DNA of 64,000 bases from Patescibacteria group bacterium. Its GTDB lineage: Bacteria; Patescibacteriota; Microgenomatia; Daviesbacterales; UBA10151. The notes under the pieces were generated by a model. It was not told the origin of the DNA. It did not search any database and saw nothing but the letters and a program-made list of their open reading frames with translations. Positions 1 to 64,000 of the stretch are shown here, one piece after another (within the stretch, counting starts at the first letter, position 1; every line of letters begins with the position of its first letter). Made by a program: the position numbers and the translations under genes. The DNA lies in assembly GCA_038064895.1 (NCBI GenBank), contig JBBTSA010000010.1, positions 118,616 through 182,615 on the forward strand. The letters run 5' to 3'.

Positions 1-987
1 TGTTGTAAGAGAGATTAAAAAACCCGGTATAAAAAACATAAAAGTTAACCAGGGTAATATTAAGAAAAAGGGATTTAAAAAAATCTCTCCAAGTTCTGAA
101 TTTGTATACAAGTAAAATGGGTTGATGCCTAGTAAGCTAAAGGGTATAACTGACTGATTACTAATAGAGATTAAAGTCGATATATTACTGGATGCTGAAT
201 GTTGGGTTGAAACCAAAGGGGGTACGACTTTTATCGCCGGCCACAACCACCAGAAATGAATACAAAGCATAGCAATCAATCCTATAAACATTCTAAAGGA
301 TATTGACTTTAAGTTATTGAATCCTTTCCAAGGTATAAATACTTCAAATGCAGATATCAAAAAAATAAGCAAAATAATTGTGACAATAAAGGCCAATGCT
401 CCAAAAAGAGAAACAGCAAGAAAGTTAATCAGTAAAAAAATAAGTAAACTCGATGGCTTTCCTTCTCTAATCCACTTTCCCCAAAAAATAAAAAAGAAAG
501 GTAATGCTGCCATCAGTACAAATGTGTTATGAATAAACCTGTGCCAAACTTGAATCATCATGTATGGATTAAACATGTAAAAAAGACCTGCCAGTATTGC
601 CAAAATAACTTTCTCCTTCCCAAGGATACTCAAAGCCAAAAGAAACATTCCGTAACCTGAAAGAAAAAGAATTAACCAAAAAAGTACCGCCTGAATAGCA
701 ACATACGAGAGGCCAACTTCCTGGAAAAGTGATTGAAAAAGTTGTAGAAGTACAGAAGTCAGACCATGCGGAACAGTGGTACCAGGGGCAGCTGCTTCCC
801 ACCATATATATTTTGTAATATCCAAGATTCTTTTTGGATCATAAGATGGCAATCCTACATCTCCTCCACCGTAAAGCAAACCATATTTAAACCAGGAAAA
901 AATAATAATAGTACTAATGAAAGCAAAAAATAAAACTGCCAAAAAATAACTATTAACAAATATTTTTTTAAACTTTTTCACTGACAT
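1..987 (-). CDS. Partial (3' end runs off the window start) polytopic membrane protein, putative GT-C-like glycosyltransferase, family D paralog of 7077..9215
   Basis: My own translation of the minus strand gives an uninterrupted frame from ATG (987-985), starting MSVKKFKKIFVNSYFLAVLFFAFISTIIIFSWFKYGLLYGGGDVGLPSYDPKR... through the left edge of the window. It has many hydrophobic helices. The N-terminal loop motif F.W..G....GG(D/E).G.P.YD matches 7077..9215 (LWFSKGLIFAGGEEGIPFYDLDK). Its start overlaps the stop of 968..2611 in the compact-operon style seen throughout. The tabulated ORFs 317..532(+) and 569..805(-) are spurious by comparison. Confidence 0.55.
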   Translation of the reverse strand, partial: MSVKKFKKIFVNSYFLAVLFFAFISTIIIFSWFKYGLLYGGGDVGLPSYDPKRILDITKYIWWEAAAPGTTVPHGLTSVLLQLFQSLFQEVGLSYVAIQAVLFWLILFLSGYGMFLLALSILGKEKVILAILAGLFYMFNPYMMIQVWHRFIHNTFVLMAALPFFFIFWGKWIREGKPSSLLIFLLINFLAVSLFGALAFIVTIILLIFLISAFEVFIPWKGFNNLKSISFRMFIGLIAMLCIHFWWLWPAIKVVPPLVSTQHSASSNISTLISISNQSVIPFSLLGINPFYLYTNSELGEIFLNPFFLILPWLTFMFFIPGFLISLTT

Positions 988-2611
988 CCTTGTAAGCTAT
1001 AAAAGTATAATCACAAAGTGGCGGAAATAAATAATAAATAGGGGTAGCGGCAATATTTAAGGCATAGAAGAATTTTCTTATTATATCGCTATCAATTTTA
1101 TGAACAATTCCCTGATCACCGAGTAGCCATTTCCATCCGTATTTTTTTATCTTATATCCCCTTTTTTTAAATTCATCAGGAGTAAAGGCAGATTTATGCA
1201 GCTGCCAGATATTACCATCCTCAGCCGGGTGGTAGTGCTCGCCGATAGGAGTAGCAATTATCACCTGTATCTTTGCTATCCTTTCCATATTTTCTAAAAC
1301 TTTCCAGGCATCTTTTTCATCCATATGTTCAAGCACATGAGAAGCAATTACTACGTCAAAGGATTTTGGTGGAAATTTAACTTTTCTAATATCCTTTTGA
1401 ATATATTCATCATGAATTTTATTGGCCTTACCATAAGCAATATAAGGTTCAAAAAGATCTACGCCCACACTGTGACTAATTTTCATACGCAGTTTAATCA
1501 TTTCCATTGGTTTACCTTGACCGCAACCCAAATCAAGAATACTCTTAGCTGAATGATCTATTACCCAAGGCAACGGATCAGTCATTCCCATTAAATAAAT
1601 TTTGAGTGGATCCAATTTCTTATCTAAACTATTATAAGCTCTATTAATAAATGAGCTAAACGGATAAATAAGGCAATACGTTAATCCTGATGTAAAACCT
1701 AACCAGTATTTAATGAGGATGTCAAATCTTCTGCTGCTTAAAATGATCAAGGAATGAGCTATGGTATATGCCGGGAGCAGTATGAAAAAAAATACCAGAT
1801 TTTGGGGAAAAGGTGAGTGTTTACGCATAAAAATCATCTTATTTCTAGCAACTCTGTATGCTCTTTCAGGAGAGGTAATCCCCAACCATTCAATCCAGGG
1901 ATGGACATAGGAACTTTTTTTACCTTGGTGCCAGGTCTTGGCTTCAGAATAATAATAAATCTTAAACCCTGCTTTCCTGGCCCTAAAGGAAAAATCACTA
2001 TCTTCGTAAGGGATAAAATACTCCTTATCATAGTTACCAATTTTATTAAAAACTTCCCGTTTGACCATCCATACGCAACCGCACATTGGCACTTCCAGAA
2101 GTCCTCTATATTGTCCACGATCTTCTTCTCTTACTCCCCAAGCATTCACTCTACCTGTCAGCAAATCTATATCATGGCCTGCCCCTTGCAACATATTTTT
2201 TTTCTGCTTGTCATACAGAAGCGGCGCAATAATCCCTGCATCTTTTCTTTTTTCAAAAGCCTCTACCAGTTGCTTAATCATATCGACCTCCGCATAAGAA
2301 TCGTCATCTGCAAAAAGAACAAAGTCACCTGTTGCAAGTTCCAGCCCCTTGTTTCTACCTTCAGCTGCTCCCAAATTAACATGACTTGTTACCAGTTTAA
2401 CTTTAGGATATTTTTTAGGTAGCCAGGTTAAAAGTGGAGGACGCGAAGCATTATCTACCACAATAACCTCAATTTTTTTATATGAGGATTTAAAATAAGA
2501 GTCTAAACACTCTATTAAATCTTTTTTTCTGTCTTTACTAACTATAACTACAGAAACTAATTTTTGATTTTGCATAAAAAGCTTGGAAAGTATACCAAAA
2601 AGGTAAGACAA
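968..2611 (-). CDS. Fusion protein: N-terminal GT2 (GT-A fold) glycosyltransferase, central transmembrane segment(s), C-terminal class I SAM-dependent methyltransferase
   Basis: N-terminus KLVSVVIVSKDRKKDLIECLDSYFKSSYKKIEVIVVDNASRP and FADDDSYAEVDMI (DXD) are typical GT2. The middle region NLVFFFILLPAYTIAHSLIILSS...LTYCLIYPFSSFI is hydrophobic. The C-terminus has ILDLGCGQGKPMEMI (MTase motif I) and VVIASHVLEHMDEKDAWKVLENM (motif II/III region). Confidence 0.7.
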   Translation of the reverse strand: MSYLFGILSKLFMQNQKLVSVVIVSKDRKKDLIECLDSYFKSSYKKIEVIVVDNASRPPLLTWLPKKYPKVKLVTSHVNLGAAEGRNKGLELATGDFVLFADDDSYAEVDMIKQLVEAFEKRKDAGIIAPLLYDKQKKNMLQGAGHDIDLLTGRVNAWGVREEDRGQYRGLLEVPMCGCVWMVKREVFNKIGNYDKEYFIPYEDSDFSFRARKAGFKIYYYSEAKTWHQGKKSSYVHPWIEWLGITSPERAYRVARNKMIFMRKHSPFPQNLVFFFILLPAYTIAHSLIILSSRRFDILIKYWLGFTSGLTYCLIYPFSSFINRAYNSLDKKLDPLKIYLMGMTDPLPWVIDHSAKSILDLGCGQGKPMEMIKLRMKISHSVGVDLFEPYIAYGKANKIHDEYIQKDIRKVKFPPKSFDVVIASHVLEHMDEKDAWKVLENMERIAKIQVIIATPIGEHYHPAEDGNIWQLHKSAFTPDEFKKRGYKIKKYGWKWLLGDQGIVHKIDSDIIRKFFYALNIAATPIYYLFPPLCDYTFIAYKDVSEKV

Positions 2612-2640
2612 ATAAAATTAGCTCTCTTTGTGAGTAAGGA

Positions 2641-4938
2641 TCAACTTTTTAATACCTTCCAAAGGTTAATCCCATTTCCAACTCCTGACCACATCAGTTC
2701 TGTTTTACAAGTACATATTTTTTGAGGATCTGTTTTTTCTCCTAACACTAAATAATCATAATCATCTTTTTCTCCATAATACGTTAGATCAACATCTATT
2801 TGGAAATTATAGAAACTACCATTTGATCCAGGATAATAGACTTTTCTGTCAATTAGAGCCACTCTGGTACTACGATAGATATCTTCGTGTATCTCAGGGT
2901 AGCCTTCTAAATAATACGAACCAATCTTGGGTGCAATTTGTGAAAGTTCAGCTAAAGTTCCTCCTAGATCTTTTCCATAAGTAAAATAATCATCTAAGAT
3001 CTCCAAAATTACTATATTGTTACTAGTTGTGGATTTATGAATGGGTTTAAAAAAGGAGGAATTTGATAAGTCAGGGACTCTTTGTTTGGGTAATTGAGAT
3101 ATATATGTATCATTAACAATTATATATTTAACTTTTAATTGTTTTAATAAACTAGGATTTAGAGTAAAAAATATGTCATTGTAAGTAGGGCTTGTTCCCA
3201 TCCCATAAAGCACCCTGATATTTGGTGGCCAAAGCGGTGTAAAAGCTCCTTCCTCTCTCAAAATTGAACCATAAGGAGAAGTCGTTGGAAAAGCATCTAC
3301 AAAAATTAAAATCCTATCTTGTAGCTTTATATTATCTTTAACCCACTTAAAAACCGGAAAATCTGTATTTGTGGATCTAGTGTACCAATTATAATCTGGT
3401 CTGGGATAAAGAAGTAAGAATGCTGGAATAATTGAAATTAAAAATATCCAAATAAAGATTGCCTTAAAAAAATAATTTATTTTCTCCCAAAATAAGTAAA
3501 CAAGATAAACAATATTCAAACCAGATAGATAATATGATAACCCCAGTAAACGATTGCCATTTATGTGAAGATAACCTTTGGGTACTATAGCATGATAGGC
3601 AAATAAAGCTATCAGTGACGTCAGGGACAAAATCCATAATCTAGCTACGTTATTTCTATCTTTAGTATATTTCCATAGTAAAAAAGTGCTAACAATAAAA
3701 AATAATCCAGTTCTCCAAGGCATTCCTAAGTTAAAAAAAATAAAAGGGTAATATTCTTGATTATTAATCAGTTTACTTCGTTGCTGAGCTAAGCGATCAC
3801 TCCTATAGTTCTTAGCTGATGGACCATATTCGTCAGGAGGGAAAATCAGGAGATCACTTGATGTGTGATCAGGGTTAAGGACAACATTTGATAGAATACC
3901 TCCTTGGAACACAATTAATAACACTAGTACCAGGGTAAAATTTAGAAATTTTAAAAATGATTTTCTAAAAATAGCAAAAAACATTACTAATAAAATTGCA
4001 GGAACGGTTACTATAAATGTTGATTCATCAGTTAAACCCATAGAAGCAAGCAGAACTGTAATGGTAGCTAGAAAGAAAATATTTTTTTTGGGTGAGAATA
4101 TTATTACTAGTGAGGTTATAAACATACCCAATGTTAAAATACGGTGAGGAAAAAGCATAAAGGATTCCAGAGTGGTTTGAGTGCCATAAGTTACAAACGC
4201 CTGAGGGAGAGTTGGTAGCTTTTGTAACCAATTTAAAATTGTCCCATTGAGATGTGGAAGAGCTAAACTAACCGGCCAAGCAAGCCAAATGCTCCCTAAA
4301 GAAATTAATCCAAAGGCAGCGGGTACAAAATACATTAAAAGAGGGACTTTTTTGACTTTTAAAAACCAAGTTAATATTAAAGTTAAACAAAACAGTCCGA
4401 TAAATTCAAAAAAAGCAAATAAAAATTCATAAGGAGTACCAGTAATAGTTCTGGTAGCAGCCAATAACTCAGCAAATCCTATGTGATAATTTGCCAGATA
4501 ATCAGGTTGCCAGGGAAGATGAATGGGATAATCTCCCCTGGCAAAGACTGATCCTAAGGCATAATGAGTAAAAGAATCAGCACTCATAGCAGGTCCTGAA
4601 GCAGTGATAGTTAATAGGAATATAAACCATGTTAAAGTAGATCCCCAAAAGACAAAACCTTTCTTTGGAAAATATATGGGGTCAGTTTTAGTATATTTTT
4701 TTATAAAAAATGCTCCTGTCAAAAGAATAAATAGAGAAATGTAAAAGTCAGCAGGACCTTTTATTAAGTGAGCTACTAAATTTATAAGAAAAATATAACA
4801 ACTAATCCCCAAGATCGTTCCAGAAGGTATTAATACCTGGATTCGATTTTCTGTTGTAATCCTTCTTAGGAGAACCCAACCACTCCAAAAAAGTGCAGCA
4901 ATAAAAAGAAATGTTATAGGGTAGCTTGTAAAATGCAT
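2641..4938 (-). CDS. Polytopic membrane protein, family A (765 aa). About 13 predicted TM helices plus a roughly 250 aa C-terminal soluble domain; putative GT-C-like glycosyltransferase
   Basis: Paralog of 33161..35473 and 55382..57733. Shared blocks are RRITTENRIQVLIPSGTILGISCYIFLINLVAHLIKG, HLPWQPDY, DESTFIVT and the C-terminus YDYLVLGEKTDPQKICTCKTELMWSGVGNG. No STT3 WWDYG motif seen. Immediately downstream of GT2 4954..5871 on the same strand. Confidence 0.5.
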   Translation of the reverse strand: MHFTSYPITFLFIAALFWSGWVLLRRITTENRIQVLIPSGTILGISCYIFLINLVAHLIKGPADFYISLFILLTGAFFIKKYTKTDPIYFPKKGFVFWGSTLTWFIFLLTITASGPAMSADSFTHYALGSVFARGDYPIHLPWQPDYLANYHIGFAELLAATRTITGTPYEFLFAFFEFIGLFCLTLILTWFLKVKKVPLLMYFVPAAFGLISLGSIWLAWPVSLALPHLNGTILNWLQKLPTLPQAFVTYGTQTTLESFMLFPHRILTLGMFITSLVIIFSPKKNIFFLATITVLLASMGLTDESTFIVTVPAILLVMFFAIFRKSFLKFLNFTLVLVLLIVFQGGILSNVVLNPDHTSSDLLIFPPDEYGPSAKNYRSDRLAQQRSKLINNQEYYPFIFFNLGMPWRTGLFFIVSTFLLWKYTKDRNNVARLWILSLTSLIALFAYHAIVPKGYLHINGNRLLGLSYYLSGLNIVYLVYLFWEKINYFFKAIFIWIFLISIIPAFLLLYPRPDYNWYTRSTNTDFPVFKWVKDNIKLQDRILIFVDAFPTTSPYGSILREEGAFTPLWPPNIRVLYGMGTSPTYNDIFFTLNPSLLKQLKVKYIIVNDTYISQLPKQRVPDLSNSSFFKPIHKSTTSNNIVILEILDDYFTYGKDLGGTLAELSQIAPKIGSYYLEGYPEIHEDIYRSTRVALIDRKVYYPGSNGSFYNFQIDVDLTYYGEKDDYDYLVLGEKTDPQKICTCKTELMWSGVGNGINLWKVLKS

Positions 4939-4953
4939 TCTTGATTTATAAAA

Positions 4954-5871
4954 TTACCCTCTTCTAATTTTAGGTAATGGAATATATGATTTATTATTCA
5001 AAGGATACCAAAATCCAACTATAGTGCCAAAAACCATCTCAAAGAATTTATTAAGTTGACCAAACCTTACAGTTTCAATTAAATAATAAGTTAACAGGAA
5101 TGGAATAAATAAAGTGAAGGTAAAGATATTGCCATGTTTCCTCATGAATAAAACCCTGTTTCTTCCTAAAAGGTATGCCCTGGTTAATACTCTCGGCCTC
5201 CAAATATTTGGATCTTTTGATTGATCATGATAAGCGACAGCTTCGGGTGTATACCAGGTTATAAAACCCGCCTTTTTTGCCCGTAAACAATACTCCGGAT
5301 CAAAATAACAAAGAAACCAATCTTCAAATCCGCCGATTTTGTCAATAACAGATCTTAAATAAAGCATTACTGTTCCGGAATTTTGAACCTCTTTTGCTTG
5401 TAAAAAGTTTTTCTTTAGTCCCCATCCAACTGTAACTTTTCCGGTTATTAAATTCACATTTGCTCCTGCTTGATTAACCCAATTTTTATCGGAAAGATAG
5501 AGAATCATGGGTATCACTATACCTATATCAGGGCGAAAGTCCGAAGCCTCCACCAATTTTAAAATCATATCTTTATCAACTACCACATCATCATCTACAC
5601 AAAGAATGTGATTCTTGCGCTTAGCATGGGCAAATCCCAAATTGTAACATCCGGTTTGACCAATGTTTTTCTCTCCGGCGTAAATCCATTTAACCCATTT
5701 GTATTTCTTTTTACCCTCTTGCATGACATCGTATGCAGGACTGTTATCCACAACAATTACTTCAAGTTTTGGATAATTAGAATCTTTTAAAGACTTAAGT
5801 AATCTAAAAAGTCTATTTTTTCCGTTAAATGTTGGTATAACTGCAGAAACACCAGGTAGAGACTTTTTCAT
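4954..5871 (-). CDS. Glycosyltransferase family 2 (GT-A fold)
   Basis: VSAVIPTFNGKNRLFRLLKSLKDSNYPKLEVIVVDNSP and CVDDDVVVDKDMI (DXD). Length 305 aa. Confidence 0.75.
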   Translation of the reverse strand: MKKSLPGVSAVIPTFNGKNRLFRLLKSLKDSNYPKLEVIVVDNSPAYDVMQEGKKKYKWVKWIYAGEKNIGQTGCYNLGFAHAKRKNHILCVDDDVVVDKDMILKLVEASDFRPDIGIVIPMILYLSDKNWVNQAGANVNLITGKVTVGWGLKKNFLQAKEVQNSGTVMLYLRSVIDKIGGFEDWFLCYFDPEYCLRAKKAGFITWYTPEAVAYHDQSKDPNIWRPRVLTRAYLLGRNRVLFMRKHGNIFTFTLFIPFLLTYYLIETVRFGQLNKFFEMVFGTIVGFWYPLNNKSYIPLPKIRRG

Positions 5872-5892
5872 AACGACGGGTATTATAACGTA

Positions 5893-7080
5893 TCACGTTA
5901 TATAACTTAATACTTCATTTGCTCTTTTATCCCAAGACCAATTTTGAGTAATCATAGATTTAGCTTGATTCCCTATTTTGGAATATGCTTTTTTATCTCT
6001 TAAGAGATTCAGTATCTCTTCTGCAAAGGCTTCCATATCATTTATTGGAACTTTTACCATTCCTTTTGGGTAATATGATTTATATGAAATAAGATTAAAA
6101 CCAACTGCAGGTAGTCCGAAAGCCATTGCCTCGGCCGAAGCCATCCCTCCTGAATCATAAAAAGCAGGATGAAGAACAACTTTGCTTTGAGCAAATATTT
6201 TGTATTTTTTCTCCCCGTCAAATACATATCCAAAAAGTACAATATTTTTTTGTAAATTTAACTTATCTATCCTTTTTTTTACATTGCTCATCAATGGACC
6301 ATCCCCTATTAAGGCTAACTTTGCGTCAGATTTTTGATCAACTACCAACTTCCAAATATTTATTAACTCCACAACTCCTTTTTGTGGATGGAAACGTCCC
6401 TGAAAAACTCCGTCGTATATCTTTGGTAATTTTCCTCCGCTTTCTTTGCGAATCCAATTTCCAATTTGTTTAAAATCAACTGCCCCCAATACTACTATTA
6501 CCTTTCCGCTCTTTTCCATGTCAGGAAACTGTTTTCTCTCATCTTCATTATTTACCAATACAAAATCTGCAAACTTTTTTATTAGAGGTTTAATAGGCAG
6601 TTGTACAAACCAGTATAAAAATGCATGCAATCTATATGAAAGAACTCTTTCTCCTTCTTTAAAACCCACCAGAGGATTTGGGGCTGTTTGAAACCACGTA
6701 GCCACCCAGGTAATCTTTGGAAACCTAAGCTTCCAAATCACTGCCGGCAAGGAATCCATCCAGAACTCCGAGGCCGAATACACAACAGTATCTTTTTCAT
6801 TTTTTAATTTGGTTGTGAGAGAAAACAAAATTGCAGATAAAATTACGGCAACATAATTTATAACAAATCCTAAATACTTCCAGGGGCTCATCTTTATTAC
6901 CATAAAAGTTACATCTTTACTGCTTAAACTTTGTCTTTTATACATTTCATAGCCTTCTTCCCAAACATAAATAGTAACCGGGTATAACCTGGCCCATCTT
7001 TTAGCAAATTCAGTCGCTATTCTGTCGCAGCCGGAAATCCCCTTTCCCTGTGCTGTCATACCAATCATTATAATATTCAT
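5893..7080 (-). CDS. Glycosyltransferase family 4-like (GT-B fold, GT1 superfamily)
   Basis: C-terminal motif GGMASAEAMAFGLPAVGF is the E-X7-E region of retaining GT4 enzymes. The tabulated ORF extends to 7116; the start is more likely MNIIMIG (ATG about 7080), which abuts the stop of the upstream gene at 7077 (ATGA-type overlap). Confidence 0.7.
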   Translation of the reverse strand: MNIIMIGMTAQGKGISGCDRIATEFAKRWARLYPVTIYVWEEGYEMYKRQSLSSKDVTFMVIKMSPWKYLGFVINYVAVILSAILFSLTTKLKNEKDTVVYSASEFWMDSLPAVIWKLRFPKITWVATWFQTAPNPLVGFKEGERVLSYRLHAFLYWFVQLPIKPLIKKFADFVLVNNEDERKQFPDMEKSGKVIVVLGAVDFKQIGNWIRKESGGKLPKIYDGVFQGRFHPQKGVVELINIWKLVVDQKSDAKLALIGDGPLMSNVKKRIDKLNLQKNIVLFGYVFDGEKKYKIFAQSKVVLHPAFYDSGGMASAEAMAFGLPAVGFNLISYKSYYPKGMVKVPINDMEAFAEEILNLLRDKKAYSKIGNQAKSMITQNWSWDKRANEVLSYIT

Positions 7081-9215
7081 CTTGCAATCACCTTTTTCGT
7101 ATAATATATGATACAAATTAAACTCAATAGTAGAACTGCTCCTTTAGAAATCCGCATTCCCCAATTTACATAATCTTGAGGCTTATATTTTATTTCTACA
7201 AAAAAATTACCTATTTTATTAATCTTCCAACTGTTTGCATAAGAAAAAAGTTTGTTATGTTCTTTAATTTCTAGGCCATCAATATTAACCTGCCAATTTG
7301 GATCAAAATTCTCCAGAAAATATAAATCAAAAGGTTCTTCAGAAGCTATATCAGCAATGTATAAAGTTGGGTTAATCCTTGTGTACTGTACTTTCGCTTG
7401 AGGCGAATAAATCAGGTGAATATCAGATGATATTTCTACTTTATATATATCCAACTTCCCAAAGCTATTAATTTTTTTAATATTCTTTTGGGTTTCTAAA
7501 TATTTTTCAACCGGTTCAAAGCTACCCAATAGACCTACCTCTGGATCAACATCTTTATGTAATATAATATAACGGACATTTAACTTAGCAAGTTCTTCAT
7601 AAAGATGCTCACTTCTAAACTCAGAGTGAGTAATATCAGGATCTGGTCCATAAACTAAAGGCTGAAATTTATTAAATCTTTGTAGTAGAACATTGTAATA
7701 AAGTTTAAGTGACTGGCCATTTTTGCCAATTGAGGGTCGGTCAAATATATACTCACCCGGCTCAATCCCCTGATATGGATGTTCCCAACCACTATATCTT
7801 AATCCATCTCCAGGATTTATCGGAAAATGAATTATCCTTCCATCATCTTGCTGCTCATTTAACCAATGATTTAAATCCGTGTAATAGTTCGGCACTTGTA
7901 CCCATGGACTAATTTTAATTCCTCCAGCAGTAAATTGTCCTGTCCAGATGGGCCAAAGGAAAACTCCGCATACTAAGAAAATGAGTACAAGTAATATTGT
8001 ATAAGAAGATACTGTATTTTTAAATACTCTGCCCATCTTTTTTGAGATAACAGCTACCCCAATTGCAAAAAAGGGTGCATAAGCTATAGTCAAAACAATC
8101 CCAAATTTTTCAAAGGGATTTCTAAATGCCTGAAAAATAGGGAAAGTTTTAAATATTGGCACAAACAACCATCCAGTTGGCTTATTAGCACCTAAGCAAA
8201 TAAATAAAGAAAATAAAAATAAAATTGAGAAAAACAAGAATACTTTTAACTTTTTAAACGTTTTGTAGGAAAAAAGTGCTGCCAAAGGTATTATCCAACT
8301 TATTAATATAAATGGGAGGGAAGAGTAGCTGACACCGAACTTCTGATCTCTATAAAAATAACCTTCATGTATCAGCCTCAAAAGACTATGCAATTGATAA
8401 TCTTTACTTATTCCAGTAAGAGTCCCTACATTCACTTCAGTATTATTTAAGGCCTGTGAAAATTGATTAGAAGAGATTTTAATAAAAGGATAGATCCACC
8501 ACATGTGCGATAAAACCCAACCCGCCAGCATAAACAAAAAATAAATTACAGAAAAAAAAATATTTTTTTTGTCAGGGTTTTTAATTATGTAAAAAATCAG
8601 ACATATAAATATAATTATCCAAAAAGAAAAAATATAACTGGGATTACCAAAAGACCCTGCAAAAAATACTGATGCCAAAAGTCCCAATAAACCAAAAATT
8701 AAATTTTTATTCTTAAGACCCAATATGAACATTAGTAAAACGAATGGAAATAAGGCAAAAGGAAAAAATTGTAAATATAATCCTCTTCCCCAAATTTGAG
8801 TCATAGAAAAAGGATTTAATAAATAAAAAATGGCTCCAATTAAGGGTACAAGTTTAAATAAATTGTTTTCTTTAGAGCTAAGTTCTTTACCAACTGTTTC
8901 TCGTAAGAGAAAGTAGATAGCGATAGTTCCAGCTGACATAATGATAAAAAAGTGCAGAGCTTGGACCAAGAATCCAGGCAGACCGATTAAATAAAATATT
9001 TTTAAAAAGCTAAAATAAGGTATTCTGTTTAAATTTAGTTGGGTTGGTAAACCTCCTGATATATCCTGCCAGGCATATGAAACAAATTGCATAGTTTTAT
9101 CTAAGTCATAAAAGGGGATCCCCTCTTCTCCTCCTGCAAATATTAGACCCTTTGAAAACCATAGAAAGACTATAGTAAGAATAATAAAAATTAATATTAG
9201 TAAATCTCTAAACAT
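7077..9215 (-). CDS. Polytopic membrane protein, family D (712 aa); putative GT-C-like glycosyltransferase with C-terminal soluble domain
   Basis: About 12 hydrophobic helices in the N-terminal 430 aa. N-terminal loop motif FAGGEEGIPFYDLDKT is shared with the partial gene 1..987. The C-terminal roughly 280 aa is hydrophilic. Possibly related to the DUF3367/arabinofuranosyltransferase-like families, from memory only. Confidence 0.5.
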   Translation of the reverse strand: MFRDLLILIFIILTIVFLWFSKGLIFAGGEEGIPFYDLDKTMQFVSYAWQDISGGLPTQLNLNRIPYFSFLKIFYLIGLPGFLVQALHFFIIMSAGTIAIYFLLRETVGKELSSKENNLFKLVPLIGAIFYLLNPFSMTQIWGRGLYLQFFPFALFPFVLLMFILGLKNKNLIFGLLGLLASVFFAGSFGNPSYIFSFWIIIFICLIFYIIKNPDKKNIFFSVIYFLFMLAGWVLSHMWWIYPFIKISSNQFSQALNNTEVNVGTLTGISKDYQLHSLLRLIHEGYFYRDQKFGVSYSSLPFILISWIIPLAALFSYKTFKKLKVFLFFSILFLFSLFICLGANKPTGWLFVPIFKTFPIFQAFRNPFEKFGIVLTIAYAPFFAIGVAVISKKMGRVFKNTVSSYTILLVLIFLVCGVFLWPIWTGQFTAGGIKISPWVQVPNYYTDLNHWLNEQQDDGRIIHFPINPGDGLRYSGWEHPYQGIEPGEYIFDRPSIGKNGQSLKLYYNVLLQRFNKFQPLVYGPDPDITHSEFRSEHLYEELAKLNVRYIILHKDVDPEVGLLGSFEPVEKYLETQKNIKKINSFGKLDIYKVEISSDIHLIYSPQAKVQYTRINPTLYIADIASEEPFDLYFLENFDPNWQVNIDGLEIKEHNKLFSYANSWKINKIGNFFVEIKYKPQDYVNWGMRISKGAVLLLSLICIIYYTKKVIAR

Positions 9216-10257
9216 ATAGAACCCTTTGAGGTAGCTTTCCGTCTTCGTATTTGAAATTAAAATGTATAAAATAGTATTTCCAGTTTGGATTTACCAGGCA
9301 TTTCTTAAAAATTTCATCATCTGAAACTTTCCTGATTTTACTCTGTATAAGTTTTCTTTTCTCCAAAGTATTCTTTATATGAACCAAGTGCCAAAGATAG
9401 GCTTTTGGCAATGTTGCTGCTATATTGAATCTAAGCTTTATAATATTTACAAAAAACCAAAGAAGAAGCATTAAATTAAAATTGAAAAGCATTAGGAATA
9501 AATAGGGGGCGGATAAGTTTCTTAAGAAAGAGCTAATATGATTGCGGTGATTATAGTACCAAATCTGGGGATTGGCTCCTTTCATGGTTGCACTCCACAA
9601 ATGCCATAAATTAGCCCTAGGACAATAAACAACAGTATATCCTGCAAGCCATACTCTGTGCGACAGATCACTATCATCATAAAAATAGAAGAAATCCTCA
9701 TCAAAAAGTCCGCAAAGCCGCGCGGTTTCTTTTCTTATTAGGAAACCTGCTCCATTGCAACTAAAAATATAATATTTTTGTTGATAATTACCGTTGTCCT
9801 TATTTTGTAAAAGTCCGAAATGGTATAAAAAACCCGTATAGGTTATAAAACTTCCCACGTTATGCAAAAAATTTGGATTTTTCATCTGAATTATTTTAGG
9901 TGCAACAATACCTATTTTTTTATCATTTTCTATCATATTTACCATATAAGATATTGCCCTTTTTTCTATCTTTGTATCATTACTTAAAAGCATAATATAT
10001 TTACCTTTGCAAAATTTGAAACCGAAATTAAAGCCCCCGGTTAATCCCCTATTTACTTTTAATTTAACAATTTTTATTTTTGAGTGTGGAAATTTATCTT
10101 TAATGAACCCCGATATATCTTCGGAAGATCCATTATCTGAAACTATAAATTCTAAGTTTGGATAATCCGAATTTAAAACGCTTCTTAGACAATCATTCAG
10201 CAAATCTGTACGATCGTATGTTAATATTAGAATGGAAACCAAGGGATCTTTATGCAT
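9208..10257 (-). CDS. Glycosyltransferase family 2
   Basis: VSILILTYDRTDLLNDCLRSVLNSDYPNLEFIVSDNGSSEDI and YFYDDSDLS (acidic DXD-like). Confidence 0.75.
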   Translation of the reverse strand: MHKDPLVSILILTYDRTDLLNDCLRSVLNSDYPNLEFIVSDNGSSEDISGFIKDKFPHSKIKIVKLKVNRGLTGGFNFGFKFCKGKYIMLLSNDTKIEKRAISYMVNMIENDKKIGIVAPKIIQMKNPNFLHNVGSFITYTGFLYHFGLLQNKDNGNYQQKYYIFSCNGAGFLIRKETARLCGLFDEDFFYFYDDSDLSHRVWLAGYTVVYCPRANLWHLWSATMKGANPQIWYYNHRNHISSFLRNLSAPYLFLMLFNFNLMLLLWFFVNIIKLRFNIAATLPKAYLWHLVHIKNTLEKRKLIQSKIRKVSDDEIFKKCLVNPNWKYYFIHFNFKYEDGKLPQRVLYV

Positions 10258-12001
10258 TTTTTTTAACCAGTAAATAATTACTTAAAGCTAAGTATTTTAA
10301 ACCAGTAACTTTGAAAGTGTGCAAGGCATCTTCTGGACTACAAACAATTGGTTCCCCATGGTAGTTAAATGAAGTATTTAAAACTGCACCAATTCCGGTA
10401 AGTTCCTCAAAATATTTAATTAACCTCCAGTAGTGGGGGTTATCCTTTTTTGTAAGTATTTGAGGACGACATGTAAAATCGGCGGGGTGCACTGCCACAG
10501 CCAAATCTTTTCTTGCCTTCGCGGTGGTATCAAAACCTATCGCCATAAATGAAGCATTGATATTTTTGGGATTAACAATATATTCTTTTGCTCTCTCTGC
10601 TAAAATAGTTGCGGCAAAAGGCATCCAAAAATCCCTTGACTTAACCTGATCATTAAGCTCTAACTTTAAATCCACTCTACTGGGATCCATTAAAATTGAT
10701 CTGTTGCCCAAGGCTCTGGCTCCCCACTCCATCCTTCCTTTGAAACGTCCTACTATTTTCCCTTCTGCCAAAAGCCTGGCAATTTCTTTTTCAATATCAG
10801 AGTATTTTTTAACTTTATACTTTTTATTTTTTTCTTTAAAAATCAATCCTTCAATTTCTCTGTCTGAATATTCTGGTCCCAAATAAAGACTTTCTACATT
10901 ATTAGCATTTAATCCACCCTGAAGTTGAAAACCATAATATGCTCCACCAAAAGGTGCTGATTCGTCTGAAGCTGATGGACAAACAACCAAATTTTCGACT
11001 TCTGAAATTTCTGAAATTTTTTTATTGGCTTTAACATTCATGAAAAATCCTCCTGAAACAACTACATTTTTAATACCTGTTCTTTTAATTGCTTTTTTTA
11101 CCAGCTCAACTACCAACTGCTCTACAAAAATTTGTGCCGCTGCTGCCACTCCATCAAATCTTTTATGAATTAGAAACTTATCAAAGTAATATAAGTATGA
11201 ACCTGATGGATATTTAGAATGAATCATTAAATCATCATCAATCCAAAATAAATCTTTAAGAAGTGGGTAAACCTTACTAGTTTCATATTGAGACACATAA
11301 GGCGCAAGACCCATCACTTTATATTCATGCTCATTCATCTTCATTCCAAGAAAATGAGTGATTAAACCGAAGAAAGTAGCAATAGAATTACCTCCCAACG
11401 TTGCTGCAATTTTTTTCCACTTCCCTTTTTCTACTGTCCAAACTGTGCCACATAAGCTATCACCCTCACCATCTAAGGTAATAACTAGTTGATTTTTTTG
11501 TTGATCCTTCAATGGAACAAAGCCATAATAGGCTGCATAAGCGTGACAAAGATGGTGATTGGCAAAAACAATTTTTTTTCCATCAATCCCTAAAAATTTG
11601 GCCATGTTAACCCTAAACTGTATCTTAAATATTGGAGCCAATATATATTTGGATAAAAAAATGTAACAGTCTTTAAGAAAAAAACCAAGGCTAGGAAATT
11701 GAAAAGTTAGTTTTTTTAAGTATTTTGAAGGGTATAAAATAGTATCCATCAACTTTTGACTTTTTGTTTCACCATAAGGATTCACATATCCTTCAGGATG
11801 TTCATAAATACGGACAAATAAATCTACATCTTTAGCACTTATGCCTACTTGTTCCAAACAGTAATTGATGGCTTGTGTAGGAAAAACATCGGCATTTTTT
11901 ATTCGATTAAATCTTTCTTCTGAAACGGATGCTAAAATCTCCCCATCCTTTAAGATGCATGCAGTCGCATTATGTCCTTTATAAAATCCAATGGTAATCA
12001 T
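10250..12001 (-). CDS. Carbamoyltransferase, NodU/CmcH/TobZ family (O-carbamoylation of a sugar)
   Basis: N-terminal ITIGFYKGHNATACILKDGEILASVSEERFNRIKN is the signature Carbam_trans_N block. Length 580-596 aa fits. The tabulated start at 12040 overlaps the divergent gene; the ATG giving MITIGFY (about 12001) is more likely. Confidence 0.8.
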   Translation of the reverse strand: MITIGFYKGHNATACILKDGEILASVSEERFNRIKNADVFPTQAINYCLEQVGISAKDVDLFVRIYEHPEGYVNPYGETKSQKLMDTILYPSKYLKKLTFQFPSLGFFLKDCYIFLSKYILAPIFKIQFRVNMAKFLGIDGKKIVFANHHLCHAYAAYYGFVPLKDQQKNQLVITLDGEGDSLCGTVWTVEKGKWKKIAATLGGNSIATFFGLITHFLGMKMNEHEYKVMGLAPYVSQYETSKVYPLLKDLFWIDDDLMIHSKYPSGSYLYYFDKFLIHKRFDGVAAAAQIFVEQLVVELVKKAIKRTGIKNVVVSGGFFMNVKANKKISEISEVENLVVCPSASDESAPFGGAYYGFQLQGGLNANNVESLYLGPEYSDREIEGLIFKEKNKKYKVKKYSDIEKEIARLLAEGKIVGRFKGRMEWGARALGNRSILMDPSRVDLKLELNDQVKSRDFWMPFAATILAERAKEYIVNPKNINASFMAIGFDTTAKARKDLAVAVHPADFTCRPQILTKKDNPHYWRLIKYFEELTGIGAVLNTSFNYHGEPIVCSPEDALHTFKVTGLKYLALSNYLLVKKNA

Positions 12002-12032
12002 TATAAATTTGGAATATAATATCACTACATTT

Positions 12033-12644
12033 ATGATCAAAGCAATTGTATTTGATTTGGATGGGGTATTAATAGATGCAACACAGTGGCACTATCAGGC
12101 ATTAAATGATGCTTTGAAACTCTTCGGGTTTGAAATAGGGTTAGAAGAGCATCTTAGCACATACAATGCCTTACCAACTGTTGAAAAATTAAAGCTCATG
12201 TCTGAAAGGAAGGGATTACCGTTGGGACTGCATGAAATGATAAAAATTTTGAAAAGGAGATTCACAGATAGAAAGGTCGAACAACTCTGTAGTCCCGATC
12301 ACCAAAAACAAATTATGCTCTCGCATCTTAAAAAAAAGGGTTACAAATTGCTGTGTTGCAGCAACTCTCAAAAATATTCAGTAATGAATATGATTAAATC
12401 TGCTGGCATAGCTGATTATTTTGATCTTATTTTAGGAAATGATGAAGGGTTTAAACCAAAACCTAATCCGGATATATATCTGGCGGCATTCAAAAAATTA
12501 AAAATTAATCCGGAAGAAGCATTAATAATAGAAGATGCAACTCATGGTATTGAAGCTGCAAAGCGCTCTGGAGCAAGAGTTTTTGCTGTTAGAGGATTTG
12601 AAGATGTCAATTTATCACTTTTTCTAGACTTAAATTTAATATAA
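12033..12644 (+). CDS. HAD-superfamily hydrolase, subfamily IA (phosphatase or beta-phosphoglucomutase-like)
   Basis: MIKAIVFDLDGVLIDATQWH (HAD motif I DxDGV), CCSNS (motif II Ser/Thr), K...IIEDATHGIEAAKRSGA (motifs III/IV). The track start at 11991 is probably too far upstream; the likely start is MIKAIVF at about 12033. Confidence 0.8.
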   Translation: MIKAIVFDLDGVLIDATQWHYQALNDALKLFGFEIGLEEHLSTYNALPTVEKLKLMSERKGLPLGLHEMIKILKRRFTDRKVEQLCSPDHQKQIMLSHLKKKGYKLLCCSNSQKYSVMNMIKSAGIADYFDLILGNDEGFKPKPNPDIYLAAFKKLKINPEEALIIEDATHGIEAAKRSGARVFAVRGFEDVNLSLFLDLNLI

Positions 12645-13406
12645 ATGGCTAAATCAAATTCAGATCAAATAAACATTGTCATACCGATGTCAGGAGAAGG
12701 TAAAAGCTTCATCCAAGCAGGCTATACTTTTCCAAAACCTTTAATAGACATTAATGGAAAACCGATGGTTCAAATAGTTCTTGAAAATCTTACGCCTAAA
12801 TATAAACATAAATTTATATTAGTCTGCAAAAAGGAACATTTTGATAAGTATTCTATGCATCAAGTATTTGTTAATTCTATCAAGGGAGATTTTATAACCA
12901 TCCCACTAATTTCATCTACACAAGGAGCACTTTGTAGTGTACTTAATGCAGTTGATCAAATCAGTAGTAATCAAGAATTAGTTATTGCTAATGCCGATCA
13001 AATTATTGATATAGATATTAATAAATTTATTGACTTTGCAAGAAAATCAAAAGCCGATGGAGTGATTATGACCTTTAAATCTCATCATCCTCGTTGGAGT
13101 TATGCGAGAGTGGATGAAAAAGGTATTATTTTAGAGACAGCGGAGAAAAAAGTTATATCTGATCAGGCCACTGTTGGGATATATTATTTTAAAGCAGGTA
13201 GCTCATTTATGAAAGCGGCATTTTCTATGATAGAAAAAAATATCCGCTTTAATAATGATTTTTATGTTTGTCCTGTCTATAATGAACTAATTTTAGAAGG
13301 CAAAAAAATTATTAAGTGGGAGATAAAAGATGTACAAATGCACGGACTCGGAACTCCTGAAGATTTAAACAGTTATTTAAATTTAGCGTCTAAAAAACGG
13401 AAATGA
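12645..13406 (+). CDS. Sugar-1-phosphate nucleotidyltransferase-like (short-form NTP_transferase, GT-A fold), paralog 1
   Basis: IVIPMSGEGKSF (degenerate G-x-G-x-R/K loop), KPLIDINGKPMV, and C-terminal W.I.DVQMHGLGTPEDL (WxDxGT-like). Tandem with its paralog 13403..14173 with a 4 nt overlap. Confidence 0.6.
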   Translation: MAKSNSDQINIVIPMSGEGKSFIQAGYTFPKPLIDINGKPMVQIVLENLTPKYKHKFILVCKKEHFDKYSMHQVFVNSIKGDFITIPLISSTQGALCSVLNAVDQISSNQELVIANADQIIDIDINKFIDFARKSKADGVIMTFKSHHPRWSYARVDEKGIILETAEKKVISDQATVGIYYFKAGSSFMKAAFSMIEKNIRFNNDFYVCPVYNELILEGKKIIKWEIKDVQMHGLGTPEDLNSYLNLASKKRK

Positions 13407-14173
13407 AAGTTGTGGTACCAATGGCAGGAAAAGGATCAAGGTTTTCAGATGCTGCTCATTTAAATTCGGAGTATAAAAAACCAAAACCTTTAATTAGTAT
13501 TAAAGGAAAACCAATGATTGTTTGGGCAATTGAATCTTTAAAAAAGTTTAACCCTAAGCCGCAAGATCTTATTTTTATCTGCAGACAGGATCATGAAGAC
13601 GATTTCCAAATATCTCGCTCTCTAAAAGATCTTTTTGGCGATCAAATTAAAATAGTGCTTATTGCTCAAATCACAAAAGGTGCTGCAGAAACGGTTTTAA
13701 AAGCCAAAGAATATATTAGCTCTGATGAAGATATTATTGTTTCTGATTCTGATCACTATTTTGACGGGAGCTTTCTATACAATAAAGTTTCCGGCAAGGA
13801 TTCAGAAACTGAAGGGGTAATACCGGTTTTTAAACCCCCTGATAAAGACCCAAAATGGAGTTTTTCGTTGGTTGAAAAGGGTGATACAGTTACAGCGGTT
13901 GGAGAAAAAGATAAGGAACTTGCTGCAAAGGGAGCTTATGCAAATATCGGGGGTTATTATTTTACTCATGGAAATGTTTTTGTCAAAGAAGTAGAAGGGG
14001 CAATTTTAGAAAATGATTTAACAGGAGATGAAGGGAAAAAAGAATTTTATGTTGCACCAATCTATCAAAGATTAATCAGTAAGGGAAAGAAGATAATTGC
14101 TGCTATTACTCCAAATGTCTGGGGCCTGGGTACCCCCAAGGATGTTGAATATTTTGAAACCAATTTTAAGTAA
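13403..14173 (+). CDS. Sugar-1-phosphate nucleotidyltransferase (short form), paralog 2
   Basis: VVVPMAGKGSRF (canonical GxGxR signature), KPLISIKGKPMIVWAIESL, C-terminal VWGLGTPKDVEYF. Confidence 0.7.
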   Translation: MKVVVPMAGKGSRFSDAAHLNSEYKKPKPLISIKGKPMIVWAIESLKKFNPKPQDLIFICRQDHEDDFQISRSLKDLFGDQIKIVLIAQITKGAAETVLKAKEYISSDEDIIVSDSDHYFDGSFLYNKVSGKDSETEGVIPVFKPPDKDPKWSFSLVEKGDTVTAVGEKDKELAAKGAYANIGGYYFTHGNVFVKEVEGAILENDLTGDEGKKEFYVAPIYQRLISKGKKIIAAITPNVWGLGTPKDVEYFETNFK

Positions 14174-14178
14174 TTAGT

Positions 14179-14592
14179 ATGTACCGTTTAACCAAAAATG
14201 AAAATTCGTATAAAAAGTATCTAATGGGTGAGAAGGGTTGCTATTTTTGTAAACCAGAACCAAAAGTAGTAGTTTTAAAAACAAAAAACTTTTATATAAG
14301 CAAAAATAATTTTCCTTATGATTTTTGGGATGGCCAAAAAGTTATCAAACATTTGCTGGTTGTATCAAAAAAACATTCTTCTATTTCGAGTTCCAAAGAC
14401 AGCAGTTTACTCTTTGAGTATAACCGGTTAATAAATAAATATTCTAATAGGGGATTTGATATTTATACCAGAACTCCTAACTCCCCTTCCAGATCCCAAA
14501 GCCATTTTCATACACATTTAATTAAAACAGATGGGAAAAAACTTAAAAAACTTATTTACAACTTAGAACCATACAGATTATTAGTTGAATAA
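14179..14592 (+). CDS. HIT-family (histidine triad) nucleotide hydrolase/transferase
   Basis: HINT-like CYFCKP near the N-terminus and the histidine triad HFHTHLI near the C-terminus. Confidence 0.65.
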   Translation: MYRLTKNENSYKKYLMGEKGCYFCKPEPKVVVLKTKNFYISKNNFPYDFWDGQKVIKHLLVVSKKHSSISSSKDSSLLFEYNRLINKYSNRGFDIYTRTPNSPSRSQSHFHTHLIKTDGKKLKKLIYNLEPYRLLVE

Positions 14593-14593
14593 A

Positions 14594-15523
14594 TTATCTG
14601 AAGCCTTGATAATCTCTATATCTTCTGTAGACTGCTTCTCTAACATCATCATAAACCACAGCATTAGTTCCGATTGCGATTTGAGTTGATTCTGTTACCG
14701 GTTTTCCAAACCTATCAGTGAATCTCCCTCCAGCTTCTATAATGGCTAAACCACCTGCAGCTAAATCAAAAAATCCTCCAACTGCATCGGTTAAAGTAGC
14801 TTCAGCCCTACCAGCTGCTACTTTTAGCTGTTGATCAATATTACTTCCGCTCATCCTAAAACCAATATTATGACCAGAACTTCTCTCTAGCGCCTTCATA
14901 AAGTTATGCTTTCTGGATGAATTTTTATCGTTAAATAGCGCATCAACATATACAATGCCACCTTCCAAACCCTGTTTTGATACTTCAAGTTGCCTCTCAT
15001 AATGTAAGTCAGTTAAAAATTCACTATCAATCCAAAAAAGATGAGTACCCTTACCTATCTGTGCCACTACCAGCTCTTTTTCAAACGGATGGTAAATTGC
15101 TGCCGCGAATGGTTTATTCCCTTCGTACACAGCATTTCCTACAGTTGAATATCTTTGTCCTCTAGCATAGCTGGAGGTTCCATCCAGAGGATCAAAATGG
15201 TAAGAGTTCCCATCGCTTCCCTCCTCATCTCCTGTTTCTTCCTCATTAATTCTACTTTTAGGAAATTTATTTCTAATAACTTCTTTACCTATTCTACCTG
15301 ATTCCATATCGGCTACAGTTCTAGGTGTATTACCTGCCTCGGCTTTATAGACTGTTTGTAAAACTTCTGGAGATGCTCCATATATCTCTAAAACTTTTTC
15401 ACCTCCCAAAACTACAGCTGCTGCAGCTGTAGTTAAACGTGGATCGGATAGACCATTTGCTTGTAATCTCTCATGAACCACATCTATAGTTTTTCTAGCT
15501 TCAATACCTAATTCTTTTGACAT
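14594..15523 (-). CDS. Inositol monophosphatase / FBPase / CysQ-family phosphatase
   Basis: HFDPLDGTSSY (DPxDGT metal-binding motif), WIDSEF, and C-terminal GG..DLAAG. Convergent with the HIT gene with a 1 nt gap. Confidence 0.75.
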   Translation of the reverse strand: MSKELGIEARKTIDVVHERLQANGLSDPRLTTAAAAVVLGGEKVLEIYGASPEVLQTVYKAEAGNTPRTVADMESGRIGKEVIRNKFPKSRINEEETGDEEGSDGNSYHFDPLDGTSSYARGQRYSTVGNAVYEGNKPFAAAIYHPFEKELVVAQIGKGTHLFWIDSEFLTDLHYERQLEVSKQGLEGGIVYVDALFNDKNSSRKHNFMKALERSSGHNIGFRMSGSNIDQQLKVAAGRAEATLTDAVGGFFDLAAGGLAIIEAGGRFTDRFGKPVTESTQIAIGTNAVVYDDVREAVYRRYRDYQGFR

Positions 15524-15556
15524 AGCGGAAATATTATCATATCTTGGTCTATAATT

Positions 15557-16429
15557 TCAACTATAGGATTCTAATTCTTTTTTCATTAAATTTAATCCCT
15601 GGATAATACTTAAGGGTTTTATACCTAACTGCTTTTCCATTTTTGAAGTATTAAAACAAGTATTTTTTGGTCTCTTTGCGATATTTTTAAAAAAGTCACT
15701 TGTGACAGGGGATATAAGTGATTGGTCCAGACCAAAAACTTCTGCAACTTTTAAAGCTAAATCATATCTACTTATACAATCTGCTCCTGCAATGTTATAT
15801 ACCCCACTTATATTTTCCCTGATAACTTCCCATAAGGCTTCCGCTGCCTGTCCTGCCCACAAATGATTATTATAAATATCATTTACAACATTTATCCTTT
15901 GCTCTCTTTTTAAATTATCAATCATCCATGTTACTGGATTTTGCCTTCCACCTTTTTGCGGCCATCCATACATTGTTATGAGTCTTAAAATTACATATTT
16001 TAAATCGCTTTTTATAATTAACTTTTCCCCCTCAACCTTTGTTTTACCATAAATATCTACAGGATTAGGAATTTTTTTTTCATCATAGGGAGCGCTATCA
16101 CCATCATAAATTGCATTTGAAGACAAAAATATTATTTTAGCATTTATTTTTTTTGCTGCCTCTATGATATTGCGTGTACCCTCTACATTAACTGCATAAG
16201 CTTCATCAGGGTGTTTTTCGCAATAATCAACGTTTCCCGCCGATGCGGCGTGAACTATTATTCGGGGATTTAGATCATTCACAAAATCTAATACTTTTTT
16301 TTTATCACTGATATTAAAATCTTTACTGCTAACTCCAGTTATTTCAAAGTTGAGATCTCCGCCTTTTAAAAAATACCCTCCTAAAAGTCCCGTAATCCCG
16401 GTAAAAACAATTCTGGGAGATGATTTCAT
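15557..16429 (-). CDS. dTDP-4-dehydrorhamnose reductase-like (RmlD family) NAD(P)-dependent sugar reductase
   Basis: About 290 aa. N-terminal IVFTGITGLLG Rossmann motif and the YGKTKVEGE catalytic YxxxK, in the RmlD arrangement. Confidence 0.65.
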   Translation of the reverse strand: MKSSPRIVFTGITGLLGGYFLKGGDLNFEITGVSSKDFNISDKKKVLDFVNDLNPRIIVHAASAGNVDYCEKHPDEAYAVNVEGTRNIIEAAKKINAKIIFLSSNAIYDGDSAPYDEKKIPNPVDIYGKTKVEGEKLIIKSDLKYVILRLITMYGWPQKGGRQNPVTWMIDNLKREQRINVVNDIYNNHLWAGQAAEALWEVIRENISGVYNIAGADCISRYDLALKVAEVFGLDQSLISPVTSDFFKNIAKRPKNTCFNTSKMEKQLGIKPLSIIQGLNLMKKELESYS

Positions 16430-16436
16430 GAAGCGA

Positions 16437-17462
16437 TTATATCACCTTTTTGGCAGCCCAAGAGATAACAGCCCATGAATAAACAATTAAATAACTAAAA
16501 CAAAGTAGCGGATGTAAAAACCAAGCTGGGTCTCTTACCTTTATATAACCTCTGATGGCGTCAAAGGTTGGCTTGATAAACGTCAAGGAATAAATTATGT
16601 ACTTTATAAGATTTAAAGTATCAGTTTCCGGAACAAAAACTGCATATCTTCTCTTGCTGATCCTTTCAAAGTACTGGGTTTCCATAATATGTTTCCTTCT
16701 TATTAGAAACTTCACAAAATATGAAATCTTTGTTCTTTTAAAATGGATAATATCATCTTTGACAATTGCATATTTATTAAACCCTCTTTGGATTAAATCG
16801 TAGTTTACATCTGTATGGAAGAAATTTTTCGGGTCGGATTTTGCAAACTTAAGAAGTTTTCTTCTTAAAATAAATCCATTTGCACCAATGACCGGGATCC
16901 TTTTTTCTGTAAATTTCACAAGATAATAATCACCACAGTCAGTGCTTTCTCCTAACAAGTTGTAACTATCAAATGCATAAGAAAGTTTAGAGTCCTTCCC
17001 CAGATAATATGGTACCGGGTCAACCCCTCCTAAAAGGGCAAAGTACCTATCTAAAATATTATCCTTAGGGTCCCAGTGAAACCTTAAGGTTTCGGAACCG
17101 GTTATTTCAGAATTTTCCATCAAAGGTTTAACCATATTTTTTAACCAATTTTTGTGAGGGAGTACATTGTCGGCATCAATAAAAAGTACCAGTTCCTTTT
17201 TTGCATGCAGTGCCCCAATCCCCTTATTGTATTCTGCTTCCTGATCCCAGGGAGGAACTTTATAAAGTCTAACCTTAAATTTTTTTATAATATCAAGAGT
17301 GGAATCTTTTGAACCACCATCCACAATGATTACTTCAATTTTACCTTTAGGGTAATTTTGAGAAAAAACACTCACTAGACATTCTTCAAGTGACTGCGAA
17401 GAATAAAATGTTGCTATTACACAAGAGATGGTAGGTAATTTATTGCTCATTATGTGTATCAT
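16437..17462 (-). CDS. Glycosyltransferase family 2
   Basis: ISCVIATFYSSQSLEECLVSVFSQNYPKGKIEVIIVDGGSKDSTLDI and FIDADNVLP (DXD). Confidence 0.75.
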   Translation of the reverse strand: MIHIMSNKLPTISCVIATFYSSQSLEECLVSVFSQNYPKGKIEVIIVDGGSKDSTLDIIKKFKVRLYKVPPWDQEAEYNKGIGALHAKKELVLFIDADNVLPHKNWLKNMVKPLMENSEITGSETLRFHWDPKDNILDRYFALLGGVDPVPYYLGKDSKLSYAFDSYNLLGESTDCGDYYLVKFTEKRIPVIGANGFILRRKLLKFAKSDPKNFFHTDVNYDLIQRGFNKYAIVKDDIIHFKRTKISYFVKFLIRRKHIMETQYFERISKRRYAVFVPETDTLNLIKYIIYSLTFIKPTFDAIRGYIKVRDPAWFLHPLLCFSYLIVYSWAVISWAAKKVI

Positions 17463-17512
17463 TTAACTATTTTAAATGTTATTTGTAAAGTTTTTTCGTG
17501 TATAATTCCGAT

Positions 17513-18520
17513 ATGAATCTAAATTTAGGAATTGTTGGCCTTGGATATTGGGGGCCAAATTATGCAAGGGTAATAAGTCAGCTGGAAGATGTGGCTCTTA
17601 TATGGTGCTGCGATACTAATAATGTTGCATTGTCTAAATTTTCAAAACTTTATCCTAATATAAGGACTACCAACAACATAGATTTACTGCTAAATGACAG
17701 TAATCTAAATTGTGTAATAATAGTAATTCCTGCACAGGGTCATTTTAGGGTAGCAAAACAATTTTTACAAAAAGGTAAGGATGTTCTGCTGGAAAAGCCG
17801 CTTACTGATAATTTGAAGGAGGCAAAAGAGTTGGTTGATCTTGCCCAAAAGAAAAAAAGAGTACTAATGGTGGATCATACTTTTATTTTTAATGCTGCGA
17901 TAAGAAAATTAAAAGAGTTAATTTATAGTCAAGAACTGGGAAAAGTATATTACATCTATGGTAATTATAATGCATTAGGGCCTATTAGAAGAGATATTTC
18001 TTCTATGTGGGATTTACCTCATTTTATCTATGTAGTAAATTTTCTTCTGGGTACTACTCCGCTCTGGGTACAGGCAGCTGGAAAAGATTATTTACAAAAA
18101 AAAATGGAGGACGTAGTGTTCTTAACCTTTGAATATCCAGGAGATATTTTGTTTAATCTAAATTGTTCTTGGATAGACCCTGTTAAGGTAAGAAGGCTGG
18201 TAGTAGTTGGAGAGAGAAAAATGGTTGTTTTTGATGATATGGAACCTGAAGAAAAGCTTAAGATATATAATAAGGGAGTTGATTTATCTGATGACCCTAA
18301 TTTTGCCGATTTGCAGCTGATAGTAAGACACGGTGATACATTAATTCCCAAGCTGGAACCAGAAGAACCTTTGAAGGAAGTAACTAAAAATTTTATAAAA
18401 AGTATTCAAACAAGAAACAATAATATTGCCAATGGTGATGATGGGCTAAGTTTGGTTCGAATATTACATTATGCTCAAAGTTCTTTAAGAAAACAGGGTA
18501 AAAGGATAAAAATACGGTGA
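17513..18520 (+). CDS. Gfo/Idh/MocA-family NAD-dependent oxidoreductase, WbpB/WlbA-like (UDP-sugar 3-dehydrogenase candidate)
   Basis: MNLNLGIVGLGYWGPNYARV Rossmann start and EKP motif (LLEKPLT). Paralog of 27847..28869. The track start at 17498 is GTG; the ATG at 17513 is preceded by TATAAT at 17501-17506. Confidence 0.7.
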   Translation: MNLNLGIVGLGYWGPNYARVISQLEDVALIWCCDTNNVALSKFSKLYPNIRTTNNIDLLLNDSNLNCVIIVIPAQGHFRVAKQFLQKGKDVLLEKPLTDNLKEAKELVDLAQKKKRVLMVDHTFIFNAAIRKLKELIYSQELGKVYYIYGNYNALGPIRRDISSMWDLPHFIYVVNFLLGTTPLWVQAAGKDYLQKKMEDVVFLTFEYPGDILFNLNCSWIDPVKVRRLVVVGERKMVVFDDMEPEEKLKIYNKGVDLSDDPNFADLQLIVRHGDTLIPKLEPEEPLKEVTKNFIKSIQTRNNNIANGDDGLSLVRILHYAQSSLRKQGKRIKIR

Positions 18521-19164
18521 AAAAATATCAAGTTTACAAAAATGTCAAAATTGGTAAGGATACAAAAATTGAGGATGGGGTGATTATCGGACTCCCACCT
18601 ACCGACAAAATAAATGGTGAGTTATCAACAATAATTGGTGAGAATACATATATTAGGGCAAATACTATCATTTATGCAGGAGTTACAATTGGTAAAAATT
18701 TCCAAACAGGTCCAAATGTCTTGATACGAGAAAATAACACAATTGGGAATAACGTTGTAGTTTGGCATGGGAGTACTTTAAACCCGGATAATGTAATCGG
18801 AGATAACTGCCGAATTCACGCTGGTTGTTTTTTGGAAATGGTCACATTGGGCAAAAGCGTTTTCTTGGGTCCGAGAGTTACTTTTACAAATGACCCCCAC
18901 CCTATGCTTCCTGTTAATTTTAAGGAGTGTTTAAAAGGAGCAACCGTAGGAGATAGTGCTGTAATTGGAGGAAATGTGACGATCTTACCTCATATTAAGA
19001 TCGGGGGCAAGGCAGTTATAGGAGCTGGTTCTGTTGTGGTAAAAAATATCTCAAGCAGTAAAGTCGCTGTTGGCAATCCGGCAAAAGTAATTAAGAGTGT
19101 TTCAGAGCTAAAGTGTATAAAATCAGGAAAAATCCACTATCCTTATCGAAACAAAAAGATTTAG
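18517..19164 (+). CDS. Hexapeptide-repeat (left-handed beta-helix) sugar N-acetyltransferase, WbpD/PglD-like
   Basis: Repeated [LIV]-G-x-x-x-x hexads: IGNNVVVWHGSTLNPDNVIGDNCRIHAGCF...IGGNVTILPHIKIGGKAVIGAGSVV. Start overlaps the upstream dehydrogenase by 4 nt. Confidence 0.75.
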   Translation: MKKYQVYKNVKIGKDTKIEDGVIIGLPPTDKINGELSTIIGENTYIRANTIIYAGVTIGKNFQTGPNVLIRENNTIGNNVVVWHGSTLNPDNVIGDNCRIHAGCFLEMVTLGKSVFLGPRVTFTNDPHPMLPVNFKECLKGATVGDSAVIGGNVTILPHIKIGGKAVIGAGSVVVKNISSSKVAVGNPAKVIKSVSELKCIKSGKIHYPYRNKKI

Positions 19165-19166
19165 AT

Positions 19167-19925
19167 TTAGTTTTTTAATTTCAATTTTAATAAAAATACT
19201 GGCTTTGCAAATTTCCACCAGTCAATAATTGGTCTAATTTTTGAGTAATTTTTTACATTTGCTAGATAATCTTTTGAAATGGGTACCTCTTTAACTTTAT
19301 AACCTAAAGTTATAACTTTATAGTGCAAATAAACTTCCAGTTCATAACTATTAAGCCAATTTTGATCTATATTAATTCTCCTATCCTTAAAAATTGACAG
19401 CTTGTAAGCTCTAAAGCCATTTGTAGAATCTGTAAATTTAAATCCTATAAATATCCTCATGAATAATGTAAATCCCAATATCATAATTTTTCTTAAAATT
19501 GGCAAATTTTTAAATGATCCACCCTTCAAAAACCTGGAGCCTTGCACATAATCAAAGTTGTCATTGATAATGGGACTTAGCAAAAGTGGAATCTCTAAAG
19601 GAGTATCCTTACCATTTCCTGCCATTATTACACAAATATCAAAATTGTTACTTAGCCCAAAATTGATTACACTTCTAATTGCTGAGCCCACTCCTCTATT
19701 GCTTGTATGCGAAATTATCTTTGCATTTTTAATATAATTTTTCTTTAAAAAAATTTTAATAACTTTTACAGAATTATCTGTTGACCCATCATTAAGAAAT
19801 AGTATTTTATATGAAAAGTTTAAATGAAACCTTTTAAATTTTTCTAATAGGAATCTTATCTTATCTGCCTCATTGTAAAAGACCACACCAATCAAAATCT
19901 TGAGGTTATTTTTCATATCTTGCAA
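19167..19925 (-). CDS. Glycosyltransferase family 2
   Basis: KILIGVVFYNEADKIRFLLEKF...LNDGSTDNS (GT2 D-G-S motif). Confidence 0.7.
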   Translation of the reverse strand: MQDMKNNLKILIGVVFYNEADKIRFLLEKFKRFHLNFSYKILFLNDGSTDNSVKVIKIFLKKNYIKNAKIISHTSNRGVGSAIRSVINFGLSNNFDICVIMAGNGKDTPLEIPLLLSPIINDNFDYVQGSRFLKGGSFKNLPILRKIMILGFTLFMRIFIGFKFTDSTNGFRAYKLSIFKDRRINIDQNWLNSYELEVYLHYKVITLGYKVKEVPISKDYLANVKNYSKIRPIIDWWKFAKPVFLLKLKLKN

Positions 19926-21367
19926 TAAATCAGTTGATAGTAAAGAGGATCTTTCTCCATTTTTTCCCTCATAACTTTCTTATATCCTTCAAATTGATAG
20001 GGCTGAAAAATGTATTGAATGTGCGGTTCCTTAAGTAAAACTTCATTTTTGCAGAATTCATCCATATTAAAATTACCAAAGTAGGGAAAAGTCTGAACAG
20101 CATTCATGGTATAGTACTTACCTGACTCTCCGCCTTTAAAAAAATGCCAAACTAGTTCAGGATCGGGATTTTCACTATCCCAATAATTAACAAAAAGAGT
20201 ATCTTCAATCTCATATTTATCATATTTTACATCTAAATAACTTCTGGCTGTTTGTTTAAATTGTGCCGGGTAGATAAGACTTTTATATGCTAAAAATCTT
20301 GGCAAATGGTTAAGAAAAGTAATTATAAGTATAATACCTAGGGCAAATGAATATATTCTTTTGCTAAAAACCCTTTCTAAAAGTAGTCCACTAAATCCTA
20401 AAGTTAAAAGATACAGCGGCCTAACAGTTCTACCAAATAAAACATGTTTTTGTAAAATATGAGAAAAAGTCTCTAAGATTAAAAGTACAAGCATTAAGTA
20501 AATAGCAAAAAATAATATTTTCTTCCTACTCTTAATCAAAAATATTCCGGGGAAAATAATTAGAATAAGAAGCAAATTCCAATAGCCATCAACTGCAAGA
20601 ATATATTCTCCTATATAAGATGCTGCCGGCATATAATCTCCTTGTTGAATAGCGGTTACTCCACCTGATTGATCTTTTAATGATTGAAGATATGAGGTAC
20701 TACTGCCAATACTTACGGATAAAAATTGAGTTGTAATAATAATCAGTGATATCCCAATTATAAAATGTAGCGCACTCTTAAGAGACCTGTTATACAAAAT
20801 TAATATAAACGGAATTGGAATAAGGTAGTAGTAATAACTAGGATAAGTTAAAAAAGAAAGTCCTGCAAACAGACCAAAAAGTAATGATTTTTGAAAATAT
20901 ACATATAAAAATAATCCTATTAACAGAAGTAGTAACGCTAAATCATAAGGTAAGGTGTGTCTTATATAGATAAGGGGTGCTATTGAAAAAGTTAATATCA
21001 GCGTAGTGACAATTGCTGCTTTAAGATTTTGAATTTTTTTAACAATAAAAAAAACTAATATTAGAAGCAGTGAATTAATTATCAGGTTGTAAGATAAAGC
21101 AAAAGGAATATTTGGATTTTGCAACTCTAGAAAAGCTGGTGGATAATAAAATAAACCCGCTCCCGGCCTGGCATCTATATTAAAAAGCTGCTTAAGGGGC
21201 AACAAATAATTTCCTAATTTATATGCTTCATCTAAATTAGCAATCAATAAGGGATAACGTGACTCGTCTGCCCAGAACCCAACAGCATCTTTATTGAAGA
21301 TTAGCAAACGAGTGAAAAAAATTATCACTACCAAAATAAATATTAACCAGTAGCGCGATCTTATCAT
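19913..21367 (-). CDS. ArnT/PMT-like GT-C glycosyltransferase (GT83/GT39-like), polytopic membrane protein
   Basis: 484 aa with about 11 hydrophobic helices. First loop carries GFWADESRYPLLIANL, resembling the conserved DE.RY loop-1 motif of ArnT and protein O-mannosyltransferases. Sits downstream of the GtrB/ArnC-like GT2 22950..23657. Confidence 0.6.
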   Translation of the reverse strand: MIRSRYWLIFILVVIIFFTRLLIFNKDAVGFWADESRYPLLIANLDEAYKLGNYLLPLKQLFNIDARPGAGLFYYPPAFLELQNPNIPFALSYNLIINSLLLILVFFIVKKIQNLKAAIVTTLILTFSIAPLIYIRHTLPYDLALLLLLIGLFLYVYFQKSLLFGLFAGLSFLTYPSYYYYLIPIPFILILYNRSLKSALHFIIGISLIIITTQFLSVSIGSSTSYLQSLKDQSGGVTAIQQGDYMPAASYIGEYILAVDGYWNLLLILIIFPGIFLIKSRKKILFFAIYLMLVLLILETFSHILQKHVLFGRTVRPLYLLTLGFSGLLLERVFSKRIYSFALGIILIITFLNHLPRFLAYKSLIYPAQFKQTARSYLDVKYDKYEIEDTLFVNYWDSENPDPELVWHFFKGGESGKYYTMNAVQTFPYFGNFNMDEFCKNEVLLKEPHIQYIFQPYQFEGYKKVMREKMEKDPLYYQLIYCKI

Positions 21368-23052
21368 TGATTCAGTGATGCCTCTACCCTTTGTTTCACA
21401 TCGTCTTTAATATCCAGAACTTTTTCCCCCTCAACTTTTAAGGCGAAAATCCTACCCCAAATATCAGGTTCCTCCTTTTCAGATAAGCTTTTTTCTACAT
21501 AAGAAACTAATTCTCCATATGTTATTATTGGAGGTGCCAGTAAACTGTTAAAAGCAATTAATTCCTTTGTGTCAAATGTTGAAGGTTTAGTATCAATTTT
21601 ATAAACAGCTAGTGTATGAGGGATAAATCCGTCATTAACAGTATAAATTGCCCTAGCAGTGCCATCGGTTTCAAAGTAAAATACATTCATTTTTTCTTTA
21701 CTTAAACTGGATTCTGGAACAACTTGAGGAATTTGTCTCCATATTTTCGTCATAAATGGACCGTTTCTTTGATTTGATAATTCATTTAAAAAAAAGTATG
21801 TAGTAATGGAATGAATTAAAATCAATAATATCATCGAACTGACAATAATTTTCTTAAATCTAGTTTTTTTTGTTAAAGAAACAAGAACTGCCATTGTAAT
21901 AACAAAACCTATGAAGGGAGGCATCAAATACCGCATTGTTGAAGGTAATGGAGGAGACTCTGTATGACCATTATATGTGTATATTAAAAAATATAATGTA
22001 AAAAAGAGTAGTGTCCATAAAATAAAAGAAGATAAAAGATGAAAATCTTTGCTTTTTTTCTTTACTATGTATATAGAAATTATTACAAAGCTAACTATTA
22101 AAGCAATTCCAAAAATTTGTGAGATAGTACCACTTCTATCAATAACGCTTGGGAAAATAATATTACCTAAACCTGCTAGATAGTTTGTAATAATCTTAAA
22201 CTCTAAGCTCACCCAGCTTACTAAAAAAGAAGTAGCGTCTGAAGCAAATCGACTAACTTCACTAATTTTACCTTCAACTGCCCCCAGACTATACCAGGCA
22301 AAAATACCTATTTTATACAGTAATATAAAAATCACAAGTACTATAGTTTGTCTTATTAGAAAAGGTTTTACCTTATTTTTTTCAAAATGTAATAACAGTC
22401 TGGTACTATCGACAATAAATGCCCAAGCATATACTGGAAAAACTCTAAAGGATGCAATAGAAGTAGCAAGCAGTAGTGCTATCCCCATAGGTAATAAGTA
22501 TATATAAGAAAATTTTTCTTGTATCTTGAAAAAAGTAATTAGAAAAATTGTTAATACAAACATTGAAATATATGAAATCATATTCATTACTTCATAAGTA
22601 TTTTGAAGCCCGGCAAAGGATACTGAAAAAAATAAGCCTCCTAAAAATGAGGCTAAACGATCTTTAGTTAAAGTGTAAATAAACACCAGAATAGTAAAGG
22701 CAAGCAGGTTTCTAAAAATAAAAGATAAAATATAGTAGGATAAAAAATCTGGGCCCAGAAAGGTGTATAAAGTATCCATAAACCAAACCGGACTGGTATA
22801 AGTTGAAGTTCTAATATCTGCATAATCAGTTTTTGGCAAAACTACGCCGCGCCAATCCTCATCTTCGAAAGCCAGATTAAAAGAAGGAAATAATACTATA
22901 AAAGAAATAATTATTATTGAAATAAAGGACAAAAAGTAAAATTTTAACACTATTTCTGGATAGTGTACCACAACCTTAATATTCCAAAAAGTGATTTGAT
23001 GGCAACGAGCAAACTTGTTCCTTTGGCTTTTCCGCCTTTTCGCCCTCGCCAA
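21364..23052 (-). CDS. Polytopic membrane protein, family B (putative GT-C-like glycosyltransferase)
   Basis: Paralog of 35442..37247 (FPSFNLAFEDEDW vs YPSFNLALFGDDW; LTKDRLASFLGGLFFSVSFAGL vs LTKNKLSGIFAVLFFSVTTIGL). The tabulated N-terminus overlaps 22950..23657 by about 100 nt. A GTG at about 22982 (VVHYPEIV) is a more plausible start. Confidence 0.5.
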   Translation of the reverse strand: MARAKRRKSQRNKFARCHQITFWNIKVVVHYPEIVLKFYFLSFISIIIISFIVLFPSFNLAFEDEDWRGVVLPKTDYADIRTSTYTSPVWFMDTLYTFLGPDFLSYYILSFIFRNLLAFTILVFIYTLTKDRLASFLGGLFFSVSFAGLQNTYEVMNMISYISMFVLTIFLITFFKIQEKFSYIYLLPMGIALLLATSIASFRVFPVYAWAFIVDSTRLLLHFEKNKVKPFLIRQTIVLVIFILLYKIGIFAWYSLGAVEGKISEVSRFASDATSFLVSWVSLEFKIITNYLAGLGNIIFPSVIDRSGTISQIFGIALIVSFVIISIYIVKKKSKDFHLLSSFILWTLLFFTLYFLIYTYNGHTESPPLPSTMRYLMPPFIGFVITMAVLVSLTKKTRFKKIIVSSMILLILIHSITTYFFLNELSNQRNGPFMTKIWRQIPQVVPESSLSKEKMNVFYFETDGTARAIYTVNDGFIPHTLAVYKIDTKPSTFDTKELIAFNSLLAPPIITYGELVSYVEKSLSEKEEPDIWGRIFALKVEGEKVLDIKDDVKQRVEASLNQ

Positions 23053-23657
23053 TTGATTGGAACTTCTACAAAAGAATATTTTTGTTTCATTGCCTTACTT
23101 ATAACTTCAGGTAAAAACATTGCACTTCTATCTTCGCTTTCAATTTCAATTGATTGAACAACTCTCTCCCGCCACAAAGAAACCGTAGAAAATTCTCTAA
23201 GGTTTATTCTAAGAAGTTTTCGATTTAGGAATAAATATGGTAGATGGAAAATTATTGCCTTTATTTTTCTACTAACGCGCTCCTCGTTTGAAACTCTGTA
23301 CCCTGTTGCAACATCATGTCCCCGAATTGCTTCTATAAACTTAGGCAGCTCACTAAAATCAAATTGTCCGTCGGCAGGAGCAAGAAAAATCCAGTGTTTA
23401 TGAGCAGATGCAAAAGCAGTTTTCATTGCTCCGGTAAATCCTTTATTCTTTTTATGATGATGAGCGAAAACTTTTTTACTGTGGGCTAACTTATCAATAA
23501 TTTTTCCGGTATTATCTGTTGAGCCATCATTAACCAGTACTATTTCATAATCTACTTTTAGTTTTTTTAAAATTAAAGTCGCATCTCTAACTACATCTTT
23601 AATTGTCTCTTCTTCATTGAAAGCGGGGATAACTACAGAAATGGAGTCAGTTTTCAT
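22950..23657 (-). CDS. GT2 polyprenyl-phosphate glycosyltransferase, GtrB/ArnC/DPM1-like
   Basis: ISVVIPAFNEEETIKDVVRD...YEIVLVNDGSTDNTGKIIDKL...FLAPADGQFD. Short (235 aa), DPM1-like architecture. Confidence 0.75.
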   Translation of the reverse strand: MKTDSISVVIPAFNEEETIKDVVRDATLILKKLKVDYEIVLVNDGSTDNTGKIIDKLAHSKKVFAHHHKKNKGFTGAMKTAFASAHKHWIFLAPADGQFDFSELPKFIEAIRGHDVATGYRVSNEERVSRKIKAIIFHLPYLFLNRKLLRINLREFSTVSLWRERVVQSIEIESEDRSAMFLPEVISKAMKQKYSFVEVPINWRGRKGGKAKGTSLLVAIKSLFGILRLWYTIQK

Positions 23658-24610
23658 CTTACTATACCAAGTGTTCCCTTTATAGAGGAAAAGATTTTAC
23701 TGGCCGGTAATTTTTTTCCTTCTACCTCTATCTCTTCTATTTTCAAACTGCCATCACCGGTTAAAACTTCCACCCATCCCTGCCCTACCGCTACAACTCT
23801 TCCCGGAATTCTACCAACGAAGTTTCGTGGAGAATCAGTAAATGAAGCCTTTTGTATAATAATTTTTCTCCCTTCATAGATTGTAAATGCTCCTGGATAA
23901 GGATCAGACAATGCTCGTATCAGATTATAAATATCTTTCGCAGGTCTAGTCCAGAAAATCTCACCGTCATCTGGAGTACGGAAGCAAGTATAGGTTGCTT
24001 CTTTTTCATTTTGTTTTATTCTCGAAGCACTTCCCCTTTTTATATCCTCCAAATAATCTATAAGAATTTCTACTGATGCGGTTTTGGTCTTTTGATAAAG
24101 CGTAAAACCAGTATCAGTTGATCCAATAGGTATTTTTCTTTGTGCTATTATATCACCGGAATCTATACCCTCATCCAGATAAAACAATGTCACCCCACTC
24201 ATCTTTTCACCATTTATAATGGCCCAATTAATCGGCGCAAATCCTCTGTATTTGGGCAAGAGTGATTCATGCACTGCCACAACTCCCCTTTTGGGAATTT
24301 TTAATACTTCAGAGGGTATTATGGTTCTCCATCCCATCACAATAATAAGTAATGGTTTTAAATTTTTTAAGAGATTAATATCAGTTACACTCTTAATAGT
24401 TTTAGTAACTTTAACCGGAATTGAGTGTTTCTTGGCTAAAGCTACGATCTGTTTAGAATATTTTTCTTTCTCATGATCATCTTCTTCCAAACAAAAAATA
24501 TAAGGTAACTTTTCACCTTTTTCTATAAGGGCTTTTATGCACTTAAGTCCCCTATCCCTTCCGCCGATAAAAACTATATTTTCATCCTTTTGCATATTAA
24601 CCTTCCGCAT
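23654..24610 (-). CDS. Sugar N-formyltransferase (Fmt/ArnA-FT/VioF-like formyl_trans_N plus C-terminal domain)
   Basis: LIIVMGWRTIIPSEVLKIPKRGVVAVHESLLPKYRGFAPINWAIINGEKMSGVTLFYLDEGIDSGDII is the HxSLLPxxRG plus D catalytic signature of N10-formyl-THF-dependent formyltransferases. Located in a sugar-tailoring operon, not next to def/fmt. Confidence 0.75.
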   Translation of the reverse strand: MRKVNMQKDENIVFIGGRDRGLKCIKALIEKGEKLPYIFCLEEDDHEKEKYSKQIVALAKKHSIPVKVTKTIKSVTDINLLKNLKPLLIIVMGWRTIIPSEVLKIPKRGVVAVHESLLPKYRGFAPINWAIINGEKMSGVTLFYLDEGIDSGDIIAQRKIPIGSTDTGFTLYQKTKTASVEILIDYLEDIKRGSASRIKQNEKEATYTCFRTPDDGEIFWTRPAKDIYNLIRALSDPYPGAFTIYEGRKIIIQKASFTDSPRNFVGRIPGRVVAVGQGWVEVLTGDGSLKIEEIEVEGKKLPASKIFSSIKGTLGIVR

Positions 24611-25790
24611 ACTCTAATATTTTACTTATTATAAAGTCTTGCTGTTTAGCTGTCATATTAAAATATAGTGGGATTGTTAAAGTTTGCTTTGTTGCCGCTT
24701 CTGTTTCTGCAAGTGCAAGTCTAGGGTACATTTTCCTATAAGGAGTTTCTAAATGGGCTGCCATTACACCAATTCTTGTAGAAATACCTGCATTTAACAG
24801 CTTTTGCATCAGCACATCTCTTGTTATTTTCCCATTGGGTTGCAAACGAATAATATAAGACTGGAAATTATGAATGTAACCCTCTGGGATAAAAGGCGCA
24901 GTTATATTTTTACTCGTAGAAAAAACTTTCGTGTAATATCTTGCAATCTGTACTCTCTTTTTCAAAATCACTTTCAATTTTTTCATTTGCTCAACTCCAA
25001 TTGCAGCTTGAATATCTGACATACGGAAATTATATCCAATAACAGGGTAGTTTTCTTTAATAACTTTACTTGCTTTGTGGCGCACTACATCTGATACTGA
25101 CATACCTTGATGTCTCAAAATTCTTAATTTTTCTGCCAACTTTTTACTGTTTGTTAAAATCATACCTCCTTCCCCTGTTGTTATAGCTTTTCTTGGATGA
25201 AAACTAAAACAAGCTACTTCTCCAAAACTTCCAATCATCTTTCCCTTATAAGGAAACCTTGTAAGCTCATCTTGAAAGAAGTTTCCTTTCAAGCTTCGCT
25301 TATAAACACTCCCTAAAGCGCATGCAGCATCTTCAATTACATGCAGTCTGTATTTTTTGGCAATTTTAAAGATTTTATCGTAATCAGCAGGTAATCCTAC
25401 CTGATCAACAGGAATAATGGCTTTTGTTTTTTTTGTAATAGCCTTTGCAATTTCTTTTGGATCAATATTGTAAGTTTTTGGATCAATATCTACAAAGACA
25501 GGTGTAGCTCCTGCATGTACTACCACATTTGCCGTAGCAATAAATGAAAAAGACGGTACAATTACTTCATCTCCGCGACCTATTCCTAAAGCATGCAAAC
25601 ATAAAAAAAGAGCTGTTGTTGCCGAGGTTGTGGCAACAGCATATTTTGCTCCAACATATTTTCTTACTGCCTCCTCAAACTCTTCAACTTTCGGCCCTTG
25701 AGTAACCCACCCCGATCTAATTACCTTAGCAACTGCATTTTCCTCGGATTTATCAAAATATGGCTTTGTTAATGGAATCCTCATTACCAA
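24597..25790 (-). CDS. DegT/DnrJ/EryC1/StrS-family PLP-dependent sugar aminotransferase (ArnB-like)
   Basis: FSFHPRKAITTGEGGMILTN contains the Schiff-base Lys in the canonical SFHxxK context. Confidence 0.8.
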   Translation of the reverse strand: MVMRIPLTKPYFDKSEENAVAKVIRSGWVTQGPKVEEFEEAVRKYVGAKYAVATTSATTALFLCLHALGIGRGDEVIVPSFSFIATANVVVHAGATPVFVDIDPKTYNIDPKEIAKAITKKTKAIIPVDQVGLPADYDKIFKIAKKYRLHVIEDAACALGSVYKRSLKGNFFQDELTRFPYKGKMIGSFGEVACFSFHPRKAITTGEGGMILTNSKKLAEKLRILRHQGMSVSDVVRHKASKVIKENYPVIGYNFRMSDIQAAIGVEQMKKLKVILKKRVQIARYYTKVFSTSKNITAPFIPEGYIHNFQSYIIRLQPNGKITRDVLMQKLLNAGISTRIGVMAAHLETPYRKMYPRLALAETEAATKQTLTIPLYFNMTAKQQDFIISKILEYAEG

Positions 25791-26755
25791 TTTTTCTCCT
25801 GATAAAATTTAAGAGCCTTTTTCGGATTGGGCATAAACTTTTTAAACCAATCTAAGTATCTTTGAACACCCCCTGTTATATCAATTCCTGCTTTAAAACC
25901 TAAATCTTTTCCTGCCTTCCTTGTATCAGCGAAATGTCTTATAACATCACCTGGACGAGGATCTAAATGTTGAATTGGTACATCTACTTGGCATATTTTT
26001 AAAACAATTTTAGCCAAATCCGATATTGATACTTCCTGGCCATGCCCGATATTATAAGCTTGACCTAATGTACCTTTCTCAAAAACTGAATAAATACCCC
26101 GGGTAACATCTGTCACAAATGTAAAATCCCTTGTTTGTTTACCATTTCCAAAAATTTGTAGCGATAGTCCATTTAAAGCTCGCACAATAAACCTTGGTAT
26201 TACTTCCCCATACGGACCCTCAAAGTGCTCATTATATCCATAAGTGTTAAATGGTCTAACCACCACAATAGGATATTTGTAGGTTCTAAAATAAGCTTGG
26301 CAGTAAAGCTCTCCGGCTAATTTACTGGCTCCATAAATAGTCGTGGGGCTGGTTGGGTGATTTTCAGACATAGGTACAGTTTCGGCACTCCCATAGATCT
26401 CTGATGAAGAGATGTACACGAATTTGGGGATTTTATTGATAAAAGCTGCGTCTAAAACTGATAAAGTTCCAGTTGAATTGACATCATGCACCAACCAAGG
26501 ATCCTTTATAGATTTTCTAACACATTGGACAGCTAGATGAAAGACTACATCTGCCTTATTTATAACTTTCTTCATCTGCATTTTATCAAAAACACTGACT
26601 TCGATAATTTTTAGATTTTTATCATTCGGTAAGTTTTCTTTTTTACCAATAGAGAAATCATCAATAACAACTACTGACCATCCTTTCCTCAATAGAAAAG
26701 TAGTCAAATTGCTTCCAATAAAACCAGCTCCTCCTGTTATAACTGCTTTAGACAT
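25784..26755 (-). CDS. Extended-SDR NAD-dependent NDP-sugar dehydratase/decarboxylase/epimerase (RmlB/UXS/ArnA-DH-like)
   Basis: VITGGAGFIGSNL (Rossmann), YGASKLAGELYCQAY (YxxxK), VVVRPFNTYG. 323 aa. Confidence 0.7.
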   Translation of the reverse strand: MSKAVITGGAGFIGSNLTTFLLRKGWSVVVIDDFSIGKKENLPNDKNLKIIEVSVFDKMQMKKVINKADVVFHLAVQCVRKSIKDPWLVHDVNSTGTLSVLDAAFINKIPKFVYISSSEIYGSAETVPMSENHPTSPTTIYGASKLAGELYCQAYFRTYKYPIVVVRPFNTYGYNEHFEGPYGEVIPRFIVRALNGLSLQIFGNGKQTRDFTFVTDVTRGIYSVFEKGTLGQAYNIGHGQEVSISDLAKIVLKICQVDVPIQHLDPRPGDVIRHFADTRKAGKDLGFKAGIDITGGVQRYLDWFKKFMPNPKKALKFYQEKNW

Positions 26756-26756
26756 T

Positions 26757-27866
26757 TTATTTATTTCCTTTGAAAAATTTTTGTATTAGAGAACATATAT
26801 ATTCTATTTCCTCTGTCCTTAATCCAGGATACATGGGAAGTGAAATAATTTCTTTTGCATACAGTTCTGTAATAGGAAACGCTCCCTTTTTATAGTCAAG
26901 ATCATTAAGGGATTTCTGCATATGGATAGGAATCGGATAATGAATTCCACAAAAAACACCTTTCCTTTTTAGATACTCTAATAAGACGTCTCTTTTTTTG
27001 CTCCTCACAACAAAGAGATGGTAGTTAGAAACAGTACCATCTCTTTCTTTTGGTAGAACAAGAGGCAAACCCTCTAATAACTCCTTATAAAGAGTGGCTA
27101 GTCCCCTCCTTTGTTTATTCCATGTATCCAAATATCTAAGCTTTGCCCTTAGAATGGCTGCCTGAAGAGTATCTAGCCTGCTATTGTAGCCTCTTTCGGT
27201 ATGATGATATTTCTTTTGCTGTCCCATATTACGGAGCACTTTTATCCTTTGGGCTAAATCTTTATTATTTGTAACTACTGCTCCTCCATCTCCCGCAGCT
27301 CCTAAATTTTTGGCAGGATAGAAAGAAAAAGCGGCCATATCGCCAAATGAACCGCATTTCTTTCCGTTTAACATTGAGCCATGGGCTTGACATGCATCTT
27401 CCAAAACAAACAAATTGTGGCTACGGGCAATTTTCATTATTTTATCCATTGGAGCAGGGATTCCATAAAGATGAACAGGAATTATAACTTTAGTTTTTTT
27501 ACTTATTGCTTTTTCCAAAACCTTGGGGTCCATTTGGTAAGTTTCAGAGTCAATTTCCGAAAGTACTGGTTTTGCTCCAAGTATAACGATTGGGAAAACA
27601 GTAGCCACAAAAGTATTGGGGACAGTTATAACTTCATCCCCTGCTCCTACTCCCATGGCATGAAGCGAAAGCAAAATTGCATCTGTACCGGAGGCTACAC
27701 CAACGCAATATTTAACTTTGCAAAACCTGGCAAATTCTTTCTCAAATTTTTCAACTTCCTCACCCAATATAAAATCTCCTTTTGAAAAAATTTTATAAAG
27801 TGAGTCATCAATCTTTAATTTAATCTTTTGGTATTGATAAGAAAGATCAACTAAAGGAATTGGCAT
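26757..27866 (-). CDS. DegT-family PLP-dependent sugar aminotransferase, WbpE/PglE-like
   Basis: FSFYPAKNLGAAGDGGAVVTN (SFYPxKNLGAxGDGGA signature of UDP-keto-sugar aminotransferases). Confidence 0.8.
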   Translation of the reverse strand: MPIPLVDLSYQYQKIKLKIDDSLYKIFSKGDFILGEEVEKFEKEFARFCKVKYCVGVASGTDAILLSLHAMGVGAGDEVITVPNTFVATVFPIVILGAKPVLSEIDSETYQMDPKVLEKAISKKTKVIIPVHLYGIPAPMDKIMKIARSHNLFVLEDACQAHGSMLNGKKCGSFGDMAAFSFYPAKNLGAAGDGGAVVTNNKDLAQRIKVLRNMGQQKKYHHTERGYNSRLDTLQAAILRAKLRYLDTWNKQRRGLATLYKELLEGLPLVLPKERDGTVSNYHLFVVRSKKRDVLLEYLKRKGVFCGIHYPIPIHMQKSLNDLDYKKGAFPITELYAKEIISLPMYPGLRTEEIEYICSLIQKFFKGNK

Positions 27867-28869
27867 CTTTAACTTTTGTCCCTTTCTTTAATGAATTACT
27901 GGCAGTTTCTAAAATTTTAATAATCTCTGATCCAAATCTTCCATCACTCCTCAAAACTTTCCTGCTGGTAATAGAAACAACAAAACTTTTCGCCATCAAA
28001 CTTAATGGCTCAACAATATCTATTTTTGGCAGCCAGACATCACCAGTTCTATAGCCAATTTTAATTTGTTCAATACTTCTTGCCGGATGATCTAAAGTTA
28101 CACCTTTATCATAAACCCTTATCTTTTCTGCCGGGGCAGTGTCTTCATCATAGACAATCATTTTTTTTGTCCCAGTAATTAACATACGCCTTACTTTTAC
28201 CGGAGAAATCCAACTAACGTGAATGTGGGCAAAAATATCTTCGGGATAAGAGGCTGTAATGTATGCAACCTCTACCTGGTTGTTGAAATGTGACTTACCA
28301 ATTGTACTAACTTGTTTCGGTTGAGTTCCCAAAATATACTGAATGATGGAAAAATCATGAGCAGCCAAATCGAAAATAACATTTATATCTTTTTGAAAAA
28401 GACCAAGGTTTGTGCGGGTTGAGTCAATATATAAGATTTTTCCTATTTCACCCTTATCAATTAACTCCTTTATCTTAATTACTGCCGGATTGAACAAAAA
28501 AGTATGGTCTACCATAAGTATTCTTCCTCTTTTTTTGGCAAGTTGGACTAAAATTTTTGCCTGCTGTAATGTTTGGACCATAGGTTTTTCAACCAAAACA
28601 TCTTTCCCCCCGTTAAGAGCTGCTACTGCTAAATCAAAATGAGTGCTGGTGGGGGTTGCTAAAATGACTGCATCAATTGACTCATCATCAAGAATTTCAT
28701 TATAGTTTTGTGTAGTTAACATATGAGGGAACTTTCTTTTGATCTCTTGCAATTTTTCTAAATCTATATCACAGCAATAACGAATGTTGCAATTTGGGAT
28801 ATTAATAAAATTCCTAAGCAAATTTGGACCCCAATATCCAAAGCCTATAAGAGCCAAATTTTTTGTCAT
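27847..28869 (-). CDS. Gfo/Idh/MocA-family oxidoreductase, WbpB-like, paralog 2
   Basis: MTKNLALIGFGYWGPNLLRNF and LVEKPM. About 35% identical by eye to 17513..18520. Directly upstream of the WbpE-like aminotransferase. Confidence 0.7.
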   Translation of the reverse strand: MTKNLALIGFGYWGPNLLRNFINIPNCNIRYCCDIDLEKLQEIKRKFPHMLTTQNYNEILDDESIDAVILATPTSTHFDLAVAALNGGKDVLVEKPMVQTLQQAKILVQLAKKRGRILMVDHTFLFNPAVIKIKELIDKGEIGKILYIDSTRTNLGLFQKDINVIFDLAAHDFSIIQYILGTQPKQVSTIGKSHFNNQVEVAYITASYPEDIFAHIHVSWISPVKVRRMLITGTKKMIVYDEDTAPAEKIRVYDKGVTLDHPARSIEQIKIGYRTGDVWLPKIDIVEPLSLMAKSFVVSITSRKVLRSDGRFGSEIIKILETASNSLKKGTKVKDANSFS

Positions 28870-28902
28870 GCTGGAAGTTTAGCATATGTTATAATTTTTT
28901 TC

Positions 28903-29664
28903 ATGATAGAGGTCATAGCTCACAGGGGTAATTTTTTACCTGAAGGACCTATTCCAGAAGTTCAAAATAAATATATAGTTGCGGAAAATACCCTTGAAGC
29001 TTTTGAAAGAGCTTTTAACAATGGGTGGGGCGTAGAAACTGATGTAAGAATATGGGAAGATGGAAATTTTGTACTTATTCACGATGCTGATGCTGCCCGA
29101 ATTTCAAAGTATCATAAATTTAAAATTCCTACTCTGGATGAACTTTGTCAACTAGCCAAAGGTGCCTTCATAGCATTTCAGATAAAGCGTAGCTCTGATC
29201 CAAAAAGCGGAGTTGAAGTTGGTAGAGCTGTTGCAAAAATGATGCAGCAATATAATTTGCAAGAAAGCATTTTATTCGATGCTACCTTAGAAGAAGCTCA
29301 AATTTTAAGCCAAGAATTTCCCTGGCTTAATTTATCAATTTCAGTTGGTGAAAAAAATTATACTCCTACCATTTATACTCCGTATCAAGCATTGACAACC
29401 CAGTTTACTTCTGTATATACCTCTGTATGGACGGATGAATGGAAGATTCCCGGATCTATTTACAATGAGCTGCTATTTAAAAAGTTAAGAGCTGCATATC
29501 CAGGAAGAATTGACGTTATCTCTCCTGAACTGCACTACAATGAGGACCATCCGTTCTCGAAAGATTTAGAAAAGCTAAAAAAGCTTTGGAGGGAGATTGT
29601 CAGTTGGGATCTGGCTGATGGAATCTGTACTGATTATCCGACCCAGTTAAATACTATTTTGTAG
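28903..29664 (+). CDS. Glycerophosphodiester phosphodiesterase (GDPD/GlpQ/UgpQ family)
   Basis: VIAHRGNFLPEGPIPEVQNKYIVAENTLEAFERAFNNGWGVETDVRIWEDGNFVLIHDADA matches the HR(G)...EN(T/S)..AF...G....E.D......DG..V..HD signature. A TATAAT lies at 28890-28895. Confidence 0.75.
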   Translation: MIEVIAHRGNFLPEGPIPEVQNKYIVAENTLEAFERAFNNGWGVETDVRIWEDGNFVLIHDADAARISKYHKFKIPTLDELCQLAKGAFIAFQIKRSSDPKSGVEVGRAVAKMMQQYNLQESILFDATLEEAQILSQEFPWLNLSISVGEKNYTPTIYTPYQALTTQFTSVYTSVWTDEWKIPGSIYNELLFKKLRAAYPGRIDVISPELHYNEDHPFSKDLEKLKKLWREIVSWDLADGICTDYPTQLNTIL

Positions 29665-30427
29665 CAATGATTTCAAAGTGACGTCTACCCGGTGGGATTG
29701 CTATCATCAAAAAATCAATAACTAATCCTAAAAATTTTAGAAAGATATTATGAATCCCAGGATAATTAAAAAAAGAATAATCGTGACGATAAATCACATC
29801 CTTTATTCTAAAGCCTGTTTTTTCTAAAAATTTTCTGACTTCATCTACTGAATATTCTCTGATGTGACCCATGTAGCCGTAAATATTTAACTTATTAAAT
29901 TCATCATATGCATCATTAAAACTTTTTCCTAAATTAAACATAATGATTTTATGAATTGCATAAAGATTCGGAGTTGTCAAAAGCAGTACACCTTTGGGCT
30001 TTAAAATTCGATGAATTTCTTTTAAGGTAAAAATTGGATTTATTCTTAAATGCTCAAGAACCTCATTAACAATAATGAGATTAAAGGAATTTGTTTTAAA
30101 GGGGAATTCTTCCGTTTCTATATTTGCTTTTTTTATATTCAAATTGCACCTATTAATAAAAGCTTTGAAAGGATCAGGGTTAATATCAACTCCTGTAACA
30201 TCAAAACCCGATTCCTTAAGACAATAAGTTAGATGAAAGGGATTTGCACCAACGTCCAGAATTTTTCCTGCTTTAAAGTATTTATCAATAATTTCCAGAT
30301 CTTTTTTATAACGATTCTTATGATCACTGAATGAATCATATAAAAAGTGTCTTAAGGATGGATTTTCTTTGGTAAAACTCTCTAATTCTTTTTCTAGTTT
30401 AAGAAGAATAACGTCATAACTGCTCAT
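29654..30427 (-). CDS. Class I SAM-dependent methyltransferase
   Basis: ILDVGANPFHLTYCLKESGFDVTGVDINP (motif I) and FNLIIVNEVLEHL (motif II region). Confidence 0.7.
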   Translation of the reverse strand: MSSYDVILLKLEKELESFTKENPSLRHFLYDSFSDHKNRYKKDLEIIDKYFKAGKILDVGANPFHLTYCLKESGFDVTGVDINPDPFKAFINRCNLNIKKANIETEEFPFKTNSFNLIIVNEVLEHLRINPIFTLKEIHRILKPKGVLLLTTPNLYAIHKIIMFNLGKSFNDAYDEFNKLNIYGYMGHIREYSVDEVRKFLEKTGFRIKDVIYRHDYSFFNYPGIHNIFLKFLGLVIDFLMIAIPPGRRHFEIIATK

Positions 30428-31350
30428 TTTCTTGCCTTTATAAAAATTGATACTCCGTTTTTGCCAGGTAATAAATCGTTTAACTTATCATAAGTATTAA
30501 TTAACCAAAAAATCATTCTTACTGGAACTAACCCTTTTTCTTTTTCAAATTTATTTAAACCTTTGGAAATTGCTTTGGGAAGAACTCCTTGGTAAAAAAG
30601 TCTGGCAACATAATTAACCAAGTAATGATTAAACGGTAAACACCATCTGGTTAAAAACTCCGATACCTCAATTTTAAATTTTGTTTTTTTTATTAAAGCA
30701 TTTAAGGGATTGATTTTATAAAGTCTTAAGTGTTGATTCCAAATACCTGCCCAAAAACCGGATTTAATATGAGTATTAAAAAAATGCTGTAAACAGAAGT
30801 TGACCGGATCCCATAAAAAAGGATAATCTTTGTTGCAAGTTGTTAAAACCATTACCCCACCAGGCTTTAAAACCCTATAAATTTCTGATAACACCTTCTG
30901 TTCATCTTCAACATGCTCAATTACTTCACTAAGTATCACCTTATCAAAGCTTCTTGACTCTAAAGGCAATTTATTTGCATTAGCCGAAATTAGCTTCACC
31001 TTATTATCTCTGATAAGTTTTCTGGCATCCTTTAATGCCCTACCGTCATTATCTATACCTACCAATATCAGTTCAAATCCTAACTTGTTAAGTAAATTAA
31101 GATAATATCCATTGCCACAACCAACGTCCAAAATTTTCTCCATATTTTTTAACTGAAGCTCCTCCACAATTCTTTTTGCCCTTCTTTTTAGGGCCATATC
31201 TCCCACTGTTGAAAGCAGCTCATTCAAATTATTAATTGTATACATTGATGATTGTTTCCACATTTTTCTCAGAATATCTCCTCTCTGCAAAATTACGGCA
31301 CTTTTTAGCAAGTTGCGCCAGCCTATCTCTGTGGGTGTAAAAATACTCAA
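30424..31350 (-). CDS. Class I SAM-dependent methyltransferase
   Basis: ILDVGCGNGYYLNLLNKLGFELILVGIDND and FDKVILSEVIEHVEDE. The tabulated start overlaps the upstream GT4 by 119 nt; a downstream ATG (MYTINN, about 31245) is more likely. Confidence 0.7.
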   Translation of the reverse strand: MSIFTPTEIGWRNLLKSAVILQRGDILRKMWKQSSMYTINNLNELLSTVGDMALKRRAKRIVEELQLKNMEKILDVGCGNGYYLNLLNKLGFELILVGIDNDGRALKDARKLIRDNKVKLISANANKLPLESRSFDKVILSEVIEHVEDEQKVLSEIYRVLKPGGVMVLTTCNKDYPFLWDPVNFCLQHFFNTHIKSGFWAGIWNQHLRLYKINPLNALIKKTKFKIEVSEFLTRWCLPFNHYLVNYVARLFYQGVLPKAISKGLNKFEKEKGLVPVRMIFWLINTYDKLNDLLPGKNGVSIFIKARK

Positions 31351-32335
31351 CTGTTCTCTTAATATTCTCGGGACTTACATCAATTAGTTTTCCTACACTA
31401 TCATTAATAGCTTCGGAAATGGCGCCTCGGTTTGCTCCTATAACAGGAGTCCCGCATGCTAATGATTCCAGTATCACCCTGCCAAAACCTTCCTCACTCG
31501 TTGAAGGGACGATTAGCACATCGGCCCCACTATAATATATAGGCAGATTATCCTGATTTACAACTCCTTTATACTCAATATTTTCAGTAGAGCCTTTTAT
31601 TTTATTCTCTAGTGGACCGAATCCAATAATTACCAGTTTTACATCCACCCAATTTTTAGCTGATTCTAAAAGTTCTTCTAAACCTTTTTCCGCAATCAAC
31701 CGTCCAACAAATAAAACAACAAAATCACCCTCCCAACCTAATTTTGCTTTTGCATTTTCCACTCTTTTAAATTTTTCCAAATCTATCCAGTAGGTAAACT
31801 TCTTAACCTTTAATTTGTTTATACCCAGGGATAATATTTCATAAACTTCCTGCCGAGATAATCCTAAGCAGTAATTAGCATTCTTAAATATCCAGCTCGC
31901 AAAGCTTTTATATATTCCTTTTTTTGGAAAGTTATAAATGCTGTGAGTGGAAATTATAACTTTCTTACCAAATAATTTTCCCCAAAACATACCGACAAAT
32001 CCTGCAACCAGGCCGTGAGCATGAATAACGTCAGGATTTTTAAGAAGCAAAACTGCCGGAGTTGTAATAAATAATCCAGGAAAAAGGTATAAAAATTCAA
32101 GGAAGGGATAGGAAATAAGCGTATAAAATAAATTCGGTACCCAGGGAATCCTTATTATAGAAACTCCTTCGCTACTTTCATAAAACTTCCATCCAGCTTT
32201 AGTTGTAAGCGGCCTATAAGTTAGAACTGTCACAAGCCATTTTCTCTTAACAAGTGCATTTACTAAATCATCAAGATGGGTTTCTACTCCGCCAATATTG
32301 GGTCTAAAATGAACAGAGAGTTGCAGTATTTTCAA
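31232..32335 (-). CDS. Glycosyltransferase family 4 (GT-B fold)
   Basis: PSTSEEGFGRVILESLACGTPVIGANRGAISEAI (E-X7-E motif). 367 aa. Confidence 0.75.
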   Translation of the reverse strand: MKILQLSVHFRPNIGGVETHLDDLVNALVKRKWLVTVLTYRPLTTKAGWKFYESSEGVSIIRIPWVPNLFYTLISYPFLEFLYLFPGLFITTPAVLLLKNPDVIHAHGLVAGFVGMFWGKLFGKKVIISTHSIYNFPKKGIYKSFASWIFKNANYCLGLSRQEVYEILSLGINKLKVKKFTYWIDLEKFKRVENAKAKLGWEGDFVVLFVGRLIAEKGLEELLESAKNWVDVKLVIIGFGPLENKIKGSTENIEYKGVVNQDNLPIYYSGADVLIVPSTSEEGFGRVILESLACGTPVIGANRGAISEAINDSVGKLIDVSPENIKRTVEYFYTHRDRLAQLAKKCRNFAERRYSEKNVETIINVYN

Positions 32336-33159
32336 AGGTTTTTAATCCTCCCTACTAGATAACCCAATCCCCCGCCAAGAATTTGAAAAAAAAGCATTAT
32401 AAACATTCCCAAGGAAAGAATTGGATGAGAAATAATTCGATCAAAATTTTTATAGAAAATTGGTCTTAGGAAGTAGATAGTTTTAGGACTAAATATTGAT
32501 ATATGATGTTTTTTTAAATATCTATGTGCTCTTAAAGCATAAAAATATTTCTTTTTTGCCAAATCAAAAGGAGAATTAATTCTTTCATGGTGATAAATAA
32601 CCGCTGATATTCTTCCAAATGCATAACCCAATTTTTTGATAGTTTCCGGCAGATCCCAGTCCTCTGGACCAGTTATGGTTTCATCATATCCGCCGGCTTT
32701 TTTAAAAATAGACTTTCTAAAAAATCTGGCAGCATCTGTTATCTCATCACCTTTTTCATTATAGAAAGAGCGCTCAAAAGCTTTTACTTCTTCCCAAAAT
32801 GTTTTAGCAACAGATTTTTCAGGAATTATTACTCCTGCAAATCTTGTACTTGAATTTATAGAACTAATACATTCCTCTATTACTTTATCGCTCAACTCCA
32901 TATCAGCATCTAAAAAAAGAAGGTGAATTCCTTGTGCTTTTTTTACTCCAAAGTTTCTTTGTGCAGATCTTTCAGGTCCGAAATTATATACTTTATTTGT
33001 AAATTTTTTAGCTATCTTCGTTGTTGAATCAGTTGAATCATTATCTATTAAGATTATTTCAATATTTTTGTAGGATTGACTCCTTAAAGAAACTAGCAAT
33101 CTTTCAATTACCTTTGCTTCGTTTTTTGTTGTTATAATAACAGACACTAAGGGTAACAT
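32332..33159 (-). CDS. Glycosyltransferase family 2
   Basis: VSVIITTKNEAKVIERLLVSLRSQSYKNIEIILIDNDSTDST and FLDADMEL (DXD). Divergent from, and 1 nt away from, family-A membrane protein 33161..35473. Confidence 0.75.
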   Translation of the reverse strand: MLPLVSVIITTKNEAKVIERLLVSLRSQSYKNIEIILIDNDSTDSTTKIAKKFTNKVYNFGPERSAQRNFGVKKAQGIHLLFLDADMELSDKVIEECISSINSSTRFAGVIIPEKSVAKTFWEEVKAFERSFYNEKGDEITDAARFFRKSIFKKAGGYDETITGPEDWDLPETIKKLGYAFGRISAVIYHHERINSPFDLAKKKYFYALRAHRYLKKHHISIFSPKTIYFLRPIFYKNFDRIISHPILSLGMFIMLFFQILGGGLGYLVGRIKNL

Positions 33160-33160
33160 A

Positions 33161-35473
33161 ATGAATTATTATAACATTGCGTTTAGTTATTTCAGTATTC
33201 TAACTCTTATCTTCATTTTGTTTTTTACGGGCTTTTTAATTTTTAAAAGAGCGACAACAGAAAGAAGGCTGCAACTTTTATTGCCTGCAGGGTCTATTTT
33301 TGGAATCTGCCTTTATATCTTTTTACTAAATATCACTGCTCACTTAATAAAAGGTATACCGGGATTTTTGGTTGCTCTTTCTATACAGATTATTTTAACC
33401 TTTATAGTTATTAGATTTATTCCATCTTCACCTTTAACTATACCCAGAGGTAAAGAAGCAACAGTTTGGATTCTGACGATATTTTTTTGGATAGTTTTTT
33501 TATATCAAATAACGGCCCATGCTACAACTAATGGCGCAGACTCAGTTTTACATCAATCATTTGCTTCCAGATTTATTAGGGGAGATTACCCTATGCATAC
33601 GCCCTGGCAACCGGATTATACTGCTTATTACCACTATGGGGGGGCGCAGCTACTAGGTTCCTTTCATGCACTAACGGGTGCACCTTACTATTTCATACAT
33701 CCATTTATTGCTTTTTGGATGCTTCTTTCTGTAACTCAAATCTTTACCTGGATCATCTTTCAAAAAAAAATAACCCTTCGGTCGGCTCTGGTGGGATCTT
33801 TACCAGCTTTTATTGGGCTTATCAGTCTGGGTGGTTTTTTTATAGTCTGGCCTGTTAAGTTTCAACTACCTTCTTGGGGAGAGCTTCCTACTTTCTACAA
33901 TGCTCTTGAAGTCTATGGCGCTCCCTTCAATCTGGATGCATTGGTATTTTTTTTGCACCGTTTTTTGGCAACTTCTTTTTTCATTTCCCTGCTTGTTTTA
34001 CTACTTTATCCTAAGAAGAACTTATTATCTTTTTTTGCATTGACAGTTTATTTAGCAGCTATAGCTTTCACAGATGAGTCGGTTCTAGTTGTAACAATTT
34101 TGCCAATATTAATTATCAGTTTTATAAATATTTTTAATCGCTCAATCAAAGCTTTTGCAATTACAATCACTATAATTTCTTTAATTATTCTTTATCAAGG
34201 AGGACTTATAACTGAAACCTACTTTAATAGGTATGGAGATAGTTCTAATATTTTAATATTTCCAGGAAATGGAGAAGCGCTAACTGAAAAATATCTTGAT
34301 TATCGTTTAGCTCAACAGCAAAGCAAATTTTATCACCTTGATGAAAAACTTAAAACCTTCAACTGGTTTCATCCTGGGATAATTTGGCAACTAATTTTTT
34401 GTTTAATATTAGTTCTGATCTTATCTAAAAAAGATTCGGATCCTCACTTAAAAAAATTATCATGGATCTTAGTTTTGTCCGGAATGATTTCTCTTGTTAC
34501 TTTCCATGGTTTAGTACCAAAGGGCTATACTCACCCAAACGGAAATAGATTCTTGGCATTATCTTATTACCTATCAGGTATTTGCTTGGCGTATCTTTGC
34601 TATTTTTGGTTTAGTCAAAAGATTAACTTACCAAAAATAATTAAAGCTTCTTTAAATATTTTAATTGTTTGGATTTTACTCGTATCCTTAATCCCCCCTC
34701 TTATTCAGCTGTTTCCCAGAAAAAAGGATAACTGGTTTATTATCAGACGCGAAGTTGTAAATCCAATCATTAAGTGGGTTGAAAAAAATATCCCCACAGA
34801 CAAAAGAATAGTTGCCTTAACAAGTACAGAGTTTTCTAATTCTATGAATATTGAATTAGTAGTAAAGGCTGGAATGTTAACACCGATGTGGCCACCAAAG
34901 CCTCGCGTGCATGACAGTTTTGATATTAGCCCCACATATGCTGATTTACACTACACCTTAAACTCGCAGGCTTTAAAGGCACTAAAGATTGACTATATAT
35001 TGATTAGTAATTCTTATCTGTCACAGTTACCCAAAGAGCGTCAGCAGGATTTACAGGATACAGACTTTTTTACTCCAATCTTTACATCAGATGATAGAAG
35101 TGTAATAATTTTGGAAATAAAACCTAAATTCTTATCAGAAGGAGAAAATTTTAAAGGCACATTTGCAGAACTTGACCAAATAGCTCCACAAGATGGATCT
35201 TACTGTATAGATTATCCTCCAAATATTTCTGCCCATACTTACAGAATTCTAAGATTATTGCTTTACAATAGAAGACATTACTGCAGTAAGGGTGGTGCAT
35301 TCTACAATGCTAGGATAGATGTCACTTTAGATTTTCCCAGAGATCATCCAGATCGATATGAATTTTTGGTTTTGGGAAAAGATGTAGATCCAAAAATAAT
35401 TTGTAATTGCCAAGCCAAACTGCTTTGGGAAGGGTTAGGTAATGGTGTTAAACTTTGGCAGACTCGGTATTAA
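33161..35473 (+). CDS. Polytopic membrane protein, family A (770 aa); putative GT-C-like glycosyltransferase
   Basis: KRATTERRLQLLLPAGSIFGICLYIFLLNITAHLIKG, HTPWQPDY, DESVLVVT, and C-terminus YEFLVLGKDVDPKIICNCQAKLLWEGLGNG. Collinear with 2641..4938 and 55382..57733. Confidence 0.5.
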   Translation: MNYYNIAFSYFSILTLIFILFFTGFLIFKRATTERRLQLLLPAGSIFGICLYIFLLNITAHLIKGIPGFLVALSIQIILTFIVIRFIPSSPLTIPRGKEATVWILTIFFWIVFLYQITAHATTNGADSVLHQSFASRFIRGDYPMHTPWQPDYTAYYHYGGAQLLGSFHALTGAPYYFIHPFIAFWMLLSVTQIFTWIIFQKKITLRSALVGSLPAFIGLISLGGFFIVWPVKFQLPSWGELPTFYNALEVYGAPFNLDALVFFLHRFLATSFFISLLVLLLYPKKNLLSFFALTVYLAAIAFTDESVLVVTILPILIISFINIFNRSIKAFAITITIISLIILYQGGLITETYFNRYGDSSNILIFPGNGEALTEKYLDYRLAQQQSKFYHLDEKLKTFNWFHPGIIWQLIFCLILVLILSKKDSDPHLKKLSWILVLSGMISLVTFHGLVPKGYTHPNGNRFLALSYYLSGICLAYLCYFWFSQKINLPKIIKASLNILIVWILLVSLIPPLIQLFPRKKDNWFIIRREVVNPIIKWVEKNIPTDKRIVALTSTEFSNSMNIELVVKAGMLTPMWPPKPRVHDSFDISPTYADLHYTLNSQALKALKIDYILISNSYLSQLPKERQQDLQDTDFFTPIFTSDDRSVIILEIKPKFLSEGENFKGTFAELDQIAPQDGSYCIDYPPNISAHTYRILRLLLYNRRHYCSKGGAFYNARIDVTLDFPRDHPDRYEFLVLGKDVDPKIICNCQAKLLWEGLGNGVKLWQTRY

Positions 35474-35477
35474 TTAT

Positions 35478-37247
35478 ATGCTCACTACAAAAAAATCTTT
35501 TTTGTTACAATTTGCGTCAGTAGTTATTTTAAGTTTACTAGTTTTTTATCCAAGTTTTAATTTAGCACTTTTTGGTGACGATTGGTTGGCTTTTTGGAGA
35601 TATGCACAATTCCTTGGCCCAAAATCTCAAGGAGTATGGAACCACCTCACTTATTATCTTACTCCATATGGTCCTCAAGATATTATAATGGGAATTTTAC
35701 AAAAGGTTTATCACTTTCAATCAACTGCATATTACCTAATTTCTTATCTATTAAGACTTACTGCTGCATTTTCTTTTTATCCCTTAGTTCTTTATCTGAC
35801 TAAAAACAAGTTATCCGGTATTTTCGCAGTACTTTTCTTCTCTGTTACTACCATAGGTTTAGACACTACAAACTGGGTATTTAATATGCCCTCTTATATA
35901 ACCATAGCCTTATTAAACTTATTTTTATATTTTTTTCTTAAGGCAAGGGAAAACAGAAAAATTCTATTGCTTATTTTGTCGGGAGTACTCTATTGGGCTG
36001 CCTATGTGACAACTCCTATCAGAATGCACGGATCTTTGTTTTTCATTTTTTTTCTGGAAGTTTTTTGGATTCTTCAAAAAAGAAATCTAAGTATTGTGAA
36101 AATGGTTGCACTAAGACTTTCAATTATTTTAGTTGTCTTTCTTATAATCAGATTTGCCGGACACTCTCAAGGCCCACCACAAGAACCTATGGAAAGATTC
36201 ATAATCGGGCTTACTGCTGACTTACAAATGCTTTCTCAAGGCAGATTCGATTTTATCTTTTTCCCAATTGTGATGTTTGGCAGCATGCTGATTCCGGATA
36301 TTATCGGACCAAATGGACAAATTAACAGCCTAAAGCAAATACTTCCTATGCTACTCGTTACATTGCTCATTTTCTCACTTTTTGTCTTTTTTATTATGAA
36401 GAATATAGACAAGTTCAGATCCAAATTATTCGGCTACATTTTTTTTTCTTTAGGGTTGTGGAGCGGACTGGTTGCCTTGATTTATAAAGGGAATCTAAAT
36501 TCCTTCAACAGTACAAATCAAATCTTTTCACTCCTTGTTGGAGGGTATACCCTAATTCTGGTAAGTTTTTTGATCATAAAATTCTTCAAGGAAAAATATA
36601 TATCTCAAGCTCTCTTTCTTGGGGCTTCATGGTCTATTCTATCATTTTTTTTTGCATGGTGGTGGCAACCAACATCAATATTTCCCACAACCTACAGGTA
36701 TCTTATCGTATCCGCAGTCGGAGTAGCAATACTTATTGCAACCATAATTAGTTTAGGTAAAGGTAGAAAACAGCAAATATTCTTAATGACTTTTTTTTGT
36801 CTGATTCTTATTCTTCATATTATCTCAACCCGTATTTACATAAATTATTCTCTTCATAGTCACAGCCAAGAAGTAAGTAATAAAATTTGGGCCTCTATTC
36901 CCCGTATTAATGAAATTGGTAAAAGCAGAGAGCCAATAATCTTCTATTTTGAGGGAGACAATACAAACGCAGGAATCCTTCATGATGTTATAACTTTTGG
37001 TTTTCCTCCTCATATGGCCCTTCTTTATAGATTGAGGGAGGAAGATGGCGGTTTCCCTGTTCCTATGAGCAATTTCAAAGAAGTAGTATTAGCAGTTGTG
37101 GACGGTAAACCAATGCCGGCTTATGGATATCCAGTAAAGCCAGTTCCTATTGAAAGAATCTATGCTTTTCATTTGCAAAATCAAAGTACACTCTTCAATA
37201 TTACAAATACTGTCAGAGAAAAATTAGAAGAGTTAAAAGGATTCTAG
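35478..37247 (+). CDS. Polytopic membrane protein, family B (putative GT-C-like glycosyltransferase)
   Basis: YPSFNLALFGDDW first-loop motif; paralog of 21364..23052. The tabulated start 35442 overlaps the upstream gene; the ATG giving MLTTKKSFLL at about 35478 lies just after the upstream stop. Confidence 0.5.
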   Translation: MLTTKKSFLLQFASVVILSLLVFYPSFNLALFGDDWLAFWRYAQFLGPKSQGVWNHLTYYLTPYGPQDIIMGILQKVYHFQSTAYYLISYLLRLTAAFSFYPLVLYLTKNKLSGIFAVLFFSVTTIGLDTTNWVFNMPSYITIALLNLFLYFFLKARENRKILLLILSGVLYWAAYVTTPIRMHGSLFFIFFLEVFWILQKRNLSIVKMVALRLSIILVVFLIIRFAGHSQGPPQEPMERFIIGLTADLQMLSQGRFDFIFFPIVMFGSMLIPDIIGPNGQINSLKQILPMLLVTLLIFSLFVFFIMKNIDKFRSKLFGYIFFSLGLWSGLVALIYKGNLNSFNSTNQIFSLLVGGYTLILVSFLIIKFFKEKYISQALFLGASWSILSFFFAWWWQPTSIFPTTYRYLIVSAVGVAILIATIISLGKGRKQQIFLMTFFCLILILHIISTRIYINYSLHSHSQEVSNKIWASIPRINEIGKSREPIIFYFEGDNTNAGILHDVITFGFPPHMALLYRLREEDGGFPVPMSNFKEVVLAVVDGKPMPAYGYPVKPVPIERIYAFHLQNQSTLFNITNTVREKLEELKGF

Positions 37248-39050
37248 GTTCTGCAAAATTTCAGCTTTAATATCATAGATTATTTTATCTTTAAGCCTAA
37301 GAGCATAAAAATTTTCCAGTTCAAAGAATTCATTCTCAAAATTAAAGCCCCATACTCCATCTTTAGATAGGTACGCAGATTTTAGTTTTTTCGGGTCATT
37401 CCAAAATACTTTAGGTGCCAAACGCTTATTTAAATTAATACCTGGATGCCAAAGCATCCAGGTATTAAATCCTCCAGTCAAAGTATTATCATAATAATAT
37501 CCTCTTTCCTGATCCTCGGAAAAATCAAAATAGAAAAGCGAAGGTGAGTTATTACTTAAATTTGGTGTCAGTTGTATTAGTTGATCCCGCATTTTTTTCT
37601 TATCCTCTACACCAAAACCACTTGCTAATTGAAAGTTAAAAAAAGCTTTAATTTCCTGAACATTTAGGAATATAAAAAATAACAATGGTATAAAAATTGC
37701 TAAAGTCATAAATCCAAAAAATCTATTGTTTACAAATTTATATAAATTAGTAAATATAATTACGAATAAGCTACTTAAAAATAAACTCATAAAAAGTGCC
37801 GGGATTGTTAAATATCTGTGACTGCCGCTAAATACCTCGGAGGTCGCAGCTCCAAGCCAGGTTAAAAATATATATCCAAAAGCAAAGAAGGGACCAACGA
37901 AAAGTCCGATAAGCAGTCTATTCTTGTACTTCAGCCATTGTATAAAACTAACAATGGAAAGTATCATTACATAAAATCCTATTAATGCTAAATTTATGGA
38001 TCCTATGCTAATTTGATGATCGGCAAAATGATTTCCTAAGACATATAAAAGTACTAAAGAGAATAGTATTAAAACCAATATTTGAAAAAAGGTATAGAAT
38101 TTTTTAAATACAAGCAGACTAATACACAAAGTTAAAGTTATTAAAATAAATAAGGGTCCGCTTATAATATATTCTAAAAAATTCCCAAAATTATCTATTT
38201 TGGGAACTCCTAAAAATTTGGTGTAAGCAGGAAGACCAATTATACTCCCTAAGGCAATGAAGGGAGTCAGCAGTAAATTCCAATTACCTTTAAAAACTCC
38301 TTGAACTATTTCTATACCATGGGACGTAAAATAACTTAAAAAAATCATTGGTTTCGCAAAAAATATCAAAGATAATGGAACAAACATTATAAGTAATCTT
38401 TTGATAGCATTCTTTTCCAATTTTTTTCTTTGCCAAAACAAAAACATTTCTGTCATGAATATAAACAACGGTAGTTGATACATTCTCTCAGTTGATAAAA
38501 ATAAAGTTAAAATTAAGAGAAAAAATAATAAAAATTGTAAACTCCAGTTTCCGATATTTTTTTTAACCATATACCAATATACAACTACAAAAATTCCCAT
38601 AAAAAGAATTGCTGAATAATCGCTACTTGTAACAACTGTATACATTGTTCCAACAGAAGAATAGGAAAAAGCAAAAAGAATTGTTGCAATAAGTGCTATC
38701 AATATACTTCCTGAAATGGCCAATAAAAGAGGGAACACCGCAAGGGTTGCCAAAATTTTGAAAATGTGGGTAGTTATCTGAAAAGATTTAAAATCCAAAC
38801 CAAAAAGATCATTTTGAATCCCAATATAATATATTTGATGGGTATACACTCCTCCCATAGTCCCCCCAACCTCAATATTTTTGATAAATTGATGAATCGT
38901 ATACGGATTTTGGGTTTTATAAAATGATAAAAACCCCCAATCCACATCAGAAAATCCATACTTTAAATGAGGCTCAAGCAAAATTATTTGACTAATAATT
39001 ACTATTACAACAAGTGAAAACACATACCAATGCCGAGAAGGTAGTTTCAT
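37233..39050 (-). CDS. Polytopic membrane protein, family C member 1 (605 aa; most divergent); putative GT-C-like glycosyltransferase
   Basis: About 13 hydrophobic helices plus a roughly 130 aa C-terminal soluble region. Shares SDVDWGFLSFYK...YYIGI...LFGLDF and the C-terminus ENFYALRLKDK with the other family-C members. Confidence 0.5.
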   Translation of the reverse strand: MKLPSRHWYVFSLVVIVIISQIILLEPHLKYGFSDVDWGFLSFYKTQNPYTIHQFIKNIEVGGTMGGVYTHQIYYIGIQNDLFGLDFKSFQITTHIFKILATLAVFPLLLAISGSILIALIATILFAFSYSSVGTMYTVVTSSDYSAILFMGIFVVVYWYMVKKNIGNWSLQFLLFFLLILTLFLSTERMYQLPLFIFMTEMFLFWQRKKLEKNAIKRLLIMFVPLSLIFFAKPMIFLSYFTSHGIEIVQGVFKGNWNLLLTPFIALGSIIGLPAYTKFLGVPKIDNFGNFLEYIISGPLFILITLTLCISLLVFKKFYTFFQILVLILFSLVLLYVLGNHFADHQISIGSINLALIGFYVMILSIVSFIQWLKYKNRLLIGLFVGPFFAFGYIFLTWLGAATSEVFSGSHRYLTIPALFMSLFLSSLFVIIFTNLYKFVNNRFFGFMTLAIFIPLLFFIFLNVQEIKAFFNFQLASGFGVEDKKKMRDQLIQLTPNLSNNSPSLFYFDFSEDQERGYYYDNTLTGGFNTWMLWHPGINLNKRLAPKVFWNDPKKLKSAYLSKDGVWGFNFENEFFELENFYALRLKDKIIYDIKAEILQNLESF

Positions 39051-39055
39051 TTATT

Positions 39056-40945
39056 CTAAAATCCTAACTCCTTAAGTAAATCTTTTTTTATATCAATAAA
39101 ATCTCTACTCTTTATTTTAAACGCGTAAAAATTTTCCGGTTTGTATAGTATCTCTTTATAACTACTCTTCCCATTCTCCATACAAAGACCTCTGAAGAAC
39201 AAACCTCTTTCTCCATCTTGTTCTTTAATATAAGACAGTAATTGTTTATGCTCATTAAGATATAGTATTTCTAAACATCCATCTATTAAATTATTATCCC
39301 TAAAGTGCATCCAAAAGGGGAAACTTGCTAAAAATCCTTCAGAATAAAATGGGCCCCCTTCTGATAGATCAGAAGTATCAAAATAGAATAGCGATGGTTT
39401 AGAATTATCAAAATTTCCTAATCTTTCTTTGAATTTTCCTTGAAGTAATTGTTGCTCATAAGCAGCTCTACCATTAGCGAGAAGATATAAAAAGCGCATA
39501 CTTATTTCCTTACCATTCATCACAAAAATAGAAATTACTATTATAAATATTGGAATTAACAAAATACTCCTAAATAATCTTCCTCTGATACTGATGACCC
39601 TTTTAAAAATAGAGGATACAAATGCAGATAGTAAAAGCGAAGATCCTATAGCAGATACTACTAAATAAGGATGGGTTCCAGAAAAGCTAGTTCCAAAAGG
39701 AGCAAAAGCCCAAGTTGCAAATGTAAAAATGAATAAAAATAATGGCCCTAGCCAAAAGGCCAAAAGTAAGTAATCATTTCTATCTTTTCTTAACCATTCC
39801 ATAAAACATATACTTCCTAAAACCAAGATATAAATTCCGAACAAGGCAGAGTAAATACCAGTTGGCTCATAATGCATTCCTTGATCTTTAGGTAAATATT
39901 TAGAATGGGTAGCTACAAAAAAAACTAATATTTCAGAAATAAAATTTAAACAGAAAGTAATTAAGAAAAATAACCATGGCCTTTTTGACTTTAAAAATGC
40001 CACGAGCAAGGTCAAAGTTCCAAAAATGACGGTTGGTCCACCCAATAAGAAAAAGGTATACTCCGGTAATGTATCAGCGGTTAATAATCCGAATATTTTC
40101 TGCCAATAATCACCTGGAATAAAAGTATGTCCCATTCCGGAAAAGGGAGATAATAAAAGATGCCAGTTTCCCTCACCTACTTTTTTAAAAATACTCAAAG
40201 GATTCCCCAAAAGATTCGCCACAGAGTCAGGAGCATATACAATAAGAATTAGGAGAGGGAGGTAGAATATAGACATTCTGATGAGAATATTTTTAACATT
40301 ATCCAAATTTAGATTTTTTATTAAATGATATGTTTCAATAAGTGGTAATAAAACTAAAAGGGGAAAAAGTCTTATAGGGGAAAATAGTAGTGATAAAAGA
40401 AAGAGAATGAAACTGACAATTAACCATAGAAAATTTCTTGGATACTTTGTGACAATTAAATAATAAGTTATTAAAAATACACACATCCAGAAAATTGCCA
40501 CATAATCACTTCCTTTAACAACAAACTCAAGAGGACCTATGGATGACGCACTGATAGCAAAAAAAAGTGTAGTTAAAATTGCTAGCAGTTTATCTTTAAA
40601 AATAATAAGCACCAAAGGGAAAATTGCCATTGTTCCCAATGCTTTAAAAGTAATATTCAGCACTTGAAACAAGCGATAATCGAATCCCACTAAAGCTTCT
40701 AACATTCCCATGTAATACACCTGATAAGTAGTATATATCCCTCTCTCAGCCCAAACTTTTGTAATTTCAGATAAAGGATTAGAACCAAGTGATTTATAAG
40801 TAAAGTAAAGAATCCAGTCATCCGGTTTAAAACCTATTTTAAGGGCTAATTCTAAAATGGTAAACTGTAAGGTAACAACAATAATTCCCAAAATTAAAAG
40901 AATAATCAGGATCTCATTTTTTTTAAAAATGCTTTTAGTTATCAT
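39056..40945 (-). CDS. Polytopic membrane protein, family C member 2 (629 aa)
   Basis: FKPDDWILYFTYKSLGSNPLSEITKVWAERGIYTTYQVYYMGMLEALVGFDYRLFQ N-terminal block. C-terminus LFYFDTSD...FRGLCMENGKSSYKEILYKPENFYAFKIKSRDFIDIKKDLLKELGF. Confidence 0.5.
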   Translation of the reverse strand: MITKSIFKKNEILIILLILGIIVVTLQFTILELALKIGFKPDDWILYFTYKSLGSNPLSEITKVWAERGIYTTYQVYYMGMLEALVGFDYRLFQVLNITFKALGTMAIFPLVLIIFKDKLLAILTTLFFAISASSIGPLEFVVKGSDYVAIFWMCVFLITYYLIVTKYPRNFLWLIVSFILFLLSLLFSPIRLFPLLVLLPLIETYHLIKNLNLDNVKNILIRMSIFYLPLLILIVYAPDSVANLLGNPLSIFKKVGEGNWHLLLSPFSGMGHTFIPGDYWQKIFGLLTADTLPEYTFFLLGGPTVIFGTLTLLVAFLKSKRPWLFFLITFCLNFISEILVFFVATHSKYLPKDQGMHYEPTGIYSALFGIYILVLGSICFMEWLRKDRNDYLLLAFWLGPLFLFIFTFATWAFAPFGTSFSGTHPYLVVSAIGSSLLLSAFVSSIFKRVISIRGRLFRSILLIPIFIIVISIFVMNGKEISMRFLYLLANGRAAYEQQLLQGKFKERLGNFDNSKPSLFYFDTSDLSEGGPFYSEGFLASFPFWMHFRDNNLIDGCLEILYLNEHKQLLSYIKEQDGERGLFFRGLCMENGKSSYKEILYKPENFYAFKIKSRDFIDIKKDLLKELGF

Positions 40946-40948
40946 CAG

Positions 40949-42835
40949 TTACAATCCTAACTCCTTATGTATCTCCTCCCTAATATCTACAAAATCTCTG
41001 TTTTTAAGTTTAAAGGCATAAATATTTTCTTTTTTATAAAACATTTCCTGATTCCAGGCTTTACCATCTTCAACACATAAGGACCTATACAAAATTCCCT
41101 TTTTTCCCTCCTGTGTCCTAATGAAAGATACAAGTTTGGTTTTATCTTCATAGAAAATCTCAGAGCAGCCATCTATTAATCTATTATCCATAATATGAAT
41201 CCTATGAGGAAAAATAGATAAAAATGTTTCTGAAAAAAAAGTTCCATCATCAGTAATATCGGATACATCCATGTAAAACAGAGCAGGTCTTGTAAGGTCT
41301 ATATCTTTTAAATGCTTCCTAAATCTATCCTGAATCAAATTTTGAGCAATATAACTTCTTCCTTTTGAATTTATTGAAACAAAAAAACTATTTACCACTT
41401 GTTTGTCGACAAAAAAGATAGCTGTAAGAATTAGAACCACTAATAACCAAGTTATAGCTTTTTTTATCAGAAAAGCTTTCCCGAAACTATAAACTTTACT
41501 TAACATAAGAGATAGAATAGCTGCTATAAAAATAGCAAAACCTTCCGATGCAATAACTAAATAATAGCTTGTTTCTTTAAAACCTAAGTTTAGATCAGCC
41601 AAAATCCAAGTCAGAATTGTAAAAATAAAAGACACTCCTAAGGACACCCAGGAAGCCAAAATAATTAGGTTTCTTGTGCTACTTAGCCATTCTTTGAAAT
41701 AGCCTATGGCCAAAGATGTTGCAAAAACACCATTAACGGTTGAATATAATCTTGGAGGATCAAAAGTAATCTGTAGATTGGGGGGTATATTTTTGCTATG
41801 AAAGGCAATAAAATAGGTGACTGTTTGTAAAACAATATTAGTAACTCCTACATTTACAAAAAAAATTAGAGGCTTCTTGGATGTGGTAATTGCCAATGTA
41901 GCTACTATGATGGTCCAAATTAGAATTGGTCCACCCAAAATTAGGCTTCCTATATATCGAGGTAAATCTTCAAATATAATGGGTTTAATGAAATGTCCCC
42001 ATACCTCAAGCGGTACAAACATAAATCCCAGGCCTTGGATTGGGGTTAAAAGAAGATGCCAGTTCCCATCCATAATTATTTGATATAATCCTAAGGCACC
42101 AAAAAAATATTGAGTTATTAACTTTGGTTTGTAAATTAAGGCTAAAATTAAAGGCAGGTAGAGTAAGGAGATTCTGGCTATACCGATCTTGACACTGCTA
42201 AAGTTTTTTTGCTTTGTCCAAATAAATAATTCTATTAAAGGAATTAAGAAAAGCAGAGGATAGGAGCGAATAGTTGAAGAAATAATAGTCAGAAGTAACA
42301 GAATACAAGAAATTGGAAGCCATTTAGTTTTTAAAATATTTTTCTTTACTAAAAAGAAGTAGCTTATAAAGAAGCTATTCATAAAAAAAATTGACACATA
42401 GTCTCCTCCTTTAACTGCAAATTCTAAGGATCCAACTGAGGAATAGCTAATAGCATAAAGAAATACGGATAGAGCAGCAAAAAGCTTATTTTTAAACACA
42501 AGAGCTATAAGTGGAAATATAGATACAGTTGCTACAACCTTTATAATTATATTAGTTAATCCTATTGCTTGATAATTGATACCCCAAATGTCTACCAATC
42601 CTCCCAAATAATAAAGGAAGAAAGTGGTATAAGGTCCCCTTTCCTGCCAAACTTCAGATAGTTTTAAAATAGGATTATCTCCCAAAGATTTATATATAAA
42701 AACAAAACTCCAATCGTCTGGTGAGAAACCTATCTCAAAAGGCCGGAGTATCAAGTATTGAATAAAGGATACAATTAATATCAGGATAATTAATGTTAAA
42801 AGGTAGGATTGTACTATACCGATTTTTAGATTCAT
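40949..42835 (-). CDS. Polytopic membrane protein, family C member 3 (628 aa)
   Basis: FSPDDWSFVFIYKSLGDNPILKLSEVWQERGPYTTFFLYYLGGLVDIWGINYQ...C-terminus YRSLCVEDGKAWNQEMFYKKENIYAFKLKNRDFVDIREEIHKELGL. The start codon shares a base with the stop of 42835..43872 (TAATG coupling). Confidence 0.5.
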   Translation of the reverse strand: MNLKIGIVQSYLLTLIILILIVSFIQYLILRPFEIGFSPDDWSFVFIYKSLGDNPILKLSEVWQERGPYTTFFLYYLGGLVDIWGINYQAIGLTNIIIKVVATVSIFPLIALVFKNKLFAALSVFLYAISYSSVGSLEFAVKGGDYVSIFFMNSFFISYFFLVKKNILKTKWLPISCILLLLTIISSTIRSYPLLFLIPLIELFIWTKQKNFSSVKIGIARISLLYLPLILALIYKPKLITQYFFGALGLYQIIMDGNWHLLLTPIQGLGFMFVPLEVWGHFIKPIIFEDLPRYIGSLILGGPILIWTIIVATLAITTSKKPLIFFVNVGVTNIVLQTVTYFIAFHSKNIPPNLQITFDPPRLYSTVNGVFATSLAIGYFKEWLSSTRNLIILASWVSLGVSFIFTILTWILADLNLGFKETSYYLVIASEGFAIFIAAILSLMLSKVYSFGKAFLIKKAITWLLVVLILTAIFFVDKQVVNSFFVSINSKGRSYIAQNLIQDRFRKHLKDIDLTRPALFYMDVSDITDDGTFFSETFLSIFPHRIHIMDNRLIDGCSEIFYEDKTKLVSFIRTQEGKKGILYRSLCVEDGKAWNQEMFYKKENIYAFKLKNRDFVDIREEIHKELGL

Positions 42836-43872
42836 TATGGAATTTTATATAAAGCATCAAAAAACATTCTTTGGATTGGGTGAGGGCTATTTTTTAAAAC
42901 TGCTTTCCATTTTCCAGGAACAGGATACTGATGTTCTTTAATATTTTGGTTATCAACAGTGTGTGACTGTTGCCATTGTTTAGTATAAAAATAACCCTTT
43001 GTTAAACGATTTATATGTTTTAAATAATTCCTAATTTGATCCCTTCTCATTTCATGTAATGAGCTAACGGTAATAAAAAGACCAAATTGCTTTTTGGGTA
43101 AAAGTTCAATTTGATGCGGCATTAAAAATTGGATTCTGGCAGATTCAAACTCCTTTTTAATTTGCTGATATGATTTGAAGGGTTTAAATTTAAATATCTT
43201 CTCCCCTGGAAAGACAGTGGAAAGATACTTTTGAGAAATATATAGAGCAGGAGGGATATCAATAATGCAATAAGAAGAATCAGGTAAAACTTTAAGGAAA
43301 ATAAATGCTAATCTCCCATAGCCTGCTCCTAACTCAGCTATCTTCATTTTTTTAGGAAATTTACCTGATTGTCGGATGGCATAAAACTCATGGATAGAAT
43401 TACAAAGATCTTGAGAAATTAATTTATTTTTGTACTCTACTACAAATGGGTTACCTACTAAAGGCTCCTCTAGAGAATCCAATAAATTTAAGTAGTCATT
43501 TTGAGAAATATAGTCTGCAAAAGAGGATACAAACACCTTATATATCAAGGCAGATAGCCAGTTAAACCTCTTAACTTGTTCTTCAGATTCAGAGAATGAA
43601 TATACAAATTTACTTTTTAGTATGGGGTCAAAATTACCTTTATTAATCTGAGATAATACAACTGGCAATTGATGTCTGATAATCCCAAGAACACCCCAAT
43701 TAAAATACCTCATATTGACAGACCTTTTGAAATTATCAATGTCTGCATTAATGAGTTGATTAAGATGAATCCTATTTAAATCCACCCAGAAGTTAGAGGG
43801 TTGATAAATTGGCGGAGCTTTTTTTAACTCCTTAAGCATTTGACTTAGTACTTTATTATTAATGATTTTCAT
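42835..43872 (-). CDS. Putative SAM-dependent methyltransferase (Rossmann GxGxG), possible sugar O-methyltransferase
   Basis: IAELGAGYGRLAFIFLKVLPDSSYCIIDIPP resembles MTase motif I followed by an acidic residue at the end of beta2. No other recognisable domain. Embedded between family-C GT-C genes. Confidence 0.4.
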   Translation of the reverse strand: MKIINNKVLSQMLKELKKAPPIYQPSNFWVDLNRIHLNQLINADIDNFKRSVNMRYFNWGVLGIIRHQLPVVLSQINKGNFDPILKSKFVYSFSESEEQVKRFNWLSALIYKVFVSSFADYISQNDYLNLLDSLEEPLVGNPFVVEYKNKLISQDLCNSIHEFYAIRQSGKFPKKMKIAELGAGYGRLAFIFLKVLPDSSYCIIDIPPALYISQKYLSTVFPGEKIFKFKPFKSYQQIKKEFESARIQFLMPHQIELLPKKQFGLFITVSSLHEMRRDQIRNYLKHINRLTKGYFYTKQWQQSHTVDNQNIKEHQYPVPGKWKAVLKNSPHPIQRMFFDALYKIP

Positions 43873-43944
43873 CTTAGATAATTATACTTCATGCTTCGTT
43901 TATTACATTAATAACTTGTATAATTGCTTATCCTAGGTCAAAAC
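43873..43944. promoter_or_regulatory. Divergent intergenic region with candidate -10 box (TATAAT 43919-43924) for 43945..44871 and probable promoter for 42835..43872 on the other strand
   Basis: This is the only intergenic gap of more than 50 nt in the 37-48 kb segment. It is AT-rich and holds a TATAAT hexamer 20 nt upstream of the ATG. Confidence 0.3.
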
Positions 43945-44871
43945 ATGAATTTTAAAAAAAATATTACTGGCAATAAAAGCAAAATTGCGCAATGTTCTTT
44001 TTGTCATAAAGCAAAAAATGTAAAATTTATCTTTGCTGATAGGAAATTCAATTTTTTCTTTTGTTTCACTTGTCATATGGGATTTACATACCCTTACCCA
44101 AAACCAAAGGAACTGGAAAAATATTACCATGAAAATTATTGGGTCACACCTGGTCTTTTAGGATTCTTCAGAAAGTATGTTTTTGATTTTTTCCAAACTC
44201 GGCGTAAAAGGTGGGTTATGCATTACCTCTCCAAAGGAAAAATTCTAGATGTAGGCGCAGGAGAAGCTAAATTCGCTAAATCCCTAGGTAACAGATATCA
44301 AGTCACGAGTTTAGATGTACCATCTTCAAAAATTATTAATAAGAGTGTTCTAAAGGTTAATTTTTTAAAATGGCAGACATCTAATAGATTCGATGCAATA
44401 GTGTTTTGGGAAAGCCTGGAACATACTCCAAAACCGGAGCAATACTTACAAAAAGCATATAAATTGTTAAAAAAAGATGGTTTTATGTTTATTGAATATC
44501 CCCGATTTGATTCCTTTGAGTCAAGATTTTTCAATAAGTATTGGTTTCATCTGGACCCACCCAGACACTACAGTTATATAACTGAGAAAGGACTTGAATT
44601 GCTTGTATCCCGTACTGGACTGTTGAGAGTTTTCCATGGAAGTGTTGCTGCTTTTGAATACGCCATATGGGGATTTATTGGAAGCACCCTAAACATAATA
44701 AATCTGAGAATAACAGATATCTTAAAACAAAATCGCAGTTTAATATTATTATTTCTACTGATCCCTTTTTTTATTATGGTTGTATTTATTGAAATCTTTT
44801 TTGCAATAATAGGACAATCTCCAATTGGATTAATGATTGCCAAAAAAGAATCTAAAAACCTAGCTCCTTAA
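43945..44871 (+). CDS. Class I SAM-dependent methyltransferase with N-terminal Cys4 zinc-ribbon
   Basis: CSFCHKAKNVKFIFADRKFNFFFCFTCHMG (two CxxC pairs), then ILDVGAGEAKFAKSLGNRYQVTSLDVP and FDAIVFWESLEHTPKPEQ. The track start 43924 is TTG; ATG at 43945 is preceded by TATAAT at 43919-43924. Confidence 0.65.
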   Translation: MNFKKNITGNKSKIAQCSFCHKAKNVKFIFADRKFNFFFCFTCHMGFTYPYPKPKELEKYYHENYWVTPGLLGFFRKYVFDFFQTRRKRWVMHYLSKGKILDVGAGEAKFAKSLGNRYQVTSLDVPSSKIINKSVLKVNFLKWQTSNRFDAIVFWESLEHTPKPEQYLQKAYKLLKKDGFMFIEYPRFDSFESRFFNKYWFHLDPPRHYSYITEKGLELLVSRTGLLRVFHGSVAAFEYAIWGFIGSTLNIINLRITDILKQNRSLILLFLLIPFFIMVVFIEIFFAIIGQSPIGLMIAKKESKNLAP

Positions 44872-46744
44872 GTAAATTTTTCTTGATATCTATAAAATCT
44901 TTGTTTTTAAGTTTAAAAGCATAAAAATTGTCCGGTTTATAAAAAATGTCTTTATAACCCCCTTTTCCGTTCTCGACGCAAAGACCTTTGTAGAAAAAGC
45001 CCTTTTGTCCGTCTTGTTCTTTTATGTATGGTATTAATTGTTTATACTCATTAAGATATATTCTCTCTGAGCATCCATCTATTAATTGAGTACCCTGAAA
45101 ACGCATCCAAAAAGGAAAACTTGATAAAAAACTTTCAGTATAAAATGGACCATTCTCTATTTCTGAAGTATCAAAATAAAACAGCATCGGTTCTGTTTGA
45201 TTAAACTGTTTAATTTTTTCCTTAAATTTAGACTGAAGAAATATCTGTCCAGACGCAGCTCGTCCATTTAAATTTGCACTATTAAAGTAAGTATAGATCA
45301 ATTGTCTATTAGCAAAATAAAAAAGAATTATAGATAAAAAAAATATTGGTAAAAATACCATAAATAAAATTGTTTTAACCTTTTTAGTCCTCTCATAAAA
45401 AATTACCAGTAGTGCCGAGATAAACAAATAAATTCCAACACTCGGAATCATTAGATAATGATCCTGAGCCCCTCCAAATGCTAAATTCTCACTAGCCAAT
45501 ACCCAAGTTAACACAATAAAAAGAAAGGATATTACCGGACCAACCCATAAAGCAAGTATTAAATGATTTTTTCTACCATCTATTTTCCATTCAATCCAGT
45601 ATACAAAGCTTAGGATCAAAATCAGCAAACCAAAAAATGTGGAATATATTCTGGGAATATCAAAAATTATTCTATTTTCTTTTGGCAAACTTAAGAAGTG
45701 ATTTGCAATAAAGAAAACCATTATTTCCAGAATAAAGTTTAAACAAAAGGCCAACAGGAAAAACCTCCAGGGCTTTTTTACTATCAGTAAACTTAAAATT
45801 AAAATTATCAGGCTAAAGATTACTGTTGGCCCACCAAGTATAAAAGAGAAATAATCTTTAAAGCTTTCCATATTTAGTAAACCAAATATTTTCCAGACGC
45901 TATCACTAACAGGAAATGTATGGCCCAATCCTTGTAAAGGGGTTAGTATTAGGTGCCAATTACCTTCTAAAACTCTAAGTATCACTGTAGGAACAACGCC
46001 AATATAATTCATTACTACCTTGGGATGATATAACGTAACAACTATAAAAGGTGCAAAAAGAATAAATAATCTTACTAGACCAATCCTTAGTGCAACAACA
46101 GAAGGTTTTTGAATCAATAAATAAGCTTCTATAGAAGGTATTAACACAAGTAACGGATACAATCTCATTACAGAAAAAAGTACTGCAATAATTAAAAAAG
46201 TAGTCGCTAAGCTTAAACCTTTCCACATCAATAAATTGTTTTTAATAACTTGGTAATAAGTAATCAAAAATAGCCCCATAAAAAACATTCCCAAATATTC
46301 ACTAGGCTCTACAGCTGTCTCTAGTGGACCTGCAGACGGGTAGCTCATTGCAAAAAGTATAGTTGTTAAAATTGCAAGCAATCTACTTTTAAAAACCAAT
46401 AAAACTAGGGGGAAAAGTACCATACTGGCTAGTATTTTAAAGCAAATACCAATTATCTGCATTTTAAAAAAATCAAATCCAACCAAGCTATTTATGATAC
46501 CAGTATAATAAAGCGGAACGGTTGTATAAGGACCTCTTTCTATCCAAACATCAGCAATTTTAGACAAGGGATGAAAACCCAGTAGTTTATACCAGAAAAT
46601 AAAAGACCAATCATCCGGTGTAAGACCAATTTCTAAGGCAGGCTTTAGAAGATCATATTGCATCAAAGATACAATAAAAATAAGTATAATAAAAAGAAAG
46701 AAATTAGAATCTATGGTCTTTGTTAGATCAGATATTTTTTGCAC
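44852..46744 (-). CDS. Polytopic membrane protein, family C member 4 (630 aa)
   Basis: LTPDDWSFIFWYKLLGFHPLSKIADVWIERGPYTTVPLYYTGIINSLVGFDF...C-terminus FYKGLCVENGKGGYKDIFYKPDNFYAFKLKNKDFIDIKKNLLKELGF. Convergent 20 nt overlap with 43945..44871. Confidence 0.5.
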   Translation of the reverse strand: MQKISDLTKTIDSNFFLFIILIFIVSLMQYDLLKPALEIGLTPDDWSFIFWYKLLGFHPLSKIADVWIERGPYTTVPLYYTGIINSLVGFDFFKMQIIGICFKILASMVLFPLVLLVFKSRLLAILTTILFAMSYPSAGPLETAVEPSEYLGMFFMGLFLITYYQVIKNNLLMWKGLSLATTFLIIAVLFSVMRLYPLLVLIPSIEAYLLIQKPSVVALRIGLVRLFILFAPFIVVTLYHPKVVMNYIGVVPTVILRVLEGNWHLILTPLQGLGHTFPVSDSVWKIFGLLNMESFKDYFSFILGGPTVIFSLIILILSLLIVKKPWRFFLLAFCLNFILEIMVFFIANHFLSLPKENRIIFDIPRIYSTFFGLLILILSFVYWIEWKIDGRKNHLILALWVGPVISFLFIVLTWVLASENLAFGGAQDHYLMIPSVGIYLFISALLVIFYERTKKVKTILFMVFLPIFFLSIILFYFANRQLIYTYFNSANLNGRAASGQIFLQSKFKEKIKQFNQTEPMLFYFDTSEIENGPFYTESFLSSFPFWMRFQGTQLIDGCSERIYLNEYKQLIPYIKEQDGQKGFFYKGLCVENGKGGYKDIFYKPDNFYAFKLKNKDFIDIKKNLLKELGF

Positions 46745-46746
46745 AA

Positions 46747-48327
46747 TTATAATTTTTTTGACTTCAAATCTTCTAATATTATTTGCGTGATATTAAATAT
46801 TTTTTTATCTTTAAATCGAAATGCTCTAAACTCTGATACATTATATCTGGTTTTAGCTGTCCTTATATTAAATTGACTCATAGCACATAAACCATCCTGT
46901 TCAAAATACTCACCTCTATTGTTGTAAGAGATTATTAACTGATTTCTTTCAGTTACATAGCTTACACACCCTAAGAAATTAGGTTTTTTGAAATAAAGCA
47001 TCCAATATTCAAAATACCCCAAATTGGAAGAAACTGCATAAAACTGATGTAATCTTGGATCATGAAGTCCCTCAAAATAAACAAACACATTGAGCTGGTT
47101 TTTAGTAAGTGATCCAAGCACTTGATTTTGCATATAACTTTGGTCTTTCCACCCAGTTCCCCGAGATAACAAATCATTAAAGTACCTATTAATCTCATTA
47201 AAGCTTACTAAAGCTACAATAAAGAAAAGAAAAAAAATAATAAATAAATATCTTAGCTGCTTAAATTTAATCCATAATTCATAAAATAAACATAGTAATC
47301 CTGCGATAAAAAGACTTATTCCCATTGAAGGAATTATTAAATACCAGTGAACGGAATCAGAGATATGAAAAGCCTTACTCTGAAATATCCATGTAGCTAT
47401 TAGAAAAAAGAAAGCAAAGAAGGGTCCGAAAAATAATAAAAAGAATTTATTCAGCTTACTTCCTCTCTTAATCCAGATTATCAGGTAACCGGATGATAAA
47501 ACTATAAGAAAAATGCCCAGTAAAGAAGCCGATATTCCCAAAATCTTAAGCTGATCATTCCCCAGTAATGTATACCCGAGAGCCTCCAACGGAGCAAGAG
47601 AAAAATACCAGTTACCTGTTTTTAAATCATTAACAAAGGCAAAAGAACCCAAACTACCTATTGCCAAAAAAATTATAGGCATATAAAAAATAAGTAGTCT
47701 CGTGAATGATTGAAAGAAAAACCTAATTTTTTTATTCCTAAATATTAAATAAATTTCAATTAAAATAATTAATCCTAATATGGGATATATTCTTATTGGA
47801 GAAAGTATGAATGTCAAAAATAAAATTATAGATGACAAAATTGTTAATCTCATAGATTTCTTGGTTACACAAAAGTAGTAAGATAAAAAGAATAAATTCA
47901 TAAAGGCAATTGCTAAATATTCGCTACCTTTAACAACATGCTTAAAGGCCCCTGCCGATGAATGAATTATTGAAAATATTATTGCTGCGCTGCTTGCTAA
48001 AAAATAACTTCTAAAAAGCTTATAAATTAGGATAAAGAGAGTAATTGATGCAAAAATTTTAAAGCAAATATTAATAATTTGAAACAGTTGGTAATTTATA
48101 CCAAAAAGTGATTCGAGAATGCCGATGTAATAAAACTGAATTGTGGTGTAAGGTCCCCTAATCATCCAGGCATCTAAAGCTTTATCGAAGGGATGCGGAT
48201 CGAATGTTTTATAAGCAAACAACAGTTGCCAGTCGTCTCCAGTCAAACCACTGTTTAGAATAACTTGCGAAAACAAGAAGGTAAGTACTGTACATGCTAA
48301 TAGTGTAAATATAACGTATAATTTCAT
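46747..48327 (-). CDS. Polytopic membrane protein, family C member 5 (526 aa, shorter C-terminus)
   Basis: LTGDDWQLLFAYKTFDPHPFDKALDAWMIRGPYTTIQFYYIGILESLFGINYQLFQ and C-terminus SEFRAFRFKDKKIF. Confidence 0.5.
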   Translation of the reverse strand: MKLYVIFTLLACTVLTFLFSQVILNSGLTGDDWQLLFAYKTFDPHPFDKALDAWMIRGPYTTIQFYYIGILESLFGINYQLFQIINICFKIFASITLFILIYKLFRSYFLASSAAIIFSIIHSSAGAFKHVVKGSEYLAIAFMNLFFLSYYFCVTKKSMRLTILSSIILFLTFILSPIRIYPILGLIILIEIYLIFRNKKIRFFFQSFTRLLIFYMPIIFLAIGSLGSFAFVNDLKTGNWYFSLAPLEALGYTLLGNDQLKILGISASLLGIFLIVLSSGYLIIWIKRGSKLNKFFLLFFGPFFAFFFLIATWIFQSKAFHISDSVHWYLIIPSMGISLFIAGLLCLFYELWIKFKQLRYLFIIFFLFFIVALVSFNEINRYFNDLLSRGTGWKDQSYMQNQVLGSLTKNQLNVFVYFEGLHDPRLHQFYAVSSNLGYFEYWMLYFKKPNFLGCVSYVTERNQLIISYNNRGEYFEQDGLCAMSQFNIRTAKTRYNVSEFRAFRFKDKKIFNITQIILEDLKSKKL

Positions 48328-48330
48328 TAT

Positions 48331-49086
48331 ATGAAGGAAAAGAAATCTAAGATTGTAGTCATTTTTTTAGCATATAATGCTTCTAAAACTTTAGAAAAAT
48401 TCTACTTAGAATTTCCTAAAAAATTTGTTTCGGATATCATCTTAGTTGATGATGCATCCAAAGACAATACTTTCAAAATAGCCAAAAAGTTGGGAATTAA
48501 ATCATTCAGAAATCCTGTGAATTTAGGTTATGGGGGAAATATGAAAAGAGCTTTAAATCTGGCGCTTGCAAGTGGAGCAAATATCGTCATCGATATTCAT
48601 CCGGATGGTGAATATAAACCTTCAGCCATTCCATATGCCATAAAAAAAATAGAGTCGGGAGCAGAATTTGTTTTGGGAAATCGTTTTACCAATTTTTACA
48701 ATCCTTTAACAAGTGGAATGTATATTTGGAAATGGCTTCCTATTAGGCTTTTAAATTTTCTGGATACGATTATTCTAGGCATAAACTTAGACGACTTTCA
48801 TCAAGGCTTTAGAGTTTATACTAAAAAAATGCTTGAGCGGATAAATTATCAGTCAAATTCCAATAATTATTTATTTAGCTTTGAATTAATAGCCCAAGCA
48901 GTCTATCACAAAGTTAAAATATCCCAGGTCCCTGTAGAAACCAGCTACACCGGCAAAAAACGAGGAGCTAGCTTAATAAATAGTATTAAATATTCAATGG
49001 GTACATTCAAAGTACTGTTACTCTTTATGATGGCTAAGTTAGGATTTAGAATACAACTTTTCCAGTCTAAACAATTGTCAGTTTAG
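48331..49086 (+). CDS. Glycosyltransferase family 2
   Basis: KIVVIFLAYNASKTLEKFYLEFPKKFVSDIILVDDASKDNTFKIAKKLG and DIHPDGEY. Confidence 0.7.
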   Translation: MKEKKSKIVVIFLAYNASKTLEKFYLEFPKKFVSDIILVDDASKDNTFKIAKKLGIKSFRNPVNLGYGGNMKRALNLALASGANIVIDIHPDGEYKPSAIPYAIKKIESGAEFVLGNRFTNFYNPLTSGMYIWKWLPIRLLNFLDTIILGINLDDFHQGFRVYTKKMLERINYQSNSNNYLFSFELIAQAVYHKVKISQVPVETSYTGKKRGASLINSIKYSMGTFKVLLLFMMAKLGFRIQLFQSKQLSV

Positions 49087-50305
49087 GGATAGCAAGAATA
49101 AATCTTCCACCCTTTTTCCTGTACTCCGCTTGTTTTTTTATTATCTCATCAGCAAAATTCCAAGCCAAAAGCAGGGTATAGTCTGGTTGATCCTCCAGCA
49201 ACTTTGACTCCGGAAAAATCGGGATGTGCATACCGGGAGTAAATTTCCCCTGCTTATAAGGGATTGAGTCAACTATATAATCAAGTGTTTCAGGTCCAAT
49301 TCTGCAATAATTCAGAATTATATTTCCTTTTGCAGATGCTCCGTATCCTACAATCTGTTTGTTTTCCAAACGCAGTCCCCAAAGAAGCTGTACTAATTCA
49401 TGCCTTACCTTATCTACCCTCCGTCTAAATTTTAAGTATGTTTTGGGGTTTAAGATTCCTCTTTTCTTCTCAAGTTGTAGTAACTGTTTTACACATCTAC
49501 TTTCTTTTCCAGTATTTCCAACAAAAACCCTAACTGAGCCGCCATGGACTGGAATTCTTTGGATATCTATTAACCAAAGTTTATGTCTTTTTAACAGTTT
49601 TTCGAGTGGAGTAATCGAAAAATACGAAAGGTGCTCCTGATAAATAGTATCAAACTCTACCTTCCCAATTAGATCAATAAGATATGGGAATTCGGCAATA
49701 AATAATCCATCATCAGAAAGCAATACTTTTATACCTTCCAAAAAATCATGTAAATTGTGCACATGAGCAACAACATTTGTAGCCGTAATAATTTTGACCT
49801 GACCATACTCTTTTTTTATTACTTTTGCCAACTCTTTTGTAAACAAAGCACATATTGTTTTGACTCCTTCCAAATTTGCCTTTTTCACAAGATTTTCAGC
49901 AGGATCAACACCCAAAATCTTCATCCGCAAGGCCTTAAATGCTTTAAGTAGTGTTCCGTCATTGCTTCCAATATCTAAGACCAAATCTCCCTCTTTAGCA
50001 TAAGTCTTTGCGATTGCTTTCTTGGCTAAATCAGCGAAGTGGGTGCGCATTGTTTCAGAAGTAGAGGGAATATACACATAATTTTTAAACATAACTTTGG
50101 GGGAAACCACATGAGCAAGTTGCACCAATCCGCAATCCCTGCAAAAACAAACATCCAGAGGATAAAATTTCTCTGCCTTGTGACGATAATCTGCTTTTAA
50201 AAATCCGTTAGGTACCGGTGTTGGCCCCAGCTGTAAAAACAGTAACAAATTATTACTATCACAAGCCCGACAAACTTCCAGTTTAAATACTTCTTTTTTA
50301 AGCAT
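49067..50305 (-). CDS. NDP-hexose C-methyltransferase-like (Zn-binding N-domain plus class I MTase plus C-terminal domain; TylCIII/NovU/Coq5-sugar-C-MT architecture)
   Basis: CRACDSNNLLLFLQLGPTPVPNGFLKADYRHKAEKFYPLDVCFCRDCGLVQL (the CxxC...L..G..P....F.....E..YPL...C..CGLVQL block typical of this family). MTase motif VLDIGSNDGTLLKAF. 412 aa as in characterised sugar 3-C-methyltransferases. Confidence 0.7.
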   Translation of the reverse strand: MLKKEVFKLEVCRACDSNNLLLFLQLGPTPVPNGFLKADYRHKAEKFYPLDVCFCRDCGLVQLAHVVSPKVMFKNYVYIPSTSETMRTHFADLAKKAIAKTYAKEGDLVLDIGSNDGTLLKAFKALRMKILGVDPAENLVKKANLEGVKTICALFTKELAKVIKKEYGQVKIITATNVVAHVHNLHDFLEGIKVLLSDDGLFIAEFPYLIDLIGKVEFDTIYQEHLSYFSITPLEKLLKRHKLWLIDIQRIPVHGGSVRVFVGNTGKESRCVKQLLQLEKKRGILNPKTYLKFRRRVDKVRHELVQLLWGLRLENKQIVGYGASAKGNIILNYCRIGPETLDYIVDSIPYKQGKFTPGMHIPIFPESKLLEDQPDYTLLLAWNFADEIIKKQAEYRKKGGRFILAIPKLTIV

Positions 50306-50344
50306 TGAGACATTCTATCCTGAAGGAATTGTGATTTCAAGCAC

Positions 50345-50842
50345 TCACTTTAAACGCTCTGATAGGATTTTTAGGGTATTTATATCATGTTGAATCAACA
50401 TCCAAAAGCTGGTATTTGCTGGGTAAACATCTCTTAACTTTTCTAAAAATTTACCGTATACTTCAAACTCTTTAATAGTTTTTTCCTTATCTTTAGAGTT
50501 TTGCTTGATTAACTCATCTGTCAATATTCCTGCATGGAAAGCAAATCTTTCGCTGGCTTGTTGCACCTCCGATAAAAGTTTTTTCTCAACTACAAAATTA
50601 AGTTCTGACAGTTTAATTTTCAATTGGGATTGATAAAAATTAATTTTTGACTGCCTGCTGAATTGTAGTTTACCTAACCCTTTTTCCCACAATCTTTTAA
50701 AGGAATAATAAAAAGAACCGGGATTTATAGCCTCATTTTTCAGACTGATACTTTCTTCAGCTGCACCTATTGCTAGAGGTTGACAAATTATGAGAAAAAC
50801 AACAAAAATAGAAAAGATTAATTTTTTGGTTGCAGAATTCAT
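50345..50842 (-). CDS. Hypothetical exported protein (N-terminal signal peptide / TM anchor)
   Basis: MNSATKKLIFSIFVVFLIICQPLAIGAAEE, then a helical, charged 130 aa with no recognised motif. Confidence 0.4.
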   Translation of the reverse strand: MNSATKKLIFSIFVVFLIICQPLAIGAAEESISLKNEAINPGSFYYSFKRLWEKGLGKLQFSRQSKINFYQSQLKIKLSELNFVVEKKLLSEVQQASERFAFHAGILTDELIKQNSKDKEKTIKEFEVYGKFLEKLRDVYPANTSFWMLIQHDINTLKILSERLK

Positions 50843-50910
50843 TGGAAGGATTATACATTATGTCAATTTTAAAAATCAATAAGTTAGACTATACTTTCAA
50901 CTAGAAGATT
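50843..50910. promoter_or_regulatory. Divergent intergenic region (68 nt) between 50345..50842 (-) and 50911..51651 (+); candidate -10 TATACT about 12 nt upstream of the ATG at 50911
   Basis: AT-rich spacer between divergent genes; weak sigma70-like hexamer only. Confidence 0.25.
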
Positions 50911-51651
50911 ATGAAAAAATATCTATATGAGGATCTATATCTTTTGGAAGAGAAACATTGGTGGCATATTTCAAAAAGAGAAGCAGTACTAAGTTTAATC
51001 AAGGAATATGCAAAAGGAAATAGAATTAAAATTCTAGATGTTGGTTGCGGGACTGGAAGGAATATGGAGGAATTTAAGAAGCTTGGGGATGTTTGGGGAT
51101 TAGATAGCTCTCTCATTGCTCTAAACTACTGTAGAAAAAGAGGGCTTAAGAATCTTAAGTTGGGGTCCGCCGAAAACACTTCACTGGAGACATCTTCCTT
51201 TGATGTAGTCACTCTACTTGATGTATTGGAGCATACAGATGATAATAAAACCTTAAAAGAAATGGCTCGTATTCTTAAGAGAAATGGAATTCTAATATTA
51301 ACTGTTCCAGCTTTTCCATGGCTGTGGAGTAAATGGGATGAAGTTCTACATCATAAAAGAAGATATACCATAAACACTTTTAAAAAAATGTTAGACTCTT
51401 ATGATTTTCATCCGGTTAAAATGACTTATCTGTATTCTTTTCTAGTCTTGCCCACATTAATTATTAGAAAAATTAAACAAAAATTTTCAAAAAATTTTTA
51501 TCCATCAGATTTTACATTATCAACTCCTCTTTTGAACTTCATATTGAATAATCTGTCAAGACTGGAGTTTTTTCTTTCAGGAAAATTTTATATACCCTTT
51601 GGTACATCTATTGTAGTAGTAGCAAAAAAGAATGATCAAAAAACTACCTAA
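50911..51651 (+). CDS. Class I SAM-dependent methyltransferase
   Basis: ILDVGCGTGRNMEEFKKLGDVWGLDSS and FDVVTLLDVLEHTDDNKTLKEMARILKRNGILILTVP. Confidence 0.75.
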   Translation: MKKYLYEDLYLLEEKHWWHISKREAVLSLIKEYAKGNRIKILDVGCGTGRNMEEFKKLGDVWGLDSSLIALNYCRKRGLKNLKLGSAENTSLETSSFDVVTLLDVLEHTDDNKTLKEMARILKRNGILILTVPAFPWLWSKWDEVLHHKRRYTINTFKKMLDSYDFHPVKMTYLYSFLVLPTLIIRKIKQKFSKNFYPSDFTLSTPLLNFILNNLSRLEFFLSGKFYIPFGTSIVVVAKKNDQKTT

Positions 51652-52366
51652 ATTTCCTTTTATTTCTATAGTTATTCCTCTTTATAATGAGGAGAGAAGA
51701 GTTTCGAATTTATCGAAAATCTACAAATATTTTGATAGAACTAACTTAAAGTATGAAGTCATATTGATAAATGACGGAAGCAAGGATAAAACCCTTAGGA
51801 AATTAAATGAAATATCTAAAAATTTTAAGTTTAACCTTATTTCTTACTCCCAAAATCGAGGTAAAGGTTATGCCATAAGAGTGGGAATGATCAAGGCAAG
51901 GGGGCAATACAGATTATTTACTGATATAGATTTGTCTACCCCAATAGAAGAATTTAATAAATTTCTACCGAACTTAAAAGAATACGATATTATCATTGGC
52001 TCAAGAAAGAAGAGGGGGTCAAAACTAATTATCCGCCAACCAAAGCTGCGAGAAAAGTTAGGCAAAGGATTTACTAAATTATCTCAACTTTGTTTAGGAC
52101 TAAATTTAACAGATTTCACTTGTGGTTACAAATGTTTTTCCAAGGAAGCTACAAAAAAAATTTTTTCTAAACAGAGGATTAATCGCTGGGGGTTTGATAC
52201 AGAAATTCTCTTTATTGGTAAAAAAAAGGGGCTTTCTATTAAAGAGATTCCTGTAATTTGGAAAAACGACCCTGAAACTAAAGTTAAACTACCTTTGGAT
52301 ATTATTACCTCCTTTCTTGATCTTCTTAAAATCCGCTACGCAAGTTTCAGGAAGCTTTATGACTAA
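51632..52366 (+). CDS. GT2 polyprenyl-phosphate glycosyltransferase, DPM1/GtrB-like
   Basis: ISIVIPLYNEERRVSNLSKI...YEVILINDGSKDKTLRKL...FTDIDLSTP. 244 aa. Confidence 0.7.
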   Translation: MIKKLPKFPFISIVIPLYNEERRVSNLSKIYKYFDRTNLKYEVILINDGSKDKTLRKLNEISKNFKFNLISYSQNRGKGYAIRVGMIKARGQYRLFTDIDLSTPIEEFNKFLPNLKEYDIIIGSRKKRGSKLIIRQPKLREKLGKGFTKLSQLCLGLNLTDFTCGYKCFSKEATKKIFSKQRINRWGFDTEILFIGKKKGLSIKEIPVIWKNDPETKVKLPLDIITSFLDLLKIRYASFRKLYD

Positions 52367-53316
52367 TCCCCCAACGCTTTAATCCATTTTATAATTGTTG
52401 GTACCTCTTTTTCCAGCTTTTTCTCAACTTTCCATCCCAAAATAGCTCTTGCTTTTTTAGAAGAGGGTACTCGACGTTTAATATCATATTTAAACGGGCG
52501 GACATATTTTACCTTAAAGGGCCTTTTTATATTACATTTTCCCCAAAGCAATTTTGCTAAATCAATCATCCTGATCTCTTTTTCAGAACCGATATTAAAA
52601 TCCTCATTTGTTGCTCTTTCAGACTCTATTGCTAAAATAATTCCTCTGGCAATATCTGAAACATGAGTAAAGCACCTGGTTTGTTGACCATTTCCCAAAA
52701 GTTCTAAAGGATATTGACCGGATAGAATTTTTTTAATTAGATCCGGTATAACATGTGCATAACCAACCTCCTCCCCTGGTGCTTCATTAATACCGTAAGC
52801 ATTAAATGGTCTAATGATAGTATAGTTTAATCCATATTCATCATGAAATGCCTTACAATACCATTCTCCTACTAATTTTGAGAATCCATAACTACTCACA
52901 GGTGGTGGAATTTTTTCTAAATCACTTTCTTTACTGGGAAATTTTTTTGTTGACTCAAAAACCATTGATGAGGAAAGATAAATTATTCTTTTTATTTTTT
53001 TTTCAACTGCCGCCTCAAAAACAGCAGAGTACATTTTGTTATTTTCAGAAAGAATTGTTGCCGGGTATTTGTGGAAATATCCAATACCCCCAATTTTAGC
53101 AGCCAAATGGATACAAATATCCATCCCATCCAAGGCCTTTAATGCAACTTCTTTATTCGTAAGATCAATTTTTAAAAATTCACATTTAAGAAGAACCTTA
53201 GCTTCTTTCTTGCTTAAATCATCAGCTACTCTAACCTTATATCCTTTTTCAAGTAACTGTTTAACAACTTCACTGCCTATAAAACCAGCTCCTCCAGTCA
53301 CCAAAACTTTAGTCAT
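52363..53316 (-). CDS. Extended-SDR NAD-dependent NDP-sugar epimerase/dehydratase
   Basis: KVLVTGGAGFIGSEVVKQL, YGFSKLVGEWYCKAF, IIRPFNAYG. Immediately downstream of the UDP-sugar 6-dehydrogenase. Confidence 0.7.
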   Translation of the reverse strand: MTKVLVTGGAGFIGSEVVKQLLEKGYKVRVADDLSKKEAKVLLKCEFLKIDLTNKEVALKALDGMDICIHLAAKIGGIGYFHKYPATILSENNKMYSAVFEAAVEKKIKRIIYLSSSMVFESTKKFPSKESDLEKIPPPVSSYGFSKLVGEWYCKAFHDEYGLNYTIIRPFNAYGINEAPGEEVGYAHVIPDLIKKILSGQYPLELLGNGQQTRCFTHVSDIARGIILAIESERATNEDFNIGSEKEIRMIDLAKLLWGKCNIKRPFKVKYVRPFKYDIKRRVPSSKKARAILGWKVEKKLEKEVPTIIKWIKALGD

Positions 53317-53321
53317 CTTAT

Positions 53322-54572
53322 CTATTTTATATCCTTAAGGGAAAAAATAATCTTTCCAGTACCAAACACATTCCAAATATCACAAACCAAACAATTTTTA
53401 GCCACCAATTTTTTTAAAGTACTCAATTTGAGTTTATAAAATTGATTGTGGTTTGTAGCTAATATAACTACATCAGAGTCTCTTAAGGTTTCGGTAAGAG
53501 GTGAGGATGGTATAAATGGATCAGAAGATAATACTTTTGCACCCTCGGTCATTAAGTAATTTTGCAACTTTAAAGATAATGAATACCTCATATCATCTAT
53601 GTTCTTTTTAAAGGCTAGTCCTAGTAATGCTACTTTTTTACCAACCAAGTTACCTAATCTTTCCTTAATTTTATGTAGTATAAATCCAGGAATATTTTCA
53701 TTTAATCTCCAAGCGGCCGCGACCAAATCCAAATACGGGCTTTTATCTAGCAAGAAAAAACCATCCTTAACTAGACAAGGACCCGCTGTAAACCCTGGTC
53801 CCTTTAATCCACCTCTTTTATATCCATCATTAACTAATCTTAATATTTCATAAATATCTCTTTGATGATCATCTGCAATGAGTAAGAATTCATTCCCTAT
53901 TGCAAAATCAATATAGCGATACATATTGGAATAAAGTTTTGCCAATTCTGCAGATCTTGAATCTGTGTAAAGTATTTTCTTAGTTAATTTTTGAAAAATT
54001 TTGGCAGCTATTTTAGCGCTCTCTCGATCTACTGTTCCAATAATTTGTGGTATCTCATATAGTTCCTCAACTGCTTTGCCTTCGGCAATCCTTTCAGGAC
54101 AATAGGCAAGATACAAATCTTTCCCCACCTTCCAATTGTATTTTTCTAACAGATATCTATCAATATATTCAGTCGTTCCTGGAGTAACAGTGCTCCTTAA
54201 AACCAGCAGTTGCTTTTTTTTAAAATGTGAAGAAAACTTCTCTAGAAATCCTGTTACTTGGGTAACATCTGGACTGAAATTATCACTCATCGGGGTACCA
54301 AGGGTAAGAATAATCGCAGAAGATTGAGATAAAATTTTTGCAAGTTCATTCTCATGTCTAACTACAAATCCATTATTGTATAGCTTTTTCAGAAGTGGTT
54401 CTGCTCCTTCTTCTGTAAATGGCAAATGACCTTTACTGATAGTCTCAAGTAACTTTGTTGATACATCAACGCCTACTACATTGAATCCTTCATTTGCTAA
54501 TACTAAGGCAAGTGGTAATCCTACTCTGCCAATTCCCACAATGATCAAATTTTTGTTTAATAACTGACCCAT
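53322..54572 (-). CDS. UDP-sugar 6-dehydrogenase (UDP-glucose/GDP-mannose dehydrogenase family; WbpA/WecC-like)
   Basis: LIIVGIGRVGLPLALVLANEGFNVVGVDVS N-terminal Rossmann, central GPGFTAGPCLVKD-type region, length 416 aa. Confidence 0.75.
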   Translation of the reverse strand: MGQLLNKNLIIVGIGRVGLPLALVLANEGFNVVGVDVSTKLLETISKGHLPFTEEGAEPLLKKLYNNGFVVRHENELAKILSQSSAIILTLGTPMSDNFSPDVTQVTGFLEKFSSHFKKKQLLVLRSTVTPGTTEYIDRYLLEKYNWKVGKDLYLAYCPERIAEGKAVEELYEIPQIIGTVDRESAKIAAKIFQKLTKKILYTDSRSAELAKLYSNMYRYIDFAIGNEFLLIADDHQRDIYEILRLVNDGYKRGGLKGPGFTAGPCLVKDGFFLLDKSPYLDLVAAAWRLNENIPGFILHKIKERLGNLVGKKVALLGLAFKKNIDDMRYSLSLKLQNYLMTEGAKVLSSDPFIPSSPLTETLRDSDVVILATNHNQFYKLKLSTLKKLVAKNCLVCDIWNVFGTGKIIFSLKDIK

Positions 54573-54627
54573 ATTTTTAGGATATTAAACTAATTAACTT
54601 ACAAAATCAACACAGATTGACTTCTGT

Positions 54628-55416
54628 TTGTGGTTTCTGATAATGTATCCTTCCAAAAGAGAAATGAAAATAAAAAAAATAGTTAGTATAATTCTCACCT
54701 CTTATAATGAGGAAAAAAATATTGGAAGAACAATAAAAGATTGCAAAACTTTACAAAAATTTTTCCCAATTGAAATAATCGTGGTTGATGCCGCATCAAA
54801 AGATAAAACAATAGAAATTGCAAAAAAAATGAGGGTTGACAGGATTATTCAGTTTCCCTTTAAACGAGGCAAAGGTGCAGATTTTTGGGTAGCAGGTTGT
54901 GTTGCAAAAGGTGATTACATAATTCAGATAGATGCAGATCACCAATTTCAACCCTATGAAATTCCTTTGTTTGTTGATTCATTAAACAAAAGGGCTGATA
55001 TTGTGATAGGAACAAGATTTGGTGGAGGAAAAATTGAAAAGGGATCTGTAAGTTTCAGAAACCTTTTTGGTAATTGGCTTATGTCTTTGGCAACTTCAAT
55101 AGCATGTGGAAGGAGAATAACAGATGTAATGGCAGGTTTTAAAGGATTTAGAAGAGAAGCTTTTTTAGCACTGGATTTACAAGAAAGACATTTTGAATAT
55201 GAAGCGGAAACAGTTACCAAGGCAGTGAAAATGGGAATGAATTTGGAACAAATTCCAATTACCTATACAAAAAGGGTGGGAGGAGTCTCCGGCATCAAGG
55301 CTATACGGGATGGTTTAAATGTATGCAAAGCCATTGTAAAAGTTTACTTTAGTAATTTACCAAATTATCATGAACTCTTTGCTAAATCCTCTTTAAAACA
55401 TAAACCTCATTATTGA
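54628..55416 (+). CDS. GT2 polyprenyl-phosphate glycosyltransferase, DPM1/GtrB-like
   Basis: VSIILTSYNEEKNIGRTIKDCKTL...IEIIVVDAASKDKTIEIAKKM...IIQIDADHQFQPYEI. The start is probably MKIKK at about 54664. Convergent overlap with family-A GT-C 55382..57733. Confidence 0.7.
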   Translation: MWFLIMYPSKREMKIKKIVSIILTSYNEEKNIGRTIKDCKTLQKFFPIEIIVVDAASKDKTIEIAKKMRVDRIIQFPFKRGKGADFWVAGCVAKGDYIIQIDADHQFQPYEIPLFVDSLNKRADIVIGTRFGGGKIEKGSVSFRNLFGNWLMSLATSIACGRRITDVMAGFKGFRREAFLALDLQERHFEYEAETVTKAVKMGMNLEQIPITYTKRVGGVSGIKAIRDGLNVCKAIVKVYFSNLPNYHELFAKSSLKHKPHY

Positions 55417-57733
55417 GACCTTTCCATATTAGTTTAGTTTGACAACGACAAACTGCCTTAGGATCTCTATTCTTACCTAAAACTAAGTAATCGTAATCAT
55501 CCTCATCCCTCAAAGGATGAGAGTTAATATTTGCTTCCACATTGAGATAAACTCCTGACTGCGGTAGAAAATATATTTCTTTGTCTCTTAAGCTAAAAAT
55601 AACTGCTCTCCTTAAAAAGGGGGGGTTAAAATATTCTTCATTATCAATGTAAATCTTTCCAGATGCTTCAAAAACCTCCTTAAACTCATTAAAAGTTCCT
55701 TCTATTTCTTGACCTTGCGCCAGATATTTATCGGTAATCAGATAAATTTTTTCCCAATCCGTTTCAACATTTGAGTTATCGAATAACTTTATAAAAAATT
55801 CTTCGTTTTGTAACTGCGCTTTTCTAATTTCAGGTAAAGTTTCAAAGTAGCTAGCATCTATTAGTAAAGTGGAGATTTTAAGTTTACGAAGTACTAGAGG
55901 ACTTAAATATACTGCTATATCAAAATATTCCGGAGAGGCCTCGATTGTATATGCTCTAAAATCTCCAGGAAAAATAGGAGCAAATACTCCCGCTTCCACT
56001 AATGCTCTTGACATGCCACTTGGATGAGGGGTACGGATATCTAAAACAACAACTCTGCTGTTATAAGGCAGATTATTTTTCATCCATTTGATACCTTCGC
56101 TACTTTTTTGGGGACTTGGTACCAGTTGATTCTCTCCAAATCTGGTTTTAGACAAAAGGGCAAGGGGAGGAATAATAGTGGGGACAAAAAGCCACAAAAT
56201 GAAAATAAAAAATAAAATTTTTTTTAAAAAAAATCCCTGTCTGATAAATTTGATGCTCTTTAGTAAAGTCAAGCAAATGACTAAAGAAAAAACCAAAAAA
56301 GAAAAAGATAAAAATCTATTGCCATTTGCCACTAAAAATTTAGGGACCAAAACATTGTATGCAACAAGCGAGGTGAAACCGGCAATAAATATAGTAAGCA
56401 ATAATATAAAGTACTTAAATTCAGTCCTAAGAATAATCAATATTAAAATGTTTATTAAAATTAGTAGATCTAGTCCTGCATGAAACCAACGAAGGCCTAA
56501 CCATTCATCTTTTACAGGCAGTGTTTTGGATATCGCCTGGTAATAATGATAAGAAGTAAAATCTTCCTTTATATCCTCTTTTTTGGGAAATACTATTACT
56601 GATTCTTCTTTTATTTTGGAAGGGCCAGTTGCAGAAGTAATAATACCACCCTGAAATAATATGATTAAAGATGTTAATACTCCCAGTAACATTAAAACCT
56701 TAAGATTTTTAAAAAGCGTTCCTTTATTTTTTTCTATTAATAATACACCCACAAATATTGCCGGAGCGGTAGCTACAAAAATTGACTCACTAACTAGAGC
56801 CAGCGTTGATAAACCCACAGATAAAGTAGTCCAAGTTGCTAAAGAATTATTTTTCCTATAATAAATTAGTATTGCTAAAATTGATAAAAAAATCGAAAGA
56901 CCAAATGAGTGAAAAATAAAGTAGATTAAGGCATCTAAGTTTATTGGTGCTCCATATACTTCGATTGACTGATTTACAGTCGGTAGGTTTCTAAGGAATA
57001 TAATAAGCTCATTAAAATTATGAATATTTGGCAAATGAATAGGAAAATTAGGTATTAAGAGGTAGAAAAAACCAAAACTTACAAACAAAGTAAGGCCTGC
57101 CAAATTAGCGAGTAAAAATGATAGCAGATCCTTAGATCTACCCCAAATCCAAATAAATATTTGGACACTACATAGTATAAACAGAGTAGAGAAAAAAAGG
57201 TGTAAAAATTTGAAGTCCAGTCCGGTAAACAGGTAAAATGCTCCCAAAAGTTCCGATGTACCCAAATGATACAAGAGAGGTAAATCTGGCTGCCAAGGGG
57301 TCAGGGAAGGAAAATTTCCTTTTATAAAAGTGTGTGCAACCCCGTAGTAAAGATTAGTATCGCTACCAATTAATGCATAACTACCTTTCCAGACCAAAAA
57401 GCTACCCCAAAAAACTAAGGAGGCAATATATAAAAGAAGTAACTTTCCGCCAGGAAATACCACTTTTGATAATCCCCTACTTAAATAAAAAATAATTGAT
57501 AAAGAAATCAAAATGAAATATGAAAATATTGCCCCGGTTAATCCTTTGATAAAAAAGGAGGTAATGTTTAGGCTAAAGATAAACAGCAATATACCGAAAA
57601 TGCTTCCCACCGGTAATAATAATTCAAATCTTTCTATGGAGGAGGTTTTTCGAAGTATTATTATTCCTGCAATTATTAAAGGAAGTAAAAGCACAAACAG
57701 TAAAAGATAAAAATACAGTGATTGAGTAAACAT
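55382..57733 (-). CDS. Polytopic membrane protein, family A (783 aa); putative GT-C-like glycosyltransferase
   Basis: RKTSSIERFELLLPVGSIFGILLFIFSLNITSFFIKG, LTPWQPDL, SESIFVAT, and C-terminus YDYLVLGKNRDPKAVCRCQTKLIWKGLNNE. Confidence 0.5.
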   Translation of the reverse strand: MFTQSLYFYLLLFVLLLPLIIAGIIILRKTSSIERFELLLPVGSIFGILLFIFSLNITSFFIKGLTGAIFSYFILISLSIIFYLSRGLSKVVFPGGKLLLLYIASLVFWGSFLVWKGSYALIGSDTNLYYGVAHTFIKGNFPSLTPWQPDLPLLYHLGTSELLGAFYLFTGLDFKFLHLFFSTLFILCSVQIFIWIWGRSKDLLSFLLANLAGLTLFVSFGFFYLLIPNFPIHLPNIHNFNELIIFLRNLPTVNQSIEVYGAPINLDALIYFIFHSFGLSIFLSILAILIYYRKNNSLATWTTLSVGLSTLALVSESIFVATAPAIFVGVLLIEKNKGTLFKNLKVLMLLGVLTSLIILFQGGIITSATGPSKIKEESVIVFPKKEDIKEDFTSYHYYQAISKTLPVKDEWLGLRWFHAGLDLLILINILILIILRTEFKYFILLLTIFIAGFTSLVAYNVLVPKFLVANGNRFLSFSFLVFSLVICLTLLKSIKFIRQGFFLKKILFFIFILWLFVPTIIPPLALLSKTRFGENQLVPSPQKSSEGIKWMKNNLPYNSRVVVLDIRTPHPSGMSRALVEAGVFAPIFPGDFRAYTIEASPEYFDIAVYLSPLVLRKLKISTLLIDASYFETLPEIRKAQLQNEEFFIKLFDNSNVETDWEKIYLITDKYLAQGQEIEGTFNEFKEVFEASGKIYIDNEEYFNPPFLRRAVIFSLRDKEIYFLPQSGVYLNVEANINSHPLRDEDDYDYLVLGKNRDPKAVCRCQTKLIWKGLNNEVYVLKRI

Positions 57734-57738
57734 ATAAT

Positions 57739-58710
57739 TTGATATACTATACTACCAAACCGATGAAAAATAAAAAATATCAAAATATTTTAGTAACAGG
57801 GGGTGCAGGTTGTGTCGGATCAACTTTAGTTCCCCTACTGCTAAAAGCAGGTTATAAAGTAAGAGTTCTAGATAATTTAATGTATGGGGGTATGGGACTG
57901 TTAACCAATTTCTCAAATCCCAACTTTGAGGTGATCATTGGGGATATTAGAAATAAGACAGTCGTTACATCTGCATTAAAGAATATGCATGCTATTATCC
58001 ATTTGGCAGCAATAGTTGGTTATCCGGCTTGTGATAAATATCCCCGTGAAGCACAGGAGATAAACTATCAAGCCACGAAACAGCTAAATGAACTAAGAGG
58101 CAAAAATCAATTGCTTATCTTTGCTTCAACAGGAAGCAATTATGGTCATGTGGAATCCGGAATGTGTACAGAGGAAACTCCCCTTGCACCTCTTACTAAT
58201 TACGGAAGAAGTAAAACAAAGGCCGAAGAAGCTATCGTAACTTCTCCAAACGTCATCATTTATAGATTTGCCACTGCATTTGGTTTGTCTCCAAGATTAA
58301 GGCTTGATCTTTTTATCAACGATCTTACTTATCAAGCCCTCAAGACTAAACATTTAGTTATATATGAAAAAGATTATAGAAGAACATTTATTCATGTTAA
58401 AGATATGGCTAAATCTTTCATATTTGCTTTGGAAAATAGTTCAAAAATGATAGGTCAAACTTATAATGTCGGCGATGAATCAATGAATTTAAAAAAAGAA
58501 GATATAGTAAATATTTTACTTCAAAAACTGGAATTTATATTAAACTTTACTGACTCTGGTAGAGATGCTGATCAAAGAAATTACGCAGTTGATTATTCTA
58601 AAATTAAAAAACTTGGATTTAAAACAGATATTTCAATTGAGAATGGAACTGATGAGATGATTAATGCCTTCAAAGTTGTAACTATCAAAAACCCCTACTC
58701 TAATTATTAA
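57739..58710 (+). CDS. Extended-SDR NAD-dependent NDP-sugar epimerase/dehydratase
   Basis: ILVTGGAGCVGSTLVPLLLKAGYKVRVLDN, YGRSKTKAEE (YxxxK). Confidence 0.7.
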   Translation: MIYYTTKPMKNKKYQNILVTGGAGCVGSTLVPLLLKAGYKVRVLDNLMYGGMGLLTNFSNPNFEVIIGDIRNKTVVTSALKNMHAIIHLAAIVGYPACDKYPREAQEINYQATKQLNELRGKNQLLIFASTGSNYGHVESGMCTEETPLAPLTNYGRSKTKAEEAIVTSPNVIIYRFATAFGLSPRLRLDLFINDLTYQALKTKHLVIYEKDYRRTFIHVKDMAKSFIFALENSSKMIGQTYNVGDESMNLKKEDIVNILLQKLEFILNFTDSGRDADQRNYAVDYSKIKKLGFKTDISIENGTDEMINAFKVVTIKNPYSNY

Positions 58711-58715
58711 AGCCT

Positions 58716-59897
58716 ATGATCAAACTTATTAAATCAACCTTCCTAAATGAGTCAGAGGTCAAGAAAAAATTAGTCGAGTTTATTGTAAAAACAGAAATTT
58801 TGAGTATGGGAAAGGAGTGTCAAGAATTTGAGGAAAGCTTTACTAAATATCAAGAAAGAAAATATGCTGTCCTGGTAAACAGCGGTAGTTCAGCTAATCT
58901 TGCTTTAATTCAATCATTACTTAATCTTGGACGCCTTAAAAAAAGTGATCTTATTGGGTTTTCTGCGCTTACTTGGTCAACCAATACTATGCCGCTTTTG
59001 CAGCTTGGATTAAATCCAATACCAATAGATGTTGAAATTGATACTCTAAATATATGTAGTAAAACATTACTAAAAACCCTTAAGAAATATAAGCTACAAG
59101 CCCTATTTATAACTAACCTTTTGGGCTTTTGTGATGACATTGATAAAATCCAGCAAATTTGTAAGAAAAATAAAGTTTTGTTGATAGAGGATAATTGCGA
59201 ATCTTTAGGAACTGTTTATAAAGGTAAGAAATTGGGTAACTTTTCTCTTGCAAGCACTTGCTCGTTTTATGTTGCACATCATTTATCTACAATTGAGGGA
59301 GGGATTATCTGCACGGATGATAAGCAGTTAGCTAATATGCTTAAAATTGTCAGAGCTCATGGTTGGGATAGAAATCTCGATCAAGAAAGTCAAAAAATAT
59401 TACGCATAAATAATAAAGTTTCTGACTTTTATGCAAAATATACCTTCTATGATTTAGGTTATAACATAAGACCCACGGAGATTACAGGTTTTTTAGGAAA
59501 TTGCCAAATTGGATTTATAGATCAAGCGAACAAAAAAAGAGAGCAAAACTTTTTTAAACTTGCTAAAGTTATCTATTCTCAAACGGATAAATATTATCCT
59601 ATGAGATTTAATCATATTGAATTTTTATCAAATTTTGCAGTACCTGTTGTGTGTAAATCGAAAAGAATACTAAAAGATCTTCTAAAAAGATCTGCGGATA
59701 TAATAGAAGTCCGGCCAATTGAAGGAGGAGATATGACAGAACAACCCTTTTTTCAAAAATATCTTACAAATGTAAATAAAAATCTAGTTAATCCTAATGC
59801 TAGGGTAATACATAATCAGGGACTTTTTTTTGGAAACAATCCGGATTTAACAAAAAAAGAATTGAAGACAATTATAAATATTTTTAGCAACAATTAG
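58716..59897 (+). CDS. DegT-fold PMP-dependent NDP-4-keto-6-deoxyhexose 3-dehydratase-like (ColD/E1 class)
   Basis: DegT-family N-terminus (AVLVNSGSSANLALIQ). At the position of the Schiff-base Lys the sequence is FSLASTCSFYVAHHLSTIEGG, with His-His instead of Lys, followed by VRAHGWDRN. Both are hallmarks of the ColD/E1 3-dehydratases, recalled from memory. Confidence 0.6.
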   Translation: MIKLIKSTFLNESEVKKKLVEFIVKTEILSMGKECQEFEESFTKYQERKYAVLVNSGSSANLALIQSLLNLGRLKKSDLIGFSALTWSTNTMPLLQLGLNPIPIDVEIDTLNICSKTLLKTLKKYKLQALFITNLLGFCDDIDKIQQICKKNKVLLIEDNCESLGTVYKGKKLGNFSLASTCSFYVAHHLSTIEGGIICTDDKQLANMLKIVRAHGWDRNLDQESQKILRINNKVSDFYAKYTFYDLGYNIRPTEITGFLGNCQIGFIDQANKKREQNFFKLAKVIYSQTDKYYPMRFNHIEFLSNFAVPVVCKSKRILKDLLKRSADIIEVRPIEGGDMTEQPFFQKYLTNVNKNLVNPNARVIHNQGLFFGNNPDLTKKELKTIINIFSNN

Positions 59898-59902
59898 CCT
59901 AC

Positions 59903-60802
59903 ATGACAAAAATCTCTTCATTCAGTAGTATGAAAGATTATATTTCTTTAGCAACTGCTACATTTTATCCGTCATGGCCCTTTGATAAATCAGATAAAGT
60001 TAGGGGTGATTTGGCAATTGAAACATTGAAAGCAATAAAGCAAATGGGGCTTTCGCTTTATATATCAGATGGGGGAAGTTCAGAAGGTTTTCTTACTAAA
60101 ATTTCAAGCCTAGGATATAAAATATATACACAAAAAAAAGGCGGGTTAAGTGCCGGTCGAAGACAGGCTCTAACTCAAGCAAGTCTTAAAAAGGATAGCC
60201 TGGCTATTGTTTTATTTGAACCTGAAAAAGTATCATTTATAAAAGAATGCTTAATCAAGTTAGTTCAGTCTATAATAGAATCTCAAGCGGATATGGTAAT
60301 ACCAAAAAGGGATGAAGAATCATTTTTATCTTATCCATATTATCAAGCATCGTCTGAAAGGCTTCTTAATTCACTAATGGCTTCAATGATAATAAATGCT
60401 TTGAAAAAAAAGGGGGGGGCAATTCCAAAAAAAATTAATGAGATCGATTTTTTATTTGGACCGAAAATAATCTCAAATAAGCCCCACATTTTAGATCTGT
60501 TTATGGATAAATATGCCAGCAAAAATCTATCGGATGAGAAAAAATTTCAATGCGAGGTTTGGGCGAATGCTCTATTCTTCCCACTATTTGTAGCTTTATA
60601 TAAGGGGTCCAAGGTTATTAGTTTGCCTGTATCTTATTTTCACCCCAAAAGCCAAACACTTGTGGAGAAAAGTAACCCTTTATTCATTAGAAAAAGAGAG
60701 CACCAATTTAAAACTCTGCTGGATGCAACTAAAGAGCTTCTCTTACTACTTGAAAATAATCCTAAGTCACGTATAAAATATACTGGAAGATTTTATGAAT
60801 AA
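59903..60802 (+). CDS. Hypothetical protein; possible cryptic GT-A-fold nucleotide-sugar transferase
   Basis: No clear family. LSLYISDGGSSEGF and AIVLFEPEKV loosely resemble the GT2 DxGS and DXD regions. Contains the A8-G8 homopolymer tract at 60404-60419. Confidence 0.3.
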   Translation: MTKISSFSSMKDYISLATATFYPSWPFDKSDKVRGDLAIETLKAIKQMGLSLYISDGGSSEGFLTKISSLGYKIYTQKKGGLSAGRRQALTQASLKKDSLAIVLFEPEKVSFIKECLIKLVQSIIESQADMVIPKRDEESFLSYPYYQASSERLLNSLMASMIINALKKKGGAIPKKINEIDFLFGPKIISNKPHILDLFMDKYASKNLSDEKKFQCEVWANALFFPLFVALYKGSKVISLPVSYFHPKSQTLVEKSNPLFIRKREHQFKTLLDATKELLLLLENNPKSRIKYTGRFYE

Positions 60803-61730
60803 ATCATCAAAGATTTATATTGCAGGACATAAGGGGCTTGTAGGATCTGCTATTTTGCATAAATTCCAATCCGAAGGATATAAAAATATTATTACAAGAA
60901 CCCATTCTGAATTGGATCTCACAAGACAAGATTTGGTAGAAGATTTTTTTAATCAGGAAAAACCTCATTATGTCATTATAGCGGCCGCTCGCGTTGGAGG
61001 TATAAAAGCAAATATGACCTATCCTGCAGAATTCTTATATGAAAATTTAAGTATTCAAAATAATATAATTTGGTCAGCTCTTAAAACCGGCACAAAAAAG
61101 TTAATGTTTTTAGGAAGTTCTTGTATCTATCCCCGGCAGTGTCCTCAACCCATGAAAGAAGAGTACTTACTAACCGGTAAACTGGAACCAACAAATGAAG
61201 CATACGCGGTTGCTAAAGTCGCAGGTCTAAAATTATGTGAATACATAAAGCGTGAATTAAAAAAATCATTTATTTCTGTAATGCCAACGACTATTTATGG
61301 GCCAAAGGACCATTTTGACCCGCTCATCGCTCATGTAGTTCCTTCTTTAATAAGAAGAATGGTGGAAGCTAAAAAATTAAACTCTAAGTCTATAGAAATT
61401 TGGGGAACAGGTAATTCCAGAAGGGAATTTTTATATGTTGATGATTTAGCGGATGCAATTTATTTTCTAATGCAAAACTATGATAGTAAAGATTTTATTA
61501 ATATAGGTGTTGGCAACGATATCTCTATTAAAGAACTGACATATATCTTAAAAGATCTTACCGGGTTTAAGGGTAAGTTAGTCTTTGATAGATCTAAACC
61601 GGACGGCATGCCTAGAAAACTAATGGATACTCAAAGGCTTAATAAACTTGGCTGGAGACCAAAGGTTGATCTCAGGGAAGGATTAAAACAAACTATTGAT
61701 TGGTATATGGAAACATTATCGAAAGACTAA
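60795..61730 (+). CDS. GDP-L-fucose synthase family (Fcl/WcaG/ColC; GDP-4-keto-6-deoxy-D-mannose 3,5-epimerase/4-reductase or colitose synthase)
   Basis: Near-collinear match to remembered E. coli Fcl: KIYIAGHKGLVGSAI, AAARVGGIKANMTYPAEFLYENL, LMFLGSSCIYP, LEPTNEAYAVAKVAGLKLCE, IWGTGNSRREFLYVDDLA, DRSKPDGMPRKLMDTQRLNKLGW. Confidence 0.85.
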   Translation: MNKSSKIYIAGHKGLVGSAILHKFQSEGYKNIITRTHSELDLTRQDLVEDFFNQEKPHYVIIAAARVGGIKANMTYPAEFLYENLSIQNNIIWSALKTGTKKLMFLGSSCIYPRQCPQPMKEEYLLTGKLEPTNEAYAVAKVAGLKLCEYIKRELKKSFISVMPTTIYGPKDHFDPLIAHVVPSLIRRMVEAKKLNSKSIEIWGTGNSRREFLYVDDLADAIYFLMQNYDSKDFINIGVGNDISIKELTYILKDLTGFKGKLVFDRSKPDGMPRKLMDTQRLNKLGWRPKVDLREGLKQTIDWYMETLSKD

Positions 61731-62857
61731 TATGGCTCGATTATTTTATTTATAAAATCAAGACTCTCAAGGATAGATTGCTTCCATGAGAATTTTTTAC
61801 TCCATTTTACTGCTTCTACTCTCATTCTCTGATATCTACTATAATTACTTAATAAATCCATTAGTTCAGAAGCTAAACTATTTACGGAATGTTGTTTATC
61901 AATTATTCCAGTTTTACCATTTAAAATAGAATCTCTAAGACCCGGCACATCAAATGCAACGGTTGGTGTACCCATTGCAGCTGCCTCGATTACCACTAAA
62001 CCCCAACCTTCACGGATTGAAGGATTTATTAAAACATGTGCTTTTGCTAACAGTTTATATTTCTTTTTTTCTGAAACATGTCCCCAGAACTTAACTTTTT
62101 TAGAAATTCCCAAATCTTTAACCTTTTTTTTAAGATAATCTAAATATTTTAATTCTGATCTACCCACAACCCAAAATTGCCATCCCTTTTGTGCACGATT
62201 AACTGTAGCAAAAACTTTTATAGCATCTTCTATACCCTTATCTTTGCTTAATACACCAAGATAAATCAGAGTTTTATTCTTTTCTTTTGGGGGAAGTTTC
62301 TTTTTTCGGGGTTGATCTATACCATTATGTACAATCGTAATATTTTTTGGAGGAACTCCCCACAAAGTTAGATCTTGTTTTGTGGAATCCGATACCGTTA
62401 TAAATGGTATTCGGCTATATATTAATTTAAAGATAAATGGCTCAAATAATGGTCCAAAAAGAGCAGGAAGTAAATTAAATGGTGTTGGCCAAGAGTTGAA
62501 CTTCCATACCTCCTTAGTAACCTCGTGTATAAAAGCTAATTTTTTAGTTCTAATATAAAGAGGGGTAAAAAAGGGTATGCCGTGAAATTGATCTATCACT
62601 AAATCAAATTTTTTGTGACTACCAAATAGATACCATATAAAGGCTTGAAGTTGAACTCCAAAAATTTCGGATCCAACTCTTTTGACATTAATTCCATCAA
62701 GTGTCTCCTCATTTTTGGCTCCTTTAAAGTTTGCTGTAAAAAGGGTTACATTATGCCCTGCGCTTACCCAACCTTTAGCATGCTCATGAGTTGATATTTC
62801 TGCTCCGCCCGCATTCGGATGACCCGGTCCACGCCAAGAGAAAAGTAATATATTCAT
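61727..62857 (-). CDS. Glycosyltransferase family 4 (GT-B fold)
   Basis: NPSIREGWGLVVIEAAAMGTPTVAFDVPGLRDSI (E-X7-E). Confidence 0.75.
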   Translation of the reverse strand: MNILLFSWRGPGHPNAGGAEISTHEHAKGWVSAGHNVTLFTANFKGAKNEETLDGINVKRVGSEIFGVQLQAFIWYLFGSHKKFDLVIDQFHGIPFFTPLYIRTKKLAFIHEVTKEVWKFNSWPTPFNLLPALFGPLFEPFIFKLIYSRIPFITVSDSTKQDLTLWGVPPKNITIVHNGIDQPRKKKLPPKEKNKTLIYLGVLSKDKGIEDAIKVFATVNRAQKGWQFWVVGRSELKYLDYLKKKVKDLGISKKVKFWGHVSEKKKYKLLAKAHVLINPSIREGWGLVVIEAAAMGTPTVAFDVPGLRDSILNGKTGIIDKQHSVNSLASELMDLLSNYSRYQRMRVEAVKWSKKFSWKQSILESLDFINKIIEPY

Positions 62858-63975
62858 AAGTTTTGAACTTTATATATTACTATATTGTTACTTTTAAAGA
62901 TAACCTCCAAATTACTACTTTTGTTTAAGCAATCACTAGTTTTAGCAACAACGTATGCAATCATATTCTCTTTTAAAAATGCCTTATTGTTATCATTAAG
63001 TTCGCATCTAAAAAAGGCTTTTACCTGCTGTTTTCTGTCGGTATAATCTACCAGTAAACCATCTAGTAAGGCATCGCTTCCATAAAACAATTGCTGATTA
63101 GAATACGCTGATAAAAATACACTCACGGTAAAATCAGGGGAAGCAAGGAGTATGCCACGCTTCTGGCTGGATAAAAATCCTGCCGCTTCAACTAATTCAT
63201 TGTCTATGGTGAAAGAATTAACAGGATTATAAATCTTAATAGGATTATAAACATTTAGGGTGAAAATTACTCCGGGCAATAAGCTAAGCCAAATAAGTAA
63301 ACCCAAAGTTATGCTTAAAAGGGGCTTTCTAAGATATAGAAAACCAAGGACAACGGCTGTCAAAACTCCTAAACTAACTACGGCAGGGTAGAAAAATTGT
63401 ATTGTTACAATAGCACCACCAACATATATAAAAGACATTGTTAGAACGAAAGCCCAAAGCGCCGATAATATAAGCAGCAAAATCACTACTTTCTTAAGAA
63501 AATCTATTTTAAGAAAAGCTGAAAATAAGCCACTCAAAAAAGGCCCCAAATTAATTATCAAAAATAATAAAATTCCTTCTAAATAAAGTTTTAAGATTCC
63601 ACGATAACCCCCTATTGATAATAAATATTGTCTTTTCAACTCCCACTCCGGGAAATTTAATCTGTCAGAAGCCTCATACATTACTCTTATAAACCAAAAG
63701 GGACTAAAGATAAGGGTTTTCTGACCCAAGCTAACTGTAGGGACTAAAAATACAGCCCCAATAGGTAAACTGAAGATAAAAATTTTCAAAATAGTAAAAT
63801 TTCCAAGTAATAGCATGAAAAGGCCTAAGGTACCGATAGCGGCAAACATTACTAGTGCCGTATGGGATTTTATAGCAAAAAGTGATCCTAAAATAATTGA
63901 TATCAAAAGAATAGACTTTAAATTAAATTTTTGAATTATTAGTAGAAGATAGCAGACCGCAAAAAATAAGATCAT
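62854..63975 (-). CDS. Polytopic membrane protein (about 10-11 helices, 373 aa); possible Wzy/O-antigen-ligase-like or other glycan membrane enzyme
   Basis: Almost entirely hydrophobic helices with short loops and no soluble domain. One larger loop (KRQYLLSIGGYRGILKLYLEG) is present. The function is not assignable from sequence. Confidence 0.35.
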   Translation of the reverse strand: MILFFAVCYLLLIIQKFNLKSILLISIILGSLFAIKSHTALVMFAAIGTLGLFMLLLGNFTILKIFIFSLPIGAVFLVPTVSLGQKTLIFSPFWFIRVMYEASDRLNFPEWELKRQYLLSIGGYRGILKLYLEGILLFLIINLGPFLSGLFSAFLKIDFLKKVVILLLILSALWAFVLTMSFIYVGGAIVTIQFFYPAVVSLGVLTAVVLGFLYLRKPLLSITLGLLIWLSLLPGVIFTLNVYNPIKIYNPVNSFTIDNELVEAAGFLSSQKRGILLASPDFTVSVFLSAYSNQQLFYGSDALLDGLLVDYTDRKQQVKAFFRCELNDNNKAFLKENMIAYVVAKTSDCLNKSSNLEVIFKSNNIVIYKVQNL

Positions 63976-64000
63976 AGAAAAAAGAAGTGGGTAGTTAACT

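Follow-up and report, generated by a model that had tools for sequence, protein, structure and literature searches.

A life attached to host cells is assumed for the Patescibacteria (CPR), whose genomes are tiny and whose cell-surface chemistry is little characterised. The stretch of 64,000 nucleotides analysed here (hereafter the window) comes from a tiny groundwater member of the Patescibacteria/Microgenomates and carries a series, in part nearly tandem, of genes for large, mutually similar, uncharacterised membrane proteins. It raises the question of what these proteins do and of how so many related copies came to stand side by side. Five full-length, intact homologs had been described in a sequence-only reading of this DNA, and the open reading frames agree with it exactly: C1 (37233..39050, 605 aa), C2 (39056..40945, 629 aa; family HMM 3.4e-202), C3 (40949..42835, 628 aa; family HMM 1.7e-179), C4 (44852..46744, 630 aa, with a GTG start) and C5 (46747..48327, a short form of 526 aa; family HMM 1.4e-131). 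That reading had put four of them on one strand; in fact all five lie on the minus strand. Their close packing, given as junctions of 3-6 nt or overlapping, is real, with measured gaps of 2 nt (C4-C5), 3 nt (C2-C3) and 5 nt (C1-C2). C3 is identical to the NCBI protein AAB414_02520, annotated as "hypothetical protein", and C1 to AAB414_02510.

Two further members escaped the earlier reader and bring the total in the window to seven, all of them intact. C0 (35442..37247, plus strand, 601 aa) is convergent with C1, which it overlaps by 15 nt, and scores 3.6e-119 with a family HMM whose alignment itself includes C0. The more distant C6 (21364..23052, minus strand) is detected by the family HMM at 7.8e-39 and by BLASTP with C0 (4e-18) and C2 (9e-12); since the NCBI gene call for it comprises 522 aa, its true start is probably located downstream of the TTG at 23052. 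Profile matches also confirm the two methyltransferase genes reported between C3 and C4. One encodes a putative sugar O-methyltransferase, MTa (42835..43872, minus strand; NCBIfam TIGR04371, 137.7 bits where the cut-off is 44). The other encodes a class-I SAM methyltransferase with a zinc-ribbon-like CxxC...CxxC N-terminus and a hydrophobic C-terminal tail (43924..44871, plus strand; Pfam Methyltransf_23, 4.3e-19); this gene and C4 are convergent and share 20 nt. MTa, C3, C2 and C1 form, in this order, one minus-strand run with a 1-nt overlap followed by gaps of 3 and 5 nt; spacings of this kind in the array, of 2-5 nt or a 1-nt overlap, make co-transcription likely. The window and the stretch just past its left end are packed with glycan genes, the array being part of a very large surface-sugar cluster.

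The members are only distantly related to one another. All-against-all BLASTP gave pairwise identities of 26-47% for C1-C5, so that the low full-length identity noted earlier holds, over a wider range than the 30-45% first proposed. The closest pair is C2-C4 (47%, E = 0), followed by C3-C4 (40%, E 1.4e-146) and C2-C3 (39%, E 1.6e-150); C1 shows 26-32% identity to C2-C4 (E 3e-47 to 5e-76); for C0 the identity is 21-24%. For C5 the identity is about 35% over the N-terminal half, against about 27% over the C-terminal part, and the protein has an internal deletion of about 100 aa, equivalent to about two transmembrane (TM) helices of the variable module described below. The alignment reveals an N-terminal x-P/G/V-D-D/V-D-W ... 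YK motif, ERG-P/I-YTT, LFYFD and NFYAFK..DI, all part of the motif set proposed from sequence; its remaining element, GLC..NGK with two cysteines, C558 and C589 in C4, is found in four of the five members and is absent from C1. Among 277 homologs the two cysteines do co-occur (both in 42, neither in 206, only one in 29; Fisher p 2e-25), and the pair is specific to one subfamily; a disulfide between them in the C-terminal domain is only suggested.

At the sequence level, the family has no tie to any characterised GT-C family. None of its members matches Pfam or NCBIfam at E <= 1, and a search of all PDB sequences with the family profile (E <= 10) returned nothing below E 0.1, only chance matches; one of these, at E 1.3, between the C-terminal YAFKL...IK segment and the LCP protein TagT, was not trusted. 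It is the largest orphan family in the window, which also holds four other large orphan membrane proteins; PDB sequence searches with these yielded nothing. Another protein of the window (7077-9215) matches Pfam GT-C_AftD. Comparison of the family profile by hhalign with this AftD-like protein and with a 770-aa protein of another family (family B, 33161-35473) gave probabilities of 1% and about 1%, respectively. In public data the same profile, itself a product of this work, matches 307 clusters, formed at 50% identity, at E <= 1e-30. In the literature searched, no paper pairs GT-C with Patescibacteria or "candidate phyla radiation".

Predicted structure is more informative. The AF2 model of C4, which spans residues 2-630, has a pLDDT of 91.6 and a pTM of 0.91, and its top Foldseek matches include ArnT, PglB, DPY19 and STT3, at TM-scores of only 0.3-0.4. 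GT-C(A) enzymes are defined as polytopic proteins with a conserved N-terminal module of seven TM helices followed by a variable helical module, and their catalytic base is located in the first helix of the first outside loop (PMC13503287). The C4 model displays a conserved N-terminal seven-TM module, a variable helical module after it, and a first outside loop with at least two helices, the first of which bears a conserved acidic residue; the GT-C(A) fold is thus supported by the predicted structure on which its assignment rests. Taken together, the helices of the model and the sequence show loops that are short and rich in K/R on one side (KSR, KKPWR, KIDGRKNH, ERTKKVK) and acidic or long on the other, which suggests 13 TM helices, with the N-terminus inside and the C-terminal domain outside. 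The predicted first outside loop comprises residues 33-91, with helices 43-54, 59-70 and 72-88, and according to DSSP the DDW aspartate D45 caps the N-terminus of the first long helix; by its position in the loop only, D45 would be the counterpart of the known GT-CA catalytic base. The sequence-only reading had looked to a GT-C-like outside active-site loop and an extracytoplasmic soluble C-terminal domain, and the model agrees with it on both: DDW falls in the first predicted extracytoplasmic loop, and the alpha/beta domain at the C-terminus (residues 519-630) is predicted to be outside. A structure search matched this domain to no known fold.

Conservation among the 277 homologs singles out a small set of polar or aromatic positions: D45 (96%), W46 (87%), R194 (99%), E206 (94%), R225 (94%) and Y430 (99%). 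The conserved polar residues are kept in all six of C0-C5, and even the short C5 retains the equivalents of D45, R194, E206, R225 and Y430. Similarity between paralogs is highest in the predicted outside loops EL1 (43%) and EL2 (48%) and lowest in TM12-13 (29%) and EL5/EL6 (22-23%), a distribution that fits acceptor recognition by the variable module.

The genes around the array resemble those that would supply such enzymes with donors. Divergent from C5 lies a gene for a small GT2 of 251 aa (48331..49086, plus strand; Pfam GT2), whose best NCBIfam matches are PpgS (2e-20), AglJ (2e-17) and dolichyl-P-hexose transferase (9e-13), all below the curated cut-offs; this pairing of a divergent GT2 with the first array gene recurs in the related loci L003 and L005, and the protein is a candidate polyprenyl-phosphate-sugar synthase making the donor for the array. 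It is followed by an NDP-sugar C-methyltransferase-type enzyme (49067..50305, minus strand; Pfam Methyltransf_14 3.9e-58, Methyltransf_13 1.6e-22), part of a conserved module adjoining the array and syntenic, at 82-84% identity, in the same two loci, and by a small secreted helical protein of 165 aa that carries a signal peptide and a region resembling DUF5667 (50345..50842, minus strand; PF18915 1.5e-5, below the gathering score), homologs of which are encoded directly upstream of a family member in L001, L004 and L007-L012. Further on, two small GT2 genes resembling polyprenyl/dolichyl-P-sugar synthases (51632-52366 and 54628-55416, both plus strand) enclose two conserved sugar-activation genes on the minus strand, encoding an SDR epimerase/dehydratase (52363-53316) and a UDP-glucose/GDP-mannose dehydrogenase family enzyme (53322-54572). 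The GT2 matches in this region, which is syntenic in related loci, reach 9e-35 for AglJ and 3.5e-24 for PgfS. The window contains five small GT2 genes (at 19167, 22950, 48331, 51632 and 54628), with best matches to AglJ, Dol-P-hexose transferase, PpgS, PgfS and ArnC, all below curated cut-offs; by this resemblance they are the expected donor makers for the family. No recognisable lipid-sugar flippase (GtrA, SMR, MATE, Wzx) was found by Pfam among the scanned ORFs of at least 120 aa in the window.

C6 belongs to a separate cassette of an aminotransferase, an SDR, a second aminotransferase, a formyltransferase, a small GT2, C6, an orphan membrane protein and another small GT2, in which the series aminotransferase-formyltransferase-GT2-GT-C has the same order as in arnB-C-A...T. 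The GT2 beside C6 (22950-23657) is one of the five synthase-like genes, and the orphan protein of 484 aa (19913-21367), whose place next to C6 is conserved, may be a flippase.

How old are the duplications? The sequence-only reading suggested in-place diversification or diversifying selection. However, each paralog has an ortholog 54-69% identical in other Microgenomates/Patescibacteria genomes, whereas its nearest paralog in the window reaches at most 47%, and parts of the array are syntenic elsewhere, as that reading had thought worth checking; the duplications are therefore old and specialised rather than recent. The C1 subfamily has the largest number of matches in the homolog search, many of them at 50-69% identity; the C2 ortholog in L003 is 59% identical, and the orthologs of C5 (54-56%) are equally shortened. 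Orthologs of C0 are placed convergently, as in the window, in L003, L004 and L008; MTa has an ortholog within the array of L005, and the zinc-ribbon-like methyltransferase has orthologs inside the arrays of L003 and L005. Arrays of 4-7 copies with a conserved gene neighbourhood occur in five related loci; the scan of the genome collection, pattern-based and with a narrow alignment, found at least 10 loci, a lower bound. Values of dS, between paralogs as between orthologs, range from 1.2 to undefined; at such saturation the nominal dN/dS, which is below 1, is uninformative on positive selection. Gene conversion between C2 and C4 was considered for a stretch of 300 nt at the 3' end that is 79% identical, but even in this stretch dS amounts to 1.24 and the similarity tracks amino-acid conservation, and the idea was rejected.

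The homology, predicted fold, conserved residues, gene context, synteny and old paralogy of C0-C6 lead us to regard them, with a probability of roughly 0.72, as sequence-orphan membrane glycosyltransferases of the GT-C(A) fold, the paralogs adding different sugars or making different linkages on one extracytoplasmic glycan or glycoconjugate, some of whose sugars are O-methylated. This agrees with the earlier notion of related transferases as far as the class is concerned, through the predicted fold; distinct donor or linkage specificities we infer. If solved GT-C(A) enzymes are taken as the guide, the neighbouring cytoplasmic small GT2 enzymes would move a sugar from a nucleotide sugar to polyprenyl phosphate, and the lipid-linked monosaccharide would flip to the outside of the membrane, where each paralog would bind it in the conserved N-terminal seven-helix module, with R194, R225 and Y430 as candidates for holding the donor phosphate. 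The Asp of DDW, at the start of the first helix in the first outside loop, may activate the acceptor hydroxyl for an inverting transfer; the acceptor position that a given paralog serves would be set by the more divergent TM8-13 together with the outside loops and the C-terminal domain specific to the family, and the interleaved methyltransferases would O-methylate some of the sugars added by the array. A bolder and rather tentative extension is that this is a lineage-specific unclassified GT family, a candidate new CAZy family, with the 4-7 tandem paralogs acting as an ordered assembly line outside the membrane that draws almost entirely on polyprenyl-phosphate monosaccharides. Its product would be a long, branched, partly O-methylated surface glycan; the fold-orphan C-terminal domain would be a new module for binding the acceptor or a "ruler", and the secreted DUF5667-like protein would be a partner dedicated to the line.

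The same chemistry could also serve protein acceptors: the paralogs would then attach sugars to proteins through O- or N-linkages, in the manner of PMT, PglB/STT3 or the streptococcal Pgf system, modifying pilins, S-layer or other surface proteins at different sites or with successive sugars. We consider this unlikely, though well ahead of the remaining alternatives. The family differs from STT3/PglB/AglB (GT66) in that no WWDYG-type motif was seen, there is no Pfam STT3 match and the C-terminal fold is unrelated; it differs from ArnT/PMT_2 (GT83) and PMT (GT39) by lacking membership in the Pfam PMT and PMT_2 profiles and by lacking MIR domains.

If, on the other hand, the paralogs were alternative rather than cooperating, the array would be a cassette for varying the surface glycan, as with the serotype-converting Gtr* GT-C proteins, allowing escape from phages or hosts; the diversifying selection of the sequence-only reading corresponds to this alternative. 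The composition of the array does vary between related genomes, from 1 to 7 copies per locus, and L003, which has no orthologs of C1, C3 or the O-methyltransferase, carries an apparently frameshifted member (15654-17083). Yet the seven copies in the window are intact, C0-C5 retain every conserved polar residue, the tight junctions favour co-transcription, no repeats, tandem or switch-like, were found, every paralog has a conserved ortholog elsewhere and nominal dN/dS stays below 1, at saturated dS; we judge such a cassette improbable. Least probable of all, with hardly any weight, are polymerases or ligases acting on polyprenyl-diphosphate-linked repeats (Wzy, WaaL, SEDS-like) or non-catalytic GT-C-fold subunits like PIG-U/GAB1. 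Assignment to a well-characterised family such as Wzy, EpsG or O-antigen ligase, the outcome that the earlier reading had held would count against it, did not occur: the family showed neither a Wzy_C, EpsG or O-antigen ligase profile nor a GT-C(B)-type fold.

Glycosyltransferases of the GT-C(A) fold thus remain the preferred reading, and the family, new at the level of sequence, belongs to an enzyme class already known, which it extends without adding a new principle. The predicted fold turns "hypothetical membrane proteins", invisible to Pfam, NCBIfam and PDB sequence searches, into testable enzymes and points to glycan assembly driven by polyprenyl-phosphate sugars outside the membrane in a Patescibacteria lineage. 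Patescibacteria are not known to have LPS, so that lipid A, the acceptor of ArnT, is not expected here. The hallmark of the three-component systems GtrA/GtrB/Gtr*, ArnC/ArnE-F/ArnT and polyprenyl-phosphoribose synthase/MATE/GT136 is a GT-C-fold enzyme with a lipid-linked donor (PMC11127046). The window shares with them synthase-like small GT2 genes adjoining GT-C genes (48331-49086 by C5, 22950-23657 by C6), and C6 resembles the arn operon also in following aminotransferase and formyltransferase genes; unlike them, it has no recognisable flippase and many GT-C genes per synthase instead of one. The closest known counterparts of the array are the GT-C(A) paralog series that use polyprenyl-phosphate monosaccharides, ALG3/ALG9/ALG12 (GT58/GT22) and the mycobacterial Emb/Aft enzymes, and the assembly line, if real, would correspond, in a bacterium with a genome of roughly 1 Mb, to the ALG series of the ER lumen or to the synthesis of arabinan in mycobacteria. 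From both series the family is set apart by an identity of only 7-12% with no HMM-detectable similarity, by a C-terminal domain of its own with no known fold match, by 13 predicted helices, by up to 7 copies per array and by its small-genome Patescibacteria host.

The five open reading frames of the array (C1 to C5) lie exactly where the sequence-only reading had placed them (37233-39050, 39056-40945, 40949-42835, 44852-46744 and 46747-48327), and all five, rather than four, are found on the minus strand. They are homologous, as had been claimed, and the family (family C) is larger, with seven members in the window: C0 (35442-37247, plus strand) is convergent with C1, and C6 (21364-23052, minus strand) is a distant relative. 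In an all-against-all BLASTP comparison, C2 and C4 are 47% identical (E = 0), C2 and C3 39% (E 1.6e-150), C3 and C4 40% (E 1.4e-146), and C1 and C2-C4 26-32% (E 3e-47 to 5e-76). C5 has lost roughly two helices through an internal deletion, which makes it ~100 residues shorter; its identity to its paralogs is ~35% over the N-terminal half and ~27% over the C-terminal part. The motifs described for all five members are seen in the family alignment, except that C1 lacks both the GLC...NGK block and the cysteine pair. Neighbouring genes are separated by 2, 3 and 5 nt, and C3 shares 1 nt with the methyltransferase gene upstream of it. The two genes interrupting the array had been correctly guessed as methyltransferases: of their products, one, a sugar O-methyltransferase, scores 137.7 bits with TIGR04371 (cut-off 44), and the other is a class-I SAM methyltransferase with an N-terminal CxxC...CxxC. 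At 48327/48331, C5 (minus strand) and a small GT2 gene (plus strand) stand back to back, with their start codons called only 3 nt apart. This leaves no intergenic space for promoters, so that one of the two starts may have been called wrongly, or the promoters may lie within the neighbouring gene.

At a threshold as loose as E <= 1, neither Pfam nor NCBIfam has a model matching any of the seven members, and a profile of 45 members found nothing below E 0.1 among PDB sequences; every sequence-based membership test (PMT/PMT_2, STT3, AftD, Wzy, O-antigen ligase) was negative. NCBI annotates these proteins as hypothetical, from a Patescibacteria group bacterium MAG (AAB414_02440, _02510, _02520). 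The 45-sequence alignment gave a high-confidence AlphaFold2 model of C4 (pLDDT 91.6, pTM 0.91), whose structure-comparison scores are 18.0 with STT3B, 17.0 with Pmt2, 16.9 with Pmt4, 16.5 with ALG12, 16.0 with AftA, 15.6 with PglB, 15.5 with AglB, 13.8 with ALG9, 13.4 with ArnT, 12.7 with AftB and 12.1 with AftD. The top Foldseek matches (ArnT, PglB, DPY19 and STT3) concur, with low TM-scores of 0.3-0.4. On this predicted structure, family C displays the features that define GT-C(A), and it very probably has that fold.

Comparison of the helices of the C4 model with the sequence revealed short K/R-rich loops on one side of the membrane (KSR 119-121, KKPWR 321-325, KIDGRKNH 388-393, ERTKKVK 452-458) and long or acidic loops on the opposite side, which suggests 13 TM helices, with the N-terminus inside and the C-terminus outside. 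In the GT-CA class, the catalytic base is located on the first helix of the first outside loop, and the variable module that comes after a conserved N-terminal module of seven helices makes contact with the acceptor (PMC13503287). The first outside loop of C4 (residues 33-91) comprises three helices, the first of which is capped by D45, the Asp of the DDW motif. Over 277 homologs, R194 and Y430 are 99% conserved, D45 96%, E206 and R225 94% each, and W46 87%; in the G-N-W motif of the long fourth outside loop, G261 is 92% conserved and N262 and W263 are retained in C1-C5. Cysteines C558 and C589, present in C2-C5 and missing from C1, C0 and C6, occur together in 42 homologs, singly in 29 and not at all in 206 (Fisher p 2e-25). 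Other subfamilies lacking them carry a different, closely spaced pair in the C-terminal domain (C-PEPRSM-C in LICPEPRSMCL; LCPQPDPDCY). To judge from the sequences, such pairs would fit disulfides on the outside, and their distribution hints at independent acquisition in different subfamilies.

The entire 64-kb window is a glycan locus. Besides GT2 and GT4 transferases and several methyltransferases, including a C-methyltransferase, it encodes three DegT aminotransferases, a formyltransferase and a carbamoyltransferase, along with SDR epimerases/dehydratases, nucleotidyltransferases and an enzyme of the UDP-glucose/GDP-mannose dehydrogenase family. It also encodes five small GT2 proteins of 235-262 aa (genes at 19167, 22950, 48331, 51632 and 54628), whose best NCBIfam matches, all below the curated cut-offs, are the polyprenyl/dolichyl-phosphate-sugar synthases AglJ, Dol-P-hexose transferase, PpgS, PgfS and ArnC. 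Such synthases make the donors for GT-C enzymes in known three-component systems (PMC11127046). The small GT2 gene at 48331-49086 is divergent from C5, and this pairing is kept in related genomes. No lipid-sugar flippase was recognisable within the window.

C6 belongs to a minus-strand cassette (19167-27866) comprising a DegT aminotransferase, an SDR, a second DegT aminotransferase, a formyltransferase, a small GT2, C6, an orphan membrane protein of 484 aa and a further small GT2. The formyltransferase is ArnA-N-like (215 bits to the ArnA model), the adjacent small GT2 is ArnC-like, and the gene order ahead of C6 resembles the arn operon, which feeds ArnT; the cassette thereby suggests delivery of a formamido or amino sugar via polyprenyl phosphate. 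The 484-aa protein (19913-21367, minus strand), with ~12 hydrophobic segments and no match in Pfam or PDB, has homologs on contigs that match in length those bearing C6 orthologs, so that its position beside C6 is probably conserved; it could be the missing flippase or another transferase.

A 712-aa membrane protein (7077-9215, minus strand) matches Pfam GT-C_AftD (E 1.2e-12), so a recognisable GT-C enzyme is also present in the locus; hhalign did not detect any resemblance of this protein to family C. The second orphan family, family B, comprises three large polytopic proteins of 765-783 aa (2641-4938, minus; 33161-35473, plus; 55382-57733, minus) with 28-40% mutual identity and no Pfam, NCBIfam or PDB sequence match; its copies flank the family-C array in the window and in the related loci L003 and L004, and it may represent another unrecognised GT-C family. 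A small secreted helical protein (50345-50842, minus strand) with a signal peptide and a DUF5667-like region has counterparts directly upstream of a family-C gene in eight related loci (L001 9463-9987; L004 5377-5910; L007-L012 just upstream of position 10001), and could be a partner or a substrate. The glycan locus continues beyond the left end of the window (L013 13952-22298) with a 1183-aa protein showing faint GT-C_AftD and DUF5667 matches, followed by proteins of 1128 and 890 aa without a Pfam match.

Among 1.84 billion representatives, the family-C profile retrieved 307 clusters (at 50% identity) at E <= 1e-30 and 2431 at E <= 1e-3. A pattern-based scan of species-representative genomes yielded ten loci, with record titles of Candidatus Daviesbacteria, Microgenomates and Patescibacteria MAGs, as well as TPA bins. 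Six such bins holding family-C members (L003, L005, L006, L007, L009, L010) are titled 'uncultured Gammaproteobacteria', probably a placeholder or wrong taxonomy: their G+C is 32-35%, like that of the window, L003 and L005 share its gene order, and neighbouring genes in L003, L005 and L007 are 70-84% identical to its own. The array was indeed found again in related genomes, with seven copies per ~22-kb locus in L005, 5-6 in L003, five each in L004 and L006, four in L011 and 1-3 elsewhere.

For every window paralog there is an ortholog of 54-69% identity in another genome, and the window paralogs are at most 47% identical to one another, which indicates that the duplications are old and that each copy has been maintained. 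The dN/dS comparison proposed as a check gave nominal ratios below 1 that, given saturation at synonymous sites (dS 1.2 to undefined), are uninformative on positive selection. A 300-nt stretch at the 3' ends of C2 and C4 is 79% identical, yet its dS of 1.24 points to protein conservation and not to recent conversion. The paralogs resemble each other most in the first two outside loops (43-48%) and least in outside loops five and six and TM12-13 (22-29%), a pattern to be expected of enzymes that handle the donor in a common way but recognise different acceptors.

We propose, with a probability of about 0.72, that family C comprises extracytoplasmic GT-C transferases that use polyprenyl-P-sugars and serve distinct acceptor positions. 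Within the cytoplasm, the small GT2 enzymes would attach sugars to polyprenyl phosphate, the lipid-sugars would be flipped across the membrane, and each paralog would transfer its own sugar, by an inverting reaction, to a defined position on an acceptor outside the cytoplasm, D45 acting as the base and R194, R225 and Y430 holding the phosphate; the interleaved methyltransferases would modify the sugars.

That the acceptor is a protein, as in the PMT, OST or Pgf systems, is unlikely. The paralogs might be alternatives within a surface-variation cassette, and array members have been gained and lost between lineages: in L003 the genes run small GT2, C5', methyltransferase, C4', C2', C0', and C1, C3 and the O-methyltransferase have no orthologs there. 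The old, maintained copies make this reading quite improbable. In L003, from the closest related genome, two adjacent ORF fragments (15654-17083, plus strand) match family C over 237 and 173 aa and look like one frameshifted or decaying member. Least probable are Wzy- or ligase-type enzymes or non-catalytic proteins with a GT-C fold. No Wzy, WaaL or SEDS structure is among the matches listed for the C4 model. D45, W46, R194, E206, R225 and Y430 are retained throughout C0-C5, so no member looks like a dead copy.

The array is a real feature, and on the predicted fold the polyprenyl-P-sugar-dependent transferases proposed here would extend a known enzyme class, GT-C(A). Four points are new: the family at the sequence level, its occurrence in small-genome Patescibacteria, its arrangement in tandem arrays of 4-7 copies and, according to the model, a C-terminal domain of orphan fold; our literature search found no paper linking GT-C enzymes with this phylum. 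Closest to the proposed working of family C are ALG3/9/12 and Emb/Aft, paralog series which extend one glycan from polyprenyl-P-sugars, and likewise the GT-C component of the Gtr/Arn-type three-component systems.

Follow-up and report, generated by a model that had tools for sequence, protein, structure and literature searches.

A candidate operon for a 6-hydroxylated GDP-3-deoxy sugar, joining Cj1427-like, ColD-type and Fcl-like genes in a groundwater Patescibacteria genome

Deoxysugar pathways have been reviewed as sharing a common opening, with 4,6-dehydratases catalyzing the first step in all of them (PMC8987622). The GDP-L-colitose pathway of E. coli O55 and Yersinia pseudotuberculosis, comprising ManC, GMD, ColD and ColC, serves as the reference system for the locus described here. 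In the CDP-3,6-dideoxyhexose pathways of Yersinia, the E1/E3 pair (DdhC/AscC with AscD) removes the C3 oxygen of a 4-keto sugar. The HS:2 heptose pathway of C. jejuni relies on the C4-dehydrogenase Cj1427, the epimerase Cj1430 and the reductase Cj1428. Cj1427 carries a tightly bound NADH that is recycled by alpha-ketoglutarate, and it oxidizes C4 of a GDP-manno sugar (PMC10680097). A further point of comparison is the HS:5 GDP-3,6-dideoxy-heptose pathway, together with the in-vitro synthesis of GDP-3-deoxy-heptose (PMC10440746, PMC10680097). In such reactions, a C4-dehydrogenase, a PLP/glutamate 3-dehydratase and a C4-reductase generated GDP-3-deoxy (6-hydroxy) heptoses (PMC10440746, PMC10680097); specifically, Cj1427 and a ColD homologue gave GDP-3-deoxy-4-keto-heptose, which C4-reductases then reduced (PMC10680097).

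The locus is an operon of four tightly packed genes (57763-61730), all on the + strand, in a groundwater Patescibacteria genome. The analysis covered a window of 64 kb, about a quarter of a 256,891-bp contig of this incomplete genome. Three reading frames singled out in an earlier note (57739..58710, 58716..59897 and 60795..61730) were all recovered on the + strand; for the first, an ATG start at 57763 (315 aa, the product held in public records) is likelier than the TTG at 57739 (323 aa). The operon and its neighbors are as follows:

55382..57733, - strand: polytopic membrane protein, 783 aa, divergent neighbor with no family match; membership of the same glycan system tentative
57763..58710, + strand: SDR, Cj1427-like putative GDP-sugar C4-dehydrogenase, 315 aa (PDB match, residue alignment)
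58716..59897, + strand: ColD-type PMP/PLP-dependent NDP-4-keto-sugar 3-dehydratase as assigned from sequence, 393 aa, catalytic His188
59903..60802, + strand: ORF3, CPR-specific GT-A-fold protein, probable glycosyltransferase, 299 aa, no TM segment
60795..61730, + strand: GDP-L-fucose synthase-clade epimerase/reductase, 311 aa (NCBIfam, PDB, residue alignment)
61727..62857, - strand: GT4 glycosyltransferase, 376 aa, convergent neighbor (Pfam Glycos_transf_1, 1.5e-37); membership tentative

The Cj1427-like gene lies upstream of the ColD-like gene with a gap of 5 nt, and the 3' end of ORF3 overlaps the Fcl-like gene by 8 nt. As in the colitose pathway, a ColD-type enzyme with His188 and without an Fe-S cluster is followed by an Fcl-family C5-epimerase/C4-reductase, and the sugar is predicted to be GDP-linked. 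Unlike that pathway, the operon has no GMD and instead carries a Cj1427-like SDR lacking the dehydratase Glu; its reductase is closer to Fcl (47% identity to the E. coli enzyme) than to O55 ColC (41%), a GT-A gene is inserted, and the host belongs to the Patescibacteria rather than to the proteobacteria. The likeness to HS:2 lies in a C4-dehydrogenase that would leave a 4-keto sugar with its 6-OH, followed by Fcl-family reduction; in contrast to HS:2, a ColD-type 3-dehydratase stands in between, the reductase is of the true Fcl clade, there is no separate cupin epimerase, and the substrate may be GDP-mannose instead of GDP-heptose. Whereas the in-vitro C. jejuni set was an artificial mix across serotypes, described as novel, the window holds a natively linked operon. 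With Yersinia E1/E3 the locus shares the DegT fold, the replacement of Lys by His (AHH) and the predicted C3 deoxygenation of a 4-keto sugar, but it lacks the 2Fe-2S cysteine motif and an E3 reductase, and its partners are of GDP type, not CDP type.

The product of 58716-59897 has the DegT/aspartate-aminotransferase fold (Pfam DegT_DnrJ_EryC1, PF01041, 1.9e-55) and contains both SFYVAHHLSTIEGG and RAHGWDRN, as first reported. Its top PDB matches were the ColD chains 2gms, 3b8x, 2r0t and 3gr9 (1.2e-54 to 6.8e-53), making E. coli O55 ColD its closest solved relative, with 34% identity; E1 came next (3bcx, 6e-38; 134 bits against 188 for ColD), and true aminotransferases reached 4e-24 at best. 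The mutant ColD chains H188N (3b8x) and H188K (2r0t) identify the catalytic column as the one occupied by the leading His of AHH ('VAHH') in the window protein. In the MAFFT alignment this His shares a column with His188 of O55 ColD, with the Lys of ArnB from E. coli (SFHAIKN) and with the Lys of both DegT aminotransferases encoded in the window. The replacement of the Schiff-base Lys by His was thus upheld, no Lys elsewhere in the protein being aligned to that position. His188 and His189 are unchanged in 85 of 85 relatives, and D159, E162, S183, R219, N248, R250 and R331, which we take to be cofactor or ligand contacts of ColD (their roles reportedly come from Cook and Holden), are shared unchanged by the window protein and all 85. 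The absence of a 2Fe-2S cysteine motif sets ColD apart from E1/SpnQ (PMC8987622). Since the Cys-rich iron-sulfur insert of E1/SpnQ, DCYCAPGCDNTC, falls in a gap of the aligned window protein, the enzyme is ColD-type and not CDP/E1-type. Judged from its sequence, it is a genuine ColD-type sugar 3-dehydratase; the broader ColD/E1 class proposed earlier holds in its ColD half, while the CDP/E1 option falls away.

The upstream SDR matched PDB entries 6vo6/6vo8, presumably the C4-dehydrogenase Cj1427 of C. jejuni, which acts on GDP-heptose, over its full length (1e-80, 274 bits; 41% identity to 6vo6 across 305 columns), with the next best hit at only 8e-25. The GMD model TIGR01472 had no match in the SDR, TIGR02622 gave 20 bits, and E. 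coli GMD gave 12.6 bits. YxxxK is kept, and the SDR segment 'ASTGSNYG' aligns with GMD 'ASTSELYG', placing Ser at the position of GMD Glu135. The earlier note had asked whether the signature of this SDR is that of GMD or of CDP-glucose 4,6-dehydratase: neither is present, and both identities were rejected given the missing family-model match and the lack of the Thr-x-Glu (or Asp-Lys) dehydratase acid/base, Ser standing in place of the Glu. The protein is best described as a putative Cj1427-type GDP-sugar C4-dehydrogenase. Counting against the overall interpretation, identity to 6vo6 is just 41%, and SDRs of this type could work as C4-reductases.

The Fcl-like product (60795-61730) matched NCBIfam GDP-L-fucose synthase NF047922 at 9.9e-135 and 448.9 bits, a near miss of the curated cut-off of 500, and PGAP naming would stay at family level. 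PDB comparisons with GDP-fucose synthases gave 6e-102 (344 bits) for 8du0 and 2e-94 for E. coli 1bsv. Ser107, Tyr136 and Lys140, presumably catalytic, and Cys109 and His179, presumably the epimerization acid/base of GDP-L-fucose synthase, are all kept; as the five are also identical in O55 ColC, they are useless for telling Fcl from ColC. Closer kinship to ColC was not found (313 bits to E. coli Fcl, 239 to ColC). The assignment to the Fcl family was borne out, in the GDP-L-fucose synthase clade and in the same operon as the ColD-like gene. This nearness to true fucose synthases rather than ColC, at a score just under the NCBIfam cut-off, also weighs against the best explanation.

ORF3 had no NCBIfam match and no PDB sequence match, and its Pfam GT2 match was weak (5.8e-4); its family comprises just 127 proteins. 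Its AlphaFold model (pLDDT 95.5) found glucosyl- and mannosyl-3-phosphoglycerate synthases (TM 0.53-0.56) and GtrB as the best Foldseek matches, and the model suggests a probable glycosyltransferase of GT-A fold. A homologue lies beside the module in contig L092 and, inverted, in L091. The 55382..57733 protein contains some 13 hydrophobic segments, and the window encodes two paralogues of it; in L092 its place is taken by a 781-aa gene, and that of the 376-aa GT4 by a 378-aa GT4. We tentatively place the membrane protein in the same glycan system as the operon.

Species-representative genomes gave at least 492 matches to the ColD-like family, the 80 listed coming mostly from Patescibacteria, which does not agree with the rarity outside proteobacteria suggested earlier. 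Public records label the window protein 'DegT/DnrJ/EryC1/StrS aminotransferase', JGI labels its relatives 'CDP-6-deoxy-D-xylo-4-hexulose-3-dehydrase', and NCBI gives the characterized E. coli O55 ColD the same generic aminotransferase name.

Of 81 related loci, 10 carry a true GMD (318-551 bits against the E. coli enzyme) no more than 10 kb from the ColD homologue; in five of these 10 it sits immediately upstream, at -1 or -2, and L044 has the order ManC-GMD-ColD-like. This linkage, and the GDP-sugar enzyme families found as partners in the window, count for a GDP-specific family. The trio of Cj1427-like, ColD-like and true Fcl genes occurs in four independent contigs with differing surroundings: the window, L092, L091 and L097 (ColD-like identity to the window 84%, 74% and 64%, respectively). 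There the Cj1427-like gene fills the slot held by GMD in related genomes, and an NJ tree built without bootstrapping groups the four ColD-like proteins in a single clade. A Cj1427-like neighbor is absent from all 81 other loci, where the best score was 73 bits. Four further loci (L093, L094, L098 and L095) carry a Cj1427-like gene with an Fcl-related SDR and without ColD, pairs that resemble the oxidize-then-reduce logic of Cj1427/Cj1428.

The best explanation for 57763-61730 is a GDP-sugar tailoring module. We assign a probability of roughly 0.5 to its product being a GDP-3-deoxy sugar that retains its 6-hydroxyl, made by C4 oxidation, C3 deoxygenation, C5 epimerization and C4 reduction. Because the partner of the ColD-type enzyme is a putative C4-dehydrogenase, not a 4,6-dehydratase, the product may be of this kind rather than a colitose-like 3,6-dideoxy sugar. 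The Cj1427-like SDR would oxidize C4, yielding a 4-keto sugar with the 6-hydroxyl kept, and would stand in for GMD, the enzyme supplying this dehydratase family in other Patescibacteria. The ColD-type enzyme would then form a PMP-ketimine, with His188 taking the C4' proton as the 3-OH leaves; hydrolysis of the enamine would release GDP-3-deoxy-4-keto-sugar and ammonia, PMP being restored by glutamate, and neither an Fe-S cluster nor an E3 reductase should be needed. The Fcl-clade enzyme would carry out C5 epimerization and NADPH-driven C4 reduction, giving a GDP-3-deoxy-L-sugar with 6-OH, of the 3-deoxy-L-galactose type ('6-hydroxy-colitose') or a heptose analogue. More speculatively, ORF3, the neighboring GT4 and membrane proteins might place the sugar on a surface glycan. 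That Cj1427-type, ColD-type and Fcl-type enzymes form a natural route to a GDP-3-deoxy-L-hexose (or heptose) that is independent of 4,6-dehydratases and keeps the 6-hydroxyl is a tentative proposal, held at slightly short of even odds.

Canonical GDP-L-colitose synthesis is the strongest competing account, and we regard it as rather unlikely. Here, a GMD elsewhere would supply GDP-4-keto-6-deoxymannose, the ColD-like and Fcl-like enzymes would act as ColD and ColC, and the SDR would serve a second sugar (e.g., GDP-L-galactose with the same Fcl) or act as an alternative C4-reductase. The GMD linkage of the family in other Patescibacteria and the conserved ColD residues are consistent with it, and the window spans just one quarter of the contig; were a GMD encoded in another part of the genome, ordinary colitose and fucose synthesis would be possible. 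No GMD, ManB or ManC homologue was found in the 64-kb glycan-rich window, but this is weak evidence because 71 of the 81 related loci also have no GMD within 10 kb; as most of these loci have no nearby 4-keto-generating enzyme, unlinked supply appears common. Also counting against colitose are the Cj1427-like gene in the GMD slot, 5 nt upstream of the ColD-like gene in a pairing kept in four contexts, the greater nearness of the Fcl-like protein to Fcl than to ColC, and the fact that one of two operon SDRs would be left without a role. The full enzyme set for a GDP- or CDP-3,6-dideoxyhexose announced in the earlier note was not found, as the SDR is no 4,6-dehydratase and these three supply genes are missing from the window; the tandem nucleotidyltransferases it had included lie 45 kb away and are unlinked to the operon in every relative. 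No sugar-1-phosphate guanylyltransferase was identified in the window, which counts against the 3-deoxy, 6-hydroxy reading.

A heptose substrate, a sub-case of that reading with another sugar, is improbable. In its favor, GDP-heptose is the substrate of the sole characterized SDR of this family, 6-hydroxy heptose intermediates can be used by a ColD homologue and by C4-reductases (PMC10680097, PMC10440746), and NT1 weakly matches HddC at its N-terminal end (27 bits); against this, neither GmhA (SIS) nor HddA (GHMP kinase) occurs among the window ORFs scanned, related loci carry the hexose enzymes ManC and GMD, and the partner is of the true Fcl clade rather than a Cj1428-type reductase (8du0, 344 bits vs. 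7m13, 265 bits). That the ColD-like protein is a conventional sugar aminotransferase, or an E1-type dehydrase acting on CDP-linked sugars with an E3 reductase, is very improbable: the database names, the AHH shared with E1 and RfbH as top NCBIfam match (196 bits) speak for it, but that score is far under the 423 cut-off and equalled by the window's true aminotransferases, the Schiff-base column has no Lys, the Cys-rich insert is a gap, ColD outscores E1, and the window ORFs scanned gave no ferredoxin or flavin-reductase family match.

Whichever pathway operates, ColD-type dehydratases, with their 492 or more matches in species-representative genomes, are common among Patescibacteria and are routinely misnamed as aminotransferases. 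If the 3-deoxy, 6-hydroxy reading is true, the conserved operon of C4-dehydrogenase and ColD-type enzyme would be a natural exception to the rule that 4,6-dehydratases come first. It would also predict, in organisms whose envelopes are almost uncharacterized, a novel type of surface sugar, 3-deoxy and 6-hydroxy, of a class so far made solely by mixing enzymes in vitro.

By their arrangement, four plus-strand genes, spaced by 5 nt, 5 nt and −8 nt, form a single transcription unit, since the neighbour upstream, starting at 57733, is divergent and the one downstream, ending at 61727, is convergent. A promoter and terminator consensus scan of 57300-62100 gave counts not above those of shuffles and was uninformative.

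57763-58710, + strand: SDR
58716-59897, + strand: ColD-like protein of 393 aa with a DegT fold
59903-60802, + strand: ORF3, an un-annotated protein of 299 aa
60795-61730, + strand: Fcl homologue

The nearest solved relative of the DegT protein is E. coli O55 ColD (1.2e-54, 188 bits), followed in the PDB by the CDP-linked Fe-S 3-dehydrase E1 (6e-38) and by a putative NDP-4-keto-6-deoxyglucose 3-dehydratase (9wvy); true aminotransferase structures match at 4e-24 or weaker. The catalytic column was fixed by the engineered ColD chains H188N and H188K, and the first His of the window motif VAHH falls within it. Reference sequences were taken from annotated genomes (E. coli O55 ColD and ColC; K-12 ArnB, GMD, Fcl and ManC), and when these were aligned, ArnB and the window's two aminotransferases had their Lys in this column, confirming the earlier note's observation of a His in place of the Schiff-base Lys. 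ColD positions D159, E162, S183, H188, H189, R219, N248, R250 and R331 are identical in 85 of the 85 relatives examined, and we take them to have the ligand-binding roles seen in the Holden-lab structures. The cysteine-rich insert that binds 2Fe-2S in E1 is a gap in this product, which is therefore ColD-type by the Fe-S cysteine criteria separating the two groups (PMC8987622); the CDP-linked alternative of the earlier note thus falls away. PMP is predicted to be regenerated by glutamate, making an E3 reductase unnecessary. An E1 reading from the top NCBIfam match, RfbH, was discarded, as the window's true aminotransferases score equally against this non-discriminating model.

The ColD-like relatives from Patescibacteria also carry cysteines of their own that are missing from E. 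coli ColD: Cys35, Cys149 and Cys313 in all 85, Cys139 in 81 and Cys326 in 82 (Ser in the window). These family-specific residues do not fit the E1 Fe-S motif.

The Fcl homologue scores 448.9 bits against the NCBIfam GDP-L-fucose synthase equivalog (cut-off 500), and with fucose synthases of known structure it reaches 344 and 319 bits. It shares 47% identity with E. coli Fcl and 41% with O55 ColC, which are 39% identical to each other. Ser107, Cys109, Tyr136, Lys140 and His179, the last located in SNSHVIP of the E. coli enzyme, are kept in this protein and likewise in ColC. By sequence it belongs to the Fcl clade of GDP-sugar epimerases/reductases, with a 3-deoxy sugar as a possible substrate.

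The SDR carries neither of the two signatures, GMD (GDP-mannose 4,6-dehydratase) or CDP-glucose 4,6-dehydratase, between which the earlier note had expected to choose. The GMD model gave no match to it and the CDP-glucose 4,6-dehydratase model 20 bits; E. coli GMD scores 12.6 bits, and its ASTSELYG aligns with ASTGSNYG, placing Ser at the dehydratase Glu135. The 3,6-dideoxyhexose pathway previously proposed is thus retained in its 3-dehydratase and Fcl-family enzyme, but not as a complete enzyme set. The sole close solved relative of the SDR is 6vo6/6vo8, a full-length match (1e-80, 41% identity; the next reaches 8e-25) that we take to be C. jejuni Cj1427, and the depositor's molecule name agrees with the Cj1427c annotation. 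Cj1427, a C4-dehydrogenase, binds NADH tightly and relies on alpha-ketoglutarate to recycle it, and the 6-OH stays in place (PMC10680097).

Our preferred reading, with a probability of about one half, is a GDP-3-deoxy-L-sugar route that keeps the 6-OH, in which a C4-dehydrogenase stands in for GMD as the source of the 4-keto substrate. The SDR would act in the direction of oxidation at C4, leaving the 6-OH; the ColD-type enzyme, if it accepts a 6-hydroxy substrate, would remove the 3-OH in a PMP-dependent step; and the Fcl homologue would epimerise C5 and reduce C4. The end product would be a GDP-3-deoxy-L-sugar still bearing the 6-OH, possibly a hexose or a heptose, of presumed final stereochemistry. 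Raushel and co-workers have run the same enzyme combination in vitro, drawing on several C. jejuni serotypes for the enzymes, and termed the products novel (PMC10680097). Searching the literature for GDP-3-deoxy hexoses or heptoses of natural origin, or for colitose in Patescibacteria, returned only this in-vitro work, and no published natural pathway combining a C4-dehydrogenase, a 3-dehydratase and a reductase was found.

Ordinary colitose synthesis, with GMD encoded outside the window, is the main alternative, held to be less likely than the preferred reading. The window covers a quarter of one 256,891-bp contig, so GMD may sit elsewhere, and most related loci are also without a nearby 4-keto generator. 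Of 81 related loci examined for neighbours, 10 have a true GMD (318-551 bits to E. coli GMD) no more than 10 kb from the ColD-like gene; in 5 of these it is directly upstream, and one locus has the order ManC-GMD-ColD-like. None of the 81 has a Cj1427-like neighbour (top score 73 bits), and a metagenome contig scan with the SDR as query returned only three loci, none informative. The order Cj1427-like, ColD-like, true Fcl is nevertheless found in the window and also in L092, L091 and L097, three contigs whose surroundings differ (ColD identities to the window of 84%, 74% and 64%) and whose Fcl proteins score 335-348 bits to E. coli Fcl. The tandem nucleotidyltransferases at 12645-14173, counted in the earlier note as part of the pathway, were dropped from it and from any operon tie: the distance is 45 kb, the top PDB match (4evw) has unknown specificity, HddC matches only the N-terminal part, at 27 bits, and similarity to E. 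coli ManC is absent.

In a neighbour-joining tree without bootstrap, the ColD-like proteins of the four contigs sharing this trio group as one clade that branches basally in the Patescibacteria family. This clade departs from the near-invariant family consensus at residues 177, 187, 241, 319, 336 and 371. The substitutions include G187A, beside the catalytic His188, and V336E, three residues past Arg333 (ColD Arg331), and the six positions are candidates for accommodating a 6-hydroxyl in the GDP-3-deoxy-L-sugar route. The Cj1427-like family itself has a wide distribution that takes in KSB1, Acidobacteria and Asgard archaea. In three further Patescibacteria contigs and one KSB1 genome, its partner is an Fcl-related SDR and ColD is absent, resembling the "oxidise, then epimerise and reduce" logic of C. 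jejuni Cj1427/Cj1428.

ORF3, which has no transmembrane segment, belongs to a family of only 127 proteins, each unnamed or hypothetical; the few with an organism name are from Patescibacteria/Parcubacteria. Its predicted model (pLDDT 95.5) has a GT-A fold, with glucosyl- and mannosyl-3-phosphoglycerate synthases (TM 0.53-0.56, 10-12% identity) and GtrB as nearest structures, and the motifs DGGS and EPEK are kept in the family. A homologue accompanies the module in L092 and also, in inverted orientation, in L091, and is missing from L097. As speculation, ORF3 might be the transferase for the product sugar.

Almost the whole window, an AT-rich stretch (~33% GC) from a groundwater Patescibacteria MAG, is devoted to glycan biosynthesis.

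10250-12040 (−) and 968-2611 (−): carbamoyltransferase (NodU/CmcH type) and GT2-methyltransferase fusion
2641-4938 (−), 33161-35473 (+), 55382-57733 (−): polytopic membrane proteins of ~770 aa with 11-14 hydrophobic segments
21364-23052, 35442-37247, 37233-39050, 39056-40945, 40949-42835, 44852-46744, 46747-48327: seven polytopic membrane proteins of 526-630 aa
23654-28869 (−): separate amino-sugar cluster with an ArnA N-domain-like formyltransferase, two DegT aminotransferases that have the usual Lys, an SDR resembling 4,6-dehydratases and a Gfo/Idh/MocA-type oxidoreductase
49067-50305 (−): NDP-hexose C-methyltransferase type gene (Methyltransf_13 zinc domain and Methyltransf_14)

The larger membrane paralogues are 28-40% identical to one another and the smaller ones, four of them in tandem, 22-47%; neither set has a Pfam match, and their members could be GT-C-like transferases or polymerases of an uncharacterised kind. 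The amino-sugar cluster probably encodes a 4-formamido or diamino sugar pathway, and the genes at 10250-12040 and 968-2611 suggest carbamoylated and methylated sugars. Because at least eight related loci have a C-methyltransferase homologue no more than 10 kb from the ColD-like gene, this dehydratase family may have a connection with branched-chain deoxysugars.

RefSeq labels the characterised ColD of E. coli O55:H7 CB9615 (locus L090, 1702-2868) "DegT/DnrJ/EryC1/StrS family aminotransferase" and its ColC "GDP-L-fucose synthase family protein". Standard annotation is therefore unable to single out 3-dehydratases, and this accounts for the generic labels that the Patescibacteria proteins bear.

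The ColD-like family is very large, with 7,549 proteins at E ≤ 1e-20. Among GTDB species-representative genomes there are at least 492 matches with a relative, and the 80 listed come mostly from Levy-, Gottesman-, Roizman-, Woese-, Pace- and Saccharibacteria; many TPA records bear the deposited title "uncultured Gammaproteobacteria". The most frequent neighbour is a distantly Fcl-like SDR (39 of the 81 loci, usually at +1). In three loci (L029 11052-11996, L034 11195-12145, L042 4738-5673), the gene next to ColD-like on its downstream side is a GMD-related SDR (133-141 bits to E. coli GMD); with SSGKIFG at the dehydratase site and the Glu missing, it looks like an RMD-type C4-reductase that would give a GDP-3,6-dideoxy-D-hexose. 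Another SDR, of 311 aa with the motif ASTSHVYG, occurs in 14 loci, mostly directly upstream (for instance L045 9064-9999, L047 9064-9999 and L008 9022-9951). The model it matches best is CDP-glucose 4,6-dehydratase (155 bits, below cut-off), it has no acidic dehydratase residue, and it may be another unrecognised 4-keto generator. The GMD, RMD-like and Fcl-like neighbours therefore indicate that the ColD-like family acts on GDP-4-keto sugars, and it probably makes 3,6-dideoxy sugars in many Patescibacteria.
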